A DNA stretch of 64,000 nucleotides from Desulfonema magnum (lineage in GTDB: Bacteria; Desulfobacterota; Desulfobacteria; Desulfobacterales; 4be13), in NCBI RefSeq assembly GCF_017377395.1, contig NZ_CP061800.1, positions 3,429,633 through 3,493,632 of the forward strand, written 5' to 3'. Positions within the stretch are counted from its first letter, which is position 1. The number at the start of each line of letters is the position of its first letter. Position numbers and translations under genes: made by a program. Shown here one piece after another: positions 1 through 64,000 of the stretch. The notes under the pieces are model-generated. The model saw nothing but the letters and a program-made list of their open reading frames with translations. It ran no database searches and was not told the DNA's origin.

Positions 1-1400
1 GCTTTAAGAGAAAGTTGGAGCGCCACTATCATTTGCACTTTTTCATTGTGGATCACCGGCTGTGCAATAAAAGCGACAGGTTCGCCATTGCTTGGTTCAT
101 AAGGTTCAAAATCAGCCATACCGAATTGTTTGCTCTCCAATACCTGCATGACCAGTTTGCCAAGCCCGGATTCGGCATATTTGCCGCTGATTATGTTCGT
201 GCCGTAATCTTTTTCTTTCGTCACTGTATAAAAAACCCTTCCCCGGGGATGAATCAGAAAAAGATCATAGTAGTCGTACATTTTGATATATTTGGCAAAA
301 AAATCATCCGCTTCTCCCTCCTCCTTCGGCGCAATTGCCTCTTCCATGGTTATGGTGCTGATAATGGCCCAGTCAAGACCCGGGATGTTCAGGGGAGCAT
401 AGCTGGACACCTCCATCTCTCCGGTGCTTCCCTGTTTGACCATTTGCCCGGAGGTGCCGGAAAGTGCTTTATCAATATCAGGCCCGGATTTTTTTTCTCC
501 GATTTTGCCTTTCTTAACCACTCTGTCGCTACGCAAACTGACAATGCCGTGTTTTCTGCCTACGAGATAAGTCTCGCCCGTGTTTCCCATGCCCTGACGC
601 CTTTGGACGATGGTGTTGATGGAATCCGTGGGTATCTGTAGTACGACTATGCCCAAAAGTTTGCCTGAACCATCATTAATAGGGGCACCGATAAAGGCTG
701 TCTGCTGACCTTTGCTGGGTGTGTATGGTGCAAAGTCCTCGATAACCATGTTCTTTGTCCTGACCACCTTATGCCAAAGCCGGGCCAGGCCTTCGTCTTT
801 GTGGGGGCCGTAAGCCAGATTCGTGCCGAGATCATTCTCTTTGGCAACCGTAAACATCACATGCCCGTGGGATGCACAAATGAGGAAAATATCATAATAT
901 CCGTAGGTTTTAACATAGTCAGTCAGATATTTGCCATATTTGTCATAAATCTTTTTGTATTCATCGGTCGAGACATCGTAAGGCCCCTTACGAGTGAATT
1001 TCATCTCATCATGATATTTTTTGATATGCCTGTACATATTCAGAACATCATCACTTTTCGCAAGGGCAAGGATGTCCTTTTGCACTCTTGCAAAAAGTGC
1101 TTTAATCTGGGCTTTTTTGAGTTCCTGCGCGGTTTCAAGCTTATCAAAAGCAGCTTTTCTGAATGACTCCGCGGTTTCCACCAGAACACTCATGTCTCCC
1201 CTGCGTTCGGCGAAAAATTTTTCAATCTGGGTCTTTTTGATATCACGCACAGACTCGAGCTGTCCATATGATCTCGCCATGAGCGCTTCGGCGGCCAGTC
1301 TGCTACCCTGCCATTCCACAATAATAATGGGAAGAATGCCCACGACCAAAAACAGACCAATAAGTTTCCATTTCATTTTAATATCTTTAAACCTGATCAT
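1..1400 (-). CDS. methyl-accepting chemotaxis protein with double-Cache sensor, N-terminal part (C-terminus beyond window edge)
   Basis: Minus frame is open from the window edge to ATG at 1400 (MIRFKDIKMKWKLIGLFLVVGILP...), with GGAGG 8 nt upstream. It is colinear and clearly homologous to the N-terminal sensor region of the 12627-15521 MCP. Plus-strand ORFs 15-641, 771-1166 and 1021-1422 are antisense shadows of it. Confidence 0.8.
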   Translation of the reverse strand, partial: MIRFKDIKMKWKLIGLFLVVGILPIIIVEWQGSRLAAEALMARSYGQLESVRDIKKTQIEKFFAERRGDMSVLVETAESFRKAAFDKLETAQELKKAQIKALFARVQKDILALAKSDDVLNMYRHIKKYHDEMKFTRKGPYDVSTDEYKKIYDKYGKYLTDYVKTYGYYDIFLICASHGHVMFTVAKENDLGTNLAYGPHKDEGLARLWHKVVRTKNMVIEDFAPYTPSKGQQTAFIGAPINDGSGKLLGIVVLQIPTDSINTIVQRRQGMGNTGETYLVGRKHGIVSLRSDRVVKKGKIGEKKSGPDIDKALSGTSGQMVKQGSTGEMEVSSYAPLNIPGLDWAIISTITMEEAIAPKEEGEADDFFAKYIKMYDYYDLFLIHPRGRVFYTVTKEKDYGTNIISGKYAESGLGKLVMQVLESKQFGMADFEPYEPSNGEPVAFIAQPVIHNEKVQMIVALQLSLK

Positions 1401-1420
1401 CTTGTTACCTCCTTTTTTCT

Positions 1421-1560
1421 GATTATAACGGATTTGGGGGAGGGCTGACCAAGCCCTGTAAGGGCTTCATATTTATAGCAGTATTCATCATGCCAGGCCG
1501 GCAAAGCCCCGTGGGGGCGGCATATTTACAGCATGATTTACTACAAAAATCCCCCGGCCC
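1421..1560. repeat. solo end of MITE-like element (CTGATTATAACGGATTTGGGGGAGGGC) plus GCCAAGCCCCGTGGGGGCGGCATATTT motif pair
   Basis: Same 27-bp terminus as the elements at 4481, 4651, 49346 and 59914. Its internal motif is the unit of the 51-bp arrays at 35.4 and 38.3 kb. Confidence 0.5.
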
Positions 1561-1589
1561 CCTTCAAAGGGCAATGCTGTTGACTCAGG

Positions 1590-3870
1590 CAGTTCCGAAC
1601 GGATCCGGAGTGCAAAAATTATATTTTTGCGGCTGCGGAAAAGCATTTTTCGCACTCCGGAGAAAATCCCGGAAAACCGGCTTAGGCCTAAGGGGTCCGG
1701 AGTGCAAAAATTATATTTTTGCGGCTGCGGAAAAGCATTTTTCGCACTCCGGAGAAAATCCCGGAAAACCGGCTTAGGCCTAAGGGGTCCGGAGTGCAAA
1801 AATTATATTTTTGCGGCTGCGGAAAAGCATTTTTCGCACTCCGGAGAAAATCCCGGAAAACCGGCTTAGGCCTAAGGGTCCGGAGTGCAAAAATTATATT
1901 TTTGCGGCTGCGAAAAAGCCTTTTTCGCACTCCGGAGAAAATCCCGGAAAACCGGCTTAGGCCTAAGGGGTCCGGAGTGCAAAAATTATATTTTTGCGGC
2001 TGCGGAAAAGCATTTTTCGCACTCCGGAGAAAATCCCGGAAAACCGGCTTAGGCCTAAGGGTCCGGAGTGCAAAAATTATATTTTTGCGGCTGCGGAAAA
2101 GCATTTTTCGCACTCCGGAGAAAATCCCGGAAAATTGGCTTAGGCCTAAGGGGTCCGGAGTGCAAAAATTGGTGGTGTTCTAAAACTGGACTTGTTCCGA
2201 TATTTGCCAAATTGATTCAGAGGGTTAAAAAATTCAGCTCCACTTTTAGAACATTACCCAAAAATTATATTTTTGCGGCTGCGAAAAAGCATTTTTCGCA
2301 CTCCGGAGAAAATCCCGGAAAATTGGCTTAGGCCTAAGGGGTCCGGAGTGCAAAAATTATATTTTTGCGGCTGCGAAAAAGCATTTTTCGCACTCCGGAG
2401 AAAATCCCGGAAAATTGGCTTAGGCCTAAGGGGGCCGGAGTGCAAAAATTATATTTTTGCGGCTGCGAAAAAGCATTTTTCGCACTCCGGAGAAAATCCC
2501 GGAAAATTGGCTTAGGCCTAAGGGGTCCGGAGTGCAAAAATTATATTTTTGCGGCTGCGAAAAAGCATTTTTCGCACTCCGGAGAAAATCCCGGAAAACC
2601 GGCTTAGGCCTAAGGGGGCCGGAGTGCAAAAATTATATTTTTGCGGCTGCGGAAAAGCATTTTTCGCACTCCGGAGAAAATCCCGGAAAACCGGCTTAGG
2701 CCTAAGGGGTCCGGAGTGCAAAAATTATATTTTTGCGGCTGCGGAAAAGCATTTTTCGCACTCCGGAGAAAATCCCGGAAAACCGGCTTAGGCCTAAGGG
2801 TCCGGAGTGCAAAAATTATATTTTTGCGGCTGCGGAAAAGCATTTTTCGCACTCCGGAGAAAATCCCGGAAAACCGGCTTAGGCCTAAGGGGTCCGGAGT
2901 GCAAAAATTATATTTTTGCGGCTGCGGAAAAGCATTTTTCGCACTCCGGAGAAAATCCCGGAAAACCGGCTTAGGCCTAAGGGTCCGGAGTGCAAAAATT
3001 ATATTTTTGCGGCTGCGGAAAAGCATTTTTCGCACTCCGGAGAAAATCCCGGAAAACCGGCTTAGGCCTAAGGGGTCCGGAGTGCAAAAATTATATTTTT
3101 GCGGCTGCGGAAAAGCATTTTTCGCACTCCGGAGAAAATCCCGGAAAACCGGCTTAGGCCTAAGGGGTCCGGAGTGCAAAAATTATATTTTTGCGGCTGC
3201 GGAAAAGCATTTTTCGCACTCCGGAGAAAATCCCGGAAAACCGGCTTAGGCCTAAGGGGTCCGGAGTGCAAAAATTATATTTTTGCGGCTGCGGAAAAGC
3301 ATTTTTCGCACTCCGGAGAAAATCCCGGAAAACCGGCTTAGGCCTAAGGGGTCCGGAGTGCAAAAATTATATTTTTGCGGCTGCGGAAAAGCATTTTTCG
3401 CACTCCGGAGAAAATCCCGGAAAACCGGCTTAGGCCTAAGGGGTCCGGAGTGCAAAAATTATATTTTTGCGGCTGCGGAAAAGCATTTTTCGCACTCCGG
3501 AGAAAATCCCGGAAAACCGGCTTAGGCCTAAGGGGTCCGGAGTGCAAAAATTATATTTTTGCGGCTGCGGAAAAGCATTTTTCGCACTCCGGAGAAAATC
3601 CCGGAAAATCGGCTTAGGCCTAAGGGGTCCGGAGTGCAAAAATTATATTTTTGCGGCTGCGGAAAAGCATTTTTCGCACTCCGGAGAAAATCCCGGAAAA
3701 CCGGCTTAGGCCTAAGGGGTCCGGAGTGCAAAAATTATATTTTTGCGGCTGCGGAAAAGCATTTTTCGCACTCCGGAGAAAATCCCGGAAAACCGGCTTA
3801 GGTTTAAGGGGGCCGGAGTGCAAAAATTATATTTTTGCGGCTGCGGAAAAGCATTTTTCGCACTCCGGAT
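1590..3870. repeat. tandem array A: ~25 copies of a 92-bp (some 91-bp) unit carrying a 14-bp-stem hairpin (CCGGAGTGCAAAAAT...ATTTTTCGCACTCCGG)
   Basis: Unit spacing measured directly (CCGGAG at 1605 and 1697). Subfamily variants (GCGAAAAAGC/AAATTGG at 2270-2560) give a higher-order pattern. An ~89-bp unrelated insert with its own 14-bp inverted termini sits at 2171-2259. Degenerate hairpin copies continue to ~4000. Confidence 0.95.
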
Positions 3871-4057
3871 GATTACCTCACATGCGAAAATAAAATTTTC
3901 GCACTCCGGATAAAAATAGTGAAAAAAATCTTTTTTCCAGATGCTTAAAAAAGAACGGAATTTTTGCGCACTACCTCGATATGCAAAAATCCCGATTTGC
4001 TTTGTTTTTCCGTGGTATTGAAAAATCTCATCAGAATGATGCCTTTTTCAGCGTCGT

Positions 4058-4429
4058 TTAAGGCTGTTTGAGGACTTCCTGAATCGCATTCAACAGTTCT
4101 TTTCGATCTATAGGCTTTGTGAATGTGAACGCGGCTCCGAATTTTTTGGCGATGTTCAGATATGTTTCCGCACCGATTCTGCCGCCGCCGGATATCGCAA
4201 TAATTTTCATTTTCGGAGATATCTGTTTTAGTTCAATGATCGTCTCAATGCCTTCCTTTTCAGGCATGATAATATCTGTGATGACCAGGTCCGCGGGACT
4301 GTTATTGCTGACTTTGATCCCCTCTTTCCCGTCAGGAGCTTCAAGCACTTCGTATCCCTCACGCTCCAGCATTGTCTTAAGCATAGAACGAACCAGTTCA
4401 TCATCTTCAATAATAAGAATACGTGCCAT
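4058..4429 (-). CDS. single-domain response regulator (CheY-like receiver)
   Basis: 123 aa, MARILIIEDDE...DLVITDIIMP...KIIAISG; AGGAGG RBS 9 nt upstream of the ATG. Confidence 0.9.
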   Translation of the reverse strand: MARILIIEDDELVRSMLKTMLEREGYEVLEAPDGKEGIKVSNNSPADLVITDIIMPEKEGIETIIELKQISPKMKIIAISGGGRIGAETYLNIAKKFGAAFTFTKPIDRKELLNAIQEVLKQP

Positions 4430-4480
4430 AATTATACTTCCTCCTATTTTTATATCGTAATCTGCTAAGTTAAAAAAATT

Positions 4481-4642
4481 CTGATTATAACGGATTCGGG
4501 GGAGGCCCGCGAATATGACATCGGATTTAAGGATTTACCGGATATTCCGGGCCGGGACATCCGTCTCATCCTCCTGTCCGCTGTCATATTGTCCGATACC
4601 GCGGAAAAAAAACCGGGCATCCTCAAAATCCTTTATAATCAG
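4481..4642. mobile_element. MITE-like non-autonomous element, ~162 bp, 27-bp terminal inverted repeats
   Basis: CTGATTATAACGGATTCGGGGGAGGCC ... (G)CCTC(C)AAAATCCTTTATAATCAG; no coding capacity. An identical copy follows immediately. Confidence 0.7.
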
Positions 4643-4650
4643 CAGGTTTT

Positions 4651-4812
4651 CTGATTATAACGGATTCGGGGGAGGCCCGCGAATATGACATCGGATTTAA
4701 GGATTTACCGGATATTCCGGGCCGGGACATCCGTCTCATCCTCCTGTCCGCTGTCATATTGCCCGATACCGCGGAAAAAACCCCGGGCCTCCCCAAAATC
4801 CGTTACAATCAG
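4651..4812. mobile_element. MITE-like element, second tandem copy
   Basis: Near-identical to 4481-4642. TIRs CTGATTATAACGGATTCGGGGGAGGCC / GGCCTCCCCAAAATCCGTTACAATCAG. Confidence 0.7.
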
Positions 4813-4924
4813 AAAAAATTTAATCGCAGCCCAAGTAGGAAATCTCTGCTGTCAAATCAGAAAAGTATCTGTTCGAGGTTTCGGAAGGACTGGTGAAAAC
4901 AGGGATTGAAAACAGCCCGGGAAC

Positions 4925-7147
4925 TCATCCCCGGGGAATATTTTCCTCAGTGTTTTCCTGTTTCAATGTTCGAAGAATAATTTTTGCAAGATCACGTGGC
5001 TCAACGGGCTTTCTCACATATTCCCGGATGCCCATGGCCCTGATTTTTTCCTCCCTGATAATTTCTCCGGCTCCGCTGGAAAGAATAATCGGAATACCCG
5101 GGCGAATATCAAGCAGTTTTTTTGCCAATTCAACGCCGGTCATACCTGGCATCTTCATATCTGCAATTACAAGATCGAATTTGTCCGGATTCGTCCGGAA
5201 GCGTTTCAGGGCTTCAATGCTGTCTGAAAACGTTGTGACATTGAAACCAAAGCGGGCCAAGTTCCTTCTTACTGTATCTCCAAGCATCACTTCGTCATCA
5301 ACAAACAGAATGTTTCCTCCGGTATTCGGAAAAGATGACGGATCATTTTTTGACCGGGATATACTGACTTTCTGATCTGTAACAGGGAGAAAAACATCAA
5401 ACCGTGTTCCCTTGCCAGGTTTGCTTTCAACGATGATCACCCCGTTGTGATCCTTAACAATTCCGTGAACAGTGGAAAGCCCCATGCCTGTGCCTTCTCC
5501 CACAGGTTTTGTTGTGAAGAAAGGATCAAAAATCCGATCCGCTGTTACCTTGTCTATTCCATGGCCCGTGTCTTTCACTGTGAGCCTTGCGTATCTTCCT
5601 TCTCTCAAATCCGGATGTTCTGCGGCAAACTCAGGGCTGACCGCAACCTCTTTCAGGCAAACCTCCAGTATCCCTCCCTGATTACGCATTGAATAGTAGG
5701 CATTGGTACATAAATTTATGATCACCTGATGAATTTGAGTGACATCCGCCAGGACTGGTCCGCAGTCTTTGTCAATGGTGTGCCGAATATCTATGTTCGT
5801 CAGCATGGTTTTTTTTAAAAGTTTCAAAGATTCATTGATAATCGGATGAATCAGGACAGGAATGCGGTCTGTTTCAGTCTGCCTGCTGAAAGTAAGTATC
5901 TGACTGATAAGATCAGATGCCCGCTTTGCAGCGATGAGAATTTGGGATATATCATTATATGCCACACTGTCTTTGGGAATATTATCCATTGCCAAATCAG
6001 CATACCCGAGTATGCCATAAAGAATGTTGTTGAAATCATGGGCAATGCCGCCTGCCAGGGTTCCGAGGGACTCCATTTTTTGTGAATGCCGGACCTGGGC
6101 TTGCAGTTTGTCCCGTTCATCTTCCGACTGTTTACGCCGGATGGCAAGCGAATAGAGGTCTGCCAGTTTTTCAAGCAGTTCAATATCTCTCCGGGTATAG
6201 TTCTGATCCGAATTCGCGACAGAAATTTGTCCGACCAGCTTTTCACCGAGCATCGCAGGTACAGATAAAAAATTACGGATCGGCAAATGGTCTTCAGGGG
6301 TTCCGCAGTAACTGGGGTCGTCTGCCGGGGCATTTGTCAGCAGAGGTTTTTTGTTCTTCAAAACCCATCCCCAAAGTCCTGTAAATTTTTTAAATATAAA
6401 ATTTTTATCCGGAATGCGGCAGGATTTCCAAGTCTCCCGGGTGAGTGTGGGAGTAATAAGACAAGCTGTCTCCGGTTCGATATAACCGGCAAAACCAGTC
6501 ACACTCGTTGTAAAATGTTTTGCTTTCTCCAGCACCAAATAAGAAATCTCTGCAATGGATTCGGAAGAAATAACGGTTTTGGCCAGCTCGGTCAAAGCCG
6601 CGTTAACATCCGCCTCCCGCAACAATGCTTTCTCAGCCTGCTGGCGTTTTTTGTTTTCCAACTGAAGTTGTTTATTTGTTTTTAAGAGTTCAGAGGTGCG
6701 TTGGGCAACCAATTCTTCAAGGTGGTCATGATGCTTCCTTAATTCCGTAAGAATGACCTTGTTTTCCATACGCAATCTTCTTTTTTCCAATGCCTGACGG
6801 ATGACGTTAAAAAGAACTTCGATATCCTCCAAGGGTTTCTTCAGAAAATTAAATGCCCGGTTATCTTTTAATGTTTCAATGGCATTATCAACAGTGGCAA
6901 AGGCTGTCAGAACAATAATTTCAACATCTTCATCCGTTTTTTTAAGCTGTTTGATCAGCTCTGTTCCCTCCATTTCCGGCATTTTGAGATCAGTGATCAC
7001 CAGATCAAAGGGTTCGGATCGAAAGACATCAATGGCTTTTTTTCCGTCTGATGCGCTGGTGATCCTGAAGCCCTCATCAGACAAAACAAACTCGAGAAAT
7101 TTCAGGGTATCCGGTTCATCATCTACGATAAGTATCTTCTCATTCAT
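4925..7147 (-). CDS. hybrid sensor histidine kinase/response regulator (REC - coiled coil - GAF-like - HisKA/HATPase - REC)
   Basis: 740 aa. N-terminal receiver (ILIVDDEPD...DLVITDLKMP), H-box HDFNNILYGILGYADLA, G-box GTGMGLSTVHGIV and C-terminal receiver (ILFVDDE...DLVIADMKMPGMTG). AAGAGG RBS. Confidence 0.9.
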   Translation of the reverse strand: MNEKILIVDDEPDTLKFLEFVLSDEGFRITSASDGKKAIDVFRSEPFDLVITDLKMPEMEGTELIKQLKKTDEDVEIIVLTAFATVDNAIETLKDNRAFNFLKKPLEDIEVLFNVIRQALEKRRLRMENKVILTELRKHHDHLEELVAQRTSELLKTNKQLQLENKKRQQAEKALLREADVNAALTELAKTVISSESIAEISYLVLEKAKHFTTSVTGFAGYIEPETACLITPTLTRETWKSCRIPDKNFIFKKFTGLWGWVLKNKKPLLTNAPADDPSYCGTPEDHLPIRNFLSVPAMLGEKLVGQISVANSDQNYTRRDIELLEKLADLYSLAIRRKQSEDERDKLQAQVRHSQKMESLGTLAGGIAHDFNNILYGILGYADLAMDNIPKDSVAYNDISQILIAAKRASDLISQILTFSRQTETDRIPVLIHPIINESLKLLKKTMLTNIDIRHTIDKDCGPVLADVTQIHQVIINLCTNAYYSMRNQGGILEVCLKEVAVSPEFAAEHPDLREGRYARLTVKDTGHGIDKVTADRIFDPFFTTKPVGEGTGMGLSTVHGIVKDHNGVIIVESKPGKGTRFDVFLPVTDQKVSISRSKNDPSSFPNTGGNILFVDDEVMLGDTVRRNLARFGFNVTTFSDSIEALKRFRTNPDKFDLVIADMKMPGMTGVELAKKLLDIRPGIPIILSSGAGEIIREEKIRAMGIREYVRKPVEPRDLAKIILRTLKQENTEENIPRG

Positions 7148-7215
7148 GGTTTGCCTCTTTTTATTTTACAACACTCTCCATATCCCCAAACTTACAGCTT
7201 GGCAGAATAGAATTC

Positions 7216-9171
7216 CTAATATCTCTCAAAGCTGTCATCATACTCATCATTATTATCCGGTTCAAAGGAATACTCTGTCATCCGGTCATCAGCATTTTTC
7301 AATTTTGTGTTATCTTTTTTTGAATTACTTTTATTTTCAGTAGGTTCAGATTCTGCTATTTCTGCAACCTTATCTTCATGATATGTTATTTTTCGGACAT
7401 TGTCGGTAATTTTGAGAAACTTGATCATCCGCCAGAGCTGTCCGGCCTGAGTGGACAATACTCCCGCGGTTGAGGCCATCTCTTCTGCGGCTGACGCGTT
7501 CTGCTGGATCACCTGATCCAGCTGCTGAATTGCCTTGTTAATCTGCTCTGTGCCTTTGTCCTGCTCATTACATGCAGCGCTGATTTCCTGAACCAGTTCC
7601 GCTGTTTTTTGAATATCCGGTACGATTTTAACCAGCATCTCACCGGCGTTTTCAGCAATTTCAACGCTGGAAACCGAGAGATTATTGATCTCTGCGGCAG
7701 CTTTCTGACTTCGCTCCGCCAGGTGCCGAATTTCCGAAGCCACAACTGCGAATCCTCTGCCGTGATTCCCGGCTCGTGCCGCTTCAATCGCTGCATTCAG
7801 GGCCAAAAGATCTGTCTGGCGGGCAATATCTTCGACAATAGAAATCTTCTCTGCAATCTCCTTCATGGCGACCACGGTTCGGGCGACGGAGTCCCCGCCT
7901 TTTCTGGCATTCTCGGCTGATTTCAATGCAATTTTTTCTGTCTGCGACGCATTCTCCGCATTCAGGCTGATGTTGGAACTCATCTGCTCCATAGACGCGG
8001 AGACTTCTTCTGCCGAAGCCGCCTGTTCCGCAGCCCCCTGGGACATCTCCTCGGAGCTGGAATTCATCTCCCCTGCTATTGATGTGACCCGACCTGCCGA
8101 GTCTCGCAGATTTATGGCAAATCTTGTCAGATTTTCTATCAGGACATTCAGATTATTTTTGATCTCGTTAAAATCGCCTTTATAAATTTCAGTGATCTTT
8201 TCCGGAAGGTCGCCCTTGGAAATTCGGTCAATATTTTTTGCTGCCATATGCATCGGGGCCGCGGACGCTTCGATCAGGTTGTTTACCCCGAAAATCATAT
8301 CACGCCAGCCTCCGGAAAATCGTTCTGCCAGACCCCGGCTATCCAGTTTGCCCTCCTGAATATTCTGCGTGAGTTTGCTCATTTCCTGTAACACATTGGT
8401 GATATTGTCTTTCATATTACGGAAAACATCCGCCAAATTGCCGATTTCATCTTTCTGCCGGATTCCGATATCCGCACCAAGATCACCATCTGCGATACGG
8501 TCCGCCACATTTACAATTTTTTTCAAAGGCAAGATAATACTCCGAGTCAGTAAATACGCGAGAAGTATTGCTGTTAAAACCGTAAAAAATAAAGCCAGAA
8601 AGAGCAGTTTTATCCCTGTGTCATATTTGGCTTGTGCATCCTTTACAAACGTATTTGCCTTATTCTCTGAAAACGCTATAAGTTCACTGATCTCTTCAAG
8701 AAGTGAGTTCACATAGTCAGCCCCTTTGCCTCGGATAATCGCTATGGCCTTCTGCCTTTCACCTGAACGCATAAGGGAAATCGTATTTTCACGTATGTTT
8801 TTCCAGTTAGCAAAATTGTCCCGAGCTTCATGAACCTGTTTTTTATCTCCGAGAAAAGAGTCCGTAATAAGATCAAAATCTCCATATACGTCCTTTTCAT
8901 ATTGGGATACAGCTGCCATCTCAGCCTCTGCCGCTGTCTGATCTTCAGCCAGAGCAAGCCCTTTCATGGAACGGTGCATCTTGATAATACCGGACTCAAT
9001 TCTGAGTGCGGCAGTGCTGACAGCATAAGGGTGATCATAAAGTTTCGTGGTCAGTTCTGAGAGTATTTTCATTTGCCTCATGGCAAAGAGACTCATGCCA
9101 ATCAGAAACAGAATGATTATCCCAAACCCCCATCCCAGCCGTACTCCGGTTTTTACTTGTCCAAAACCCAT
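7216..9171 (-). CDS. methyl-accepting chemotaxis protein (4HB sensor, HAMP, MCP signalling domain)
   Basis: 651 aa. Two TM segments, HAMP region and the conserved signalling core ...[41 protein letters not shown]... Confidence 0.9.
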
Positions 9172-9354
9172 GTTTTTTTTTCCTTTCGTTTTTAAAAAAG
9201 ACTTCCGAAGTTTCGGAAACTTCGGAAGTGATCGCCAATTGGCTTAAGTACCCGGACAAAAGTTTTCCGGTATTTTTATCCGAATCTCATTTAAGCTGGC
9301 TCATGCGGCTCTGCTGATAATTCTGCCCGAAAAAATATGTCCAGGTACTTAAAA

Positions 9355-11466
9355 TTAATATTTTTCAAATTCATCATCATCATCATAGCCGTCCTTTTCA
9401 TTGATATTAAAAAAAGATTTGAAGTTTCCGACAACTGATTTGATCTTTCCCTTTTCATTTTCTTCGAGCGGGCTATGATATTTAATTTCCGACGGGTGTT
9501 CGGAATCTTCAGTTCTGTTTTCCCGGGTCGTTATATTTTTATCTTCTGATTTCCTCTCTTTTTCCGAATGGCTCTCTGTTTTCGGAGTATTGCCATTTAA
9601 CCTGAAAAAAGTAATCACCCTCCGGAGCTGATCCGCCTGACTTGACAACTCCTCGGCTGTTGAGGCTGTTTCCTCAGATGCGGTGGCATTTTGCTGCACC
9701 ACCTGGTTCAGCTGCTGCACCGAGAGGTTGATCTGGGCCGCGCCTCTGTCCTGTTCATTGGTGGCCGCGCTGATTTCCTGAACCAGCTCCGCTGTTTTCT
9801 GAATATCCGGAACAAGTCTGGCGAGCATCTCCCCTGCCCTCTCCGCGACTTCCACGCTGGAAACCGACAATTTGTTAATTTTCCTCGCGGCTTTCTGGCT
9901 GCGTTCCGACAATTTTCGAACTTCCGAGGCCACCACAGCGAAACCTTGTCCGTATTCCCCGGCCCTTGCCGCCTCAATTGCCGCATTCAGCGCCAGCAGG
10001 TCTGTCTGGCGGGCAATATCCTCAATGATCAGAATTTGTTCAGCGATTTCCTTCATCGCTGTCACAGTTTTTGTCACTGCCTTTCCGCTTTCCTGTGCAT
10101 CCTCGGCAGATTTTAATGCGATTCTCTGGGTTTCCATTGCGTTGTCCGCATTTTGTCTGATATTGGCGGACATCTCTTCCATGGAAGAGGATACCTCTTC
10201 TGTGGAGCCGGCCTGCTGGGATGATGCCTGGGACATCTCCTCGGATGAAGAACTCAGCTGCTGGCTTCCGAGCGCTACATTGTCCGACGTTCGGCTCACC
10301 TCAGTCACAATTTCCTTCAGTTTTGAGACCATATTTTTCATTGCCGCGAGCAACTGGCCGGTCTCATCCCTGGTGCGGACCTGTATTTGAACCGTGAGGT
10401 CACCTTCGGATATCTTATTGCTCGTCCTGACTGCCTCACGCAGGGGCCGGGTCAGAAACCGTGTCATAAAAAAAGCCGCCCCGATACCCACAATAACCGC
10501 AATGATAATCCCGATGATAATAATCTTAAAAGCAGAGGAAAGTGAGGATACTGTCTGTTCAGCGATGGTCTCAGTTTCAGTCATTCCTTTTACGACAACA
10601 GCTTGGACGCTTTCCAGAACCCGGCCTGCAGCCGCACTTTGTTTTTTGTCAAGTTCCTGCAAAGCCAGCCAGTTGGTAAGAAGATCGTTCATAACGTTTT
10701 TATAAACACCAATCGCTTCATTAATCTTATGAATTCGCGTGATATTTTCATTCAGACGGGTGAAAGATAAAAGCTCCTGAAAATTTTTTTCCATAACATC
10801 GAAGTTTTTTTGCGCGTCCCGGATATGCTGAGGACTTCGGAGCGTCTGGGACTTGTAAGTGGCAACACGTGTCGCATTCCCAAGATCAATCACCTTATTA
10901 ACAAGTATGATCTTCTTCAGACGCTCGGAAAGCCTGGCCGGCTCAAATTCCGCGAACATTTCTGTTTCCAGGGTTTCATTCTGATGGCCCAGGAATGCAT
11001 CACAGCTTTCCATAAATCTCCCGGCCGAGTCGTTGAGCATCTCATAATTCTTCGCAATTTGTTCATTCCTTTCAACAGTTTCATTGGTAAATTTTTCATA
11101 TGCCAAAATCTCGGCTTCGATTTCCCTTATCGCATCTCTGAATTTTGTCAGCTGAGGGAGAGAGGCAGTCAGGTCTTTTGCTTCTGTGACATATTTTTTA
11201 ACCGCCTCAAGCTTCTTTTTTCCTTCCTCAAAATATTCTTTTTCCCCGGTTAATCCGTAACCCCGCATATTAAACATTGTTTGCAGCAGAAATCGTTCCA
11301 AATTACCGGCGATCTTAACCTGAGGAACATACTCCTCATCCAGCACACCTGACTGATCCTTCACATTGCTCATATTCCAAGCCGCTGTTATCCCAAGGAA
11401 AAGCATAATAACAATGAGCAGTCCGAATCCCAAACTGATTTTTGTTCCCAATCTGAAATTTTTCAT
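9355..11466 (-). CDS. methyl-accepting chemotaxis protein
   Basis: 703 aa. TM-sensor-TM-HAMP, MCP core ...[42 protein letters not shown]...; acidic C-terminal tail shared with the other MCPs (DDDDEFEKY). Confidence 0.9.
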
Positions 11467-11470
11467 CCCG

Positions 11471-11580
11471 GCTTTCTCCTGTAAAAGTTAAGAATTGAAA
11501 ATTGAAAACCTTAATTCTCAACTTTCAATTTTGGATTACACAATTCATTATGATAATTTTTAATTTTCAATTTTCAATTC
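11471..11580. repeat. AT-rich octamer microsatellite (AATTGAAA / TTCAATTT / CTCAATTC units) in MCP intergenic region
   Basis: Visible runs aattgaaaattgaaaa ... ttttcaattttcaattctcaattc. The same unit family recurs at 43173-43200, 43400-43430 and 58220-58366. Confidence 0.7.
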
Positions 11581-12555
11581 TCAATTCTGTTCCAGAGTTC
11601 TCTTGGTGAGAATAAAGTTATGCTGGACTAAACGAAACACATCTCCTGACACAATTTTCTCTTTGGTGTTTTTCCAACTGGCATAGCGTGAAGCGTGTTT
11701 TTGTGTCAGGCTGCTGTTTCCGCTTCTGACTTTCAGTTCAGCCGCGATAACCTGGGTCAGATCAAATACATCAGCAGGAGAAATGTCATCGCAATCATTG
11801 ACTTCCACAAGAAGAATCGGCTCATATCCGCCTTTGTTCATGTAGAACTTGGAAATATTCATATAAACATAATACAGAAGCTTATAGACATATCTGGGAA
11901 TGACCCCGCTCACCGGCTGTTTTGGAAAAGAAAACGTCTTATATTTTACCCCGGCTTCATGGGCAATTCCCTCAGCTACGGGTAAAATATGTTTCACAAC
12001 AGCTTCATAGACTCGTTCCGGTGTGGCCCAGTCCGTGGTAAGATTCTTTTTCCTTGCGATCTCATGATGATGCAGTGAAACCTGTCTCAGCATTTGGAAA
12101 ACGTCATTTGGTGTCCGGGTAATTCTCTGTTCCATTGATTGCAAGAAATTATTTTCCGCTATAAGATGACTGCTGATCAGGCTGAGAACCTGATATACAT
12201 TCTCAGGTCTTGTCCTGATCACGTCCAGGTTACGCGCCTCACTGAGCCTGACCGGATCAATGGCATTGTTATGGAGAAAATTGAACTCCTCGACCACGCT
12301 GACAGCCTTGTTATAGACATTCCGAGGTCTGAGATTGTCACTGATTCGCTTTTTGGTTAATGTGCGGGTCAGCCCGTGCGCTGCCATGAGCGAATTATCA
12401 ATGGATTTTGCCAGATAGTAAACATCTGTGGGCGTGACAGCCTTTTCCGTCTCAATTCCCAATGCATCCGATGGGCATAGCGGAAAACAAAGAACACTGA
12501 TGGCTATCAGAATAAGATAAATAAAACAGTTGAAAATTTTTGGCCTCAAATTCAT
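11581..12555 (-). CDS. hypothetical secreted protein with seven internal P-x-(D/N)-V-(Y/F) repeats
   Basis: 324 aa. N-terminal signal peptide. Repeated TPTDVYYL / RPENVYQVL / TPNDVFQML / TPERVYEAV / SPADVFDLT motifs. Embedded between MCP genes on the same strand. Confidence 0.6.
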   Translation of the reverse strand: MNLRPKIFNCFIYLILIAISVLCFPLCPSDALGIETEKAVTPTDVYYLAKSIDNSLMAAHGLTRTLTKKRISDNLRPRNVYNKAVSVVEEFNFLHNNAIDPVRLSEARNLDVIRTRPENVYQVLSLISSHLIAENNFLQSMEQRITRTPNDVFQMLRQVSLHHHEIARKKNLTTDWATPERVYEAVVKHILPVAEGIAHEAGVKYKTFSFPKQPVSGVIPRYVYKLLYYVYMNISKFYMNKGGYEPILLVEVNDCDDISPADVFDLTQVIAAELKVRSGNSSLTQKHASRYASWKNTKEKIVSGDVFRLVQHNFILTKRTLEQN

Positions 12556-12626
12556 AAGCTCCTCCCGGTTTTTGATAAGTTTAAACAGCGTTAACCTCTC
12601 TCAGAATTTCGCTTTGCTGAAACAGC

Positions 12627-15521
12627 TTAATATTTTTCAAACTCGTCATCATAATCGTCATCATATTTTCCGCTTTTGCTCATCTCATTAAAATCTGTGG
12701 AAACTTTGGCACCTGTTTTTGTTTTTTCCATATTAGTATCTTTGAGTTTTTGTCTCTCTTTGGCCGACAGCAGTTTTCTTTCAGGGTCTGTTTCGGGTTC
12801 GGTCTCGGATGCTGTTATCTGTTCTGCATCATCAAGTTTGAAATAACCAATTGTGTTACGGAGTTGTACAGCCTGACTCGTGAGTTCTTCAGATGTTGAG
12901 GCCATTGCTTCGGATGCTGAGGCCATCTCCTCAGATACTGTCGTGTTCTGCTGAATCACCTGCTCCAACTGCTGAATCGCTTTGTTGATCTGTTCGGCAC
13001 CTGTACTTTGTTCATTGCTTGCTGCGCTGATCTCCTGGACCAGTTCTGCTGTTTTCTCAATATCCGGTACGAGCCGGGCCAGCATTTCTCCTGCCTTTTC
13101 TGCAATTTCTACGCTGGAGATTGATAACTCGGCAATTTCAACGGCAGACCTCTGAGTAAGTTCAGCCAATTTGCGAACCTCGGAAGCCACCACTGCAAAT
13201 CCTTTGCCGTACTTTCCGGCCCGGGCAGCTTCAATCGCGGCATTTAAAGCCAGCAGGTCTGTCTGACGGGCAATATCCTCAATCACAGATATCTTCTGAG
13301 CGATATCCCTCATCGCCACGACGGTTCTGGCCACAGCGTCTCCACTTTCCCGGCCGTGCTGGGCAGATTGTAATGCAATTTTTTCGGTTTGTCTCGCATT
13401 ATCCGCATTCTGAGCGATATTCGCAGACATCTGTTCCATGGACGCTGATGCTTCTTCAGCCGAGGCCGCCTGTTCCGCGGCACCCTGGGACATTTCCTCA
13501 GAACTCGAACTTATCTCATTCGCACTGGAACTCAGCCCCAGGCTTCCGCTGGCAACATTGTCGGCCGCATGTTTCACCTCCGTCACAACATTCCTAAGTT
13601 TTAATATCATTCCTCCCAGGGCATCCGCAAGAATACCAATCTCATCTTTCTGGTTTACGTTTATCTTGGCATTGAGATTCCCCTCAGCCACTGACTTGGC
13701 AAAATAAACGCCTCTGGTCAGGGGCGTTGAAATACCCTTTGCAATAAAAAATGCGAAAACAGCCACCACAATGGCTATCCCCGCACCCATAAACAACATA
13801 TATTTCATCAGATCACGGATTGGCTGCCTGACCTCATTTTCATCGATCTCGGCGAGCAGGGTCCATGTCAGATTTTCCAGTTTCAGCGGAGTATATGCTG
13901 AAAGCACGTCTTTTCCATTATAATCTTTGATGATCTTCTTCCCTGTGGTGCCGGAAATCGCTTCTCTGACAGATTCAGTATCAACTTTTCCCAGGGACGG
14001 ATTATCAAAAGACGCGTTTACCGTGCGATTCACCGGATCAAGAAATGAATCCGAACGCATGAGTTTATCAGACCCCACCAGATAAGTTTCCCCGGTTTTT
14101 CCCATGCCCTCACGCTGCTGCATGATGCTGTTGATCTTTTTTAGAGACAATTGGAGGACCACAATCAGTTCTGTTTCATTGTTATAAAGCAAAGGCTGGG
14201 CCATAAATGCCGCGGGTTTGTTATTACTGGGTTCATAGGGTTCAAAATCACCTATGCCAAAAGTTTTGGTCTGCAATACTTTTCTGATCAGCTTGCCAAG
14301 TACAGAATCAGCATATTTGCCGCTGATCATGTTGCTCTGATAATCTGCTTCGTGTTTCACAGAATAAAAGACTTTGCCCCGGGGATGGATTAAAAAAAGA
14401 TCATCATAGTTATACTTTCGGATGTATTTGGCAAAAAAATCATCTTCTTCTCCGCCTTGCTTGGGCGCAATGGCTTCCTCCAGCTTCATCGTGCTGATGA
14501 TGGCCCAGTTCAATCCCCTGATTTCTATCGGATCATAACTGGCCAGTTTCAAGTCTCCGGTACAGCCGATTTTTATCCTCTGACCGGATTTGCCTTGCAG
14601 CGCCATCTCAATTTCAGGGTTGGATTTTTTTTCGCCAATTTTGCCTTCTTTGAGTACCCTGTTGTTGCGGTAAGTGGTCTTTCCGTCAAGTCTGCCGACA
14701 AGATAAGCTTCTCCTGTCTTTTCCATCCCTTCATGTTGCTGCATGATAGTGTTGATTTTTTCTATTGACATCTGAAATGCGACATAACCTTTCACTTTCC
14801 GACGCGCATCTCGTATTTTGCCTATCATAAAAGCGGCGTACTTATTGTCGGAGGGCGCATAAGACTCAAAATCGGCAATCACGATATCCTCGGCCCCCGG
14901 AGATTGAACCGTCTGAAAAGCTTTTCCTAGCCCTGAATGTTTCAGTTCACTTTCAGGGAGATTTATCCCCAGATCAGATTCCTTGGCAACAGTGTAAACA
15001 ATACAGCCATCAGAGTGAATGAGAAAAATATCATGCCAGCCATTGGCCTTCATAATATCCCTCATACGGGAGTCATACTTTTCCGCAAGGGCATTCCACT
15101 CAGGGGTCAGCGTCTTCTCTCCTGCTGCCTCGAATATTTCATGAAACTCGGTTATGGCTGCCGTAACACAGGGATCATTCCTGAGTAACTGCAACTCCTT
15201 CATCATCGTCTCAAGATAATCCCTGATATGTGCTTTCCGGATCTCCTGAGAAATTGCCAATTTTTCAAAAGCCTTTTCTATGAAGACAGCTACGGTTTCT
15301 GCCAGAATACTCATATCTCCTTTGCGTTCGATAAAAAAGTCCTCAATATAGGCTTTTTTGATTTCACGCACCGCCTCAAGCTGTTCATAGGACTTTGACA
15401 TAAGGGCATCTGTGGAGAGCTTGCTGCCCCACAGCCCCAGAAGAATAAGGGGAATAATGCCTGTCATAAGAAACAGAGCAATGAGTTTGGGTTTCATTTT
15501 AATATCTCTGAGCTTAATCAT
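12627..15521 (-). CDS. methyl-accepting chemotaxis protein with double-Cache periplasmic sensor
   Basis: 964 aa. TM, ~550 aa periplasmic region with two Cache-like halves, TM, HAMP, MCP core ...[38 protein letters not shown]... Confidence 0.9.
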
Positions 15522-15537
15522 CTTATTTCTCCTTGAA

Positions 15538-15665
15538 AGTGTTAGGTGTTGGGTGTCAGGTGTTAGGTGTTAGGTGTCAGGTGTTAAGTGTTAAGTGTTA
15601 GGTGTCAGGTGTCAGGTGTCAGGTGTTAGGTGTCAGGTGTTAGGTGTTAGGTGTTAAGTGTCAGA
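15538..15665. repeat. octamer microsatellite GTGTYARG (~16 units) directly upstream of the MCP start codon
   Basis: ggtgttaggtgtcaggtgttaagtgttaag... Same unit at 53401-53433 and, as reverse complement, at 60700-60830. Confidence 0.85.
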
Positions 15666-15711
15666 AATAACATGACGGATGAAATTTTATGATTCATCAT
15701 TGTTTGATCCC

Positions 15712-17865
<2,154 letters not shown>

Positions 17866-18032
17866 GAAAAAACCTTTCTGATTGAAAATTGAATATTGCA
17901 GTAAGCACAGCCAACCGCAGATTTACGGGAAATCAGAAGCACATCTGATATGCTGAAACCGTCTCGGAAGATTTAAAATCGGTTCTCCGTAATTACGGTT
18001 GTCAGCACTAAGAGATACTCAATATTCAATAA

Positions 18033-18401
18033 TTATCCCAACACTTTTTTCACTACAGCCACAAGTTGTTCCGGTCTGAAAGGCTTTACAATCCAGCCTG
18101 TGGCACCGGCTGCTTTGCCTTCCTGTTTCTTGGAAGCCTGAGATTCCGTGGTCAGCATGACAATCGGAATAAATTTGTATTCAGGTTTACTTCTCACTGC
18201 CCGGATGAGTTCGATACCGTCCATGTTTGGCATGTTAAGGTCAACGAACATCATGCGGACACGGGGCCCTTTCAGTTTGGACAAAGCGTCTGCCCCGTCC
18301 ACCGCCTCTACTACCTCATAGCCAGATCCTCTCAGCGTAAAACTCACCATCTGGCGAACGCTGGCCGAATCATCCACTGTCATAATAATTTTTTTATTCA
18401 T
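18033..18401 (-). CDS. cheY: chemotaxis response regulator CheY
   Basis: Receiver domain MNKKIIMTVDDSASVR...MMFVDLNMPNMDG...KPF. Start moved to the internal Met at 18401 because of the ATGA overlap with the upstream STAS gene stop. Confidence 0.85.
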   Translation of the reverse strand: MNKKIIMTVDDSASVRQMVSFTLRGSGYEVVEAVDGADALSKLKGPRVRMMFVDLNMPNMDGIELIRAVRSKPEYKFIPIVMLTTESQASKKQEGKAAGATGWIVKPFRPEQLVAVVKKVLG

Positions 18402-18745
18402 TCCCTGTTTCCTCCTATCCAAAGGCAGGTCTTGTAAGAATCCGGAGTGCAACCGGAAAGACGAAAATATCCCGCGTCTTCCACAGTCTGATTGAAAACC
18501 TGTGATGCTTCGCTGCTCAGTGTAAGCTTTTTATTCAGATTCAAAGCTGTGCGGTGAGCCGAACAGAGCAACTGAAGACAGGAAAGATCAACGGCTGTCA
18601 CATTTTCAATCCTGATGCGGACATTGTCTAATGTTTCCAGTGACCTTATCAGCATCTTCCTGAGTTCGGCCGCATGCTCTATGGTCAGCTCACCGCCAAT
18701 CGTCAATATGCCCATATCACCTGATGGCTTCAATTCGAAATTCAT
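18398..18745 (-). CDS. STAS-domain protein (anti-sigma-factor-antagonist-like)
   Basis: ~115 aa MNFELKPSGDMGILTIGGELTIEHAAELRKML... Start chosen at the Met preceded by GGAGA 7 nt upstream. Confidence 0.7.
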   Translation of the reverse strand: MNFELKPSGDMGILTIGGELTIEHAAELRKMLIRSLETLDNVRIRIENVTAVDLSCLQLLCSAHRTALNLNKKLTLSSEASQVFNQTVEDAGYFRLSGCTPDSYKTCLWIGGNRE

Positions 18746-18811
18746 GATCATCTCCGTTTGCATGTTTGGTGTCCGGTGAACACCGGGTATTTAATCAACC
18801 CAAGAACCGCC

Positions 18812-20743
18812 TTAAAAAAGTTCCACGTTGTCCCCGATATCGTCTTTGTCAGGAACAATTTCGACATGATCCTTTTTTTTCCCATGTTCTTGTTCCGATT
18901 CTTCTTCTCTGACAAGAATCGGGATATCCTTCTGCTTAATATATTTTTCATGAATACCTCGCTCCTGCCGCATGGTGTATCGCTTCGCCAGTTTCTTTGT
19001 TTCAGATGACAATTTCTCAAAATCTTCCCCGACCCGATGCTCAATCATTCGGGCAAAATCTTCCAACTGACGGAGCTGTCCTCTCAGTTCTTCAGCCAGT
19101 GCAGGGAGAAAGTCAAGGGTGGAAATTATCTTTGTAATAGCGTCATTCAGGGTCTCCGCGCGTTGAAATAGTGCTGAAGAATCTGTTCTGTACTGTTCGT
19201 ATGCGCGGGTGATGTCCTGAATTCCCATGTCCAACGATCCGTTATTCTCTGTCCCCCGGGCTTCACCTATGTAGCAGGTTCCCATAGCCTGAACCGAAGC
19301 GGAGACGGATTCCAGAATTTCTGCCACCCGGGTCGCAAAAAGATTTGACTGGTCAGACAGGCTTTTGACTTCTCCCGCGAGTACCTCAAGGGTTCTTCCG
19401 CCTTCCCCCAGGTGCAATGCCTTCACAATGGCATTCAGGGCCACCAGATGGGTTTCAAAACTGATTTCCCGGACATGCTCTATATAGCCTGAAAGCCTGG
19501 CCGTTGTTTCGGAAGCTTCGAGCGCTGTGGCGTGAATCCCTTCAACCAGACCGGTTCCCTGGCTGAGCAGCTGATGAAGGTCCAGAAGAGCGGACTGAAG
19601 TACTTCAAATTCCAGAGAAGAACCATTGTCTGACCCTGAAAGTCCGAAACCTGAAAGACTGTGTATGAGCCTGCCCACTTCTTCGTGAATTTTTCCAAAC
19701 GCCCTCAGACTCTTGTCATACACCTTCTCAATATCTGATATTGTCTGCTTTAACTGCGCGCACTGGATTCCCACGATTGTATAAGCGTCGCAGAATTTTT
19801 TTGTATCTTTATGATCAGATGGTTTTTCCGCACAAAATTGTTCCACATCATAAAGTGCGTTGATGATATGAGATATTCGCTGACTCATGCTGTCATGGAT
19901 CTGAATTCCTGCCACAATTTCACCAATTTGATGAGATACTTCCTGTGTGTGCGCACCAGCTTGTTCCAGAACCTCAAGAGAAAACCGCATTAGCTGCTCA
20001 ATTTCCCGGCCTGAATTTTTCACAGCTTCCTGGGCACCGTCCGCTACTTTACGCAATTGGCTAAGAGCATCGGAAATCTTGTCATGGACAGCCATCTGGC
20101 TGTTGCGCGTGGCTTCGGCATCCTCTCGGATGTTTTCACCGATTTTAATAATCTTTTCAGAAAGATGTAGCGTTTCATGAGAAACCACCGTAAACATATC
20201 CACGAATTGTGCCGACCGGGAACTTTCCACACCGATATTTAGCCCCACCACTCTGAGGAACATACCGATTTTTTTAACCATTTCACATATTTTATAAAGA
20301 TCGCCGAGATGTCTGATGACCCTGCTGACATGATCGATATCAGTAAGAATCTGGGCCTGATAATTTTTAAAATCTGCAAGTGATTCTTTAGCAACCTGTT
20401 CAATTTTGACAAGGGGATCTTCTTCTGAACCGCCTCCGAGCAGCCTGACGGTTTCGAGGGTCTGTTGTGAAAGGGTTGTGGCTTCAAAATAAACAGATTC
20501 GATATCCTGCCCCAGCCGGATAAACTTTGGCTCAACATGCTTACAGGTTGCTTCCAGAGAATTGGCCAAAACGGATAGGGAAATGGTTGTTATTTCAGAA
20601 GCCCTGAGTTCTGATTCTGTATGAGCAGACAATTTTTGTCTTCCTTTTTCCATAAAAGAAAGGGAAAATATTTTTTTAAACAGCCATGCTTTGTAACGTT
20701 TAAACAGCAACGCAAGGGTCCGTCCTTTTTTGTAATATTTCAT
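18812..20743 (-). CDS. soluble divergent MCP-like chemoreceptor protein
   Basis: 643 aa, no TM. Degenerate MCP signalling motifs (FETHLVALNAIVKALHLGEGGRTLEVLAGEVKSLSDQS; MFLRVVGLNIGVESSRS). First gene of the che cluster, downstream of a ~1 kb AT-rich intergenic region. Confidence 0.65.
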   Translation of the reverse strand: MKYYKKGRTLALLFKRYKAWLFKKIFSLSFMEKGRQKLSAHTESELRASEITTISLSVLANSLEATCKHVEPKFIRLGQDIESVYFEATTLSQQTLETVRLLGGGSEEDPLVKIEQVAKESLADFKNYQAQILTDIDHVSRVIRHLGDLYKICEMVKKIGMFLRVVGLNIGVESSRSAQFVDMFTVVSHETLHLSEKIIKIGENIREDAEATRNSQMAVHDKISDALSQLRKVADGAQEAVKNSGREIEQLMRFSLEVLEQAGAHTQEVSHQIGEIVAGIQIHDSMSQRISHIINALYDVEQFCAEKPSDHKDTKKFCDAYTIVGIQCAQLKQTISDIEKVYDKSLRAFGKIHEEVGRLIHSLSGFGLSGSDNGSSLEFEVLQSALLDLHQLLSQGTGLVEGIHATALEASETTARLSGYIEHVREISFETHLVALNAIVKALHLGEGGRTLEVLAGEVKSLSDQSNLFATRVAEILESVSASVQAMGTCYIGEARGTENNGSLDMGIQDITRAYEQYRTDSSALFQRAETLNDAITKIISTLDFLPALAEELRGQLRQLEDFARMIEHRVGEDFEKLSSETKKLAKRYTMRQERGIHEKYIKQKDIPILVREEESEQEHGKKKDHVEIVPDKDDIGDNVELF

Positions 20744-21773
20744 AAATGTTCTTCTTTCAATACGTTGGACAGTTTTTGTAACTTATTGTTTTTATTAGGG
20801 CCGACGTTTTTTTATGTTAAGGATTAAAGTCTTTTAATTTCAATAAATTAAAATTTTGTCATTCCTGATTTTCAAAAACTGTCCGAAGTATTGTCTTTAA
20901 GACTTGTTCTTTTATCGGAAATTATAAAATTTGTAACATCTGCACGGATTGATTTAGTAAGGATTAAAGCAGGTTGTTCATCATAACCTCAATTCTTACC
21001 AAAGGAATCTCTGCAAATCTTGTTTTTTATAGGAAATTATAAAAAACAAGATGTCAGGTATCAGAAAAGAAAGTGTCAGGTATCAGAAAAACTTTCTGAA
21101 ATTCTATGTTCTGAATGCTTCGGAGATTCAGAAAATTCCACTGCTCACTCCTGCTCTTTCTTCCGCTTTAAAAATTTATGGTTTTTTTCATATTTTAGCA
21201 AGCTTTTCTGTATTGCAAATAAAGAACTATCTGAAGTAACAAAAAAATATTTTTTAAAGATTTCAATCCAAGACTTGTCATGGTCAGTCTGAGCAGCTTC
21301 TGAAAAATCCAACTTCGGCGTTTTTTGAAGTCTGTATTAATAGTTATGAAGGCGAAGAAAGACATATCTCTCTGGATAAAAAAAGGTCAGAAAAATTTTT
21401 GGAGAAATTTTTTTCAGACAGCGGAGGAAATCAGCGGGCAGACAGCCTGCCTGCCTATGAACAGACAGGCTATCTTATACGTTTTTAAAATAATACTTTT
21501 AAGGCGTCGGAAGATGTATGAACCTTATTTTATGTGTTTACAAATTTGGTTTATTTCTCTTTTTTCTTACAGCATCCTTCATTTGTCAGTTTTCACCTCA
21601 CTGCATAACAATTTTTCAACTTGTTCCACAGGCCGGAAAAAGTGTGAACCAGTTTTCAGCTTCTGCGAAGGATGCCTTTTTTTCTTACAAGGCAAGCATT
21701 GTACTTCTTCCAAAATTTTTTCTTAAACAGACGTGATCTGCCAGTTACAACAAAACATGAAAGTCTGAGCAAA

Positions 21774-23441
21774 TCACAGAACTGCATAACCCGGCCCGTC
21801 CCCTCCTTCCGGGCATGTCCAGGTAATATTCCTGTAAGGATCCTTAATATCACAGGTTTTGCAATGAAGGCAATTGGACGGATTCAGTTTCAGCTGACGC
21901 CGGGATGTTTTTTCATCTGTCTCAATTTCATATACATTTCCCGGACAAAATCTCGTACAAGGGTTTTTATAGGTTTCATAACACGCATTGACACAAAGGT
22001 TCGGATCATGAACAATGATATGCGGGGGCTGATCTTCCCTGTGCATGGTTTTGGACAGATACACTCCCGTCAGTTTATCCACATACAAAACCCCGTCAAG
22101 AGTATTTTTGTTAAAATCAGTCCGCCCGCGATTTTCCCTGGCCTGTTCAAAGGTAGTGCAATCTTCCTCGGAAGGCAGTCGGTCGCGTATTCCTTTCCCT
22201 TTGGTAAAATACTGGGCCCCAAGATGGATAAACTTAGCAGGCACTTTTTTTGAAAGGGCCTGGGAAAAATTTCTTCCTTCATAAATTTCTTGTCTTGCCC
22301 AGCTTTTTTCAAACAGCTGGGGATAATACTCAAGGGTTTCCCGGGTGAAACTGTCTTTTTCAAGGGCCTTGGCGCACGCTTCCGCGGCAAGCATTCCCGA
22401 CTTCATGGACACATGAATCCCCTTGAGCGCCGGAGAATTCTGCATGGCCGCACTGCCACCGATAAACATGCCGCCGTGGGTGGCAAGCCTGGGCATGGTA
22501 AAATATCCGCCGGTAGAAACTGTCCTTGCTCCCTGTTCAAGAACTTTTCCGTTTCTGATGATATCCGCTACAAACGGATGCTGCTTGAATTTCATGAATT
22601 CATCATAAAGATCAAGCATGGGATTCTCATAAGAAAGCCCCACAAGAAATCCCAGGGCAATCTGATTTTCTGTCATTTCATAGATAAAACCGCCCCCTGG
22701 AATGTTCAGTCCCAGGGGATAACCAAACGTATGAATATCATTGCCGTCACTTGTGGCAAAATAATTGTCCTCAGGCAGCTGAATGACTTCTTTGATGCCT
22801 GTTTCGTACACCTGGGGCATTTTACCGGAAAAAATATCAAGTTTTTGCCCAATCTCCTGGGTCAGACTGCCCCTTGCGCCCTCTCCGAACACGGTGACCT
22901 TTGCAAGAAGATCCATTCCCGGCTCAAAATTCCCCTTAGGCTCTCCATCTTTTCCAAGGCCCTTGTCTCCTGTTCGGACACCGACAATTGTTTTCTGATC
23001 CGGAGCATAAAGCACTTCTTTTCCTGCAAAACCGGGAAAGATATTGACGCCCATATCTTCGGCGATTTCGGCAAGCCATTTTGTAAACCGGGAAAGACTG
23101 ATCACATAAAAGCCTTTGTTGTGCATGTATTTGGAAATAAACGGAAGGCGGCGGGAGTTGTTTTGGGTCAGAAAATAGAATTCATCTTCCCTGACCGTGG
23201 CCTCAATGGGGCATCCCTTTTCCATAAAATCCGGGATAAGTTCTTTCAATGCAATGGGATTCAGGACAGCCCCGCTCAACGCGTGGGACCCGATATCCGC
23301 TCCTTTTTCAATAAGCGCGACTTCAAGTTCTGTGTTTTTCTCTTTCGCGAGCTGCATGAGTTTAATGGCACCGGCAAGGCTTGCAGGGCCTCCGCCCACG
23401 AAAAGTATGTCAAATTCTATGCTTTCACGTTCTGTATTCAT
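21774..23441 (-). CDS. electron-transfer flavoprotein:ubiquinone oxidoreductase (ETF-QO/FixC-like)
   Basis: FAD fold FDILFVGGGPASLAGAIKL. C-terminal 4Fe-4S ferredoxin-like segment ...CPGNVYEI...CLHCKTCDIKDP. Start set at MNTERESIEF; the ORF-track extension to 23573 is upstream read-through. Confidence 0.85.
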   Translation of the reverse strand: MNTERESIEFDILFVGGGPASLAGAIKLMQLAKEKNTELEVALIEKGADIGSHALSGAVLNPIALKELIPDFMEKGCPIEATVREDEFYFLTQNNSRRLPFISKYMHNKGFYVISLSRFTKWLAEIAEDMGVNIFPGFAGKEVLYAPDQKTIVGVRTGDKGLGKDGEPKGNFEPGMDLLAKVTVFGEGARGSLTQEIGQKLDIFSGKMPQVYETGIKEVIQLPEDNYFATSDGNDIHTFGYPLGLNIPGGGFIYEMTENQIALGFLVGLSYENPMLDLYDEFMKFKQHPFVADIIRNGKVLEQGARTVSTGGYFTMPRLATHGGMFIGGSAAMQNSPALKGIHVSMKSGMLAAEACAKALEKDSFTRETLEYYPQLFEKSWARQEIYEGRNFSQALSKKVPAKFIHLGAQYFTKGKGIRDRLPSEEDCTTFEQARENRGRTDFNKNTLDGVLYVDKLTGVYLSKTMHREDQPPHIIVHDPNLCVNACYETYKNPCTRFCPGNVYEIETDEKTSRRQLKLNPSNCLHCKTCDIKDPYRNITWTCPEGGDGPGYAVL

Positions 23442-24254
23442 TATTGTTTCACCGTTGTCAGTTTCAATTTCAATTGAAATATGAAACCGATTGAAAATTT
23501 GGGTTCTGTGATTTTTCTGAGGAGAATGATTTGAAATCTTTCTCCGCTGTTTTGGGATTAATAAAATGAGCAATCTGTTTTCAGTTGTCAGTCAGCTTTT
23601 GGCGGGCGCATGTTTCCATGACTGCTGCTTTCTCCCCTGCCGGAAAGGACATCTGATGTCTTGATGGCTGAATCTGAAAGCTGATGGCTCAGTTTAAAAA
23701 TTATGCTGTTCTGACACCGTTCCCTGGTTATAAATGAACCTTGTTAATAAAAAATTTCCTTTTGCGGAAAGGCAATATAGGAATAAAGGCGTTTGTGTGT
23801 CAAGTGGTAAAGAACAAGTTTTACAGGGCAGAACAGTTTTATGACAAAAAATATATATGCTTGTAAAAGATAAATATTATAAGCAGTTAAATCTTTAAAA
23901 CGATAATCAGATTTTTTTTCTGTCCGACCGGATCGGATAAAAAAATCCGGGCAGTGTTCTAAAAACAGAGCTAAATATTATAACCATTTGAATTAATTAT
24001 TTAAATATTGCAAAAAGTCCAGCTTTGGAACACCACCAAAAACCTGATTATTGAGTTTAAAAAAAGAAAATGCTCAAAGGTAGCATATCACCACCCTCAA
24101 ATACTCTTTCTGCCCTATTGATTTATTTATACCTCTGTTTTATGAAATGAGTTAATCATGGCTTGCAGGCAGTCTGTTAATCATAGCAGCCTGTTTTCAA
24201 AAAAAATCAAATTTATTTTATGACAAATTCATCAGGAATTGAAAGGAGGAGAAA

Positions 24255-24914
24255 ATGGGCAGGTCATCAAAAATTTTAGTGGGTCTGATTGTTTTTTTTA
24301 TGAGCGGATCATTGGTGGTTTTTAATAACATCAACGGATATTACACTTTTATTGCCATGTGTCTGGCAATTTTATCTGTGTTTACGTTAATTGATTCTTT
24401 TTATTACGATATGTTAGAAGAACCCAATGAAAATTTTGAATTAACTGTGAAATCTATCTCCAAGCTCTTTTCTTTGGCTGCTTATTCCATAAAAATTCAT
24501 TCTGCCACGTTTGCGCCGAATATTTATTTTGATCCGAGGGTGTTTAATGATTTAAAAGCAGCAAAAAAACGAGGGGTGAAAATAGAGATTATTCTTTCCG
24601 AACCCGGGATCAATCCGAGATCTGTAAAACCCGATTCTCCCAAAAAGCAAGATAATTTCAGGATGTTTTGGTCCTGGGCAGATGCAGGAACCATATCCGT
24701 TATTCACCTAAATGAGAGGCAGTATCCGCATTTCATCATTGTTGATGATATTCATGTGCGAGTAGAAAAAAAGCACAAAATAACAATCGGTGATGACCCG
24801 AAACAGATAAAAAGAAAGGCGATAACCCGATACATAGATGTTGACACGGCAGAGAAACATTTAAAATCTTTTAATCTTCTTAAATCGTTAAATAAAATGC
24901 AGACTGCCATTTAA
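24255..24914 (+). CDS. hypothetical membrane-anchored protein (possible degenerate PLD-like segment PHFIIVDD)
   Basis: 219 aa, N-terminal TM helices, GGAGG RBS; no confident family assignment. Confidence 0.5.
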   Translation: MGRSSKILVGLIVFFMSGSLVVFNNINGYYTFIAMCLAILSVFTLIDSFYYDMLEEPNENFELTVKSISKLFSLAAYSIKIHSATFAPNIYFDPRVFNDLKAAKKRGVKIEIILSEPGINPRSVKPDSPKKQDNFRMFWSWADAGTISVIHLNERQYPHFIIVDDIHVRVEKKHKITIGDDPKQIKRKAITRYIDVDTAEKHLKSFNLLKSLNKMQTAI

Positions 24915-25017
24915 TTTGATATCTTTTGGGTCAGTTCAGGGAGACGCGATTTACTATTATCCCTTTTCTTTTTGAAGGAGGACAAAGGGCTGCTGATAAA
25001 TATCGAGGTGAAATCAG

Positions 25018-25455
25018 ATGGAAGTCAATTTTTTTAAATGGACAGAGGGGATTCTCAATAATTTCTCCAACTGCTTAATCTGCAAAAACTATGAATCCCT
25101 GCTTTGGTTTGTATCCATAGGTATTGCGCTTACGATTATTGCTCTGAATCTGAAAATTCCCTCATATGAATTACTGCAAAAAATCTATACCGGAGAGATT
25201 TTTCCAAGTCTTCCGGTGGATAACAAAAAATATCTCCGGCAGGTACGTTTGTATATCAGACTGCTTTTTTTTATAGAAAACGCAGGCATATGTTATTTTC
25301 TTGCCACAATCTGTCTGGTCCTGCTGACCACCTCTCCGCAGCCTCTCCGGCCGCCCTATATCTTATTATCCAATTTAACCTTTCTGCTTGTTGTCATTCC
25401 CACAGTTCTGATCGGATTGTATTACAGCTATCTCAAAATTTTTAAAAAAATGTAG
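25018..25455 (+). CDS. hypothetical integral membrane protein
   Basis: 145 aa, 3-4 predicted TM helices, GAGGTG RBS. Confidence 0.45.
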   Translation: MEVNFFKWTEGILNNFSNCLICKNYESLLWFVSIGIALTIIALNLKIPSYELLQKIYTGEIFPSLPVDNKKYLRQVRLYIRLLFFIENAGICYFLATICLVLLTTSPQPLRPPYILLSNLTFLLVVIPTVLIGLYYSYLKIFKKM

Positions 25456-25639
25456 AAAAAATTGGCAGCCGTCATTTGTCAGTTGCCCCCCTTCGACAAG
25501 CTCAGGGTACTGCGTTCCTTCGACAAGCTCAGGGTTTCCTCACGGCGTTCCCTGAGCTTGTCGAAGGAAACGCCGTGAGGAACCCCGTGAGCCTGCCGAA
25601 AGGGGGGAACAACATCGGGCAAAAAATAATCAATAGATA

Positions 25640-26185
25640 GAAAAAATTTTCAGGCCCCCGCGGAGGACAGGACGAACGGGCAAGAAACCCGGCTTTTCCG
25701 ACCGGGGAATAGTTCGTCCGGGAAAAAAGCCGGGTTTCTCCGCTGTCCCGCACGCAGCCCGGAAACCGCGGACGGGGAAGAAATCCGGCTTTTCCGGCCG
25801 GGGGGAATATTTCGTTCGAGGAAAAAAGCCGGGTTTCTCCGCTGTCCCGCACGCAGCCCGGAAACCGCGGACGGGGAAGAAACCCGGCTTTTCCGCCAGG
25901 TGAAATACTACGTCCGGGGAAAAAGCCGGGTTTCTCCGCTGTCCCGCACGCAGCCCGGAAACCGCGGAGGGCGAAGAAACCCGGCTTTTACGACCGGGAT
26001 ACACTTCCTCCGGGGGAAAAAGCCGGGTTTCTCTGCTCTCCCGCACACTGGACGGACACAGCGAAGGGCGAAGAAACCCGGCTTTTACGACCGGGATACA
26101 CTTCCTCCGGGGGAAAAAAGCCGGGTTTCTCCGATTTCCCGCACTCATCCCGGAAACTTTTTGATCTGCTGATAATAGCAAAAAA
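25640..26185. repeat. REP-like family 2: ~5 tandem ~96-104 bp units, each a GAAACCCGGCTTTTCCG...CGGAAAAAGCCGGGTTTC hairpin, ending CCCGGAAACTTTTTGATCTGCTGA
   Basis: Same element singly at 47870-47995, 53660-53815 and degenerate at 60340-60420. ORFs 25529-26230 on both strands are repeat-derived. Confidence 0.8.
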
Positions 26186-26236
26186 TAAAATTTTTAGACA
26201 GGCAATGTCAGAATTTATTTGTTCGGACACCAGTTT

Positions 26237-27382
26237 TCATGCTTGTGCGAAGATTTGCTCATACAATTTTCGCAGGCGTTTGGCAATCATAGGCAAGGCG
26301 TAATTCCGCCTGATATGTTCACGGGCATGATATCCCAATCTGACACGAGATTCAGGATCACGAGACAGCGTTATGACGGCATTTTCCAGCGCGGAGATAT
26401 CATGGGGCGGGACAAGCCAGCCATTCTCATTGTGGGTGATGACATCGGATGCTCCCCCGACATCCGTGGCAATGGCAGGAAGTCCCGCGGCCATGGCTTC
26501 CAGCAGGGCGTTTGATAATCCCTCCGCGGCCGAAGGAAGCACAAAAATATCCCCAGCCTGCAAATAAGGAGACACATCCTCAACACTGCCGAGAAAGCTG
26601 ACCCCTGGCCCGGCCATTTGTTCAAGTCCGGCCCGTTCAGGCCCGTCACCAGCCACAAGGAGCAATGCATTGGGACATATCTGCCGCACCCCCGGCCAGA
26701 GGGTCAGGAGATGAGGAATTTGTTTTTCAGGTGACAGTCTTCCTGTAAAGATTACAACAGGAGTTCCGGTCAGATTCAGTTCTCTTCTCAGCTCTTCTCT
26801 GTCCTGAGCGGACAAGGGGCTGAAGCGTGTGGTATCAACCCCGTTGGGAATGAGAACGCGACGGGAACCAGGAACACCTGACAACGCCAGTTCCGTGTCA
26901 ATTTCCCGGGTGATTGCCAAAAACATATCAAAATGCCGCCGAAATTTTTCCAGGCGCTGTTTGCCCAACACCCCGCGTCTGAGCCGTTCAATATCACCCA
27001 GACCGGCTTTGCCGCCGCCCCCCAGAATCTTAGCGACAACAGGTGTGCCAAACAAATGTTTGGCAGCCAGAGCCGTGGTTGCCGGTGAAATCAGTCCGTG
27101 CGTGTGGACAATATCAGGGCGCAGCCTGCCCAGCAGATATAATGCGCCCAGGGTGAAACTCAGAGACGCTGTCACTTTGGGACCGGGTACGGGGAGACGG
27201 TAAACAGGGATACCGTGAACCCGCTCAAACGCTACCAGACCCGGATCCCGTCTCGTGATCACATGAACATCCACGCCCTGGTCCCGGAGCAGGGGCGTTA
27301 AAGCCGCGAGCTGACGTTCTGCGCCGCCAACACGCGGATAATAGCCGTGACTGATCATTACCACACGAATAGGATTTCTCAT
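26237..27382 (-). CDS. glycosyltransferase family 4 (GT1-fold)
   Basis: ~381 aa RVVMISHGYYPRVGGAERQ ... EGLSNALLEAMAAGLPAIATDVGGASDVI. Start set at MRNPIRVV (ATG 27382, ATGA overlap with the upstream flippase stop); the ORF-track start at 27718 is an over-extension. Confidence 0.85.
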   Translation of the reverse strand: MRNPIRVVMISHGYYPRVGGAERQLAALTPLLRDQGVDVHVITRRDPGLVAFERVHGIPVYRLPVPGPKVTASLSFTLGALYLLGRLRPDIVHTHGLISPATTALAAKHLFGTPVVAKILGGGGKAGLGDIERLRRGVLGKQRLEKFRRHFDMFLAITREIDTELALSGVPGSRRVLIPNGVDTTRFSPLSAQDREELRRELNLTGTPVVIFTGRLSPEKQIPHLLTLWPGVRQICPNALLLVAGDGPERAGLEQMAGPGVSFLGSVEDVSPYLQAGDIFVLPSAAEGLSNALLEAMAAGLPAIATDVGGASDVITHNENGWLVPPHDISALENAVITLSRDPESRVRLGYHAREHIRRNYALPMIAKRLRKLYEQIFAQA

Positions 27383-28833
27383 AAGACTTTCTCCCGTCCC
27401 CGCAGGACAGCCAGGGTCTGACCGAACAGTTTCCGGTTTGTGAGCCAAAGCACAGACACATACAGCAATGCTCCCCATATCACCATCAGCAGCAGACGAA
27501 TCACCGGAGCGAATGATGAAATCTGCAAACGCAGGAGAAAAAGCCCTGTGAGCATCACTGCCGCGCCTGTGGCAGCCGGTCGGAGGGCTGTCCAGAAGGC
27601 CCCCGGCCGGATAACAATCATGCGGCTGGCAATGACAAATTGCAAAATGGCAGCTAAAAATGATATGATTAACTGTCCCACCGCGACATAAAAAATATTG
27701 TAGCCGGCCGCTATCCAAAGCACCGGGATAAGCAGCAGCGTCTTGACCAGGCCCACCTGATTTGCAATCATGGGCCGGCCCGTGGCTTTGTAAACCTGGT
27801 CAGCATTGGCGCTGAGGGAATTTATCAGGGCATAGAGCGACAACGCCTGCATCACCGGAACGGCCGGTGCCCAGCGTATTGTATAAAAAACTTCCACGAA
27901 TTCCGGAGCCACAACAAACATTCCCAGTCCTACGGGAACACTGATAAGGGAAACATATTGCAGCGTGGTTAAAAAAGCCTTGCGTAAGGTGTCCTGGTCA
28001 TCCTGAAGTTTGGTATAAGTCGGAAAAATCGCCTGGCCCACCACTGACTGAATACTGTAAATCACAAGATACGGCAGTTGAAAGGCCATTGTGTAAAACC
28101 CCAGTTGTACCGCGTCCATGCGCCGGCCAATGATGAGATAATCTATGTTTTTATAGATAACATGCAGAATCTGGAACACGCCAATGTGCATTCCGTAGCT
28201 GATGAGGGACCGGGCGATGTTTAAATCAAACATGATACGCGGACGCCACTGACCCACAATCCAATACAGCACCGTGGCAGTGAATGTGCCGGCCATCTGT
28301 CCGCAGACCAGACTCCATACGCCAAAACCGGTGACGGCCAATCCTATGGAAACAGTGCCTTTGGCAAACCGCTGGGTGATTTGCGGAATCACACGCCGCC
28401 GAAAATCCAGTTCCTTTCTCAGCCGTACTTCATGAATGCTGCCCAGGGCAGAAATAACAAAGACCACAGAAAGCATTCGGATAATGGGCGTGACCCGGGG
28501 TTCTTGGAAAAAGACTGAAATCAGCGGCGCTGTCAGGAGAACAATGACCGTCAGCAGGAGGCCCATCAGCACATTCAGACAGAATGCCACATTGGCTGTC
28601 CGCTCCGGATGCTTCTGCCGGTAAATCACGGCCTCCCCGATACCCAGGTCTTTCAGGTTGCTGAGATAATTGATGACAAGAAGTCCCAGCGCCATCAGGC
28701 CAAAATCCTTTGGAACCAGCAGACGGGCAAGAATAACCGTGGTCAGGAAAATCAGACCTTTGCTGAAAGCAAATGAGACATAGTTCCATAACGCGCCTTT
28801 TACAGCCGCCTGAGCAAGTTTAAAATGTTTCAT
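27379..28833 (-). CDS. Wzx-like polysaccharide flippase / polysaccharide biosynthesis protein (MOP superfamily)
   Basis: 484 aa, ~12-14 TM helices, typical N-terminal LxxNxxxxxxxxGL organisation. Confidence 0.8.
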   Translation of the reverse strand: MKHFKLAQAAVKGALWNYVSFAFSKGLIFLTTVILARLLVPKDFGLMALGLLVINYLSNLKDLGIGEAVIYRQKHPERTANVAFCLNVLMGLLLTVIVLLTAPLISVFFQEPRVTPIIRMLSVVFVISALGSIHEVRLRKELDFRRRVIPQITQRFAKGTVSIGLAVTGFGVWSLVCGQMAGTFTATVLYWIVGQWRPRIMFDLNIARSLISYGMHIGVFQILHVIYKNIDYLIIGRRMDAVQLGFYTMAFQLPYLVIYSIQSVVGQAIFPTYTKLQDDQDTLRKAFLTTLQYVSLISVPVGLGMFVVAPEFVEVFYTIRWAPAVPVMQALSLYALINSLSANADQVYKATGRPMIANQVGLVKTLLLIPVLWIAAGYNIFYVAVGQLIISFLAAILQFVIASRMIVIRPGAFWTALRPAATGAAVMLTGLFLLRLQISSFAPVIRLLLMVIWGALLYVSVLWLTNRKLFGQTLAVLRGREKVL

Positions 28834-28850
28834 GTTTCCATTTCAGAATG

Positions 28851-29798
28851 TTAATTCTCGTAGGAATAGCCTGCCAAAAAGTCAAACCGAGCCATTCGTG
28901 TCCTGACAATTTCAATAAGCCCGGGTTCCCATTGAATTTCATGGCGGCTCTTTACAGGAGATTTATAAACAATACTGGCACAGGCTTTTGCATACTCCGC
29001 AGAAATGCCCGCGCCTAAGAAGCGGCAGGTCTGAGTGAGTTCTTGCTCAGGATTTTCAATAAACGCTTCATGCCTGACAAACAAGATGTCAGACGGATTA
29101 ATATATTTCCGGACATCATTAATTCGCCGGCAGGCAGAGAAATAATTGTCAATGTAATGCATTAAGGTGTTTTGCCTATTGTGCCGCAAAAATCTTGTGC
29201 TGATGTTGTCATAAGGATTTCTGATAACCACAATCAGCTTTACACTTGTGTCAACGGTCCGGCGCAGTTGTTGAAGCAGTCCGGGGTTGGCTGTCAGTCT
29301 TTTGGCTGTCATTCCTCCTTTTTTGTCTCCGATGATTTGAATTTTCCGGCAGGTCCCCTGCCACTGACCAGGGACAGCATAAGAATAATACGCTTTGCCC
29401 CGTCGTCCGTCTCGTATCCGGCCGGCCCGGGCATGGGAATGAGATTTTGCCAGAATAAGATGATACATATCTGTTTTGCCGAACCCCGCGTCAATGTATT
29501 TAAGGGCATCCAGATCATCTGAAAGCACAATATCAGGATGTGCGTCAAGCAGCGCGGAGATAAGACTGTGACCGCTTCTGGAATGTCCCATGAACATACA
29601 AAATGTTTTTACATCCTGAAAGGTGTCTTCTTTGATAAGATGTCTGATGCGGCTTGTATGATAACGCCGGATCAGGGGCCGGCCGTAACAGAGCCAGGCC
29701 ATGTTCAGCACCGGATATATTTTTCCATATTTGACTTTGTTGTAATAAGGTCTCAGGCGTTTCTTTGCCTTGCCTAAGCCCTGAATCTCTTTTTTCAT
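28851..29798 (-). CDS. sulfotransferase family protein (PAPS-dependent)
   Basis: 315 aa; 5'-PSB-like GHSRSGHSL and 3'-PB-like IVVIRNPYDNIS motifs. Confidence 0.8.
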   Translation of the reverse strand: MKKEIQGLGKAKKRLRPYYNKVKYGKIYPVLNMAWLCYGRPLIRRYHTSRIRHLIKEDTFQDVKTFCMFMGHSRSGHSLISALLDAHPDIVLSDDLDALKYIDAGFGKTDMYHLILAKSHSHARAGRIRDGRRGKAYYSYAVPGQWQGTCRKIQIIGDKKGGMTAKRLTANPGLLQQLRRTVDTSVKLIVVIRNPYDNISTRFLRHNRQNTLMHYIDNYFSACRRINDVRKYINPSDILFVRHEAFIENPEQELTQTCRFLGAGISAEYAKACASIVYKSPVKSRHEIQWEPGLIEIVRTRMARFDFLAGYSYEN

Positions 29799-29816
29799 TA
29801 TTTTTTCCTTTCCACT

Positions 29817-30779
29817 TCAGTTCTCGTAAGAATACCCTTCCAGAAAATCAAACTGCGCGATCCGGGCTTTTACAGCGTCAACAAGGTGCGGAGGCCATTC
29901 TGTCTCATGGCGGCTTTTTACGGGAGATTTATAAACAATGCCCGCGCAGGCATTCAGGTAATCCGCGGTGGTTTCAACGCCTAAAAAATGACAGATATCA
30001 TGCAGATACTTTGAAGGCTCCTCAACAAAGGCTTCGTGTCTGACACAAAACATATCTGAATCAGGTATGCGCTGCCGGATGTCATGAATGGTGTGGCAGG
30101 CTGAAAAATAATTCTCAATCATATATGTCAGGGGTTTGTCATCCCGCAGGAACATGGTGGTGATGTTATCATAAGGATTTCTGGTGACAAGAATCACCTT
30201 AACCTCTGTTTCCGCTGTGTCTCGTAATTGCTGAAAAAGTTTTGGTTTGGAACTGAGTCTCACAGTTGTGGACCCGCCCCGCTTATCCCCGATGACCCGG
30301 ATTTTCTCATATCGTCCCTGATACTGACCCGGAACAAGATAGAGGTGCTGTTTGCCATGACGTCCGCTTTTTTTTCGGCCTGTCAGGGAGCGGGACCTTT
30401 TCAGGATAAAATGAAATATCTGTTCCCTGCTGAATCCCGCGTCAACATATTTGAGTGCGTCAAGTTCATCCGAAAGAATAATATCCGGGTGCGCGTCAAG
30501 CAGACTGCCAATGATGGTGTGGCCGCTCCTCGGATGGCCGATGAATATGCAAAATGTCCTTACCTCTCGGAATACATCCTGTGAGATAAGATTCCTGATA
30601 CTGCGGGAATGATACCGCCAGATCAGGGGACGGGCAAGATAAAGCCATGCTTTGTTCAGCTTTTTATAGTTTTCTGTGTATCTTATTCTGTTATAATAAG
30701 GTCTCAGGGACTTTTTTAGTTTAGATAAAACCTGATGTGTTGTTGCCATGTTTTTCTTTTCACTTTTCAATGATGTCAT
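29817..30779 (-). CDS. sulfotransferase family protein, tandem paralog
   Basis: 320 aa; GHPRSGHTI and ILVTRNPYDNIT motifs; colinear with 28851-29798. Confidence 0.8.
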   Translation of the reverse strand: MTSLKSEKKNMATTHQVLSKLKKSLRPYYNRIRYTENYKKLNKAWLYLARPLIWRYHSRSIRNLISQDVFREVRTFCIFIGHPRSGHTIIGSLLDAHPDIILSDELDALKYVDAGFSREQIFHFILKRSRSLTGRKKSGRHGKQHLYLVPGQYQGRYEKIRVIGDKRGGSTTVRLSSKPKLFQQLRDTAETEVKVILVTRNPYDNITTMFLRDDKPLTYMIENYFSACHTIHDIRQRIPDSDMFCVRHEAFVEEPSKYLHDICHFLGVETTADYLNACAGIVYKSPVKSRHETEWPPHLVDAVKARIAQFDFLEGYSYEN

Positions 30780-30829
30780 TCCTGTAAAAGCCCTGAAAGG
30801 GCGTGTTTATAAAATCCGGGGCAATGCCC

Positions 30830-31140
30830 GATGCTTTTTCGCAAATTTTTCCGGAGTGCGAAAAATGCTTTTTCGCCAGTCTCTCCGGAGTGCGAAAATG
30901 CTTTTTCGCCATTTTCTCCGGAGTGCGAAAATACTTTTTCGCAAATTTTTCCGGAGTGCGAAAATGCTTTTTCGCCATTTTATCCGGAGTGCGAAAATAC
31001 TTTTTCGCAAATTTTTCCGGAGTGCGAAAATGCTTTTTCGCCATTTTATCCGGAGTGCGAAAAATACTTTTTCGCAAATTTCTCCGGAGTGCGAAAATGC
31101 TTTTTCGCAAATGCAAAAATAAAATTTTTGCACTCCGGAT
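30830..31140. repeat. tandem array B: ~9-10 alternating ~33-34 bp units (CCGGAGTGCGAAAATGCTTTTTCGCC... / ...ATACTTTTTCGCAAATTTTT)
   Basis: CCGGAG spacing 34/33/33 measured. Motif is the reverse-orientation relative of the array-A hairpin arm. Confidence 0.9.
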
Positions 31141-31147
31141 TTATGTC

Positions 31148-32854
31148 TCATTCCTCGGTTTTCCCTCTTATTCCGAGGCTTTCTGCAATTGCCATGATTT
31201 TTGCCACAAAAACAGCTAACGAGTCAAAATTCATGTCGCTGTTACCTGTCTGAAGCACTTTAAGTTCATGAATTTCCGGCAGTTGTGCTGCCAAGTCAGG
31301 GAGCCTCTTAATAAGGCGGCGCATCAGGTCACGGTCATTAATCAGATTATGGATTTCCTGCTTGGATCGGGAGATGTTGATTTCCCTTTCCATCTGGGCG
31401 GTTTTGACACGATTGGCTTGTTCCTCCAGTTCCAACTGAACCTGTTTTTCCTGTTGCCGACGAAGCAAAACAGCTTCCAGCGCTTTTGTCTGTATCTGAT
31501 TCGCTTGTTCCTGAAGCTGTAATTTCAATTCCGCTTCCTGCTTTCTAAGGGTCTTTTCACGTTCAATACGCTCCTGTTGAGACGTTGTCTTCATCACAGC
31601 AACACGGGTATCTTCGGCCATAGCGTGTAAGACCTCTTCAGTCTGCAATGTTTTTTCCCGGGCAGCAGCCTCCTTGTCGAGACGGAATATTTCCAACTGT
31701 GTTTCCTGAGATGTTTTCGCTGTCCAAGCTTCAATTCGTTTTTCTGATTCCTGTTTTGCCAGAGTGGTTTGTTCCTCAAGCTGAATTTTCTTTTGAAAGG
31801 TTTCCTGTTCCTTGACAAAACGCTGTGATTCTTCCGTGAGTTTCAGTTCCAACGCTTCTGTCTGCTTAGTTTGCTTAATGCGTTCAATTGCGGCCATGGC
31901 CTCGGCTTCACGGGTTTCGGCTGACTCACGGATTTCCAGCTCTTTTTGACGGACTTCGCTTTTCATCATAAGATGGCTTGTGCGGGCTGCTTTTTCCTGC
32001 TGATGACGAAAAGGGGCCTGTAAATCCTGCCACAGCCGTTGTGAACTGACCAAAGCCTCTCTGATCTGCACGGTGACGATTTTTATCCCCAGTCCCTCCT
32101 CTTCCCCTGATCCCTCAGTCTGCTGATTGCGTCCTTCGGTCACGGCTTTGAGGCGGGTGGTGAGTTCTTCAATAACCGGTGCTTTGTCTGTTAAGACCTC
32201 CTCCACACTCATTGTGGCGATTTTATCTTTGATGGCTGCTTCGGCCTGCTCGCCCAATTGTGCATTGACAATCCCCAGCGGATCACGATTATCAGAAAAG
32301 TCAAGTTTGCGATAGGCCACGGAAAAATCATCAATCTGCCATTGCACATAAGCCAGCACATTGATGCCCTGTTTCTCTTTGGTAATACAGTTCGCGACAA
32401 CGCCAATGGTCTGCATCGCGGCCGGTACGACCAGATACGCATCTGTATTGGGTTTGTAACGGAAAGATGTGCCCAGTCCGATGGTCACAGGGTCTTTATG
32501 CCCGATGCGTGTATGAATCACATATGCGTTTGGCGGAACAATGATCCGCCTCCAAAACCAGCGTCCTGTCTCCCGCACCCGAATCGGCTCTTTTTCCAGT
32601 TGGAGTTCCTCAGAGGTCTTCAGTCGGGTTCCCGGTATCTGACTTTGCGGGGACGCGAACTGAGGAGCCGAAGAAGGAGTCTTTTTTTTATAAGAAGCTG
32701 CTCTTTCCCCCTTATCGGCCACTTCTGTTAAATTCCCTGCTTCTGAATCCAAATCCATATCAAAAGATAATTCCTCTAATTCACCTTCAGAGGCAGGTTC
32801 CCGTAGCATGATATTCTGTTCCTTAAAGACATCTGCGGCTGCTTTACGTTTCAT
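31148..32854 (-). CDS. flotillin-like SPFH/band-7 domain protein with long EA-rich coiled coil
   Basis: 568 aa; SPFH-type core (RWFWRRIIVPPNAYVIHTRIG...VLAYVQWQIDDF) followed by ~300 aa of heptad-rich E/K/Q sequence; AGAGGA RBS. Confidence 0.75.
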   Translation of the reverse strand: MKRKAAADVFKEQNIMLREPASEGELEELSFDMDLDSEAGNLTEVADKGERAASYKKKTPSSAPQFASPQSQIPGTRLKTSEELQLEKEPIRVRETGRWFWRRIIVPPNAYVIHTRIGHKDPVTIGLGTSFRYKPNTDAYLVVPAAMQTIGVVANCITKEKQGINVLAYVQWQIDDFSVAYRKLDFSDNRDPLGIVNAQLGEQAEAAIKDKIATMSVEEVLTDKAPVIEELTTRLKAVTEGRNQQTEGSGEEEGLGIKIVTVQIREALVSSQRLWQDLQAPFRHQQEKAARTSHLMMKSEVRQKELEIRESAETREAEAMAAIERIKQTKQTEALELKLTEESQRFVKEQETFQKKIQLEEQTTLAKQESEKRIEAWTAKTSQETQLEIFRLDKEAAAREKTLQTEEVLHAMAEDTRVAVMKTTSQQERIEREKTLRKQEAELKLQLQEQANQIQTKALEAVLLRRQQEKQVQLELEEQANRVKTAQMEREINISRSKQEIHNLINDRDLMRRLIKRLPDLAAQLPEIHELKVLQTGNSDMNFDSLAVFVAKIMAIAESLGIRGKTEE

Positions 32855-32995
32855 TTTACATTTCCTCTGTGAATGTTAATGAACCTGATTTTTGCCAGTA
32901 CTCCGGAAAACATCCCGGACAGAGTTACAAACCTCGCCCCCTGAGCCTCCGCCGGCTCCTGAGCTTGTCGAAGGACACCAATGATTGGCAAAACA

Positions 32996-33910
32996 TCACT
33001 TTCCGGCAGGTTTCAGTTTCCAAAGCTTGGTGTTTCTGTAGATACCCGCTTCTGTGATGTGATAGCCCCCGACTTGCCGGCGTTTCATTTTTCCCAAGGT
33101 TCTGCTGAGTCTGATCTTCTGGCTTTTTTTACTGCCTTTGCCAAGATCAAACGAAATATCATTGTCAATGATCATCTGACGCAGATAATGCGAGTCAACC
33201 GCGTCCTCACCATATTTTTCCCACCACATATTGACAAAATCAAGAAAAAAGTCATTTTCTTTTTTCTGGTTCTCAGGCAGCGAACTCGGAGGAGGTGCTG
33301 AAATCCGGGCTTCAGAAAGATAACCGGGGCGGACAACCTCCAGAAAATTCACGCCTGTGGTCTCCTTTGTGATGCGGTTCGCTGTCAGCCTTGCCTGATG
33401 ATCATCTGTAATTCCTGCCAGATTAGCTGCCTCAATCGCCACTTTGAATCTTCTCACGCTCAGATCAAACTGATCTCCGGTGACATGACGCGCCTCAAGC
33501 TTTTCCTTCATATTGAAATAGTCTCTGACCATCTGCTTGTACAGTTGCCTGGCAAGCGGGGTTTGAAGGAGTTTGCAAAGAAGCGCATAGCCCTGACGGG
33601 AAAACAGATAAATATATTCACTGCGGTTAAGCGCGTTCTTTGTATAAAAATTCAGAAGAAAATCATATAATTGGTCGTTATCGTTCTGAACGATAACGGA
33701 TTTCAGGTTAAGAATGTCAACTTTTTCGTCAAACCAGTCAAGGTTTTTATTGATGACTTCATTAATGTGCATGAGTTCTCTTTCATGCAGTTCCGCAATT
33801 TGCTTTGCAAGAATACAGGGCTGATTGTCTCCGAACCCGCCGTAAATCTTTTTTACGGCATGATTGTTAATTGTCACAATTTCGTTACCCAACGTCAGTT
33901 CATTCATCAT
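32996..33910 (-). CDS. phage regulatory protein, Rha/ORF6N-like antirepressor N-terminal domain
   Basis: 304 aa; N-terminus VTINNHAVKKIYGGFGDNQPCILAKQIAELHERELMHINEVINKN fits the Rha/ORF6N pattern; GAGGAGA RBS. Family call is tentative. Confidence 0.5.
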   Translation of the reverse strand: MMNELTLGNEIVTINNHAVKKIYGGFGDNQPCILAKQIAELHERELMHINEVINKNLDWFDEKVDILNLKSVIVQNDNDQLYDFLLNFYTKNALNRSEYIYLFSRQGYALLCKLLQTPLARQLYKQMVRDYFNMKEKLEARHVTGDQFDLSVRRFKVAIEAANLAGITDDHQARLTANRITKETTGVNFLEVVRPGYLSEARISAPPPSSLPENQKKENDFFLDFVNMWWEKYGEDAVDSHYLRQMIIDNDISFDLGKGSKKSQKIRLSRTLGKMKRRQVGGYHITEAGIYRNTKLWKLKPAGK

Positions 33911-33976
33911 AAAAGCAGTCTCCTCTCTGCGTGAACCCGCGGTAAATTTTTCTTACGGGATGATTGTTAATGATTG

Positions 33977-34231
33977 TTAATCATTACTGGCAAAGGCATT
34001 TTTTCTATAAAAATTCAGAATAAAATCATATAATTGTTCGTTATCGTTCTGAACGATAACGGATTTCAGGTCAAACAACAGGCACTCGTTACGAGGCTCT
34101 GCCTCCCGTATAAAAAATCTGTTTTTTTTTGATTTTATCATGCCTGAGTCTCTTAGAGCGTGTTTGAAAAGTAAAGAATATGAGTAATCATAAGTGGCTG
34201 ATTTTTTTGCCACGAAGGCACGAAGGTTCAC
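33977..34231 (-). pseudogene. duplicated fragment of the Rha/ORF6N-like gene
   Basis: ...LFDLKSVIVQNDNEQLYDFILNFYRKNA matches residues ~70-100 of the 32996-33910 product. ~100 bp of DNA around 33990-34075 duplicates 33640-33720, including the cgttatcgttctgaacgataacg palindrome. Confidence 0.5.
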
Positions 34232-34520
34232 GAAGTCTCTTTATGGCTGATTTTTTGCCACAAAGACACGGAGGCACGAAGGTTCACGAAGTCTCTTTGT
34301 GGCTGATTTTTTGCCACGAAGACACGAAGGTGCGAAGGTTCACGAAGTCTTTTTGTGGCTGATTTTTTGCCACGAAGACACGAAGGCACGAAGGTTCACG
34401 AAGTCTCTTTGTGGCTGATTTTTTGCCACGAAGACACGAAGGTGCGAAGGTTCACGAAGTCTCTCTGTGTCTCTTTGTGTCTTCGTGCCTTTGTGGCTGA
34501 TTTTTTTGCCTCGAACACAC
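34190..34520. repeat. tandem array C: ~6 copies of a 49-56 bp unit (GGCTGATTTTTTGCCACGAAGACACGAAGGCACGAAGGTTCACGAAGTCTCTTTGT) with internal CACGAAG heptamers
   Basis: GGCTG spacing 49/56/56/56 measured. Confidence 0.85.
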
Positions 34521-34567
34521 GAAGGTTCACGAGGTCTCTTTGTCAGTTCGGAAGCACGTCAGATTCG

Positions 34568-35074
34568 TCAATCAAAACCGATAATAACATTCTTGTTTTT
34601 AAAATGCGGCAGCAATGCCTCCAGGGACCCGCCCTTTTCTGCATGGGCAATTCGGATTTCATCGGCCAGCTCCAGAATGAGTCTGTTTCTTATCTCTGCC
34701 CGCGCCGAGGTTATCCATTTCACAGACGCGTCAAAAGGGGAAAGGATTAAAAGCCGGTTTTGTCCCAGAGCTGTTTTTATTTCCGGTTCCCATCGTTTTT
34801 TCATGCCCCGGGCCAATGCGAGAATCATGGGCTGTTTGCCTTTTGCGAGGATTTGAAACACATCCTTTTCTATCTGGGAATGAAAACATGACATAACGCA
34901 GTTGCCCTTTTTCCGCTGCTCAATGGCCCAGTCGTAAGCTTTTACGATCATCTCCGCGGGGCATTTGCGGGAGCAGAGAAACGCTGTTTTACGAACATTT
35001 AAGATCGCTTTGTTTCCGAGAAAATGTAAATCAGAGGGTTTCATTGGTGTTCCTGTGTTTAAACGAGTCTTCAT
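34568..35074 (-). CDS. DprA/Smf-like Rossmann (SLOG) domain protein, short stand-alone form
   Basis: 168 aa; colinear with the DprA core (…SCFHSQIEKDVFQ…ILALARGM… ~ SGLARGID block; RNRLILELADEIRIAHAEKGGSLEAL ~ RNRIIAGLS…SGSLITA). The start may be the internal Met at ~35044, which has an AGGAA RBS. Confidence 0.6.
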   Translation of the reverse strand: MKTRLNTGTPMKPSDLHFLGNKAILNVRKTAFLCSRKCPAEMIVKAYDWAIEQRKKGNCVMSCFHSQIEKDVFQILAKGKQPMILALARGMKKRWEPEIKTALGQNRLLILSPFDASVKWITSARAEIRNRLILELADEIRIAHAEKGGSLEALLPHFKNKNVIIGFD

Positions 35075-35103
35075 TTGCAGCTTTCAAACGGGCTGCTTTC
35101 TAC

Positions 35104-35565
35104 TCAACTATCCGGAGGATGCCAGCCAGCCATCACCCAGTAACTTCGGACCTTTAAAGGATCAGAACTCAGGCAGAGCGTCTCAACTGTGGCCCGCCCA
35201 GTCGGTGTCCGTCCGATAATACAAATACCATCCTCACTCCATCGGAAATGCTGAGACCATACCTGAATACGCGGGTTGAAAAGAGGGACAATCTGATGTG
35301 CTTCCGGATCCGATGATTCAGTTTTATTCCCCTTATGACGATTACAGAAAGGACATGCCAGCCATAAGTTGGATTCATCATCACTGCCCTGTTTCGAGAC
35401 AGGGATGATGTGTTTTGTAGCAGCAGGTTTGCAAGCCCCCGCCAAGCCCCGTGGGGGCGGCATATTTGTAGCAGCAGGTTTGCAAGCCCCCGCCAAGCCC
35501 CGTGGGGGCGGCATATTTGTAGCAGCAGGTTTGCAAGCCCCCGCCAAGCCCCGTGGGGGCGGCAT
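35104..35565 (-). CDS. HNH endonuclease domain protein whose N-terminus is array-D sequence (probably 5'-truncated/overrun)
   Basis: C-terminal HNH motif HIIPVSKQGSDDESNLWLACPFCNRHKGNK. The expected upstream CxxC zinc knuckle is absent. The first ~50 aa are (MPPPRGLAGACKPAATN)x3 translated from the 51-bp array. Confidence 0.6.
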   Translation of the reverse strand: MPPPRGLAGACKPAATNMPPPRGLAGACKPAATNMPPPRGLAGACKPAATKHIIPVSKQGSDDESNLWLACPFCNRHKGNKTESSDPEAHQIVPLFNPRIQVWSQHFRWSEDGICIIGRTPTGRATVETLCLSSDPLKVRSYWVMAGWHPPDS

Positions 35566-36745
35566 ATTTGTAGCAGCAGGTTTTCAAGCCCCCGCCAAGC
35601 CCCGTGGGGGCGGCATATTTGTAGCAGCAGGTTTGCAAGCCCCCGCCAAGCCCCGTGGGGGCGGCATATTTGTAGCAGCAGGTTTTCAAGCCCCCGCCAA
35701 GCCCCGTGGGGGCGGCATATTTGTAGCAGCAGGTTTTCAAGCCCCCGCCAAGCCCCGTGGGGGCGGCATATTTGTAGCAGCAGGTTTGCAAGCCCCCGCC
35801 CAGCCCCGTGGGGGCGGCATATTTGTAGCAGCAGGTTTGCAAGCCCCCGCCCAGCCCCGTGGGGGCGGCATATTTGTAGCAGCAGGTTTTCAAGCCCCCG
35901 CCAAGCCCCGTGGGGGCGGCATATTTGTAGCAGCAGGTTTTCAAGCCCCCGCCAAGCCCCGTGGGGGCGGCATATTTGTAGCAGCAGGTTTGCAAGCCCC
36001 CGCCAAGCCCCGTGGGGGCGGCATATTTGTAGCAGCAGGTTTGCAAGCCCCCGCCCAGCCCCGTGGGGGCGGCATATTTGTAGCAGCAGGTTTGCAAGCC
36101 CCCGCCAAGCCCCGTGGGGGCGGCATATTTGTAGCAGCAGGTTTTCAAGCCCCCGCCAAGCCCCGTGGGGGCGGCATATTTGTAGCAGCAGGTTTGCAAG
36201 CCCCCGCCCAGCCCCGTGGGGGCGGCATATTTGTAGCAGCAGGTTTGCAAGCCCCCGCCAAGCCCCGTGGGGGCGGCATATTTGTAGCAGCAGGTTTGCA
36301 AGCCCCCGCCAAGCCCCGTGGGGGCGGCATCTTTGTAGCAGCAGGTTTTCAAGCCCCCGCCAAGCCCCGTGGGGGCGGCATATTTGTAGCAGCAGGTTTG
36401 CAAGCCCTCGCCAAGCCCCGTGGGGGCGGCATATTTGTAGCAGCAGGTTTGCAAGCCCCCGCCCAGCCCCGTGGGGGCTGCATATTTGTAGCAGCAGGTT
36501 TGCAAGCCCCCGCCAAGCCCCGTGGGGGCGGCATATTTGTAGCAGCAGGTTTGCAAGCCCCCGCCAAGCCCCGTGGGGGCGGCATCTTTGTAGCAGCAGG
36601 TTTTCAAGCCCCCGCCAAGCCCCGTGGGGGCGGCATATTTGTAGCAGCAGGTTTGCAAGCCCTCGCCAAGCCCCGTGGGGGCGGCATATTTGTAGCAGCA
36701 GGTTTGCAAGCCCCCGCCCAGCCCCGTAGGGGCTGCATGTTCGCA
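35400..36745. repeat. tandem array D: ~26 copies of a 51-bp unit (AAGCCCCGTGGGGGCGGCATATTTGTAGCAGCAGGTTTGCAAGCCCCCGCC)
   Basis: Period 51 measured (GTAG at 35416 and 35467). The unit is a multiple of 3 and has a stop only in one plus frame, hence the many long spurious ORFs. Variant positions (TTTTCAAG, CCCAGCC, CATCTTTG) are scattered in a patchwork pattern. Right junction ...GCATGTTCGCATTACTACT. Confidence 0.95.
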
Positions 36746-36799
36746 TTACTACTGCCGGATTTGGCAATCTGCCAGGATTATGAAAGGCCATAATTTTTT

Positions 36800-37018
36800 T
36801 TAAGCGGCCTGATAAATTGCCGGACGGAAACAGGGTTTGGGAATCGGCCTGTTTTCTGAGATTGCAGCTTGAAGCCAGGCTGCCTTTGCCCTCAGCACTT
36901 CTTTCAGAGCGTCTTCCGGTGTCTCTCCGAATGCAGAGCAGTATTTCAAATCCGGTATGTCCGCGATATATCCTTCATCTTCCTCACTGTAAAATATGTT
37001 GATATGGTAATCTTTCAT
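36800..37018 (-). CDS. hicB: type II antitoxin HicB
   Basis: 72 aa MKDYHINIFYSEEDEGYIADIPDLKYCSAFGETPEDALKEVLRAKAAWLQ, HicB/UPF0150 fold pattern; 4-bp overlap with hicA. Confidence 0.8.
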   Translation of the reverse strand: MKDYHINIFYSEEDEGYIADIPDLKYCSAFGETPEDALKEVLRAKAAWLQAAISENRPIPKPCFRPAIYQAA

Positions 37019-37272
37019 ATATCTTCCTCCATGCTCAGATTATGGCGTTCTACAATCTGTAAAAATTGTTTTATCTGGTAGGGCTTTGTTTTGCCCTTAA
37101 TATCCTGAAGGTTTATCAGTTCAGGCACGTCAGGGTGTATAAATATATGATGACTGCCGCTGACACGGTTTAAATGAAAGCCGAAGGATTCAATACATGC
37201 CACGGCTTCTGAAAAATGAATATTTTTGCCCCCTGAGAGAATCTTTTGTAATATTTTCTGTTTCTTTGTCAT
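37015..37272 (-). CDS. hicA: type II toxin HicA (mRNA interferase)
   Basis: 85 aa; ...FGFHLNRVSGSHHIFIHPDVPELINLQ matches the HicA (YcfA) GSHHxFxHP signature. Confidence 0.8.
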   Translation of the reverse strand: MTKKQKILQKILSGGKNIHFSEAVACIESFGFHLNRVSGSHHIFIHPDVPELINLQDIKGKTKPYQIKQFLQIVERHNLSMEEDI

Positions 37273-37333
37273 TCTTTAATCTTCCTGTGCCTATCGTCCG
37301 GTCATATAAGAAAAGGACTGAAGAATCTCCTTC

Positions 37334-38008
37334 TTATAATCCTCTTCTTATCCGTTCATATAGTGTCTGAAAGCTGAACGTAACCGATTCGCCGTTTATC
37401 TTTTTATACGGTGGAAACGGCTGAATCAGTTTATCCGGTGATTCTTTAGTCTTGTATTCACTATATTCGTTTATCCGAAGCCAGTTTGAACCTTTTTCGC
37501 TTTGATCAAAATAATGTTCTGCATAAACCTGCGAACTCTTATTGATACAGTAAATGACGATATTTTCTTTACCCCTGTTTTCAAGTAATGCCCATACATC
37601 TCCTGAAAAATTCGGGTCATCCTTATAATACCATTGCTGGTTCAGGATAACAAGCTCCTGTTCAAACAGCGATTTAAACTTACTTCTCTGATAGTTAAGC
37701 GGTTTTAATACGTCATCTTTTCAGTAATAAACTCTGTCAAATACATTACCCCCGTATGATCTGCGGTGGGTCTCATAATGTCGGGAAATCAGGGCATAGG
37801 CATGATTGATGCTTTTGGCTTTCTCTTTTAAAGCAGTAATATTACATTCGCAGTCCGAAAGCTCGGCTTCTTTGGTACAGCGTAAATTAATATACAAGTC
37901 TTCTTTTAAACAGATTTCGACAAAGGAGCGCTGTTTACGGAGATACAGCGGCTTTTTTATGATACCGAGTTTCTTCGCATCTTCATTACGGGGGCTTATC
38001 TGAACCAT
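37334..38008 (-). pseudogene. hypothetical protein gene interrupted by an in-frame TGA at 37721-37723 (frame continues to TAA at 37334)
   Basis: MVQISPRNEDAKKLGIIKKPLYLRKQ...VFDRVYY[TGA]KDDVLKPLNYQRSKFKSLFEQELVILNQQWYYKDDPNFSG...TFSFQTLYERIRRGL; no recognisable family. Confidence 0.45.
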
Positions 38009-38079
38009 CAGAAAAGTATTTTCGGCTAAAAACAGCTTTTTGACTTCCCTCTCCAGAATCGCCAGCTTTTTTTGATCAG

Positions 38080-38220
38080 TTACACAAAAAAGGGAACAAT
38101 CAGATCGCCGACAGTGCCGTCTTCTAATTTAGGCAAATCCCCGCCGTAGAAAAATTTTAACTCTCCATTTACTACTTTCACAGGAATTTTGACGGTCTTT
38201 TTAAATGGATCCGGTGTCAT
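38080..38220 (-). CDS. small ORF (46 aa, MTPDPFKKTVKIPVKVVNGELKFFYGGDLPKLEDG...)
   Basis: Strong GGAGGAG RBS. Its reading continues into the 38008 ORF only after a frameshift, so it may be the 5' part of the same disrupted gene. Confidence 0.4.
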   Translation of the reverse strand: MTPDPFKKTVKIPVKVVNGELKFFYGGDLPKLEDGTVGDLIVPFFV

Positions 38221-38280
38221 GTCTCCTCCGATTTCCTTTTTTAAAGTGTTTCGTTGTTCTAAACATCTTCAGATACGGAC

Positions 38281-39760
38281 GGATATCCGCATGAGCAGCA
38301 GATTTGCAAGCCCCCGCCAAGCCCCGTGGGGGCGGCATATTTGTAGCAGCAGGTTTGCAAGCCCCGCCAAGCCCCGTGGGGGCGGCATATTTGTAGCAGC
38401 AGGTTTGCAAGCCCCCGCCAAGCCCCGTGGGGGCGGCATATTTGTAGCAGCAGGTTTGCAAGCCCCTGCCAAGCCCCGTGGGGGCGGCATATTTGTAGCA
38501 GCAGGTTTGCAAGCCCCCGCCAAGCCCCGTGGGGGCGGCATATTTGTAGCAGCAGGTTTGCAAGCCCCCGCCAAGCCCCGTGGGGGCGGCATATTTGTAG
38601 CAGCAGGTTTGCAAGCCCCCGCCAAGCCCCGTGGGGGCGGCATATTTGTAGCAGCAGATTTGCAAGCCCCCGCCCAGCCCCGTGGGGGCGGCATATTTGT
38701 AGCAGCAGGTTTGCAAGCCCCCGCCAAGCCCCGTGGGGGCGGCATATTTGTAGCAGCAGGTTTGCAAGCCCCCGCCAAGCCCCGTGGGGGCGGCATATTT
38801 GTAGCAGCAGGTTTGCAAGCCCCCGCCAAGCCCCGTGGGGGCGGCATATTTGTAGCAGCAGGTTTGCAAGCCCCCGCCAAGCCCCGTGGGGGCGGCATAT
38901 TTGTAGCAGCAGGTTTTCAAGCCCCCGCCAAGCCCCGTGGGGGCGGCATATTTGTAGCAGCAGGTTTTCAAGCCCCCGCCAAGCCCCGTGGGGGCGGCAT
39001 ATTTGTAGCAGCAGATTTGCAAGCCCCTGCCAAGCCCCGTGGGGGCGGCATATTTGTAGCAGCAGGTTTGCAAGCCCCTGCCAAGCCCCGTGGGGGCGGC
39101 ATATTTGTAGCAGCAGGTTTGCAAGCCCCCGCCAAGCCCCGTGGGGGCGGCATATTTGTAGCAGCAGGTTTGCAAGCCCCCGCCAAGCCCCGTGGGGGCG
39201 GCATATTTGTAGCAGCAGGTTTGCAAGCCCCCGCCAAGCCCCGTGGGGGAGGCATCTTTGTAGCAGCAGGTTTGCAAGCCCCCGCCAAGCCCCGTGGGGG
39301 CGGCATATTTGTAGCAGCAGGTTTGCAAGCCCCCGCCAAGCCCCGTGGGGGCGGCATATTTGTAGCAGCAGATTTGCAAGCCCCCGCCAAGCCCCGTGGG
39401 GGCGGCATATTTGTAGCAGCAGGTTTGCAAGCCCCCGCCAAGCCCCGTGGGGGCGGCATATTTGTAGCAGCAGGTTTTCAAGCCCCCGCCCAGCCCCGTG
39501 GGGGCGGCATATTTGTAGCAGCAGGTTTGCAAGCCCCCGCCAAGCCCCGTGGGGGCGGCATCTTTGTAGCAGCAGGTTTGCAAGCCCCCGCCCAGCCCCG
39601 TGGGGGCGGCATATTTGTAGCAGCAGGTTTGCAAGCCCCCGCCAAGCCCCGTGGGGGCGGCATATTCGCATTACTACTACAAATATGCCGCCCCTACGGG
39701 GCTTGGCCGGCCCGGTATGATGAATGCTACAAATATGCCGTCCCTACGGGACTTCTCAAA
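38281..39760. repeat. tandem array E: ~27 copies of the same 51-bp unit as array D, ending in two inverted partial units (39669-39760)
   Basis: Same unit, orientation and right-junction sequence (GCATATTCGCATTACTACT) as array D. Inverted terminal copies caaatatgccgcccctacggggcttggcc / caaatatgccgtccctacgggac. Confidence 0.95.
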
Positions 39761-39824
39761 CACGCTCTGAAAAAAGGATTGAAAAATCCGCTTCTTATAC
39801 GAAATCCGTGTAGCGAAATTATTA

Positions 39825-42800
39825 TTATTTCAACTCCTTCCCCATCCGATACTTGATATCGTAGTTGATAATGAAATCGAGTTCTTCCTCTGTGAAGCCG
39901 TAGTGCTGGGCGAGGACTTTGTCTATTTCGTCTATGATGGGTTTGGAATATTTTGGATATATACATTGAATTTTTAATTTGCCCCATTTTTTATAATACA
40001 TTTCTATCTCTTTTGAATGATGATTGAAATCATTCATCAATTTTTTCCTAAACTCTGAAAGCAGGCCAATTGTTTGTGAATTGGTTTTAGAAATATTAAC
40101 TTTCACTCCAAAAACTTCACGTTTATTTAAATTTCTACAGTCAGATCCAATTGTTAATAGCCAGAAAAAAAGTGAAGAATTTAAAATACAAAGGAATGCG
40201 TCACGAGATTTTTCGCCATTAAATGAAAGTGTTTTTAGTTCCGATGGTTCACGTTTATTTCCTGACTCATCAAATATTGATGGAATAAAATCTAAGACTT
40301 GAACAAAACCACTTAGTTTGCGTGTATAATATAATAGAGACGAAGAATGCGGATCAAGATAATGCTGCAATGTTTTTTTCTCTTTAATAACCTTGTCCAA
40401 AATTGACGATCCTACTCTACTACCTATTTTGGGTATCAAGCCATTCAGAATAAAATCATTACAAATTTCATAAGACAAGCAGTCAAATAAACAATAACGA
40501 ACCTCGGTATTCCATTTATTATATTTTGTAGAGTAAAGCATACCTTCTGTACATTTCTTTTTATGCAATAAGACTATTGACAAACGGATATGCTCTAAGC
40601 CTTCAAATAGCTTTCCCGGTCGATCATTATAGTTACTTATTATAACATCACCGTTGCTTTGCCACATTTTTTGAAGCTTGGAATACCTATCTGTGCAAAC
40701 AGACGCGACAGGTATAATGAGACCAATTTTTCCAGATTCATTGCATATATTAACAGATTGTTCATAGCAATACGCATATAAATTGGCACAGCTTTCAGTA
40801 AGATAACTTTTTACCGTGTACTTATTCCTTATCGTTTTGTACTCCACATACGGCGGATTCCCAATAATCACATCAAACCCGCCTCTGTCCGCCACAATGC
40901 TGTAGAACTCCGCAAACCAGTGAAAGGGCTGATGAGATGCCAGCCATTTCTCATATTGCCTTTTCTGCTTTTCCGAGTCAATATTATAAACAGAAGCAAG
41001 ATAGGTATTCAGCTTGTCATTGAGAGCGCCAAGTCTTTTTGTCACTTCCTGTTTGGCGGCCTTGAAACTCTCATTGTTCATATCTTCAATGAGTTGAGCA
41101 TCTTTAAACCTTACAAACGCCTTGCTGGTCAGCCCGCACTCTTCCTTGAATTCTTCCAGTTTTTCCTGAGCAAACATCCCCTCTCTGTCTCTGACAGCCT
41201 CCATCAGCTCCGTTTCCGTGGCAAACCCCACGAGCGTATTTCCGGACCGAATATTAAAATCAATATCCGGAAGCGGCTCCAGGCCATAATTTGGCTTGCG
41301 GGGATTCATATCCACCGAGGCAACAATCCTGAGAAACAGCCTCAGCCTGGCGATTTCCACCGCCTCCTTCATAATATCCACGCCATAGAGATTGTTCAAA
41401 ATAACAGACTTGCAGATAAAATACTCCCGGCTCGGATGATCCGCAGCATTGACCTCCTTCAGCACCTTTTCAAAACACTTATCTTTTTTCGAGCTTTCCT
41501 CGGCAAACTGCTCCATCCGCTCAATACAGCCCTCATACATCGGCTCAAGAATATTCAGTGCGGCAAAGAGAAACGCCCCGGAGCCGCAGGTGGGGTCTAA
41601 AATTGAAAGCGGAGGACGATCTTTCTCGTTCGTATTTTGCGGACGCGTATAACCGGCAACCGTCTTATAAAATTCCCTGATAAGTTTCGGATCATCCGTA
41701 TTTGCAATCAGATCCGCTGTGAACTGGCGGATATTCAGATTATAAGTGATAAAATCATTGATTTCAGTGATCTCCCCGTTTTCAATCTTCTGCCTCACTT
41801 CCCCATAACGGGATCTGCGCTCAATCGTCTCCCGCCAGATTTCAGTGGGCAGGGCATACGCTTCAGGCGCGGGCGTGTTCCAGTGTTTGCGGCGTTCCAG
41901 CAAATCCGGCGCGGACGTGTCCAGCCCCACAGCAATGTTCTCAGGCAGGTCCAGTTCCACACCTTTTTTCACAGCATCATAAATATAAGCATCCCCGCTG
42001 GTTTTCAACATCTGCCATATCTCGCCATCTGGCTTGAACGGTTTTGCATACCTGCGTCTCACCGCATCAAAAACAAAGGGGATAATACAATTTTTGCCAA
42101 TATATTCCGTAATATCCTCTTTGGTGTAGTACGCGCCCATTGCAGCCCGGTCATTAATATATTTCTCAAAAATATATCCGATAACATCCGGGTTGATATC
42201 CTTGCCGCTGGCCTCGGCACGCATATCCAAAAGCCAGTTCCATTGATCAAAAAAATTGAAAACCCGCTCAAAAACCGCATCTCTGATCTGGATATCATCA
42301 AACAGAAGTTCCAGCACATGCACATCAAACAGCCCCCCGTTCAGATAAGGAATACGGCCCAGTTCCACCGACACAACCCGCCTGTCCTCGGGCTTGCCAA
42401 GCCCCTGATGAAACAGCTCAAGCAGAAATGTCCGGTAAAAATTGTAAAACTGATTTTCCCCGGCCTTTTCCCGGGTTTCCCTCAGCTTATTCTGAAGATA
42501 ATTCACATCCTGATTCAGATACCCTTTTTTCTGGATAAAATAGCAGAACATCAGGCGGCTGAACATCACAGACACATACCACTGCTTGTTTTTATTCTCC
42601 TTATCCGGCAACGCGTCATCAATCCCCTCAACAGATTGCAGAAAAGCCGTGTGATGTTTCTTGAACTCAGTATAGAATTTTTTAGTCACCTTTTCCGAAT
42701 TCTTTGCAAAATTCTCCATGACCCGTGCCTTCACATCCACAAGGGTGACACTTTCCTCCTCGTCCAGCGTGAACAAAAGTCCCTTCAGCCTTTGGAAAAG

Positions 42801-43172
42801 CCCCTCACAGTCCTGATGAGAATAATACGAAACCTCCCGGACCTGTCTGGGTTTGCCCTGTTCTCTGAGCGCAAGCTGCCAGACCTGTCGGGACCGGGCA
42901 GCATCCGTATAAATGATAAGATGCTCAAAATACGTTTTCGTGACAACATGCTCAATCTGCCTGCGGACACGGCTTAACGGAACATTGCCATTGCTCTCAG
43001 GCGGACAATACAGAACAACAAACCCCTTTTTCTCAACCACCCCCGCAAGCTCGAAAACCTCATTTCCCATCGCCACAGGCAGTGAATTATTAAAATGATC
43101 CCATCCCAGCTCATTAAAAAGCCTTTTAAAATCAAACGCATTAAGATACCGAGTGAATTTTTTCTTATTCAT
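39825..43172 (-). CDS. large N6-adenine DNA methyltransferase, PglX/Eco57I-like (gamma-class)
   Basis: 1115 aa; SAM motif I LDPTCGSGAFLFAALN and catalytic motif IV FDVIIGNPPYV. ~450 aa N-terminal and ~350 aa C-terminal regions are unassigned. Confidence 0.85.
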   Translation of the reverse strand: MNKKKFTRYLNAFDFKRLFNELGWDHFNNSLPVAMGNEVFELAGVVEKKGFVVLYCPPESNGNVPLSRVRRQIEHVVTKTYFEHLIIYTDAARSRQVWQLALREQGKPRQVREVSYYSHQDCEGLFQRLKGLLFTLDEEESVTLVDVKARVMENFAKNSEKVTKKFYTEFKKHHTAFLQSVEGIDDALPDKENKNKQWYVSVMFSRLMFCYFIQKKGYLNQDVNYLQNKLRETREKAGENQFYNFYRTFLLELFHQGLGKPEDRRVVSVELGRIPYLNGGLFDVHVLELLFDDIQIRDAVFERVFNFFDQWNWLLDMRAEASGKDINPDVIGYIFEKYINDRAAMGAYYTKEDITEYIGKNCIIPFVFDAVRRRYAKPFKPDGEIWQMLKTSGDAYIYDAVKKGVELDLPENIAVGLDTSAPDLLERRKHWNTPAPEAYALPTEIWRETIERRSRYGEVRQKIENGEITEINDFITYNLNIRQFTADLIANTDDPKLIREFYKTVAGYTRPQNTNEKDRPPLSILDPTCGSGAFLFAALNILEPMYEGCIERMEQFAEESSKKDKCFEKVLKEVNAADHPSREYFICKSVILNNLYGVDIMKEAVEIARLRLFLRIVASVDMNPRKPNYGLEPLPDIDFNIRSGNTLVGFATETELMEAVRDREGMFAQEKLEEFKEECGLTSKAFVRFKDAQLIEDMNNESFKAAKQEVTKRLGALNDKLNTYLASVYNIDSEKQKRQYEKWLASHQPFHWFAEFYSIVADRGGFDVIIGNPPYVEYKTIRNKYTVKSYLTESCANLYAYCYEQSVNICNESGKIGLIIPVASVCTDRYSKLQKMWQSNGDVIISNYNDRPGKLFEGLEHIRLSIVLLHKKKCTEGMLYSTKYNKWNTEVRYCLFDCLSYEICNDFILNGLIPKIGSRVGSSILDKVIKEKKTLQHYLDPHSSSLLYYTRKLSGFVQVLDFIPSIFDESGNKREPSELKTLSFNGEKSRDAFLCILNSSLFFWLLTIGSDCRNLNKREVFGVKVNISKTNSQTIGLLSEFRKKLMNDFNHHSKEIEMYYKKWGKLKIQCIYPKYSKPIIDEIDKVLAQHYGFTEEELDFIINYDIKYRMGKELK

Positions 43173-43194
43173 AATTTTCAGCTTTCAATTTATC

Positions 43195-43400
43195 AGTTTA
43201 ACCTCGTTAACCTCGTTAACCTCGTTAATCTCATTCCCACGCTTCGCGTGGGAATGCAGAAGGGACGCTTCGCGTCCCGTGGCTGGACGGATTTGCGTCC
43301 GGCCGCCGGACCGATTCGGGACGCGAAGCGTCCGCCGGACCGATTCAGGACGCGAAGCGTCCGCCCTGCATTCCCACGCGAAGCGTGGGAACGAGAGAAA
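43195..43400. promoter_or_regulatory. GC-rich nested palindrome cluster between the helicase and methyltransferase genes
   Basis: (CCTCGTTAA)x3, perfect hairpins CATTCCCACGC-TTC-GCGTGGGAATG and GGGACGC-TTC-GCGTCCC, 2x 32-bp direct repeat GCCGGACCGATTCGGGACGCGAAGCGTCCGCC, and a closing CATTCCCACGCGAAGCGTGGGAA. A related hairpin lies at 58195-58225. Confidence 0.5.
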
Positions 43401-43415
43401 CGAGAGAACTAATTC

Positions 43416-46400
43416 TCAATTCTCAATTATTCCCATGGAGCAGACAATCTGGGGATTTTTATTCTTTGTCTCTGTATTGCTGATGATGCAGAGTTTTCCA
43501 TCTTCGCGCAGGGTGATGACAAGATTTATGAGCGCCTCATCAGAAATGCCTGTTTTCAATTGGCGGCTGAGGGTTTCCCTGGCATATTCCCGCAGCGGAT
43601 ATTTATAAATATCCTCAACAGCTTTTTTCAGCGAATCCGTGACAAACAGAGGATCGGCATTTTTCTCAACATATTGCGAAAGCCGCATATACATGCGGTA
43701 ACGTGCCGCGGTTTTTCTGCCAAGCTGCCCCCCGATGCTGTCCTCCACTTTTTTGATATGCCTGACACCGAACTCAACCAGCTTGTGATGATTTTCAGAC
43801 CTGGGCAGGGCAGGCACATCTGGCTCACATTTTACAGCTTTCAGAATTTCAAACTGGGACTGGGTGACAATATTCCTGTCCTCATCCACCCACGCGAGCA
43901 TATCATTATCATACGCAGTTCTTGTGTAAACCACAGCCCCGGTTCTGGTTCCTTTGCCAGCTTTTTTGGCCGCGTAAGCAACATCAGGCAGGTCCGGGAT
44001 CATGTTTTTCAGTTTCGGATTCGCGTCTGTTGCATTTTTCCATATCTGATACGCATACGAGGCAAGATCAATCTCAATGTCTTCCTCATCATCAAAAATC
44101 CCTGCTTTTTCATTATACAAATCCCTTATGTTTATGGGATCGCCGTCAAAAAACGTTTCATCAGACCCGATGGTCTCGGCATTTTCCCGGATTCGCTGCC
44201 GCAGTCTTGCCCGGAGGTTGATGATGTTTTCAATACCATCTTCCGGCAGAAACGAATAGCAGAGAATCTCAGGCGAGTGCTGACCGATCCGGTCAATTCT
44301 GCCTGCCCGCTGAATCAGGCGGATGATGGCCCACGGAAGATCATAATTCAGGACAATATGGGCGTCCTGCAAATTCTGACCTTCGCTGAGAACATCCGTG
44401 GTGATCAGCACCCGTATCTCCTGAGATTCAGGGATTTTCTCGAATTTCTCATTGCTTTCCGGGCTGAACCGGTGAGCAAAAGCCGTGGGGTTTTCCGTGT
44501 CGCCGGTCACACATGCCACCCTGTCAACGCCTCTGTCCTTCAATGCGCTGAACAAGTAATGAGCCGTATCAGAAAACTGTGTGAATATCAGCACTTTGTC
44601 ATTTTTATGCGTTTCAGCACAAAGTTTGTAAAGTGCGTTGAGCTGGCGGTCGTCCGCGATGTTCCAGTTTTTTGCGATATTGAGTATTCTGAGCAGTGCG
44701 CGGCTGTCTGCCTCAAGATGTTTTTTAAGTTTCCGAGAAAAAAGGCTGCTTCTGATCCAGTCGTATTTTTGGGCCTGTCTGTCAAAAAGATACATGTGAA
44801 ATGCTTCTGCATGATGCATATATTCCTGCTCGGAAAACAACAAGTCCATATTATTTTTCTCTTCTGTGTCCTCATCCGCATACATAAACGCATCAATCAG
44901 ACCTGCCTCCTGCTTGCCAACGGGAAAGGGTTTGTCATTTTCTATGGCATATAGGAACAGATAATTTCTCAGAATATGCCGGCTCACAGACAGCAAAAAC
45001 GAGTACCCGCTGCTTTCAAGGCGTTTGAAAAGATTGGTCCGGGCAAATCCTTTCAGCCTTGCCCCGGCTCTGCCCAGGTTTTTTTGGATTCTGACCTCTT
45101 TGTCCGTGGGAATCAGCTCGGTTTTTTTTGACTGATACTGATCCTGTCCCAGACCATAGCGGGGAAGGTTCAGACTGTCAATGAGATCAACAACGGTTTC
45201 AGAGTAAAGCCTTGCATACTGATCGGTCGGATCATCCGGATCAAAATTATATTCCACTTTTCTGGGAACACGCTCCGGAAAATAGGAAGTTGTGCCATCA
45301 GGGAACAACAGATATTTCCGGCCGTCATGCTCGTCAATTTTCGTATAATTGTCTTTGATGAAACTGCGGGTTCGTCTCACCAGGAACAAACGCATAAGCT
45401 CGTTCCAGTCCTCGGAAAAAAGGCTGTTTTCAAACGCGGCAAGGCTGTTTTCACTGACCTGATGATTTGCCAGAAACTGAACACGGCCCCCCTCGCTTTC
45501 AATGAGACGTTCCGGACGGATTCCCAGATTTTCATCCTCATTCATAAACAGCCTCAGTTGGCTGGAAAGGTCAAGATAAGATTTGTTGTATGGCGTGGCA
45601 GTGAGCAATATCACCTTGCTGTCATTGAGGTGGATATATTCATAAACCGCACGGTACCGCTTGCCCTGACGATTTCTCAGGTTATGGCTTTCATCTATGA
45701 TGACCAGCCGGTACCGCCTTTCGCGAGGGAGTTTTGACTGTGCCTGGGTGACGGACAGCACCTTTGCCCGGAGCTGATATTTGTGCACATAATCCTCCCA
45801 CATGACCACAAGGTTTTTGGGACTGATGATCAGGGTTTCAAGAAAGAAATCCTCCTCAAAGACCTTGGCAAGGGCGGCCGCGGTAATGGTCTTTCCCAGG
45901 CCCACCACATCGCCGATTATCACACCGCCTCTTTTATGGAGATGATGGGCCGCGACTTTTACCGCATTGGCCTGATAAGGCAGCAGCGCGTGTTTGAACT
46001 CACGAGTGAGGTTAAATTCCGATATCCCCGCGCGGGCTTCTCTGGACAAATGGTAGGCAATCTTCAAATAAATATGATACGGCGGTATGAGATTTTCCGA
46101 AGCCCAGCTGGTATCTATGATTTCGGCAAGTTCTTTTGTGATGTCAATGCACCAGCGATCTTCCCAGCGGTCCTGAAACCATCGGGACAGTTTCATCGCG
46201 GCATCCTGCTCAACAACATCTGTGTTGAGTTCGCCCTGTCTGGACACGCCCGCAAGGGTCAGATTGCTGCTCCCCAGGAAACCAATGATCGGGCTGTTGT
46301 AATCTTCCCGATAAATCAGATACAGTTTGGCATGAAGGGGATGACGGAGATGCAGTTTTACAATGACTTTGCCTGATTTTAACTGCTGCGAAAGCCTGCG

Positions 46401-46775
46401 AAGGGCTTTTTCATCCTGATTGTTGGGGATCCCGATGGTGAGCTGCTCCCGCAGATTTCTTGCCAGCAGCTTTTTTAACTTCAATGCTTCTGCATTGTCC
46501 AAAGTGTTCCCGTCATTATCCTCTGAAAAATGCGCACGGAGCAGCTCGTCAGAAAGCCTCTGCATACCGATCAGGACCCGGCAATGATAGAAATGATCAT
46601 CATCAAATGCTTCAGGGAGATAATCCCCGGGGAGATTTTCGACGTTTTTATATAACTTTGACCAGCCCCGAAGATTGAAATAGCCAATGCAGAAATCCGC
46701 ACGTCTGGCCCTGTCCAAGGTGTTGTTCAGACCAGTTTCCAAAAATTTTTCAATATTGTCAAAGATGGTGGGCAT
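43416..46775 (-). CDS. fusion protein: N-terminal PLD-family nuclease domain + SNF2-family (SF2) helicase/ATPase
   Basis: 1119 aa; PLD HKD motif HAKLYLIYREDYNSPIIGFLGSSNLTLAG; SNF2 motifs GDVVGLGKTITAAAL (I), VIIDESHNLRN (II), LLTATPYNKSYLDL (III), LIQRAGRIDRIGQ (VI). AGGAGC RBS. Confidence 0.85.
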   Translation of the reverse strand: MPTIFDNIEKFLETGLNNTLDRARRADFCIGYFNLRGWSKLYKNVENLPGDYLPEAFDDDHFYHCRVLIGMQRLSDELLRAHFSEDNDGNTLDNAEALKLKKLLARNLREQLTIGIPNNQDEKALRRLSQQLKSGKVIVKLHLRHPLHAKLYLIYREDYNSPIIGFLGSSNLTLAGVSRQGELNTDVVEQDAAMKLSRWFQDRWEDRWCIDITKELAEIIDTSWASENLIPPYHIYLKIAYHLSREARAGISEFNLTREFKHALLPYQANAVKVAAHHLHKRGGVIIGDVVGLGKTITAAALAKVFEEDFFLETLIISPKNLVVMWEDYVHKYQLRAKVLSVTQAQSKLPRERRYRLVIIDESHNLRNRQGKRYRAVYEYIHLNDSKVILLTATPYNKSYLDLSSQLRLFMNEDENLGIRPERLIESEGGRVQFLANHQVSENSLAAFENSLFSEDWNELMRLFLVRRTRSFIKDNYTKIDEHDGRKYLLFPDGTTSYFPERVPRKVEYNFDPDDPTDQYARLYSETVVDLIDSLNLPRYGLGQDQYQSKKTELIPTDKEVRIQKNLGRAGARLKGFARTNLFKRLESSGYSFLLSVSRHILRNYLFLYAIENDKPFPVGKQEAGLIDAFMYADEDTEEKNNMDLLFSEQEYMHHAEAFHMYLFDRQAQKYDWIRSSLFSRKLKKHLEADSRALLRILNIAKNWNIADDRQLNALYKLCAETHKNDKVLIFTQFSDTAHYLFSALKDRGVDRVACVTGDTENPTAFAHRFSPESNEKFEKIPESQEIRVLITTDVLSEGQNLQDAHIVLNYDLPWAIIRLIQRAGRIDRIGQHSPEILCYSFLPEDGIENIINLRARLRQRIRENAETIGSDETFFDGDPINIRDLYNEKAGIFDDEEDIEIDLASYAYQIWKNATDANPKLKNMIPDLPDVAYAAKKAGKGTRTGAVVYTRTAYDNDMLAWVDEDRNIVTQSQFEILKAVKCEPDVPALPRSENHHKLVEFGVRHIKKVEDSIGGQLGRKTAARYRMYMRLSQYVEKNADPLFVTDSLKKAVEDIYKYPLREYARETLSRQLKTGISDEALINLVITLREDGKLCIISNTETKNKNPQIVCSMGIIEN

Positions 46776-46848
46776 GAGTTGCTCCTGGTATCAGGTTTGA
46801 TAGAAAAGGACGTGAATTCAGGTAAATCCCTGTTTTCATGTTTTCATT

Positions 46849-47775
46849 TCAGCATTCCTTGTGGCTAATGTTCGGGCTGCTGAGATTACTGATGGTATTT
46901 TTTCCATAAATATGACCCACGAACCGAATCAGTGCATAAAGAACCAAAACAGGTATGATGACCGTCTGAAGAAGAAAAACAATAATCAGATTCATGGTGT
47001 ATGTGGCATACTTTGATATTTTGTCCTTCAGAAAAGATATCTTTTTTTTAATATCAACAATTTCTTTTGTGTTTTCATACATTGTTTTCAAGGTATCCAG
47101 ATAACCCGGATCATCTGCTTTGCTTTTATCATCTTGTTGAGCCTGACTTGTGTCCTTGATTTCACGACTGACTTCTTCCAGGGACTGAACAGATTCGGTA
47201 TATTTTTTTTTCAGAAAAAGATTGTATGTTTTTTCACTGACAATCGCGGTTGCCGGTATGCAAAACCGGATTACCACGGACACAAGTATCAGTTTATAAC
47301 CCGCGGACACCAAATTTATTTTTGAAAATCGGGACATCCAAATTCCAATAAATATGATCACCATGGAAAAAGACAGTAAAATTTTGAAGCCAAACCATGT
47401 TCCCATCTCCATGAGAATTTTTTGGATACCCAACGACGTGATACTGACCAGCATGACCCAGGAAAAACGCTCCACCAGATCATTCACCGGGTCCAATGCT
47501 TCTCCCACAGCCAGCTGAACCCCGATCCCTGCCGGAGAAACCGCAATATCCGTACCCTGAGCCACAGAAATGACACCGTTTATGCCCCTGACAATTGCAA
47601 AGGTATAAATGGCTCTTTTAATGGCTTCATCAAAATAAATATTTCCTTTTTCATCCAACTCCTTGAAAAATTTTTTTTGAAACAAAGCATCAAGAAGCGA
47701 TGTATATGACAATACACCGATAACAAGCACGACCGCACTCAGCAACACTTTCTTATGTATCTGTTTCAATTGCAT
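46849..47775 (-). CDS. hypothetical multi-pass membrane protein, first gene of the helicase/methyltransferase block
   Basis: 308 aa, ~5 TM helices plus a K/E-rich cytoplasmic coiled segment; AGGAGGA RBS; 74 bp upstream of the PLD-SNF2 gene on the same strand. Confidence 0.5.
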   Translation of the reverse strand: MQLKQIHKKVLLSAVVLVIGVLSYTSLLDALFQKKFFKELDEKGNIYFDEAIKRAIYTFAIVRGINGVISVAQGTDIAVSPAGIGVQLAVGEALDPVNDLVERFSWVMLVSITSLGIQKILMEMGTWFGFKILLSFSMVIIFIGIWMSRFSKINLVSAGYKLILVSVVIRFCIPATAIVSEKTYNLFLKKKYTESVQSLEEVSREIKDTSQAQQDDKSKADDPGYLDTLKTMYENTKEIVDIKKKISFLKDKISKYATYTMNLIIVFLLQTVIIPVLVLYALIRFVGHIYGKNTISNLSSPNISHKEC

Positions 47776-47869
47776 GGGTTTTAATTTCCTCCTTTCCTAT
47801 TTCCCGATAATCAAGTTTTCTGCTCTGATCCGGCCGGACATTCTGCTTTCGCAGACTCAGTAGATCGAA

Positions 47870-48075
47870 AAGTTTTCGGGCTGTCGCGGGACAGACATGG
47901 CAAACAGGGGAGAAACCCGGCTTTTTCCGGCGGGGGGAGTCTTCTGTCCGGGAAAAAAAGCCGGGTTTCTCTGTCATACCGCACACAGTCCGGAAACTTT
48001 TTGATCTACTGAGACTCCGGCGAACTCAGTCGAGTTGTCGAGCAGAATGACAGAAAAAATTTGATCATCGGGTGT
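47870..48075. repeat. REP-like family 2 hairpin element followed by a family 3 element (…GAATGACAG…TGATCATCGGGTG)
   Basis: agaaacccggctttttccgg...ggaaaaaaagccgggtttctc...ccggaaactttttgatctactga, then cagaatgacagaaaaaatttgatcatcgggtg. Confidence 0.7.
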
Positions 48076-48233
48076 TTAACAGCATGAGATAACTCTGTCT
48101 TAGCTATTGTGAGGTTTCGGAAAAATTACACCTCAAAAGACTTGCCAAAATAGAAAAAAATTGTAATCTATCTGAACTGACAATGGTTTTACAAGAATAA
48201 AAATATTTGAAGATTTGCTGAGGTGTTGAACAT

Positions 48234-49016
48234 ATGAAATATATAGATACGGAAAACTTGGATCAGTTACCAGGCACAAGGCTCGAAGAAGACGACATAT
48301 TTTCATTTCACTGTCATTCAGGGCTTGACTGTTTTAATTTGTGTTGCCGTAATCTGAATCTTTTTTTATATCCTTATGATGTCATCCGGCTGAAAAATCG
48401 GCTCGGTATCACATCAGACCAGTTTATTGATGAATACACAGATATTGTATTGCGCCCCTCTGAGTTCTTTCCGGAAGTGCTGCTGCGTATGGCAGACAAT
48501 GAAGAAAAAACCTGCCCTTTTTTAACAGAATCCGGTTGTTCGGTCTATCCGGATCGTCCGGATACCTGCCGCACGTTTCCTGTGGAGCAAGGCACGCTTT
48601 ATGATGCCAAAACAAAAAAAACAAAGCTGATTCATTTTTTCAGGCCCCCTGACTTTTGTCTGGGACAGCATGAAAACAGACCGTTGACCACAAAAACATG
48701 GGCCAAGGATCAGGATGCTGTCACCTATAATAAAATGACTGTCCGATGGGCGGAAATAAAACGTCTGTTCCAGACAGATCCCTGGGGGAAAGAAGGCCCT
48801 GAAGGTCCCAGGGGGAAAATGGCTTTTATGGCCAGCTACAATACAGATCACTTCCGTGAGTTTATTCTGGGAAGCAGTTTCTTAAAACGTTACAAGGTAA
48901 AATCTGCGGTCCTCAAAAAAATCAAAAAGCAAGATGATGAATTGTTAACATTCGGATTTGACTGGATAAAATTCTATCTTTGGGGGATGAAGACAAAATA
49001 TTTCAGACTGAGATAA
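48234..49016 (+). CDS. YkgJ-family (UPF0153) CxxCxxCC putative Fe-S/zinc-binding protein
   Basis: 260 aa; CHSGLDCFNLCC plus downstream CPF...C...C cysteine cluster; GAGGTG RBS. Confidence 0.6.
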   Translation: MKYIDTENLDQLPGTRLEEDDIFSFHCHSGLDCFNLCCRNLNLFLYPYDVIRLKNRLGITSDQFIDEYTDIVLRPSEFFPEVLLRMADNEEKTCPFLTESGCSVYPDRPDTCRTFPVEQGTLYDAKTKKTKLIHFFRPPDFCLGQHENRPLTTKTWAKDQDAVTYNKMTVRWAEIKRLFQTDPWGKEGPEGPRGKMAFMASYNTDHFREFILGSSFLKRYKVKSAVLKKIKKQDDELLTFGFDWIKFYLWGMKTKYFRLR

Positions 49017-49099
49017 TCAGAAATCAGGGACCTCAGTCCGGCGATAAATCAGCTTGGCGGAAAGAAACGATTGCATTTTTTATTTTATTCTGATAGGGT

Positions 49100-49258
49100 T
49101 CCTGAAAACTCGATGTTCAAATTTTTTTCTGTCATTCCTGCGAAAGCAGGAATCCGCTGCTTCCGGAAGCGTGGCCTCTGCCCAGAATGGATTCCTGCTT
49201 TCGCAGGAATGACAGGCTTTTTAGTCGAACCGGGTCAAAAAACTTGAACATCGAGTGA
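49100..49258. repeat. long near-perfect inverted repeat (REP family 3): CTCGATGTTCAA...GTCATTCCTGCGAAAGCAGGAAT...ATTCCTGCTTTCGCAGGAATGAC...TTGAACATCGAG
   Basis: Outer and inner arms both complementary; another GTCATTCCTGCGAAAGCAGGAATGAC copy at 49540-49566. Related TGATCATCGAG/GAATGAC elements at 55370-55440 and 60470-60560. Confidence 0.75.
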
Positions 49259-49345
49259 AAAATAAGTACTTGGACAAAAATTCTCAGATGGTTTTATCCG
49301 GAAAATTTACGGACAGATACTTAATATTCGATAATCAAGTTTTTT

Positions 49346-49507
49346 CTGATTGTAACGGATTTTGGGGAGGCCCGGGGTTTTTTCCGCGGTATCGGGCAAT
49401 ATGACAGCGGACAGGAGGATGAGACGGATGTCCCGGCCCGGAATATCCGGTAAATCCTTAAATCCGATGTCATATTCGCGGGCCTCCCCCGAATCCGTTA
49501 TAATCAA
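49346..49507. mobile_element. MITE-like element, copy in reverse orientation
   Basis: CTGATTGTAACGGATTTTGGGGAGGCC ... GGCCTCCCCCGAATCCGTTATAATCA; internal sequence is the reverse complement of the 4481 copy. Confidence 0.7.
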
Positions 49508-49661
49508 GTTTTTTTAATACGATCCGGCAGAATAATCTGTCATTCCTGCGAAAGCAGGAATGACAAGTTGTTTGTCCGAACCAGGTCAAAAAAACCTGAT
49601 TATCGGTTAATAGCCATTGTTTTATAACTTTTCGGCTCTGATTGATGAAGGGGAATAAAAA

Positions 49662-50126
49662 ATGGGAATATTGGATAAAGTAAAAACCTGGGCGTCAGAT
49701 GCAAAGGAAGAGGTAAAACGATTCAAAAGTAAGAACTTTATGGAAGCTGTGACAGCCGGATGCGCTATGGTCGCGTTTGCCGACGGGGTTATCAAACCCG
49801 AAGAAAAGGCGAAAATGGCCGGATTTATCCAGCGAAATGAGGCGTTAAGCGTCTTTGACATGTCTCAGGTCATTAAAAGTTTTGAAAAAAATGTGAATAA
49901 TTTTGAGTTCGATCTTCACATCGGCAAAGGAGAAGCCCTTAAAACAATTAGCAAGATCAAAAAAAATTCGGACGAAGCAAGGCTGCTCGTGCGTGTCTGC
50001 TGTGCTATCGGGGCTTCGGACGGCGATTTTGACGAGGACGAAAAAAAAGTTGTCAGTGAAATATGTCAGGAATTGGGTTTGGATCCGGGTGAATTCGGAA
50101 TTTCCGAAGCTAAGACAAGGATCTGA
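49662..50126 (+). CDS. TerB-domain (tellurite-resistance-like) protein
   Basis: 154 aa; two TerB-type DGxxxxEE segments (FADGVIKPEEKAKM; ASDGDFDEDEKKVV); GAAGGGGA RBS. Confidence 0.65.
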   Translation: MGILDKVKTWASDAKEEVKRFKSKNFMEAVTAGCAMVAFADGVIKPEEKAKMAGFIQRNEALSVFDMSQVIKSFEKNVNNFEFDLHIGKGEALKTISKIKKNSDEARLLVRVCCAIGASDGDFDEDEKKVVSEICQELGLDPGEFGISEAKTRI

Positions 50127-50168
50127 AATTGAATAAAATTCTTCTCGTTAAAAAGAAAGGAGGTTGAA

Positions 50169-50453
50169 ATGGCTGTTAAGATTCTCATTAAAAGAAAAGT
50201 GGCGGAAGGTAAGGAAAAAGAACTCTCGGGTTTGCTTATGCAGCTCAGAGGTCTTACCATGAATCGGGCCGGATATATTTCCGGTGAAACCTTAAAGCGG
50301 TTCGATAAGCCCGGGGAGACGCTGGTCATCAGCACATGGCAGTCTGTTGATGAATGGAGAGACTGGGTTATTAGCAAAGAACGAACCGAAATTCAGGACA
50401 AAATAGATAGCTTGCTCGGAGAAAAAACTGAATACGAGATTTATAAGTACTAA
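50169..50453 (+). CDS. small ABM/Dabb-like alpha+beta barrel protein (tentative)
   Basis: 94 aa; AAAGGAGG RBS; only weak pattern resemblance to antibiotic-biosynthesis-monooxygenase-like proteins. Confidence 0.4.
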   Translation: MAVKILIKRKVAEGKEKELSGLLMQLRGLTMNRAGYISGETLKRFDKPGETLVISTWQSVDEWRDWVISKERTEIQDKIDSLLGEKTEYEIYKY

Positions 50454-50689
50454 TACGGTCGTTCAGGATATATGGGTGTTCAGATCTGATTTCTTTGTAT
50501 AAACATTGAAACGCCTGAACACCTGAATATGTGGCAGGCAGAAATTTTTTTGCCAGACAGAGTTGCAAATCCATATATATCAGGCTAAAATCACAATTCA
50601 TTGTTTTTATTAATCCATGATTTGCCTTTGACGGACGGGGTGCAAATCCTGTCCGCCAAAACAGGCCTGCAAATGGGGGGAATTGCTCG

Positions 50690-50940
50690 TTTCGACAAGC
50701 TCAACGACCGGCCCGACAGGCTCAAAAACTGGCTGACAGACTCAACCGACTTGCTGACAAGTTCAACGACTTTCTGAAAAACTCAACGACCTGCTGAAAA
50801 ACTCAACGACCTGCTGAAAAACTCAACGACCTGCTGAAAAACTCAACGACCTGCTGAAAAACTCAACGACCTGCTGAAAAACTCAACAACCTGCTGAAAA
50901 ACTCAACAACCTGCTGAAAAACTCAACGACCTGCTGACAT
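50690..50940. repeat. tandem array of a 20-bp unit (AAAAACTCAACGACCTGCTG), ~8 perfect copies preceded by degenerating copies
   Basis: Read directly; perfect copies at the 3' side and diverged copies at the 5' side. Confidence 0.85.
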
Positions 50941-51159
50941 GGCTCAGGCAGACCTCCCGAACCCTGAGCCGCAAATGCTTTTTGTTAAAATGCTACAAAA
51001 GAGGTACTCACTCATTTTCCTGAAACACTTAGAACACGGATGCATCCATGAGCTGAATTTACGGAAGGAGCGTAAAATTTACATTTCTGACATTTCTTTC
51101 CTCGTCATCTGAATCTTTCCCTGACTCGTGGATACTTCCCTTAAAGGAGAGTTGAAACC

Positions 51160-51657
51160 ATGGCCTTATATGCAAGAAGAGCTTATCCCCGAGAATACTA
51201 TGAAGCCCCTATCACATATGCAAAATACAACACGGACGCCTGTTGTGAAGCCACAATGTATAATTGCAGCTTAGGGGGCATGTATTTTGAGTCACAGGAC
51301 GCGTTCCGAGCGGGAACCTTTATTTATATCAAAATGATAAATTTCTCACCTGATATTTATACTCCCGGAGATTATAAGACATACATGGCCAAGGTCATAT
51401 GGTGTAAGAAGTTAAACAGTCCCGGCACTTACGGAACAGGTGTCATGCATACCATCAGGGGGTATATTCTTAAAAGGAAAAATGTCCGAAGACCAGACGA
51501 TGCGTGTGAACTGTGCGGAGGAAATTCTTTGGAGGAAGTTCATAGGACTGAAGATGGTTTATATCTATGCCCGGATTGTTTTAGGCATCTGGGGAGATTG
51601 GATAATGGAAAAATCAAAAAAAGCATACTGAAATTCCTGATTGGGAATGTGATGTGA
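51160..51657 (+). CDS. PilZ-domain (c-di-GMP-binding) protein with C-terminal Cys4 zinc ribbon
   Basis: 165 aa; RRAYPREY (RxxxR) and NCSLGGMYF (N/DxSxxG) PilZ motifs; CELCGG...CPDCF ribbon; AAAGGAGAG RBS. Confidence 0.7.
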   Translation: MALYARRAYPREYYEAPITYAKYNTDACCEATMYNCSLGGMYFESQDAFRAGTFIYIKMINFSPDIYTPGDYKTYMAKVIWCKKLNSPGTYGTGVMHTIRGYILKRKNVRRPDDACELCGGNSLEEVHRTEDGLYLCPDCFRHLGRLDNGKIKKSILKFLIGNVM

Positions 51658-51687
51658 AATCTCAGAAGCAGAAAAGCGGTAAATCCG

Positions 51688-51800
51688 GAGTGCAAAAAAT
51701 TCTGCTTAAGTCCGTTTTTGCACTCCTTTGGAAATCGTATTTTTCATTGCTGCCTTAAATATTGCCTGCCTCAAATGCCTGCCCCCACGCCCCGATCAGT
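51688..51800. repeat. 113-bp direct repeat, copy 1 (flanks the TA cassette)
   Basis: aaatccggagtgcaaaaaattctgc...cattgctgccttaaatattgcctgcctcaaatgcctgcccccacgcc; second copy at 52425-52540; carries the CCGGAGTGCAAAAA motif of arrays A/B. Confidence 0.85.
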
Positions 51801-51820
51801 CAGAATAAGCTTCGGAGCAT

Positions 51821-52162
51821 TTAAGGGATCGCCAGAACTATTTTTAATGCTTTTGAGACTTCCTGCATTTTGTTTTGTGAAATTGTACCCATTTTTTGAA
51901 CAAATCTTGTTTTTGACACTGAGCGTATCTGAAAAGTATCAATAGCGGAATTCTTAATTAAACCATTATGTTGGTTTGGTATCAGCTTAACCATCCACGG
52001 AGCTATTTCATAGCGATCTTTCCAATCTGTCAAAGGGAGAATTACTTTCAGAGGCAGAATGCCCACAGCATCGTCGTTTATAATAACAGCAGGACGAGTT
52101 TTTTTGATTTCAGCGCCAACTGTCGGATCTAAATTTATTAGCCAGATTTCCCCTCTATACAT
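51821..52162 (-). CDS. mazF: MazF/PemK-family type II toxin (mRNA interferase)
   Basis: 113 aa MYRGEIWLINLDPTVGAEIKKTRPAVIIN... matches the PemK/MazF N-terminal signature; 8-bp overlap with the upstream antitoxin. Confidence 0.85.
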   Translation of the reverse strand: MYRGEIWLINLDPTVGAEIKKTRPAVIINDDAVGILPLKVILPLTDWKDRYEIAPWMVKLIPNQHNGLIKNSAIDTFQIRSVSKTRFVQKMGTISQNKMQEVSKALKIVLAIP

Positions 52163-52373
52163 AGAAGTCTTCTCCGTCCAATACAGTAAACACAGTCAGT
52201 TCCGAGTCATTTTTATAATCATCTGAAAGTGCCTTTGCCGCATCTTCCAACTTTTTCTTTGTGTTTTCTTGCTCAAGCAGTGCTTTTTCCAAAACAGAAT
52301 TTATAAATTCATCGGCATTCGGAAGCGATTTGATTCTTCTTCCAATATCATCATTTACTGTAATTCGCATCAT
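52155..52373 (-). CDS. putative cognate antitoxin of MazF
   Basis: 72 aa, acidic C-terminus, position and overlap typical of a TA operon; family not recognisable. Confidence 0.55.
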   Translation of the reverse strand: MMRITVNDDIGRRIKSLPNADEFINSVLEKALLEQENTKKKLEDAAKALSDDYKNDSELTVFTVLDGEDFYV

Positions 52374-52424
52374 ATCGAACTCCTTTTATGAAGCAGAAAA
52401 GCGTTGATTGGTTGAAAAAAGCAG

Positions 52425-52540
52425 TAAATCCGGAGTGCAAAAAATTTTGCCTAACTCCGTTTTTGCACTCCTTTGGAAATCGTATTTTTCATTGCTGCCT
52501 TAAATATTGCCTGCCTCAAATGCCTGCCCCCACGCCTCGA
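52425..52540. repeat. 113-bp direct repeat, copy 2
   Basis: Near-identical to 51688-51800 up to ...cccacgcc. Its distal ~45 bp overlap the last codons of the cNMP-binding gene (…AWGQAFEAGNI*). Confidence 0.85.
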
Positions 52541-53045
52541 TCAGCTTGTCTGTCCGATTTTGGAGACGCAGCGAAACAATCTCGCTCACCCGTCCCATAA
52601 TCAGATAGCCCAGTTTGGGGTCTTTGTCAAACATGGCTTTGAGATTGGCGGCCGGGACGGAAAAAGCCCGGACAGGCTGTGAACACTGAGCCGTCGCTGT
52701 CCACTGACTTCCCGCGTCACCCACCAGGGATGTCCAACCGAAGACCTCTCCAACCCCCACCCTCTCAACAATGATCGGCTTTTTCAGGACATCAAACCGG
52801 ACCCGGATGGCTTCCTCATATTCAATATCTGTTTTCATTATTTTTTCTTTAAACATGAGGCTCAGCTCCACCTCTCCTTCCAGAACACCGTAAAGATTCA
52901 GAGCCTTATCCCCCCAGTTAAAAACAACATCATCTGAGTTGAACTCCAGGATATCACATTTTGGGGCAATCACCGAAAGTGCGTCATCGGACACATCTGA
53001 AAAAAACTTAAATTCTGACAGCAGCTTTTTATCCAAGATAGTCAC
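52500..53045 (-). CDS. cyclic-nucleotide-binding (cNMP) domain protein
   Basis: 181 aa; beta-barrel cNMP-binding pattern (…EFNSDDVVFNWGDKALNLYGVLEGEVELS…VGVGEVFGWTSL…). Confidence 0.65.
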   Translation of the reverse strand: MTILDKKLLSEFKFFSDVSDDALSVIAPKCDILEFNSDDVVFNWGDKALNLYGVLEGEVELSLMFKEKIMKTDIEYEEAIRVRFDVLKKPIIVERVGVGEVFGWTSLVGDAGSQWTATAQCSQPVRAFSVPAANLKAMFDKDPKLGYLIMGRVSEIVSLRLQNRTDKLIEAWGQAFEAGNI

Positions 53046-53659
53046 CTAATTTTACAAAATCCGTCAACCCCTGTTCTGAAAAAATTCAGGCATCACCAAA
53101 TTTTGAAGGTTGCCTTTCTTCAACCCGTTAAATGAATTGAATCAACAAATTAAGTATAAAACAATCTTAAACTCACTTAACCGCCGAGATATGTTTTTTT
53201 TACTTCCGGATCTGCAAAAAAGCTCCGCAGACGCCCGTTCCGGCGTAAGACCGCTTTTTGGGACAACATAACCCTTTCCAATTATTTGGGTTCCCAGTTC
53301 CGCAGGCACCAGGCGGGAAATCACCTGTAAAATTTTTCTTAAAAGTTATCTCACCATGTTGAATGAATTAAACAAAAGGTGTATTATTATTTTATATGAA
53401 AAAGGTGTTAAGTGTTAGGTGTTAGGTGTTAGGAAAAATTACAAATTTTTCATTTTTCGTTGTGACCACCAGCTCATACCTGTTTATAAAAAAGCCATGT
53501 CCTATTTTCTGATTCATTTGATGATAATCATTCATTTTTTTAACACATATATAAATATGAAACTGATTTGTCAAGAAAGATTGGATGAAAAAACGTGAAC
53601 ATTAAAGATCATATAACACAGTTTTTTGAAAGAACGCATTCTCTTAATCGAATTTCAGC

Positions 53660-53815
53660 AGATCGAAAAGTCTCCGGGATGTGCGCGGGAGAGCGGAGAA
53701 ACCCGGGGGGTTCCCGGACAAAGTGTCTCACCGGCCGGAAAAAGCCGGATTTCTCACCTGTCTGTCGTGTCCCTCCTGCGACAGCCCGAAAACTTTTTGA
53801 TCTGCTGAATTTTCC
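53660..53815. repeat. REP-like family 2 element
   Basis: gagaaacccggggggttcccgg...ccggaaaaagccggatttctcacc...cccgaaaactttttgatctgctga; ORFs 53595-53825 are repeat-derived. Confidence 0.7.
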
Positions 53816-54144
53816 CTTATACTGAAAAATCAGGTCAGGGAAACCGAATTTCTTCTATTTACAAAAATAATGGAAAAAGGTAATTTAAAAAAGACATATC
53901 CTAAGCTTTTAAGATTATGATCACTATTTTGTCCCACGGACAGGGGGAGACGACAAACATTATCAAAAATAAGCGTCCGCGGAATGCCAAACCTACAGTT
54001 TGCCGGTTTCCGCATTTCGGAAATTTGGTTCCTGCTTTGCCAAACTGTAAGTTTGGCACTCCGGAGGATGTAACGACTTAGCTATACAAAACAAACGGAT
54101 GTTTATTGCTGTTTTTAATCTATATGACAGAAGGAAGATATAAA

Positions 54145-55335
54145 ATGCCACACAAACTATCAGCGTCTTTTCACCAATGGCTTGTTGAGCTTCGGCGTCA
54201 GTTTCACCAGTTTCCGGAACTGCGATATGAAGAAGAAAAAACAGCGATCAGAATTTGTGACACGCTTAAATCATTCAATATCCCTTTTCAGACACAAGTG
54301 GGGAAAACCGGTGTCGTTGCGAGGGTTCGTGCAAAGCATGACGGCCCTGTGGTGGCTTTCCGGGCAGATATGGACGCATTGCCCCTGGATGAGGCAAATG
54401 ATGTTTCTTACAAATCACGGTGCCAGGGACTCATGCACGCCTGCGGCCATGACGCGCATATGACCATTGCTCTCGGGGTGATACGGTGGCTGCTGGAAAA
54501 CGACTGGCCTCAGAAGGGCGCGGGTGAAATTCTCTTTATTTTTCAACCCGCGGAAGAAGGCGGGGCAGGTGCCAGGGCAATGCTGGACTCCGGCGTTTTC
54601 GACAAAGAACCGGTGCAGGCCATTTTTGCCGGGCATGTGTTTCCTGACCTTCCTGTGGGAGATGTGGGAATTGTTCCGGGAATGGCCCATGCGGCAGTGG
54701 ATACCGTCACTATTCATCTGAAGGGAAAAGGGGGACACGGGGCATATCCGCATCAATGCAAGGACCCCATTGTCGCGGGTTCCTGTCTCGTGACCCAGAT
54801 CCAGACCCTTATCAGCCGGGATCTTCCCCCGCTGGAAAACGCAGTGTTCACCATTGGGAAATTTCATTCCGGAACAGCGTCAAATATTATTCCTGAACAA
54901 GCCGTTCTGGAAGGCACACTCAGAACCCTTAACCCGGGTGTCCGTGAAAACATCCTGAAACGCCTTGAGAAACTGCTTAAAGGTCTCGAAATATCGTTTG
55001 ATATTTCCGCGACAACTGAGGTGACTGAGGGGTATCCTGTGGTGCTGAATCATCCTGAACTGGCAAGCTATATGGAAACCTCTGCCAGGGAACTTCTGGG
55101 AACAGACCATGTGCATATCCGGAAACCCAGTATGGGAGCCGAGGATTTTGCTTATTTTTGCCAAACATGGAAGGGAATAATGATTAATATCGGGTGCCGT
55201 GATCCGCAAAAAGAGTTTCAGCATGGTCTGCATTCTCCTTATTTTAATATTGACGAAAATGTCTTAGATGTGGGAACGTGGTTTTTTGGCCATATTCTGA
55301 CGCAATATATTGAAAAGCTGATGAAGAGTCCGTGA
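54145..55335 (+). CDS. M20D-family amidohydrolase (N-acyl-amino-acid/hippurate hydrolase-like)
   Basis: ~396 aa; LVELRRQFHQFPELRYEE, GKTGVVAR, FRADMDALP, metal ligands ...ACGHDAHM...; start moved to MPHKLS at 54145 (AGGAAG RBS). Confidence 0.85.
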   Translation: MPHKLSASFHQWLVELRRQFHQFPELRYEEEKTAIRICDTLKSFNIPFQTQVGKTGVVARVRAKHDGPVVAFRADMDALPLDEANDVSYKSRCQGLMHACGHDAHMTIALGVIRWLLENDWPQKGAGEILFIFQPAEEGGAGARAMLDSGVFDKEPVQAIFAGHVFPDLPVGDVGIVPGMAHAAVDTVTIHLKGKGGHGAYPHQCKDPIVAGSCLVTQIQTLISRDLPPLENAVFTIGKFHSGTASNIIPEQAVLEGTLRTLNPGVRENILKRLEKLLKGLEISFDISATTEVTEGYPVVLNHPELASYMETSARELLGTDHVHIRKPSMGAEDFAYFCQTWKGIMINIGCRDPQKEFQHGLHSPYFNIDENVLDVGTWFFGHILTQYIEKLMKSP

Positions 55336-55371
55336 CAACAGGACATGACATAATACTCGGAAAAATTTTTA

Positions 55372-55388
55372 CCTGATGATCAGGTTTT
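55372..55388 (+). terminator. candidate intrinsic terminator (CCTGAT-G-ATCAGG hairpin + TTTT) after the M20D gene
   Basis: acctgatgatcaggttttcag 36 bp after the stop; part of a family 3 REP element. Confidence 0.35.
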
Positions 55389-55611
55389 CAGATTTGGTTC
55401 GGACAGAAAAAAACCTGATCATCGAGTTTCACCAGATCGAAACGAACTGACAATTCAGGTCATGTTCGAAATTCCGCCGTTCAGATAATCTTTGTAAATC
55501 AGATATCTGCACGCATAAGACAACCCGCCTGAACGCGGAACCGCGAACGTTTTCGATCTGCCGGGTTTTAAAAACCTCTCAGACCAGATTTGACAGAGGG
55601 AGGCGCACAAG

Positions 55612-58185
55612 ATGAACAAGGAGTTATCCCAAAAAATTGAAAAGATGTTCGGGGCTTTGGTGGGCATTCGGAGTGACACGGGAACACCGTCGGAAAAAGA
55701 TATCGAAGACTATCTTTTTTACTGGCTGGGAAAATTAGAATATTTCAGTCAGAATTCAAATCTGTATGGCAGACACAAACTGCCGTCTGACCCCCTGGAG
55801 CGTTCTGTGATATGGGGACTTGTCCGGGGAAACGGAAGCAAAACAGTGATATTCATTCACCACCACGATGTTGTTGATTCCCGAGATTACGGACCATTGT
55901 CAGACTGCTCAAATCGCCCGGAAAAATTGCAAAAAGCAATGGAAGACCTTGATCTGTCCGATGACGTCATGAGAGACCTGGAAAGCGGTGAGTGGATTTT
56001 TGGCCGGGGAACGGCCGATATGAAGGCCGGAGCAGCCATTCAGCTTGCCTTGCTGGAAGAATATTCAACACGATTCAATTTTAAGGGAAATTTACTTGTT
56101 TTATCTTTGCCTGACGGAGAATCACTGTCCGCGGGAATGCGGAGCAGTCTGAAATTATTAAAAGACCTGAAAAAAATATTTAATCTTGAATATCAGATGG
56201 TTATCAATTCAAAGCCTCATCACAGGGAAAAAGATAAAAAAGGAATTTTATACGAAGGGGCAGCCGGAAAATTAGTGCCGCTGATATATGTCAGGGGTAA
56301 AAGAGGGGCCATCGGAAATAATTTGGAGGGGCTGAGTCCTGTGCTGGTATTGTCTGAGATTGTGCTTCAGACCGAACTGAACACTGATTTTTCCGAAGTG
56401 GTTTCAGGCCAGGTATCTCCCCCGCCGTGCTGGAATTTTTTCAGAGACAGGAAAGCGTATTGTGACGCGTCCCCTCCTCTGTCCGCGGGGGGGGATCTGA
56501 CAGTGACCTCTTTGACAAAATCTCCAGAAGAAACCATGTCACAATTAAAAAAAATATGCGAAAATTCATTTTCCCGTGTCATACATAAGGCGGTTAAGAA
56601 ATATAATATATTCAGAGGAGAAAAAAATTCGGAAATTACCAATGATCCTCTGTCAGACATTGGAAGCAGGATGAAATTTCATGTGAAGACATTTTCAGAG
56701 CTTTATGAGGATGCTTTGAATAATGCCGGGAGGGAGTTTACCGAAGCTTATAATAAAACCATTGAAAAAATAAAAAACGATATCCTGGAAAATAAGCTCA
56801 ATGTTTCAGAGGGCACCTTTCTTATTATAGAAAAAACACTGGCGCATGTTCCGGACCTGTCACCCATGATCATCATCGCGCTTTCTCCGCCGTATTATCC
56901 GCACCTGACAAACACTGATTTTCAAAATCTGTCTGAATCGGTTTCAACATTAAGTGACAGGCTCATCTGTTTTGCCGAAGGCAGATGGAATGAGAAATAT
57001 AAAAAATTAAATTATGATATGCGTATGACAGATATGAGTTATTCGGCATTGCCGAACGGCGAAAAAGCCATGCCTTACATTATAACCAATATGCCTTTGT
57101 GGAAAAATATTTATGATGTCCCTTTTTCGGAAATGAAAGAATTATCCATACCTGTCATAAACATCGGTCCCTGGGGAAAAGACTGCCATAAATTCAGCGA
57201 AAGAGTTTTCAAAAGAGATGCGTTGGAAAGAACGCCTGAACTGCTTGAATATGCTGTTGATCATTTACTAATGGCCAAAGGAGGTGGTTTGAAAATGGCG
57301 AAAAGCAATCCCGGAGAGCAGACAGCCTGGTCAGAGGAAGCGGTTTATCAGCTTATGAAAAATTTGCATCATTCAGTTTTTCATGAAGAGCGAAAACGCA
57401 GGCTTGAAAATCATTCGGTGATAGATTCGGCATTGATCAGAATTTTCGCTTACAGACTTGCCTACCAGAATTTTGACATGTTAAAAAACCGAATCGCCGA
57501 AGTTGCCGACGAAATCGTCTCAGATGAAGTCAGACAGGAACTGATAAAACTGGAAGCTGAAAATAAGAAACATCCGGAGAGTGACGCCTCGCATCTGATA
57601 AATATCATTCTTATTCTGCTGCGTGAAGAAACAGACAAATATTTAGAGGGAGGGGAAGACTTAGGTATAACACTGGCAGAAGATGAAGAATTGGATTTGT
57701 CCCCGGAAGATGAGGAAAAGTTATTAGCATTATCTCCTGAGGACGAGAAAAATTTACTGGGTCTGCCGCCGTATGAAGAAAACCCGGGAGCCTTCCCAAC
57801 ATCGCAACACTCAGAGAAAAAAGAGGATAAAAACCCGCTCGGGATATCTTCATCAGGAACATTCAGACTGACAGGTGAAACATTAGAAGAATTTTCAAAA
57901 AGTCTTTCTGAATATACACAAAAAAGAGTTGTGTCATCCGTAGATAAATTAAAAAATCAGACCCCGGAAGAGGAGCCCGAAGTCCCTGGCAATCCGGCAG
58001 GAAAAGATGAGCAAAGGATTTTTCAGGAAAAGACAATAAATCCGACAGATGATGATGGTTTTGATATTCTCGCGAGGAAACTGGGAGATCAGCGATTGGA
58101 TGAGCTGATCTACGGAAAGAAAAAAAAGAAAAAAGATGAACTTGCAGATGAAGATGATGATAATTGGATGGGATGGGTAGATTGA
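55612..58185 (+). CDS. M20-family metallopeptidase (ArgE/DapE-like) with ~400-aa acidic, low-complexity C-terminal extension
   Basis: 857 aa; IFIHHHDVVD...FGRGTADMKAGAA M20 metal-binding motifs; C-terminal half rich in E/D/K (…EDEELDLSPEDEEKLL…KKKKKKDELADEDDDNWMGWVD); GGGAGG RBS. Confidence 0.7.
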   Translation: MNKELSQKIEKMFGALVGIRSDTGTPSEKDIEDYLFYWLGKLEYFSQNSNLYGRHKLPSDPLERSVIWGLVRGNGSKTVIFIHHHDVVDSRDYGPLSDCSNRPEKLQKAMEDLDLSDDVMRDLESGEWIFGRGTADMKAGAAIQLALLEEYSTRFNFKGNLLVLSLPDGESLSAGMRSSLKLLKDLKKIFNLEYQMVINSKPHHREKDKKGILYEGAAGKLVPLIYVRGKRGAIGNNLEGLSPVLVLSEIVLQTELNTDFSEVVSGQVSPPPCWNFFRDRKAYCDASPPLSAGGDLTVTSLTKSPEETMSQLKKICENSFSRVIHKAVKKYNIFRGEKNSEITNDPLSDIGSRMKFHVKTFSELYEDALNNAGREFTEAYNKTIEKIKNDILENKLNVSEGTFLIIEKTLAHVPDLSPMIIIALSPPYYPHLTNTDFQNLSESVSTLSDRLICFAEGRWNEKYKKLNYDMRMTDMSYSALPNGEKAMPYIITNMPLWKNIYDVPFSEMKELSIPVINIGPWGKDCHKFSERVFKRDALERTPELLEYAVDHLLMAKGGGLKMAKSNPGEQTAWSEEAVYQLMKNLHHSVFHEERKRRLENHSVIDSALIRIFAYRLAYQNFDMLKNRIAEVADEIVSDEVRQELIKLEAENKKHPESDASHLINIILILLREETDKYLEGGEDLGITLAEDEELDLSPEDEEKLLALSPEDEKNLLGLPPYEENPGAFPTSQHSEKKEDKNPLGISSSGTFRLTGETLEEFSKSLSEYTQKRVVSSVDKLKNQTPEEEPEVPGNPAGKDEQRIFQEKTINPTDDDGFDILARKLGDQRLDELIYGKKKKKKDELADEDDDNWMGWVD

Positions 58186-58219
58186 CGAACTAATCTCATT
58201 CCCACGCCGCGGTGGGAGA

Positions 58220-58366
58220 ACAAGACCCGACATCCGGGGCAGTTTTTCCTCCGAAACTTGAAACTTGAAATCCGGAGAGTCAGCGGATTCTCACGGATGC
58301 CAAGTTTCAAATTTCAAGTTTCAAATTTCAAGTTTCAACTTCCAACTTTCAACTTCCAACTTCCAA
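58220..58366. repeat. octamer microsatellite block (GAAACTTG / CAAGTTTCAAATTT / CAACTTCCAACTT units) between convergent genes
   Basis: ccgaaacttgaaacttgaaatcc ... caagtttcaaatttcaagtttcaaatttcaagtttcaacttccaactttcaacttccaacttccaactt; preceded by the hairpin tctcattcccacgccgcggtgggaga. Confidence 0.8.
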
Positions 58367-58367
58367 C

Positions 58368-59750
58368 TTATTCTGGTTTCATCACCATAGCCCCCACTGC
58401 CAGATAAGTATATCCTTTGGTGACGATGTCTTCGAAATCCGGGATCATACGTCTGCCGTCCATGACCAGATAAGGGGGCCTGGCTGCCTCTTCTATGGTT
58501 CGGGAAAGCCCTCGGAATTCTTCCCAGTCAGTAGAAATAAAGAGCGCGTGAGACCCTTCAATTGCCTCTTTGGCTGTCTCGTAATATTCTATTTTTTCAA
58601 AAAGAATATTCTTGGAAGGGGAAAAAGCATGTTTTGCGCTTTCAATGGCTAAGGGATCATAAGCCTTTACCTTGGCCACGCCCTTGCCGAGCAGAGATTC
58701 GATAAGTTTGATGGATGACGCGTCCCGCATGTCATTTGTATGCTTCTTAAACGCCAGCCCCAGCACTGCAACGGTTTTGTTATTGAACTTGAAGCCTGCT
58801 TCGGCAATGGCTCTTTCAACAAGATAAACCTTCTGGTATTCGTTGACTTCATAAGATGCTTCAAGCATCTTGGTGCTGACATTGACACTCCGGAGCTGAT
58901 AAATCAGCGAAGCAATATCTTTTCCAAAGCAGCTCCCGCCTGCCCCGTTGCTCACAAAGGATCCCCAGGTACTGATCCTGTCGTCCGAGGTAACGCCCAG
59001 TCTGAGATCATCTATTTTCACGTTGGGGAATCGTTCTCCGATTTTCGCTCCCACCCCGTTCCAGAAAGAGATATAGGTGAGAAGCATGGTGTTTGCGACA
59101 TATTTTATGGCTTCGGCTGTTTCCGGCGTGGTTTCTATATATTTTATTCGGACATGATTGACAAACTGGGAATAAACCCTGCGAAGAATTTTAAAATCTG
59201 ATTCATGGTCACAGCCCACAACAACGCGGTCCGGTTTACGTGCCTGCTCAACGGCCGTACCTTCTGCCAGAAATTCAGGATTGGATGAGACACCGAAGTT
59301 TTTTACCTCATGCGCGTTCATGATGTCCTGTAAGTGTCTGGCTGTTCCGATGGGAACCGTACTCTTATTCACAAAGACAATTCTGTTTTCATCATTCCTT
59401 TTGGCCGCTATTTCCGCGATATCCTCAACGGCCGCGTCGTAAAAAACAAGATTTGTGGACCCGTCATTGGGGTTGGGCGGCGTGGGAAGACATAAAAAAA
59501 TGGCATCAGCACCTTCTATGATTGCGCCCAGATCCGTAGAAAAGAACAAATATTTGCCAAGTGTTTCCTTGATAATATTTACCAGCCCCGGTTCGTTGAC
59601 GTATTTTTCAATTTCTTCAGCCTGACCATTGGAAAACGCGTTAATTTTATTCACATCATTATCATACGCATACACTTCATGTCCGTATTCCGAGCATACT
59701 GCCGCATGGACAAGCCCTACATATCCGGTTCCTGCAACAATAATTTTCAT
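58368..59750 (-). CDS. ugd: UDP-glucose 6-dehydrogenase / nucleotide-sugar dehydrogenase
   Basis: 460 aa; N-terminal NAD fold MKIIVAGTGYVGLVHAAV, central and C-terminal UDPG/GDP-mannose dehydrogenase family regions, catalytic Cys region GGSCFGKDI. Confidence 0.9.
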   Translation of the reverse strand: MKIIVAGTGYVGLVHAAVCSEYGHEVYAYDNDVNKINAFSNGQAEEIEKYVNEPGLVNIIKETLGKYLFFSTDLGAIIEGADAIFLCLPTPPNPNDGSTNLVFYDAAVEDIAEIAAKRNDENRIVFVNKSTVPIGTARHLQDIMNAHEVKNFGVSSNPEFLAEGTAVEQARKPDRVVVGCDHESDFKILRRVYSQFVNHVRIKYIETTPETAEAIKYVANTMLLTYISFWNGVGAKIGERFPNVKIDDLRLGVTSDDRISTWGSFVSNGAGGSCFGKDIASLIYQLRSVNVSTKMLEASYEVNEYQKVYLVERAIAEAGFKFNNKTVAVLGLAFKKHTNDMRDASSIKLIESLLGKGVAKVKAYDPLAIESAKHAFSPSKNILFEKIEYYETAKEAIEGSHALFISTDWEEFRGLSRTIEEAARPPYLVMDGRRMIPDFEDIVTKGYTYLAVGAMVMKPE

Positions 59751-59913
59751 ATTATTCCTTTCTCCGATTCACAGATCAGATAACCTGAACTGCCATAGAT
59801 ATTAAGATATGGTCGTCCTGCAAAGGCAGTGATGACATCCCGTTCAGTTTCCCGGATATCAGGGCTCTGAATCTCATTCATCACTGTTTGCGCAGGACTG
59901 GCACAATATTTTT

Positions 59914-60272
59914 TCTGATTATAACGGATTTAGGGGAGGCCGGCCAAGCCCATATGCATCAGGCTAAGAATGCGGGACGGCTGCCGGACGGGGTTTGCAA
60001 CCCCGTCCGAAACGTTTGCGGGCGGCGATCCGGAAAATATTCCGGACGGGGTTGCAAACCCCGTCCGGCAAAATCAGAGTTAATAAAAACAGTAGGTTGT
60101 AATCTTAGCCTGATGCATATGCGGCCAAGCCCCGTGGGGGGCGATATATTTGTAGCATTCATCATGCCGGGCAGGCCAAGCCCCGTGGGGGCGGCATATT
60201 TGCAGCAAATCATGCTGCAAATATGCCGCCCTTACAGGGCTTGGCCCCTTTCCTTAAATTCGTTATAATCAG
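59914..60272. mobile_element. composite MITE-like element (same 27-bp TIRs) carrying an inverted pair of the GCCAAGCCCCGTGGGGGCGGCATATTTG motif
   Basis: CTGATTATAACGGATTTAGGGGAGGCC ... GGCCCCTTTCCTTAAATTCGTTATAATCAG. Interior has GGACGGGGTTTGCAACCCCGTCC palindromes and unit-then-reverse-complement-unit copies of the 51-bp array unit. Confidence 0.7.
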
Positions 60273-60639
60273 TATTTTTTGCTAAAAAATCAGACAGTAT
60301 TATAAGTACCTGAGCAAAAGTTTTTTATACAGCTTTTTTCTGAGCAGCAAAGAAACCCGGGTCTTTCCTTTGTCGGAGAATTATCATTCCGGAAAAAAAG
60401 CTGGGTCTCTTTCCCGGGCAGATATTAAAAACTTATGGTTAGGTACTTATAAAAACGGTGTCATGTGTTAAGTATCACCCGATGATCAGGTTTTCTGACC
60501 TGATTTTCGAACAAAAAGCCTGTCATTCTGTTCGACGACCCGACTGAGATCAGACTTCGGCAGGCTCAGTCGAACAGAATGACAGTAAAAAATTTAATTT
60601 TCAAACTGTATAAAATCCTTACGGCAAAGGCAACTTAAA

Positions 60640-60860
60640 TTTAAATACTTATAAACGGACATGACCTGCCGTTCACAATGAAAAATGAAAGTTTTATATT
60701 TTTTCCTAACACTTAACACTTAACACCTGACACTTTCATATAAACGGCCATGATCTGCCAGTCACAACGAAGTATGAAAGTTTTGCATTTTTTCCTAACA
60801 CTTAACACCTGACACCTAACACTTTCATATAAACTCCCATGTCCTGCGGACACAACAAAG
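60640..60860. repeat. three tandem ~88-bp units (ATAAACGGnCATGAnCTGCCnnTCACAAnGAAnnATGAAAGTTTT + TAACAC octamers) immediately upstream of the IS110 transposase gene
   Basis: Three aligned copies read directly; copies 1-2 contain the reverse complement of the GTGTYARG microsatellite. Confidence 0.7.
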
Positions 60861-60945
60861 GATGAAACTTTTGATTTTTGGTTCAAAATGTCATAACTAC
60901 TCTCAGAATAAATATTTATCAACAATTATAACAGGAAGGACGGTT

Positions 60946-62202
60946 ATGACTAAAAAATCAGACACCCCGATTATTTCAGTAATGCATCCCGTTTGTTGCG
61001 GACTGGACGTTCACAAGAATATTATTTCAGCATGTCTTATTACTCTGAATCCCCTTGGCTCGCCGCAATATGAAGTGAGGGAATTCCCGACTTTTACAGA
61101 CAGCCTTTTCCTTTTAAGGGACTGGCTGACCGACAATAATTGTCCGACAGTTGCAATGGAAAGTACAAGTGTGTATTGGCGTCCGGTTCACAATATCCTT
61201 GAAGGACATCTGGATGTTGTCCTGGTAAATGCGCGCCATATAAAAAATGTTCCCGGCAGAAAGACGGATACCGAGGACAGCAGATGGCTTGCCAATCTCC
61301 TTCGCCACGGGCTTGTGAAAGGCAGTTTTATTCCGGCAAAGGAAGTGAGACAATGGCGTGACCTGACAACGCTTCGGAAAAATTACACACAGACTCTCGG
61401 AGATTACAAGAGGCGTGTTCATAAACTGTTCGAGACCGCCAATATCAAAATCAGTTCTGTGGTGACCGATCTGTTCGGAGTGACAGGACGTAACCTGATC
61501 AGTCTCCTTTGTGACGAAGATGCGGATTTAAGCCTTGAAAATATTGAAAAATGTGCGAAAGGAAGTCTCGGTTCCAAAAGTGCGGAACTTCATCGCAGTA
61601 TTCAGGGTTTTTTTGAAGATCACCATCGTTTTCAGTTAAAACTGCTTATGGATACAATTGAGGCAACGGAGCGGAATATTAAATCCGTAACTGCCCGTCT
61701 TGCCAGGCTTATGAGGCCTCATCAGGAAGTTTTGGATCGTCTGGACGAAGTATACGGGATTAACACAGTGGCCGGTCAGTCAGTGCTCAGTCATATAGGA
61801 TTCACACTGGAAGAATTCGGAAATGAGGCTGCTTTCTGTTCCTGGGCAGGACTTTGTCCCGGAAATAATGAAAGTGCCGGCAAGCGTAAAAGCGGCAGGT
61901 CCCCGGTCCGAAATCATCCCTTTAAAACAGTCATGGTTGAAATTGCATGGTCTGCCATTAAGAAGAGGGACTCATATTATAAGGACAAATATTATCGTAT
62001 AAAATATCGGCGCGGAGCCAAAAAAGCTGTTGTCGCAGTTGCTCACAGCATAGCAAAGGGAATTTATCATATAATAAAATACGGAGAATCTTTTGAGGAT
62101 CTGGGTAAAGGATATCTTTCCGGCAAAAATCAGGAAAAAAAGATAAACAGACTAAAAAAACAGGCCGCACAGTTAGGATATGACCTGGTTGCTTCCGCTT
62201 AA
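60946..62202 (+). CDS. IS110-family transposase (DEDD/RuvC-like N-domain + Transposase_20 C-domain)
   Basis: MTKKSDTPIISVMHPVCCGLDVHKNII...AMESTSVYW...; C-terminal ...WAGLCPGNNESAGKRKSGR...; start set at ATG 60946 with GGAAGGA RBS (ORF track starts at 60862). Confidence 0.9.
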   Translation: MTKKSDTPIISVMHPVCCGLDVHKNIISACLITLNPLGSPQYEVREFPTFTDSLFLLRDWLTDNNCPTVAMESTSVYWRPVHNILEGHLDVVLVNARHIKNVPGRKTDTEDSRWLANLLRHGLVKGSFIPAKEVRQWRDLTTLRKNYTQTLGDYKRRVHKLFETANIKISSVVTDLFGVTGRNLISLLCDEDADLSLENIEKCAKGSLGSKSAELHRSIQGFFEDHHRFQLKLLMDTIEATERNIKSVTARLARLMRPHQEVLDRLDEVYGINTVAGQSVLSHIGFTLEEFGNEAAFCSWAGLCPGNNESAGKRKSGRSPVRNHPFKTVMVEIAWSAIKKRDSYYKDKYYRIKYRRGAKKAVVAVAHSIAKGIYHIIKYGESFEDLGKGYLSGKNQEKKINRLKKQAAQLGYDLVASA

Positions 62203-62747
62203 CAGAGAATAACCTTAAAATAAATTGAAAACTGTAAAGAATATGAAGAATATACCGAATCCGTTTTTTAACAGGAAAGGATAATAACAGCCTGATGTAA
62301 ATAAAACTGAAGCACTTCACATTTTAAGGTCGGTGAAAAAATGGCGCCGCGAGCCCGATATAAACATGACCGGCCGGTCACCTGCACAACAAAATGTCAG
62401 CTCTTTTAAGAGACTACGAATATAAAACTTTTTTTTCAGGACCGGCCTCATTTTTTAAGAAGTGCGGAAATATTTTAAAAAGTCGTTCGGAGACTACGGG
62501 ACAAGTGTTTTTTTACTCTGAATATCCGTATTCGGCAATTATTTTATTCAGATAACGAACTAAATTTATTTCTTATTAATTAGAGTTTCATATAAAATAA
62601 TCTGAAAAAACTTGATCATTAAACATAACACTTTTATTTTGTGATATTTGAATTTTTTGACACTTTTATAAAAAAAATTTAAAATGATTGTTTTTCAATT
62701 ATAATTTGCCATTACCAGGGGCAGGGAAATGAAAAGGAAAATATGGA

Positions 62748-63683
62748 ATGAAACTTTCAGATTTAAATGAAAAAGATTTTTTAAAAGATATGGTCTCTCT
62801 TTGTCCGGATAGCATCATCGGGGTAAATCGAAAGGGAATTATCATTATTTTTAATCAGGCAGCAGAAAAGCTCATGGGTTACAAAAGGGAACATATCATC
62901 AACCTGGCACATATTACCGAAATATACAATTCCATGGAACGCGCGCGCCTTATCAAAAAAAAACTTTACAGTTCTGAATTCGGGGGAAAGGGGCAATTAG
63001 AGGGATTTGAAAGCGAAATTGTTCACCGGAACGGACAAAAAATACCGATTCGCCTCTCAGCCACACTGATTTTCAAACACGGCCAGGAAGTGGGCAGCGT
63101 GGGGTTCTTCCATGATCTTACGTTCAGAAAACAAATGGAGGCCAGACTTCGGGAACTTTCAATAACAGACAGTCTCAGCGGCCTGTTTAACCAGCGTTAT
63201 TTCTATTCCATACTGACAGAGGAAATGCTCCGGTCCCGGGAAAACCAGTGTCCGTTAAGCCTGATTTGTTTTGATATTGACAATTTCAAATGTTGTAATG
63301 ACAGACTTGGCCATCTGGAAGGGGACAATATCATCAGAATGGTGGGACACATTCTGAGAGACACATTGCGCCATAAGGATACGGCGTTCCGATACGGGGG
63401 AGATGAATTTATGGTTCTCCTCCCCGGAACGGATCTGAACAATGCACGTTTTTTAGCAGAAAGAATCAGAAAAGCATTCAATTCCCAGTGCAGTTTTTGT
63501 TCGGTTTGGGATAAGGACACATTTTCAGAACAGGTGACACTGAGTCTGGGAGTGGCCCAGTTCAATCCTGAAGAGGTGACAGACACATTTGTCAAACGGG
63601 CTGACCTGGCCATGTACGAAGCCAAAAGAGCCAGTGGCGATCAGACAGTGGAAGCCGGGATACAGATCGGAAAATACAAATAA
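62748..63683 (+). CDS. PAS-domain diguanylate cyclase (GGDEF)
   Basis: 311 aa; PAS-like N-terminus, GGDEF active site RYGGDEF, I-site-like RxxD upstream. Confidence 0.9.
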   Translation: MKLSDLNEKDFLKDMVSLCPDSIIGVNRKGIIIIFNQAAEKLMGYKREHIINLAHITEIYNSMERARLIKKKLYSSEFGGKGQLEGFESEIVHRNGQKIPIRLSATLIFKHGQEVGSVGFFHDLTFRKQMEARLRELSITDSLSGLFNQRYFYSILTEEMLRSRENQCPLSLICFDIDNFKCCNDRLGHLEGDNIIRMVGHILRDTLRHKDTAFRYGGDEFMVLLPGTDLNNARFLAERIRKAFNSQCSFCSVWDKDTFSEQVTLSLGVAQFNPEEVTDTFVKRADLAMYEAKRASGDQTVEAGIQIGKYK

Positions 63684-63784
63684 TTTTTTAATTCCATAGA
63701 TATTTGTTGAATAAAATAAACAAATGTGTATAATCCATAAGGTTAAAAACTATAATCTGCAACCGAATCAAAGGACCTTTTAAT

Positions 63785-64000
63785 ATGGCAAAAAGCGAAG
63801 TACTGAGTGCTAGCTTGGAGGATTATCTGGAAGCAATTTTTCATATTGTTTCTGAAAAACAGGCAGCCAGAGCCAAGGACATAGCAAAACGACTCAAAGT
63901 GAATAATTCCTCTGTGACCGGAGCGCTTCGTGCATTGGCTGAAAAAGGCTTTATCAACTATGCGCCTTATGATGTCATTACCCTCACACCGAGGGGGAAC
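63785..64000 (+). CDS. DtxR/MntR-family metal-dependent transcriptional repressor, N-terminal part (runs off window end)
   Basis: MAKSEVLSASLEDYLEAIFHIVSEKQAARAKDIAKRLKVNNSSVTGALRALAEKGFINYAPYDVITLTPRG: winged-HTH of the DtxR family. Confidence 0.8.
   Translation, partial: MAKSEVLSASLEDYLEAIFHIVSEKQAARAKDIAKRLKVNNSSVTGALRALAEKGFINYAPYDVITLTPRGN

What the first reader, a model, noticed from the sequence alone, without database searches (positions are those of the whole stretch)
1590..4000. 92-bp hairpin-unit tandem array (~25 copies) with higher-order structure and an internal mini-insertion
Each unit carries a 14-bp-stem hairpin (CCGGAGTGCAAAAAT/ATTTTTCGCACTCCGG). Subfamily variants cluster at 2270-2560. 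An ~89-bp unrelated segment with its own imperfect inverted ends (TGTTCTAAAACTGGA...TCCACTTTTAGAACA) is inserted at 2171-2259. The same arm motif, in opposite orientation, builds array B (30830-31140) and the 113-bp direct repeats flanking mazEF. This looks like one motif family dispersed and amplified around the genome. The array lies between a response-regulator gene and an MCP gene inside the che locus.
Basis: seen in the sequence. Interest (0 to 1): 0.6.

Follow-up and report, generated by a model that had tools for sequence, protein, structure and literature searches.

The report
Tandem array of REP-like palindromes
A 2.3-kb non-coding stretch between two chemotaxis genes of Desulfonema magnum consists of 24 near-identical copies of a hairpin pair from a dispersed palindromic repeat family, a known kind of bacterial "junk-like" repeat that is unusually large here.

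Summary
Window 1604-3869 holds 23 full 92/91-bp units plus a truncated 24th and one extra solo hairpin (TRF 24.6 copies). Each unit has two inverted copies of a small tagged hairpin, TCCGGAGT + GCRAAAA-loop-TTTTYGC, followed by a 36-bp linker found nowhere else in the window. Unit 7 is split by a 90-bp MITE-like insert with an AAAAAT duplication.

The same tagged hairpin builds array B (30831-31141), two hairpins inside 128-nt direct repeats around mazEF, and a solo copy at 54036-54067. It also occurs, solo, paired or in tandem, in many Desulfobacterales MAGs. In those copies the stem covaries while the tag stays fixed.

The source is Desulfonema magnum. At least six other D. magnum loci carry related tandem arrays with different unit lengths.

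Best reading: a new REP/REPIN (BIME-like) family, amplified locally together with its flank, as described on a smaller scale in Pseudomonas. It is non-coding, matches no Rfam family, and shows no promoter- or terminator-like consensus. The tag is neither GTAG nor CGTC. A partner RAYT transposase could not be looked for genome-wide.

Verdict: a known kind of element, a new family, at exceptional scale. Moderate-to-low interest.

The parts
1604..3869 (.). Array A: 23 full 92/91-bp units plus a 24th unit cut after its hairpin. Each unit is REP-F (CCGGAGT GCAAAAA ttata TTTTTGC), GGCT, REP-R (GCGGAAAA gca TTTTTCGC ACTCCGG), then a 36-bp linker (AGAAAATCCCGGAAAACCGGCTTAGGCCTAAGGGGT).
   Evidence: TRF. 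Unit-by-unit dissection. Covariance model R1 finds 24 forward and 24 reverse hits. Folding. The linker is unique to this array within the window.
3881..3912 (-). Extra solo REP (TCCGGAGT GCGAAAA tttta TTTTCGC) at the RR-proximal end of the array.
   Evidence: R1 hit, 44.6 bits, E=4e-8. Sequence.
2155..2618 (.). Units 7-10, the variant block: G34A, which repairs the A·C mismatch in the REP-R stem, and CC73-74TT in the linker.
2170..2259 (.). 90-bp MITE-like insertion in the loop of REP-F of unit 7. Inverted ends are TGGTGGTGTTCTAAAACTGGA and TCCACTTTTAGAACATTACCC. AAAAAT is duplicated at 2164-2169 and 2260-2265.
   Evidence: Sequence. Pattern search finds both ends. Fold -25.9 kcal/mol, z=-3.1. 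R1 finds only the two split halves of this REP.
23950..24040 (.). Second, diverged copy of the same MITE-like element, with the same 80-bp end-to-end spacing.
30831..31141 (.). Array B: 8 direct REPs at 33-bp period (66-bp higher order) plus one inverted REP at 31110-31141. It lies between two minus-strand genes (31148-32854, no Pfam match, and sulfotransferase 29817-30779).
   Evidence: TRF. Sequence. R1 hits. Pfam.
51672..51799 (+). Left copy of the 128-nt direct repeat. It contains a long-loop REP hairpin at 51682-51724.
52417..52544 (+). Right copy of the 128-nt direct repeat (96% identical), with a REP hairpin at 52427-52469. Together the two copies bracket mazF (51821-52162 -) and a small upstream ORF.
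54036..54067 (-). Solo REP of the GCCAAAC/GTTTGGC stem subtype, upstream of an M20 peptidase gene.
   Evidence: Best R1 hit in the window, 46.1 bits..
4058..4429 (-). Single-domain response regulator (CheY-like), the gene upstream of the array on the minus strand.
   Evidence: PF00072, E=5.5e-25.
3..1400 (-). N-terminal 466 aa of a dCache_1 sensor, probably an MCP, that runs off the window. It is the gene downstream of the array.
   Evidence: PF02743. Homologues are MCPs.
1422..1451 (-). Sigma-70-like promoter match (TGGTCA-18-TATAAT) between the array and the MCP start. It is part of a 29-nt module that is also found upstream of the RR gene (4477, 4647).
1551..1570 (-). Terminator-like hairpin plus T-run immediately after the array on the minus strand.
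   Evidence: a consensus match only.

Best explanation
Array A is a non-coding tandem amplification of a REPIN-like doublet together with 36 bp of adjacent sequence. A REPIN-like doublet is two inverted copies of a small REP-type palindrome.

The repeated module is a tagged hairpin. It has an invariant 8-nt tag (TCCGGAGT) abutting a 7-bp stem (GCRAAAA/TTTTYGC) and a loop of either about 5 nt or about 13 nt. This module forms a dispersed extragenic family in Desulfonema magnum and related Desulfobacterales.

Proposed mechanism (inferred, not shown):
- Single hairpins or doublets are spread through intergenic DNA by a hairpin-and-tag-recognising enzyme, most plausibly a RAYT-type Y1 transposase.
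- Wherever two copies lie close in direct orientation, unequal recombination or replication slippage expands 'hairpin + local flank' into arrays.
- Array length and period are therefore locus-specific: 33, 74, 92, about 106, 144 and 153 bp in D. magnum.

The near-identity of most units indicates recent expansion or ongoing homogenisation.

The array probably has no dedicated function. Its likely side effect is a long, highly structured, untranslated stretch after the response-regulator gene. This would uncouple that gene from the MCP gene, which has its own promoter-like site.
For: Shown:
- The array is regular, and its variants are clustered.
- Each unit contains two opposed hits to the hairpin model.
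- The family occurs at five intergenic places in the window.
- In about 38 Desulfobacterales contigs it occurs as solo copies, inverted pairs and tandem arrays. Non-Desulfobacterales hits to the same 15-mer are coding sequence (topoisomerase Zn-finger CPECKN) with no hairpin partner.
- Stems covary while the tag stays fixed. Stem position 3 takes GC, AU, CG and UA, and position 7 takes AU, CG and UA. There are 28 double-change cells against 6.9±2.4 in shuffles.
- Partner REPs that were not required to match the search pattern still carry ACTCCGGA.
- Related MAGs hold REP tandem arrays with periods of 44, 51, 59 and 62 bp, often at contig ends or N-gaps.
- Translating array A retrieves nine D. 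magnum 'uncharacterized proteins' whose REP-encoded peptides repeat at periods implying 74, about 106, 144 and 153-bp units.
- There is no long ORF through the array, no Rfam family, and no promoter or terminator excess.
- A MITE-like element sits in a REP loop, as expected if REPs are insertion targets (PMC3733652).

Literature precedent:
- In P. fluorescens SBW25, REPINs form tandem repeats 'including the flanking sequences'. [quoted passage not shown]
Against: - No RAYT or IS200-like ORF was found in the window or in 39 related loci. This is a weak test, because such genes are single-copy.
- The tag is neither GTAG nor CGTC, the two tags that cover most described REPs.
- The family is conserved across several genera, which is broader than many REP families.
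- The hairpin instances used for covariation were selected for pairing, so the 99% paired figure is circular. Only the variety of pair types is informative.
- No transcript or copy-number data are available.
Confidence: 0.7

Rival explanations
1. The array works at the DNA level as a protein-binding array. The 48 phased copies of a conserved site (TCCGGAGT plus an A/T-tract hairpin) would bind a nucleoid protein, gyrase or a regulator. This would make the array a topological barrier or a titration sink inside the che locus, as BIME-2 clusters bind gyrase in E. coli (own knowledge).
For: - The tag is invariant and contains the palindrome TCCGGA.
- It is conserved across genera.
- Arrays recur next to gene starts.
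- Each unit contains A/T tracts.
Against: - No binding protein has been identified.
- Array periods differ from locus to locus (33 to 153 bp), so there is no common phasing.
- Stem covariation points to selection on a folded single strand rather than on a duplex sequence.
Confidence: 0.1
2. The array is a functional RNA locus. It would be a multi-copy structured RNA that is transcribed and either cut into unit-length sRNAs or used as a sponge for an RNA-binding protein. Each unit carries 3-4 GGA motifs, reminiscent of CsrB-type decoys.
For: - Folding is strong on both strands (z = -7.7 and -9.0).
- No terminator-like site was found on the minus strand between the RR stop and the array, so read-through from the RR gene is plausible.
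- GGA motifs are present in the tag and the linker.
Against: - No promoter-like site occurs per unit, and there is no U-tract terminator.
- No Rfam match.
- The family shows no consistent orientation relative to neighbouring genes.
- The linker is unique to this locus, so nothing beyond the REP itself is conserved.
Confidence: 0.07
3. The hairpins are classical MITEs or solo terminal inverted repeats of a DDE-transposase IS family, not REPs, and the arrays are nested or abortive transposition products.
For: - Inverted 12-15-bp arms (GGAGTGCAAAAA/TTTTTGCACTCC) resemble short TIRs.
- An IS110 transposase and a true MITE-like element are present in the window.
Against: - Many members are single 26-nt hairpins with one tag only.
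- Each half has its own covarying mini-stem.
- Array units are exact head-to-tail copies that include a unique linker, which indicates duplication rather than transposition.
- Target-site duplications around family members were not examined.
Confidence: 0.06
4. The array, or its copy number, is an assembly artefact.
For: - Homologous arrays break short-read MAG assemblies, appearing as N-gaps and contig ends.
- The copy number was not verified independently here.
Against: - The array has ordered internal landmarks: one MITE-like insertion, a variant block and 91-bp units.
- It lies in an 8.03-Mb single contig of D. magnum.
- An independent 2010 read set (Logan SRR058920) matches nearby window sequence at 99.95%.
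- Analogous arrays exist at other loci and in other genomes.
Confidence: 0.03

Closest known systems
Tandemly repeated REPIN clusters of Pseudomonas fluorescens SBW25 (Bertels & Rainey 2011, PMC3116915)
   Same: - The unit is two inverted REPs that form a hairpin, plus flanking sequence, repeated head-to-tail with near-identical copies.
- There is an extra single REP at one end.
- The arrays are extragenic.
- Several arrays occur per genome, with different module lengths.
   Different: - 24 REPINs and 2.3 kb here, against a maximum of four REPINs and about 700 bp in SBW25.
- A different sequence and tag.
- The host is a Desulfobacterota filament.
- RAYT association is shown in SBW25 but was not testable here.
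E. coli BIME-2 clusters (REP Y/Z2 with conserved linkers; own knowledge of Gilson, Bachellier and Hofnung)
   Same: REPs alternate in orientation, are separated by fixed linkers and are amplified in tandem in intergenic regions of operons.
   Different: - BIME-2 reaches about a dozen REPs, against 49 here.
- E. coli REPs carry GTAG and GC-rich stems. Here the tag is TCCGGAGT and the stems are A/T-rich.
- Gyrase binding was not tested.
GTAG- and CGTC-tagged REP super-families (Di Nocera et al. 2013, PMC3733652)
   Same: - A short stem-loop with a conserved tag at one foot of the stem.
- Solo copies, head-head dimers and tandemly reiterated clusters that carry flanking DNA.
- The elements act as insertion targets for other mobile elements.
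   Different: The tag adjacent to the stem is GGAGT (ACTCC on the other strand), neither GTAG nor CGTC.
CRISPR arrays
   Same: Regularly spaced short palindromic repeats.
   Different: - The 'spacers' are identical.
- The repeats alternate in orientation.
- No leader or cas context was seen among the window genes that were scanned.

Membership tests
REP / REPIN-RAYT system | Short (about 20-60 nt) imperfect palindrome, present in many copies and confined to extragenic DNA | tested here: met
   - The hairpin is 26-46 nt.
- It occurs at five intergenic sites in 64 kb.
- Hairpin-bearing copies in related contigs lie mostly between ORFs.
- The 15-mer is found 60 times against 0.05 expected.
REP / REPIN-RAYT system | Inverted doublets (REPINs) that fold into a long hairpin | tested here: met
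   Array A units, the end of array B, and L016, L028, L030, L047, L049, L069, L071 and L110 all show REP-F, a short spacer and REP-R with the tags outward.
REP / REPIN-RAYT system | Conserved tag at the stem foot with a structurally conserved, sequence-variable stem | tested here: met
   CGGAGTG is invariant in 30 distinct copies (this part was selected for). Four of the seven stem pairs show compensatory changes. Unselected partner REPs keep ACTCCGGA.
GTAG / CGTC REP super-families | Terminal tetranucleotide GTAG or CGTC next to the stem | tested here: not met
   The tag is TCCGGAGT, with GAGT/ACTC adjacent to the stem. The definition is taken from PMC3733652.
REP / REPIN-RAYT system | A cognate RAYT (Y1/HUH transposase, PF01797) in the same genome, typically flanked by the REPs | not testable with these tools
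   - phmmer with IS200 TnpA and E. coli RayT, plus an HUH/Y motif scan, found nothing in the window or in 39 related loci.
- No Y1_Tnp was found among the 39 window ORFs scanned with Pfam.
- The rest of the D. magnum chromosome could not be fetched.
REP / REPIN-RAYT system | Evidence of mobility (excision or insertion polymorphism) | not tested
   No sister strain was available. The linker pattern is absent from the metagenome collection.
BIME-2-type cluster | Alternating-orientation REPs with fixed linkers, amplified in tandem | tested here: met
   24 F and 24 R hits alternate at fixed spacing.
BIME-2-type cluster | High-affinity DNA gyrase binding | not testable with these tools
   This needs biochemistry.
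CRISPR array | Direct repeats separated by unique spacers | tested here: not met
   The inter-repeat segments are identical from unit to unit, and the repeats alternate in orientation.
Intrinsic terminator array | GC-rich stem followed by a U-tract | tested here: not met
   The consensus scan found no terminator-like site inside the array. Stems are A/U-rich with no T-run.
Tandem sRNA genes (NsiR1-like) or type III toxI repeats | A per-unit promoter and terminator, or a downstream ToxN-type toxin | tested here: not met
   No promoter-like site occurs in the repeat units themselves; the single match inside the array (2204-2233, +) lies in the MITE-like insert. The downstream gene is a dCache sensor. 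No Rfam hit.
MITE | Terminal inverted repeats plus a target-site duplication | tested here: met
   This row applies only to the 90-bp insert in unit 7. It has 17/21 inverted ends, an AAAAAT duplication and a second copy at 23950-24040. Target-site duplications were not tested for the REP hairpins themselves.

The most novel reading that the evidence does not exclude
The TCCGGAGT-tagged hairpins may not be RAYT passengers. They could instead be substrates of an undescribed, lineage-wide system in Desulfonema/Desulfococcaceae 'big bacteria'. Candidates are a different single-strand hairpin enzyme, or a host factor that recognises the tag. Such a system would actively generate kilobase satellite arrays next to genes, with a role in chromosome or transcript organisation.

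Three things are not explained by the ordinary REP picture:
- the cross-genus conservation of the tag;
- the GCGNAGC mini-hairpin loops;
- the co-occurrence with other hairpin families and with heptanucleotide arrays.
Probability: 0.1. Interest if true: 0.6.

Novelty: new member of a known kind. Interest (0 to 1): 0.3.

Why it matters
- It adds an undescribed REP-like family, with a third kind of tag, in a phylum where such elements are little studied.\n- It shows that REPIN-plus-flank amplification can reach 24 copies (2.3 kb), about six times the largest case reported for Pseudomonas.\n- These arrays inflate gene counts: D. magnum 'uncharacterized proteins' are translations of them.\n- They break short-read assemblies of related MAGs.\n- If a cognate RAYT flanked by these hairpins exists, the family would be a clean test of how tag and stem specify recognition outside the GTAG/CGTC classes.

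Tried and rejected
- Rfam at gathering and at permissive thresholds gave nothing meaningful. There are no tRNA or tmRNA genes.\n- The promoter/terminator scan gave no per-unit signals.\n- Coding repeat: rejected. The period is not a multiple of 3, ORFs are at most 202 aa, and the only database matches are spurious ORFs over analogous D. magnum arrays.\n- Sister-strain comparison failed. The linker pattern gave only 8 chance hits in metagenomes. The best homologue of the flanking MCP is 49% identical. D. magnum gene positions are not in the contig index.\n- Viral origin: only chance hits. Plasmid search with the insert: no match.\n- RAYT search with IS200 TnpA, E. coli RayT and an HUH/Y regex found nothing in the DNA available.\n- Orientation bias of REPs relative to neighbouring genes: mixed, no rule.\n- Sigma-54 promoter, integron attC and type III toxI readings were considered by inspection and dropped. 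The spacings and consensus boxes do not fit, and the neighbouring genes are unrelated.\n- Literature on Desulfonema genomes held in the library does not mention these repeats. The D. magnum genome paper is not held.
Full report
**Observation**

Tandem Repeats Finder reports one array at 1604-3869: period 92, 24.6 copies, 93% matches. Cutting at each CCGGAGTGCAAAAA gives 23 complete units (1605-3812). A 24th unit ends right after its hairpin (3813-3868). A further solo hairpin lies at 3881-3912.

Thirteen of the 23 units are identical to the 92-bp consensus, and four more (3, 5, 12, 14) differ only by lacking one G. The other variants are clustered:
- G34A occurs in units 4 and 7-10.
- CC73-74TT occurs in units 6-9.
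- The four 91-bp units alternate with 92-bp units, which is only a weak 183-bp higher-order pattern.

Unit 7 carries 96 extra bases. These are a 90-bp element (2170-2259) with 17/21-matching inverted ends, plus a duplicated AAAAAT. A diverged second copy of that element lies at 23950-24040.

The motif CCGGAGTGCRAAAA occurs 60 times in the window against 0.05 expected.

**Anatomy**

The 56-bp 'hairpin' is a doublet of a smaller module. The left half is CCGGAGT-GCAAAAA-ttata-TTTTTGC. The right half, read on the other strand, is CCGGAGT-GCGAAAA-atgct-TTTCCGC. Each half is therefore an 8-nt tag (TCCGGAGT) followed by its own 7-bp stem-loop.

The two halves face each other with the tags outward. 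The 36-bp linker that completes the unit occurs nowhere else in the window. It also has no array context in the metagenome collection.

The single-strand MFE fold of one unit is the long hairpin: 15 bp with a bulge, plus an inner stem, at -34.5/-31.5 kcal/mol. Three units fold with z = -7.7 to -9.0.

**The family**

A truncated scan of species-representative genomes with TCCGGAGTGCRAAAA returned 111 stretches. About 38 of these are contigs of Desulfobacterales MAGs: Desulfatirhabdium-labelled cave MAGs, GMC2/GMC6 bins, bin_101, S08.Bin136, and Desulfococcaceae HSG8 and HSG2.

In most of these contigs the motif is followed by a matching 3' stem. In the other phyla the 15-mer lies in coding sequence (topoisomerase-type CPECKN zinc fingers) with no partner, which serves as a built-in negative control.

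Members are solo hairpins, inverted doublets, or tandem arrays. Loops are either about 5 nt or T[A/G]AGCGNAGCGG.

Across 30 distinct short-loop copies the tag is constant while the stem changes in a compensated way:
- Position 3 takes GC, AU, CG and UA.
- Position 7 takes AU, CG and UA.
- There are 28 double-change cells against 6.9±2.4 in shuffles.
- The covariation score is 0.41, against at most 0.12 for slid registers.

One caveat applies. The copies were chosen for pairing, so the 99% paired figure is circular. The diversity of pair types is not circular. Partner REPs in doublets were not constrained by the search pattern, yet they keep ACTCCGGA while carrying different stems such as GCTAAAT, GTGAAAA and GCCAAAC.

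A covariance model built from these copies was run without filters. It finds the element at only five places in the window:
- array A (24 forward, 24 reverse, 1 solo);
- array B (8 direct plus 1 inverted, 30831-31141);
- two long-loop hairpins inside 128-nt direct repeats that bracket mazF (Pfam);
- a solo copy at 54036-54067.

**Source and genome-wide picture**

The ETF-QO encoded in the window is 100% identical to the Desulfonema magnum protein on an 8,027,777-bp contig. The next relative in the database is Desulfococcaceae HSG8, at 78%. A 2010 read set (Logan SRR058920) matches window 11558-13376 at 99.95%.

Translating an ORF that runs through array A and searching the protein database returned nine hits. 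All are D. magnum 'uncharacterized' or 'hypothetical' proteins, including dnm_006800, 033590, 054360, 062270, 092210 and 092240. Their sequences are chains of the peptides that the REP encodes in its three frames (PECKN, GVQK, RSAKI; FRTPE, FALR, FSHSG), with the same 14-residue F-to-R spacing. The periodicities imply units of about 74, about 106, 144 and 153 bp.

D. magnum therefore has at least six further REP-doublet arrays, each with its own linker. These have been annotated as genes.

Related MAGs hold arrays with periods of 44/83, 44, 62, 51 and 59 bp. Several of them sit at contig ends or across N-gaps.

**Context**

On the minus strand the order is as follows:
1. hybrid kinase (4925-7147);
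2. a 170-bp x2 repeat;
3. a CheY-like receiver (4058-4429);
4. array A;
5. a terminator-like hairpin (1570-1551);
6. a perfect solo copy of the window's other big repeat family (1504-1527);
7. a promoter-like TGGTCA-18-TATAAT (1451-1422);
8. a dCache sensor/MCP (from 1400).

CheA, more MCPs and another receiver lie further upstream.

Inside the array there are no terminator-like sites, and the only promoter-like match lies in the MITE-like insert, not in the repeat units. There is no Rfam family, even at permissive thresholds, no tRNA, and no ORF longer than 202 aa.

**Mechanism**

Shown:
- A tagged, structurally constrained hairpin family is dispersed in extragenic DNA.
- Local head-to-tail copies of 'doublet + flank' differ in period between loci.
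- Units within an array are near-identical.
- A different mobile element is inserted in a hairpin loop.

Inferred:
- The hairpins are spread by an enzyme that reads a tag plus a stem on single-stranded DNA. The known example is the RAYT/TnpA-REP Y1 transposase.
- Arrays then grow by unequal recombination or slippage between neighbouring direct copies.
- The consequence for the che locus would be a 2.3-kb structured, untranslated tail on the receiver-gene transcript, with the MCP gene relying on its own promoter.

This is the organisation described for Pseudomonas fluorescens SBW25. [quoted passage not shown] It also fits REP clusters in general (PMC3733652). The latter paper notes that REPs are insertion targets, which fits the MITE-like insert.

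**Limits**

- The RAYT step is untested. Nothing IS200- or RayT-like was found in the window or in 39 related loci. Such genes are single-copy, and the rest of the D. magnum chromosome could not be fetched.
- The tag is neither GTAG nor CGTC, so the family does not belong to the two described super-families.
- Orientation relative to neighbouring genes is mixed, which argues against a simple RNA-level role.
- Copy number was not independently verified. The ordered internal landmarks and the closed 8-Mb contig argue against an artefact.

**Verdict**

This is a real, non-coding REP/BIME-type array. It belongs to a previously undescribed family with a new tag, and it is amplified to an unusual size in a genome that is generally rich in tandem arrays. 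It is a new member of a known kind, of moderate-to-low interest.

The most interesting open point is which enzyme or host factor recognises the TCCGGAGT hairpin, and why the tag is conserved across genera.

Noticed in passing
window 35414-36738 and 38294-39666; also 1504-1527, 39681-39754, 60178-60242: A second hairpin-repeat family (51-bp unit, core AAGCCCCGTGGGGGCGGCATATTT) forms two arrays of about 26 copies. The arrays bracket hicA/hicB and two unknown ORFs. A perfect solo copy sits next to array A. One D. magnum spurious ORF (P0247) shows both families side by side at another locus.
   Followed up: partly
window 15539-15661, 17410-17507, 58300-58369, 11555-11586, 53403-53433: Heptanucleotide tandem repeats are present (GTGTTAG x17.6, GTTTCCA x14, CAACTTT x10 and others). 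The GTTTCCA run lies inside the CheA ORF (15712-17865 -), between the Hpt and dimerisation domains. Related MAG contigs also carry heptamer runs.
   Followed up: no
window 1415-1443, 4477-4505, 4647-4675 (within the 170-bp x2 repeat at 4479-4812): A 29-nt module, TTTTCTGATTATAACGGATT[T/C]GGGGGAGG, is repeated just upstream of the MCP and RR start codons. On the minus strand it contains TATAAT. It looks like a duplicated promoter/5'-UTR cassette.
   Followed up: partly
window 51672-51799 / 52417-52544: 128-nt direct repeats (96% identical), each with a REP hairpin, bracket a mazF (PemK) toxin and a small upstream ORF. This suggests the toxin-antitoxin module was inserted at, or duplicated with, a REP-bearing intergenic segment.
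   Followed up: partly
window 43225-43396, 60723-60784, 9176-9229, 59996-60070; L071 1420-1560: Other short hairpin modules (TTCCCACGC-GAAG-CGTGGGAA, GGACGCGAAGCGTCC and others) are shared at 85-94% identity with distant Desulfobacterales MAGs and sit next to REPs there. Many loops, including the long REP loops, contain GCGNAGC, the sequence of the very stable GNA DNA mini-hairpin (own knowledge).
   Followed up: no
window 60650-60879 and 60862-62202: An IS110-family transposase (DEDD_Tnp_IS110 + Transposase_20) is preceded by an 89-bp x2.6 repeat that includes CTAACAC-type heptamers.
   Followed up: no
window 25676-26157, 34211-34469, 50732-50937: Further tandem arrays are present (97 bp x4.9, 56 bp x4.6, 20 bp x10). 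Roughly a tenth of the 64-kb window is tandem repeat.
   Followed up: no
D. magnum proteins P0241-P0249 (dnm_006800, 033590, 054360, 062270, 092210, 092240 and others): Annotated 'uncharacterized proteins' of D. magnum are translations of REP arrays. They are probably spurious genes, and two even carry precomputed Pfam hits.
   Followed up: partly
window 39825-43172, 43416-46775, 35107-35583: A defence-like cluster lies next to the 51-bp arrays: an Eco57I/MmeI-type methylase-endonuclease, an SNF2/PLD helicase, and an HNH-like ORF whose N-terminus runs into the array.
   Followed up: no

Follow-up and report, generated by a model that had tools for sequence, protein, structure and literature searches.

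What are the two near-identical arrays of a 51-bp unit that lie in a Desulfonema magnum defence island, and how did they come to bracket a hicAB pair and a pseudogene? Within the window (the whole 64-kb stretch of DNA that was analysed), Tandem Repeats Finder identified array D at 35414-36738 (+ strand; period 51, 26.0 copies, 97% matches, zero indels, score 2503) and array E at 38294-39666 (+ strand; period 51, 26.9 copies, 97% matches, score 2627), in agreement with the ~26 and ~27 copies, common orientation and common right junction of the original prediction. Array D comprises 26 full head-to-tail units, each consisting of a 33-nt REP-like module and an 18-nt linker, and array E has one 5'-truncated unit followed by 26 units in the same orientation, with a 50-bp unit at 38341. 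The 33-nt core occurred 54 times in the window at ≤3 mismatches against none expected from 100 shuffles. A covariance-model scan of the window found 60 modules, 53 of them in the two arrays and the other 7 all in MITE contexts; every one of the 53 array modules was on the + strand, and the only inverted copies at the arrays were two lying past the end of E. The sites of arrays D and E are 1.55 kb apart.

The units of the two arrays share three variants (17G>T, 30A>C and 50A>C), while 25C>T and 45G>T are private to D and 13G>A and 26C>T are private to E. Units 17-21 of array D are identical to units 22-26, a 255-bp internal duplication that indicates unequal exchange involving several units at once. 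At their right ends the arrays have a 19-nt junction in common, GCAT(G/A)TTCGCATTACTACT, which reads GCATGTTCGCATTACTACT in D (36735-36753, + strand) and GCATATTCGCATTACTACT in E (39660-39678, + strand); the last 14 nt of the D junction form the central loop of a palindromic repeat cluster. Past this junction the sequences of D and E are unrelated, as are their left flanks. A common origin of the arrays, as originally proposed, is clearly supported by their shared phase, end point, 14-nt following sequence and three variants. Segmental duplication of an array plus its flank as the mechanism is only partly supported, since the shared flank amounts to those 14 nt of central loop, and gene conversion or recombination between two repeat clusters explains the likeness of D and E equally well.

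Array D abuts the 3' remnant of an HNH endonuclease gene (35104-35413, - strand), whose Pfam HNH match begins at profile position 18, the 5' part of the gene having been replaced by the array. Between the arrays, Pfam searches identified a hicB antitoxin gene (36800-37018, - strand) and a hicA toxin gene (37015-37272, - strand), followed by a pseudogene of ~295 aa (37334-38220, - strand) with one frameshift and one in-frame TGA, which bears out the description of a hicAB pair and a disrupted ORF bracketed by repeats. The pseudogene had no match in Pfam or PADLOC. All genes flanking the arrays are on the minus strand. Cumulative GC skew ran smoothly across the array region, with no sign of a replication origin or iterons, and neither promoter nor terminator signals at the arrays rose above shuffle expectation. 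Immediately past array E we found the predicted inverted units, two minus-strand modules 50 nt apart (39673-39710, and 39723-39760 with the stem GTCCC/GGGAC), each scoring 50 bits with the covariance model. A stem of ~28 bp (z = -6.1) results when the first of these modules pairs with the final unit of E.

The module (~33 nt) is made up of AAG, a GC-rich hairpin (5 bp, loop G(T/C)(A/G)) and then CG(G/A)CAT(A/G)TTTGTAGCA; the hairpin is followed by CGGCATATTTGTAGCA, and its stem changes in a compensating manner between copies. Among 42 diverse copies, 95.7% of stem cells were paired, a percentage inflated by the pre-filtering of this set for at least 4/5 pairs. Changes on both sides of the stem were found in 33 cells compared with 6.5 in shuffles (none of 500 shuffles reached 33), they affected four of the five stem pairs, and sliding the stem partner by 1-3 columns left only 1-5 such cells. 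GTAG is ≥90% conserved in the alignment at a position 9-10 nt 3' of the hairpin, and a second GTAG overlaps the loop and 3' stem. Folding of the unit had been proposed as a check: a single unit folded no better than shuffled sequence on either strand (z = -0.36 and +0.12), nor did a two-unit dimer on the + strand, and strong structure came only from inverted module pairs. Head-to-tail spacing of modules peaked at 51-52 nt, in a histogram skewed both by the scan pattern used (N{10,30}) and by the many copies that belong to a single MITE family.

A complete MITE carrying the module is present in the same window at 59915-60272 (+ strand), with the terminal inverted repeat CTGATTATAACGGATTT... and the 8-bp target duplication TATTTTTT. 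Its modules lie at 60121(+), 60172(+) and 60211(-), such that the first two form a direct pair 51 nt apart. A second member of this family is represented by its left part at 1419-1600 (+ strand), with modules at 1445(+) and 1498(+); these two elements are those in which the core motif had been predicted, and the motif was indeed found there. Related elements occur elsewhere in Desulfobacterales: in the MAG GMC2_bin_2_sub, MITEs that have the same terminal repeats as in D. magnum, and 8-bp target duplications, contain one inverted module and a tandem run of 1, 3 or 5 homologous 52-bp units. Terminal inverted repeats and a target-site duplication were observed at L008 and L010, and at 60 metagenome loci 2-4 tandem units are followed by an inverted module. 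In this order, then, a MITE bounded by terminal inverted repeats carries the module as a passenger. The sequence to the right of E runs colinear with internal sequence of the 59915 MITE, and this, with the variable unit number in the MAG elements, upholds the suggestion that the arrays came from an internal MITE segment: their unit has MITE ancestry. Arrays D and E are not themselves MITEs, as no recognisable MITE terminal repeat was found in their flanks.

The partial MITE at 1419-1600 is directly followed by a different 92-bp array (24.6 copies, 1604-3869). Tandem arrays, this one included, make up ~11% of the window sequence, and the remark that satellite-like arrays are unusual needs qualifying to that extent.

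Beyond Desulfobacterota, the module was found in Verrucomicrobia, Planctomycetes, Poribacteria and Bacteroidota. No match was obtained in 2.9 million viral contigs, on which basis we rejected a phage origin. In seven of seven contexts (L004, L036, L082, L084, L086, L088 and L089, from Verrucomicrobia, Planctomycetes and uncultured bacteria), inverted modules flank an IS200-like Y1 (HUH) transposase gene. Two of these genes adjoin modules (L004 and L036; Pfam Y1_Tnp, 80-91 bits), and the rest are five Y1 homologues that were fetched independently of the repeat, all five of which had inverted modules ~0-80 nt from the gene ends. Module pairs flanking the Y1 genes are spaced at 50-52 nt, and in L082 the gene has directly beside it an array of 9.4 copies of a 51-bp unit whose linker differs. 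By NCBIfam the Y1 protein scored 60-73 bits against transpos_IS200 (cut-off 55) and 32-35 bits against REP_Tyr_transpos (cut-off 80), its relatives in PDB are ISDra2-type TnpA, and a PDB search gave no match to E. coli TnpA-REP at E≤0.01; we thus do not place it in the RAYT clade. A tblastn search found no Y1 transposase gene in the 64-kb D. magnum window.

Since the same module is found across phyla, in MITEs and flanking Y1 genes, we consider it likely that arrays D and E are non-coding minisatellites, hyper-expanded head-to-tail clusters of a REP-like module, and so a known kind of selfish repeat and not a new system. The original prediction had named a REP/BIME-type element in related genomes as the finding that would count against it, and this is largely what we observed, the module being widespread across phyla and tied to Y1. 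The two-copy 51-nt direct pair that already exists in the D. magnum MITE was probably amplified to 26-27 copies, most likely by replication slippage or by sister or sibling chromosomes undergoing unequal exchange. Together with the 14-nt loop, the array may then have reached a second site 1.55 kb away through recombination or gene conversion, and the N-terminal part of the HNH gene would have been lost when an array came to occupy its site. Arrays formed in this way would presumably have no dedicated cellular function beyond the general roles of REPs. Clusters found elsewhere have 2-10 copies as against 26-27 in D and E, but most of the other assemblies are short-read, and their clusters may therefore be collapsed.

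Two alternatives concern how the arrays reached their length. It is conceivable, though we think it improbable, that growth was enzymatic, with a RAYT-like Y1 transposase cutting and rejoining single-stranded DNA at the replication fork, at the same point in adjacent modules, so that one 51-nt unit is gained or lost per event and the arrays are products of the transposase and not of host recombination. The 51-nt period is kept between distant taxa despite differing linker sequence, a 9.4-copy array lies directly beside the Y1 gene in L082, and three array ends (the two of D and the right-hand one of E) coincide to within 2-3 nt in the conserved tail CATA-TT-TGTAG, all of which would suit such an enzyme. 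The D. magnum data, however, contain no Y1 gene in the 64-kb window, the 255-bp (five-unit) duplication in D points to homology-driven exchange, and we know of no biochemical precedent for tandem unit addition by Y1 enzymes. A wider proposal carries the same low probability: a RAYT-like Y1 transposase would build and resize arrays in register, the 51-nt period would be an enzymatic 'ruler', and the repeat family, including Acido-Lenti-1, would be the substrate of an uncharacterised domesticated IS200-like branch generating bacterial satellite DNA. We regard as somewhat less probable still that the arrays are real and their 26-27-unit length was expanded or collapsed in assembly. Units that are 97% identical over 1.3 kb are hard for reads shorter than the array, and an exact-protein look-up found an independent record only for UDP-glucose dehydrogenase (on a 1.6-kb contig) and none for the flanking restriction-modification, hicA, hicB and PsyrA-like genes, leaving no independent contigs on record for these. 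Against this, the sequence is deposited as a closed chromosome of 8,027,777 bp, and the variants follow an irregular order that is not the same in D and E, some of them being private to one array; simple collapse or duplication artefacts seldom produce such a pattern.

The remaining alternatives give the arrays a task. In E. coli, REPs serve as binding sites for IHF and gyrase and make mRNA 3' ends more stable, and phased hairpins could by the same token serve as a multi-site binding platform (e.g., for a nucleoid protein or gyrase) or as a structured read-through RNA array influencing how the hicAB and restriction-modification transcripts are expressed or how stable they are. With every flanking gene encoded on the minus strand, read-through is possible, and the module in that orientation looks like the 3' hairpin of Acido-Lenti-1, a candidate RNA in Rfam, at 12.2 bits for the array units and 24.1 bits for the best related copy (L002). 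None of these scores reaches the 37-bit gathering threshold, and the alignment covers just the 3' hairpin, with the motif's 5' half missing, which led us to reject membership. When the complete window was scanned against Rfam at gathering thresholds, there were no matches, and permissive scans gave only chance microRNA-type matches besides this weak one. With the single-unit fold and the promoter and terminator signals no better than shuffles, unit variants falling on stem and tail positions, and one array having destroyed a gene, we hold a functional array to be about as doubtful as an assembly error. Far less probable than any of these is a 17-residue repeat protein, a CRISPR-like array or a type III toxin-antitoxin RNA array. 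Five of the six frames of the consensus unit are free of stops and the minus strand carries the frame MPPPRGLAGACKPAATN, as had been predicted, but the repeat peptide itself did not survive scrutiny: 17G>T, the commonest variant, puts a stop into the ATG frame of 11 of the 53 units, the 50-bp unit shifts the frame, at most three of ten variant types are synonymous in any frame, and a chimeric five-frame repeat peptide had three weak matches among 5.8 billion proteins, none of them an array and all of them read-throughs of dispersed modules or MITEs. CRISPR was rejected, as it had been originally, because the arrays have no spacers, the entire 51-bp period recurring at 97% identity. Although the arrays adjoin toxin-antitoxin and defence genes, the neighbouring pair is type II HicAB, and we rejected a ToxIN-like type III system since the pseudogene past array E matches no toxin family in Pfam or PADLOC.

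Taken alone, the minisatellites are an extreme yet ordinary repeat expansion in a large filamentous bacterium whose genome is rich in repeats. The Desulfonema literature searched, which lay outside the D. magnum genome paper, makes no mention of them. The more useful result is the identity of the unit, a REP-type module spread across phyla with 51-nt phasing and tied to an IS200-like Y1 in a RAYT-like layout. Should this identification hold up, it would offer a testable origin for the orphan Rfam motif Acido-Lenti-1 and a setting in which the growth of REP clusters could be studied. As 1.3-kb direct repeats, D and E may also recombine to delete or duplicate the hicAB segment, and they predict instability of that segment inside the defence island.

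Among known systems, the closest likeness is to REP/BIME and RAYT (E. coli, the REPINs of Pseudomonas, REPtrons and TIRtrons), which share with our module a short GC-rich hairpin repeat with compensating stem changes and a conserved GTAG, copies that occur singly, as inverted pairs and in clusters, and the 'REPtron' layout, in which inverted copies flank a single-copy Y1/HUH gene and the inner copies overlap the gene ends. In canonical REPs, however, GTAG is directly beside a longer stem, whereas here the stem is 5 bp and GTAG lies 9-10 nt 3' of it, and the module-linked Y1 protein differs from RAYT in scoring as IS200-type. E. coli BIMEs hold about a dozen REPs and alternate in orientation, unlike D and E, whose 53 modules run head-to-tail on one strand at a fixed ~51 nt period, for which reason we do not class the arrays as BIMEs. 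The paper on REPtrons and TIRtrons (Di Nocera et al. 2013, PMC3733652) reports clusters whose repeats are 'reiterated in tandem'. The BOX elements of Streptococcus pneumoniae (boxA-boxB(n)-boxC modular MITEs) are similarly MITE-like with a ~45-52 bp internal module in variable tandem number (here 1, 3 or 5 in the related MAG and 2 in the D. magnum MITEs), although their sequence and host are unrelated, they have no known link to a Y1 transposase, and D and E have lost the MITE ends. The copy numbers of boxB stay small. MIRU-VNTR loci of Mycobacterium tuberculosis resemble the arrays as intergenic tandem units of ~51-77 bp between co-directional genes, with copy number shifting by slippage or recombination; they have no conserved hairpin-plus-tail module or transposase link, their units often carry small overlapping ORFs, and their copy numbers are lower than those of D and E. 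Finally, while the 5' hairpin of the Acido-Lenti-1 RNA motif (RF01687; Weinberg et al. 2010, PMC2864571) is absent from the module, the 3' half of its consensus, CUAauuUAUgcCG-stem-UUC-stem-CU, matches the module's reverse complement.

Tandem Repeats Finder recovered both arrays of the 51-bp unit, array D at 35414-36738 (26.0 copies) and array E at 38294-39666 (26.9 copies), each with a 51-bp period and 97% matches, indicating that the arrays are real and had been described correctly. Each unit is made up of a 33-nt module, GCCAAGCCCCGTGGGGGCGGCATATTTGTAGCA, and an 18-nt linker, and we counted the 33-nt core 54 times in the window versus 0 in shuffles. When the arrays were split into units, D gave 26 full units and E gave one 5'-truncated unit plus 26 more; the E unit at 38341 was only 50 bp long. 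Three variant sites were common to D and E (17G>T, 30A>C and 50A>C), with others private to D (25C>T, 45G>T) or to E (13G>A, 26C>T), and in D the variant string of units 17-21 matched that of units 22-26, i.e., there was an internal duplication of 255 bp. The original prediction attributed the pair of arrays to segmental duplication, which is only loosely supported: D and E end at the identical unit position followed by an identical 14 nt, and share a 19-nt right junction (36735-36753 for D, 39660-39678 for E), but a comparison of their flanks found no other similarity beyond this junction. Two inverted modules follow E (39673-39710 and 39723-39760), the first of which can pair with the last E unit in a ~28-bp stem (z = -6.1); the long palindrome that E thereby ends in would be a consequence of the array anatomy.

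Scanning one genome per species with the 24-mer AAGCCCCGTRGGGGCGGCATATTT gave 20 loci, which were in MAGs of Desulfobacterales, Desulfatirhabdium, Verrucomicrobiia, Poribacteria, and Bacteroidota. Many sister copies surrounded these hits, having in common the tail CG(G/A)CAT(A/G)TTTGTAG and stems that differed yet were complementary (GCCCC/GGGGC, GCTCC/GGAGC, GTCCC/GGGAC, ACGCC/GGCGT, GCGCC/GGCGC, and ATTCC/GGAAC). Among 42 diverse copies that we aligned, prefiltered to those with four or more of the five pairs, 95.7% of stem cells were paired, a figure inflated by the prefilter. Four of the five stem pairs had changes on both sides, and there were 33 such both-side-change cells versus 6.5 in shuffles, falling to 1–5 when the partner was displaced by one, two or three columns. 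Despite the prefilter, the diversity of complementary stems on one conserved tail is real. A covariance model (R1) built from the 42-copy alignment found 53 array copies in the window and only seven others, all seven in MITE-like contexts. There were no modules in 2.9 million viral contigs. Over all loci the head-to-tail spacing of modules peaked at 51-52 nt, in a distribution biased both by the scan pattern and because one MITE family was sampled many times.

The MITEs that carry modules in the window have the terminal repeat CTGATTATAACGGATTT(R)GGGGA, and a complete copy at 59915-60272, with an 8-bp target duplication, holds one inverted module and a pair of direct modules at a 51-nt spacing. 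Taken on the reverse strand, the right flank of E is colinear with the interior of this MITE, both having the order module, TTCATCAT(A/G)CCGGGC, module, loop, and inverted module. Copies of the same MITE in the Desulfobacterales MAG GMC2_bin_2_sub contain one inverted module and a run of 1, 3 or 5 tandem 52-bp units; these MITEs keep intact terminal repeats around the units, and their unit linker is recognisably homologous to that of D. magnum. A metagenome scan found 60 more loci in which 2–4 tandem units are followed by an inverted module. On the strength of the colinear E flank and the MITEs with 1, 3 or 5 units, the proposal that the arrays arose by amplification of a MITE segment was right. 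No MITE terminal repeat was found in the flanks of D and E, and the two arrays are decayed or rearranged MITE derivatives. The complete MITE also contains a nested insert (59960-60080) in which a different palindrome, CCGGACGGGGTTTGCAACCCCGTCCGG, occurs twice; its core GGTTTGCAA is similar to the linker in the 51-bp unit. A 162-bp MITE with the terminal repeats of the module-bearing MITE and a different interior is present in three copies, two of them in direct tandem, at 4481-4812 and 49346-49507.

When we clustered all ORFs of the 80 module-bearing loci, one small protein recurred beside modules, in a Verrucomicrobiia locus (L004) and a metagenome locus (L036). This protein is an IS200-like Y1/HUH transposase, scoring 80-91 bits against Pfam Y1_Tnp, 60-73 bits against NCBIfam transpos_IS200 (over the cut-off) and 32-35 bits against NCBIfam REP_Tyr_transpos (under the cut-off of 80), and its relatives with solved structures are ISDra2-type TnpA. 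The Y1 gene of L004 has two direct modules 5' and two inverted modules 3', the inner modules touching its start and stop codons, and in L036 there are modules in 51-nt steps, four direct and four inverted. Five Y1 homologues (73-86% identical) were picked on long contigs with protein identity as the sole criterion, four of them from metagenome assemblies (groundwater included) and one from a Planctomycetes MAG; with R1, all five contexts had inverted modules ~0-80 nt from the gene ends, usually paired and 50-52 nt apart. Since the homologue genes were flanked by housekeeping genes, and one had the same neighbours across 18 contigs, we suggest that the Y1 gene occupies one resident locus and is not a multi-copy insertion sequence. 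Tyrosine transposases associated with REPs or with TIRs have been described in the same gene/repeat organisation (PMC3733652, PMC2817692). In one of the five contexts, L082, three to four modules of one orientation come after the Y1 gene, and beyond them is a 51-bp x 9.4 array in the opposite orientation, with a linker unrelated to that of D. magnum. The module arrays of L082 (2225-2705) and L036 (474-909), from unrelated uncultured bacteria, have exact 51-nt steps and adjoin Y1 genes. A 248-aa gene-caller ORF (1968-2714) covers the L082 module cluster and array past the Y1 gene; Pfam gave no match to this ORF, which is probably spurious.

The genes around D and E all have minus-strand orientation. 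A ~295-aa pseudogene, which has one frameshift, one stop and no family match, is located between E and hicA/hicB, and on the other side of E are an HKD+Snf2 helicase and a type IIG restriction-modification gene (39825-43172; PADLOC 1223 bits). hicA and hicB separate the pseudogene from D, beside which there is a 3' remnant of an HNH endonuclease gene (Pfam match from profile position 18) and, beyond the remnant, a PsyrA/DprA-like gene. D and E therefore occupy intergenic sites within a defence island. The front of the HNH gene appears to have been lost through D, and as two 1.3-kb direct repeats D and E could delete or duplicate the hicAB segment. The region resembling a defence island spans 31148-47775 and contains a flotillin-like gene (without a family match), an ORF6N-domain protein, the PsyrA/DprA-like gene, the HNH remnant, HicAB, the type IIG enzyme, and the HKD+Snf2 helicase, with arrays between its cassettes at 30831, 34211, 35414, and 38294. 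The array at 34211-34469 is CACGAAG-rich (56 bp x 4.6) and separates the PsyrA-like gene from the region of the ORF6N gene.

The window has many tandem arrays, amounting to ~7.3 kb of 64 kb by Tandem Repeats Finder. They include a 92-bp x 24.6 array at 1604-3869 (2.27 kb, 93% matches), whose unit contains a long palindrome and which begins directly after a truncated MITE (left end 1419) with terminal repeats of the module-bearing family. The 92-bp unit, which has TCCGGAGTGCGAAAAATGCTTTTTCGC in common with a 33/66-bp array at 30831-31112, is a second, unrelated module also expanded into an array. A CheA ORF on the minus strand (15712-17865) contains a heptamer array (GTTTCCA x 14, 17410-17507) located between its Hpt domain and its dimerisation domain, and intergenic heptamer arrays are at 15539-15661 (GTGTTAG x 17.6), 58300-58369, 53403-53433, and 11555-11586. 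Within 60650-62202 an 89-bp x 2.6 repeat with TAACAC heptamer-like runs lies ahead of an IS110-family transposase gene (60862-62202).

Several other readings of D and E were considered. The original prediction had raised a 17-aa repeat peptide, which proved wrong: though the consensus is open in five frames, the ATG frame is stopped in the commonest variant, the 50-bp unit shifts the frame, at most 3 of 10 variant types are synonymous in any frame (i.e., no synonymous bias), and a five-frame repeat query found no repeat proteins. Its exclusion of CRISPR stands, as neither array has spacers. A type III toxin-antitoxin system was rejected because the gene downstream of the array matches no toxin family, and a replication origin because the region shows no GC-skew turn. 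The only match to a known RNA family was sub-threshold (12-24 bits vs a threshold of 37), to the 3' hairpin of Acido-Lenti-1, a motif of unknown function (PMC2864571). A single unit (either strand) or a two-unit dimer (+ strand) folded no better than shuffled sequence, and neither promoter nor terminator signals were above shuffle expectation.

We interpret D and E as hyper-expanded head-to-tail clusters of a REP-type module, with a 51-bp period inherited from the module pair flanking Y1 genes and present inside the MITE. Given the five-unit duplication in D, the most economical mechanism for their growth is slippage or unequal exchange. A live alternative is that a Y1 transposase might have built the arrays by enzymatic addition of units in register; what suggests this is that the period is conserved although linkers differ, that the L082 array adjoins a Y1 gene, and that the array ends fall in the conserved tail within a few bases of one another. 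D and E belong to a known class, that of REP clusters and minisatellites, as an extreme case. The underlying repeat family looks under-described: its hairpin is short and its GTAG distal, it has a 51-nt phasing and an IS200-like Y1 partner, and it is carried as a passenger in a MITE with terminal inverted repeats.

Follow-up and report, generated by a model that had tools for sequence, protein, structure and literature searches.

A PLD-SNF2 protein and a Type IIG-like methylase as the core of a candidate ATP-dependent restriction-modification-like operon in Desulfonema magnum

The minus strand of the 64-kb window analysed here (the whole stretch, 64,000 nucleotides of the Desulfonema magnum genome) carries two adjacent genes, one for a protein that joins a PLD nuclease domain to an SNF2 ATPase and one for a large N6-adenine methylase, which we consider rather likely to be the core of a self-contained, ATP-dependent, Type III/ISP/MANTIS-like defence operon of restriction-modification (RM) character, with a frequent third gene. 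We infer that the operon has restriction activity. The pair has so far been catalogued only as 'Type IIG' and 'helicase-related protein'. ORF calling placed the methylase gene at 39825-43172 (1115 aa), the PLD-SNF2 gene (hereafter the helicase) at 43416-46775 (1119 aa), and a gene for a multi-pass membrane protein at 46849-47775 (308 aa), all on the minus strand, in exact agreement with the coordinates and sizes of the three co-directional ORFs described in an earlier note on this DNA; the motifs listed there (DPTCGSGAFL and NPPY in the methylase; a single HKD, HAK...GSSN, with GLGKT and DESH in the helicase) were likewise found. The proposed three-gene block survives as the PLD-SNF2/methylase pair. 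Its third member, the membrane protein, matches nothing in Pfam or PADLOC; we reject it as a component and regard it as a flanking gene, since none of the 82 distinct related loci encodes a homologue and its own homologues, in Desulfonema limicola and two metagenome contigs, lie among unrelated, housekeeping-context neighbours. The genes are also not all tightly spaced, as had been stated: the helicase-methylase gap, usually 2-60 bp in orthologous loci, is here 243 bp and is filled by an inserted, MITE/REP-like palindrome (43173-43415; RNA folding dG -152 kcal/mol, z = -13), which has no second copy in the window, is absent from the 87 related loci compared, and is no conserved part of the system.

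The helicase comprises an N-terminal single-HKD PLD nuclease domain (about aa 100-205) and an SWI2/SNF2 ATPase domain (about aa 260-870), both matched in Pfam and PADLOC, followed by a conserved, unannotated C-terminal region (aa 870-1119). The Pfam matches are PLDc_2/NgoFVII (aa 121-204), SNF2-rel_dom and Helicase_C, and no modified-base reader domain could be recognised by Pfam. Among 80 orthologues, residues H148, K150, D158, S169 and N171, the GxGKT, DESH, TATP and QN motifs, and R823/R826/R829 are 97-100% invariant. The helicase's own family is not modelled in PADLOC, where the best match is 'C3a139 HKD+Snf2' at 167 bits. The predicted structure is of low confidence (pLDDT 61) and its Foldseek matches are Snf2 remodellers and RapA; because SauUSI is not among the top matches of this poor model, the likeness of the helicase to SauUSI and MtsD is one of domain architecture only. 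Judged by its sequence, the 1119-aa protein is a candidate for the restriction subunit.

The methylase begins with a nuclease-like, apparently inactive domain (aa 1-150) and a helical spacer, and continues with a gamma-class N6-adenine methylase domain (AYYT at about residue 348, DPTCGSGAF at 526-534, NPPY at 772-775), a hypervariable target-recognition region (TRD; about aa 800-1080, 39930-40775 on the minus strand), and a conserved C-terminal tail. Its Pfam matches are Eco57I, MmeI_Mtase and MmeI_hel; motif I precedes motif IV and the TRD is C-terminal, which is the gamma-class order. Catalytic motifs I and IV withstood careful alignment, being invariant in 61 orthologues; together with the invariant PLD and SNF2 residues of the helicase, this points to selection on both activities. 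The PADLOC model PDLC03628 (REase_MTase_IIG) matches the full length at 1223 bits. Across the same 61 orthologues the PD-(D/E)xK triad is not conserved in the N-terminal domain, and the methylase has no Pfam match to MmeI_N; E83 and H84 of this domain are 90-97% conserved, and a non-canonical nuclease site there is possible. The TRD stands apart from the remainder of the protein both in composition (GC 29-35% and GC3 14-40%, compared with about 45-50% and 50-60% for aa 1-800) and in mean pairwise identity (23% versus 48-53%), and was probably imported by recombination. We propose the 1115-aa methylase as the modification/specificity subunit.

Of 81 informative species-level loci, which come from more than 20 phyla, 80 have the helicase followed by the methylase on the same strand; the order recurs on plasmids of Actinomycetota, Cyanobacteriota and Thermodesulfobacteriota and in an archaeal version of 24% identity. 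The pair is also found on viral contigs (IMG/VR); its spread is patchy, with identities above 60% across phyla, and looks horizontally transferred. When distances between the proteins were compared, the Mantel r of the helicase was 0.64 with methylase aa 1-320 and 0.53 with aa 321-800 (values reached by 0 of 999 permutations), whereas that with the TRD was 0.07, showing no co-variation; the helicase and methylase co-evolve and the TRD varies independently. In cyanobacteria, Thermales and haloarchaea, more distant HKD-SNF2 proteins also have 'Type IIG' methylases as partners, from other clusters. These results uphold the earlier description of a Res-like translocase-nuclease with a PLD nuclease beside a Mod-like methylase. 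The claim that the module is undescribed stands insofar as the pair is not a canonical classified system, NCBIfam having given nothing above cut-off and PADLOC having no model for the helicase family; it fails insofar as the methylase family is modelled in PADLOC, the motif of one member has been published, and the adjacency of PLD+SNF CDS to such methylases was mentioned in passing in PMC9881135.

Unbiased clustering of neighbours at the 82 distinct loci yielded one other conserved family, a DprA-like protein. Its gene in the window lies at 34568-35074 on the minus strand (168 aa), outside the 39825-47775 block of the earlier note, which missed it. Of 51 genome loci having at least 3 kb of flank, 37 have a same-strand homologue downstream of the methylase, as do 8 of 9 IMG/VR viral-contig loci; the gene is absent from about 27% of loci, including the Synechocystis and plasmid loci examined. 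Pfam DNA_processg_A matches 31 of 33 members, PADLOC PsyrA all 33, and ShosA 10; a DprA/Smf-like (PsyrA/ShosA-like) protein is a frequent third gene of the operon. Between it and the methylase is a variable 4.7-kb 'cargo slot' (35104-39824) that contains, all on the minus strand, an HNH gene (35104-35565), hicB (36800-37018), hicA (37015-37272) and an unannotated 95-aa ORF (37721-38008), together with two tandem arrays, each of 26 51-bp repeats (35414-36738 and 38294-39666); the arrays, hicA/hicB, HNH and the palindromic element between the large genes bear out the surroundings described earlier. In other loci the slot spans 22 bp to 4.5 kb and holds deaminase+HATPase_c_4, SoFic, YhcG nuclease, MTaX1-HNH, AAA_15/21, Macro, putAbiC or IS200; the position beside the methylase is one of defence-type cargo. 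Given the strong palindrome between the core genes and the 4.7 kb before the third, co-expression in Desulfonema magnum is uncertain.

The plasmid pSYSX of Synechocystis carries the same pair, with 46.7% identity for the helicase and 50% for the methylase (Slr6050). Slr6050 (M.Ssp6803IV) has been credited with GA(m6A)GGC methylation, with the authors' own caveat that the assignment was made without genetic and biochemical proof (PMC6105098). Since the complement, GCCTTC, has no adenine, only one strand of this site could be marked. An slr6050 knock-out could not be segregated, which the authors read as the methylase being essential for viability (PMC6105098); such an outcome is expected if a cognate restriction activity exists, but it could have another cause, as on pSYSX the helicase and methylase genes are separated by a vapBC pair.

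A mechanism consistent with these features would have the TRD read a short asymmetric site and the gamma-class domain methylate one adenine on one strand. The methylase N-terminal domain, with a restriction-endonuclease-like fold and a lost catalytic triad, may serve as a docking or communication module for the partner, such that a methylase bound to an unmethylated site would recruit or license the SNF2 motor and the 1119-aa protein would translocate along dsDNA at the expense of ATP. Because each polypeptide has a single HKD motif, two copies would be needed to form a PLD active site, and the pairing leading to a DNA break could occur in a constitutive dimer of the SauUSI and MtsD kind or between two converging complexes, as in Type III/ISP enzymes. 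Methylation of one strand, to which the GAAGGC assignment for Slr6050 lends indirect support, would imply that host DNA just after replication is spared through a two-site or orientation rule. The DprA-like protein might, like PsyrA and ShosA, act as an ssDNA/RecA-linked regulator or safety catch.

Another explanation is that the methylase alone, as a true single-chain Type IIG enzyme, also cuts DNA, and that the PLD-SNF2 protein is an independent or auxiliary effector, such as a SauUSI-like Type IV or back-up nuclease. The full-length 1223-bit PDLC03628 match, the MmeI-like overall architecture and the conserved E83/H84 all favour this, and methylase and TRD do share one polypeptide; the active endonuclease domain that Type IIG enzymes have in the same chain appears to be missing, as judged from the non-conserved PD-(D/E)xK triad and the lack of an MmeI_N match. 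Independent systems would not be expected to show the near-obligate pairing and co-evolution with the helicase, no modified-base reader is recognisable in the helicase, and, according to a review, REBASE's Type IIG label was earlier wrong for PglX (PMC12707154), so we regard this explanation as unlikely. The knock-out result and the DprA-like family, all 33 members of which match PsyrA, and 10 ShosA, would also fit a toxin-antitoxin or abortive-infection module in which a helicase-nuclease toxin is checked by the DprA-like protein as in PsyrTA, with methylation secondary or serving addiction; the DprA-like antitoxin ShosA binds ssDNA/RecA and acts through them (PMC12961424). That arrangement is improbable, given that the DprA-like gene is missing from about 27% of loci, the methylase being nearly always present, and that a hypervariable TRD is a signature of sequence-specific self/non-self marking.

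We think it quite improbable that the locus has no defensive role, the methylase acting in epigenetic regulation and the SNF2-PLD protein in DNA repair or remodelling: the Synechocystis authors took the methylase to be essential for viability (PMC6105098), but the pair is patchily and apparently horizontally distributed, its TRD is hypervariable and compositionally foreign, and it is embedded among defence-type cargo and toxin-antitoxin genes. It is very unlikely that the locus belongs, in reduced form, to a larger known system (DISARM class 1, BREX or BREX-related/MANTIS) with its other genes elsewhere in the genome. The PLD+SF2 architecture shared with MANTIS MtsD (preprint 10.64898/2026.09.23.753747) and weak profile matches to DrmD, DrmMI, PglX and BrxH point in that direction, but all the scores are far under family cut-offs: NCBIfam DISARM_DrmD gives 135.8 bits with the helicase (cut-off 610) and BREX_1_MTaseX (BREX PglX) 64.6 bits with the methylase (cut-off 500), while PADLOC DrmMI gives the methylase 88 bits, compared with 1223 for the family's own Type IIG model. 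Moreover, DrmA/B/C, PglZ, BrxC, DUF499 and DUF3780 were found neither in the window nor among conserved neighbours at the 82 distinct loci, and on plasmids and viral contigs the pair occurs by itself.

Returning to the RM-like operon, we tentatively suggest, with less confidence than in the operon itself, that the pair and its DprA-like companion may represent a separate and very widespread class of restriction systems that are minimal and ATP-dependent. Its hallmark would be a methylase/TRD protein that looks like Type IIG but has a dead nuclease domain, and that loads or licenses an HKD-SNF2 motor-nuclease directly, without the AAA+ loader of MANTIS and BREX. Self-damage would be tuned by a DprA-like protein linked to ssDNA/RecA, and other defence genes would dock at the operon. 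Many database entries labelled 'Type IIG' would then be M/S subunits of two-component motor enzymes.

Among known systems, DISARM class 1 resembles the locus in its SNF2 helicase DrmD, N6-adenine methylase DrmMI and PLD protein DrmC, but here PLD and SNF2 are in one protein and the defining DrmA and DrmB are absent: as the earlier note had observed, DrmA and DrmB (DUF1998) are lacking in the window, where a scan of ORFs found neither, and neither is among the conserved neighbours of the 82 distinct loci. This absence and the low DrmD and DrmMI scores speak against DISARM class 1. The notion of a collapsed version of it is not upheld, since in 80 loci from more than 20 phyla the pair occurs unaccompanied by DrmA/B/C, the DprA-like gene being its only further conserved neighbour. 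BREX (types 1-6) is similarly disfavoured by the low PglX score and the lack of PglZ, BrxC or equivalents in the scanned window ORFs and related loci; where BREX PglX works with BrxA/B/C/L or PglZ partners, the partner here is the PLD-SNF2 protein. The nuclease motif of MmeI is D-x9-ExK, and the present methylase differs from the MmeI-family Type IIL/IIG enzymes in not conserving it. SauUSI (Type IV) and CglI/NgoAVII also couple a PLD nuclease to an ATP-driven SF2 motor for restriction. SauUSI has its own modified-cytosine reader and attacks methylated DNA without a methylase partner, and in CglI/NgoAVII the PLD and helicase are separate proteins and the methylase is a C5 enzyme. PsyrA and ShosA share the stand-alone DprA/Smf Rossmann domain, and the PsyrTA partner toxin is a (RecQ-like) helicase; here the DprA-like protein goes with a helicase-nuclease that a methylase would direct, about a quarter of loci do without it, and cargo genes often split it from the pair.

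Hma (HmaA SNF2-nuclease, HmaB methylase, HmaC ATPase) likewise encodes an SNF2 helicase-nuclease fusion with a methylase, and its locus, like this one, is an insertion hotspot for other defence genes (PMC11232893). PADLOC HmaA gives the helicase 74.8 bits; the HmaA nuclease is a C-terminal PD-(D/E)xK nickase accompanied by a third ATPase gene, whereas the nuclease here is an N-terminal PLD domain and no HmaC-like third ATPase is conserved among neighbours of the 82 distinct loci. MANTIS/Gao_RL (BREX-related type 2; MtsABCD) has a specificity-setting methylase that places m6A on one strand of a short asymmetric site (preprint 10.64898/2026.09.23.753747; PMC12839542), as the methylase here is proposed to do, and, like the present locus, a separate effector in which a single-HKD PLD nuclease is joined at the N-terminus to an SF2/SNF2-type ATPase, a likeness judged from architecture; MtsD, like SauUSI, is a dimeric PLD-SF2 effector (preprint 10.64898/2026.09.23.753747). 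In place of the MtsC type, the methylase here is a protein of some 1100 aa of the Eco57I/MmeI/PglX type that carries a TRD of its own, and the DprA-like gene takes the place of MtsA/MtsB, the DUF499 AAA+ ATPase (MtsA) and small MtsB being absent from the window and from the conserved families at the 82 distinct loci. A Type III RM identity was rejected on the gamma-class order of the methylase, as opposed to beta-class Mod, and on the PLD nuclease at the N-terminus of an SNF2 motor, where Type III and Type ISP enzymes have PD-(D/E)xK or Mrr nucleases; the MmeI-like methylase and SNF2-family motor also form two polypeptides, in contrast to the one of Type ISP. With EcoP15I (Type III) and LlaGI (Type ISP), the pair would nevertheless share the combination of an ATP-dependent motor and nuclease with a methylase/TRD that directs them and modifies a single strand of an asymmetric site, and the logic by which cleavage needs communication between sites would apply here too.

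Gene calling placed three ORFs on the minus strand at precisely the coordinates given in the earlier note: a methylase of 1115 amino acids (39825–43172), a helicase of 1119 amino acids (43416–46775), and a membrane protein of 308 amino acids (46849–47775). The methylase contains both motifs that had been reported for it, DPTCGSGAFL and NPPY, preceded by AYYT; the motif order is that of the gamma class, and the target-recognition domain (TRD) is C-terminal. The helicase carries a single PLD motif (HAK...D...GSSN), together with GLGKT, DESH, and TATP. Pfam assigned Eco57I, MmeI_Mtase, and MmeI_hel to the methylase and PLDc_2/RE_NgoFVII, SNF2-rel_dom, ResIII, and Helicase_C to the helicase, and found no match in the membrane protein, for which a SLATT_5 identity was dismissed at 17 bits versus a cut-off of 60.

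When the core proteins were compared with the PADLOC models, the methylase matched PDLC03628, labelled Type IIG, over its full length with 1223 bits. The top match of the helicase reached only 167 bits, to the model "C3a139, HKD+Snf2", which had no strong match among six related proteins; the next models were DrmD, BrxH, HmaA, and DpdE, with the match confined to the generic ATPase part. No NCBIfam model scored above its cut-off for the core proteins (DISARM_DrmD, 136 versus 610; BREX-1 PglX, 65 versus 500; "phospholipD_antiphage", 152 versus 1100). A single-sequence search of the methylase against the PDB returned no match, and a profile search reached only PglX/TaqI methylase motifs and the MmeI spacer.

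Helicase homologues with 62–74% identity occur across Bacteroidota, Desulfobacterota, Planctomycetota, and others. A scan of species representatives identified helicase relatives in at least 594 of 185,579 genomes, with orthology checked for part of the 594, and 80 loci from more than 20 phyla were retained. Of 81 informative loci, 80 have a methylase orthologue as the next gene downstream, on the same strand, and divergent loci still contain Eco57I/MmeI-type methylases that share the N-terminal 370 amino acids. Clustering of every ORF from all loci left only three genuine conserved families, those of the helicase, of the methylase, and of a small DprA-like protein. The membrane protein, which the earlier note had counted as part of the block, has no homologue in any of these loci, its own homologues lie among unrelated housekeeping genes, and it is a mere flanking gene. 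Its family is large (3466 database proteins at E ≤ 0.001) and lacks a Pfam domain; the named matches are mostly from Desulfobacterales and their relatives, and the gene stands alone in surroundings that differ from case to case. What had been noticed is thus mostly real as to ORFs and motifs and wrongly bounded, with the membrane protein in and the DprA-like gene out; a restriction-modification-like module is still what we infer, of a different make-up from the three genes proposed.

Two loci are possibly decayed or orphaned copies. In a Candidatus Scalindua locus (L002, 11347–14542), the helicase is intact and the adjoining methylase is fragmented into an 84-residue N-terminal piece, opposite-strand ORFs, and a 543-residue C-terminal piece; in a Verrucomicrobiia locus (L046), the helicase is present and no methylase was found downstream. 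The D. magnum copy of the operon is intact, though invaded by a palindrome between the core genes and by 4.7 kb of cargo.

The DprA-like protein (34568–35074, minus strand, 168 amino acids) is encoded beyond the interval originally delimited. Its gene follows the methylase on the same strand at a distance of 22 bp to 4.5 kb and was found in 37 of the 51 genome loci whose flanks were long enough and in 8 of 9 loci of an independent set of IMG/VR contigs. Among 33 members, Pfam DNA_processg_A matched 31, PADLOC PsyrA all, and PADLOC ShosA 10. The slot between the two genes holds defence-type genes that vary by genome: a deaminase with HATPase_c_4 (six loci), SoFic, a YhcG/DUF1016 nuclease, MTaX1-HNH, RhuM-Fic, AAA_15/21 ATPases, a Macro-domain protein, putAbiC, and an IS200 transposase. 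A comparable "insertion hotspot" has been described for the Hma system (PMC11232893). In D. magnum the slot (35104–39824) contains an HNH gene, hicB/hicA, an unannotated 95-residue ORF, and two G+C-rich tandem arrays (35414–36738 and 38294–39666) of 26 copies each of a 51-bp unit, 97% identical. The hicAB genes lie between the arrays, which have several open frames on both strands, and the first ~50 codons of the HNH ORF extend into the first array; the arrays are not CRISPR-like because they have no spacers. The DprA-like gene and the cargo slot might connect restriction with RecA/ssDNA sensing and with the assembly of defence islands.

The gap that separates the end of the helicase gene from the start of the methylase gene (43173–43415) holds a near-perfect palindrome of ~170 nt, whose RNA fold was computed at −152 kcal/mol (z = −13) and which is bracketed by short tandem repeats, TTAACCTCG three times on one side and CGAGAGAA twice on the other. 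It looks like a MITE/REP-type insertion, and it could act as a terminator or stabiliser of the transcript; no second copy was found in the window or in the 87 loci compared.

Both enzymatic activities of the helicase are, to judge by alignment, under selection: 80 orthologues show 97–100% invariance at H148, K150, D158, S169, and N171 and in Walker A/B, TATP, QN, and the arginine motif. The 61 methylase orthologues compared share invariant motifs I and IV and a conserved stretch of 35 residues at the C-terminal end, with hypervariability at residues 920–1080. Co-evolution with the helicase was found for methylase residues 1–320 and 321–800 (Mantel r = 0.64 and 0.53, reached by 0 of 999 permutations) and not for the TRD (r = 0.07, reached by 73 of 999). 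In the TRD segment (39930–40775, approximately methylase residues 800–1080), G+C drops abruptly to 29–35% and GC3 to 14–40%, versus a GC3 of 50–60% elsewhere in the gene, the fall in G+C being limited to this part. Taken together, the missing co-evolution and the foreign composition indicate probable TRD domain swapping, and the composition suggests that the D. magnum TRD was recently acquired from a low-GC donor.

The N-terminal domain of the methylase was modelled with confidence (pLDDT ~90 for residues 1–110) as alpha-beta-beta-beta-alpha-beta, and a Foldseek search with it returned nothing significant. Since it has no conserved acidic/acidic/lysine triad, and with all residues of at least 97% invariance in positions 1–150 being hydrophobic, Gly, or Pro, the domain is tentatively read as an inactivated nuclease fold, which might serve as a coupling module to the partner. 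The AF2 model of the helicase is of low confidence (pLDDT 61), and Foldseek matched it only to Snf2-family translocases (SWR1, RapA, SRCAP, and CHD); the search backs a predicted Snf2-family motor alone and gives no information on the C-terminal 250 amino acids.

The same pair is present on the Synechocystis PCC 6803 plasmid pSYSX (L087, 43696–51129), with identities of 46.7% for the helicase and, over the full length, 50% for the methylase; between the two genes is a vapBC-like insertion, in which a small ORF, the presumed antitoxin, lies upstream of a VapC toxin gene. The pSYSX methylase, downstream of the PLD-SNF2 gene, is Slr6050 (M.Ssp6803IV), which was published as an "essential orphan methylase": GA(m6A)GGC was credited to it by elimination and REBASE, segregation of the slr6050 knock-out failed, and the helicase is nowhere mentioned (PMC6105098). 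The pSYSX helicase may be the reason for the unsegregated knock-out. The window TRD is 51% identical to that of Slr6050 and at most 47% identical to those of 60 other loci, with an average of 23% over all locus pairs. Synechocystis PCC 6803 provides a ready genetic system for testing the model.

This appears to be a widespread system, catalogued and uncharacterised, that pairs a minimal motor-nuclease with a methylase. No paper naming or testing this two- or three-gene system was found in the searchable literature, a scope outside which lie subscription-only papers and REBASE; the sole mention found there is in a table, where a PLD+SNF CDS is listed in passing next to a methylase of this kind (PMC9881135), and we found no description of a DprA-like companion in the literature searched. 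In the arrangement that we infer, the methylase-specificity protein would direct a separate PLD-SNF2 motor-nuclease, presumably to restrict DNA, with a putative site-orientation rule and a putative role for the DprA-like protein. If true, it would be the simplest such arrangement known, and annotation would need correction: DefenseFinder/PADLOC-style tools and REBASE-derived models would report "Type IIG" and overlook the helicase. PglX proteins were formerly mislabelled Type IIG in REBASE, according to a review (PMC12707154). The partnership between HKD-SNF2 proteins and methylases labelled Type IIG is general, because distant HKD-SNF2 proteins (24–28% identical) on plasmids of Halorubrum (L091), Nostoc (L093), Allomeiothermus (L094), and Haladaptatus (L175) also adjoin large methylases of other such clusters, sometimes in reversed order or with one or two extra small genes.

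DISARM, BREX, Type III, Type ISP, Hma, and Type IIG each fail at least one tested defining feature. The proposal of a collapsed DISARM was rejected because scores lie far under the cut-offs, as for DrmD, and because gene neighbourhoods speak against it; a DISARM reading of the locus is not supported. As the earlier note had stated, no DrmA or DrmB is present among the ORFs scanned across the window; nor were PglZ, BrxC, or DUF499 found there, the remaining ORFs scanned encoding chemotaxis, polysaccharide-synthesis, and other housekeeping proteins and some toxin-antitoxin genes. Mobile or conflict-type neighbours include a MazF/PemK toxin (51821–52162, minus strand), an IS110-family transposase (60862–62202, plus strand), and an ORF6N-domain protein (32996–33910, minus strand), and a 219-residue ORF (24255–24914, plus strand) in a low-GC stretch (35–40%) has a weak PLDc_2 match (E = 9e-5, under the cut-off).

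By analogy, the closest working counterpart would be MANTIS/Gao_RL (classified in PMC12839542), in which an m6A methylase sets the sites and restriction is carried out, preferably between inverted sites, by the dimeric, SauUSI-like PLD-SF2 effector MtsD (preprint 10.64898/2026.09.23.753747), to which the helicase is likened by domain architecture. However, MANTIS requires a DUF499 AAA+ loader and MtsB, neither of which is present here or in any related locus. The weaker plasmid matches included no DUF499 systems and were other methylase-linked HKD-SNF2 loci or an E. coli block; the latter (L092, plasmid NZ_CP101235.1, 3254–12300) encodes an SNF2-related protein, a DUF4391 protein, a site-specific methylase, and a DEAD/DEAH (Res-like, ResIII) helicase. 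Only one strand can be marked at GAAGGC because its complement has no adenine, and such marking resembles that of Type III, ISP, BREX, and MANTIS. If the reading is true, the operon would offer a minimal and tractable model for three questions common to work on MANTIS, BREX, and DISARM: how methylation status is signalled to an ATP-driven effector, whether a dead nuclease domain acts as a coupling module, and how one-strand methylation is squared with the avoidance of self-cleavage.
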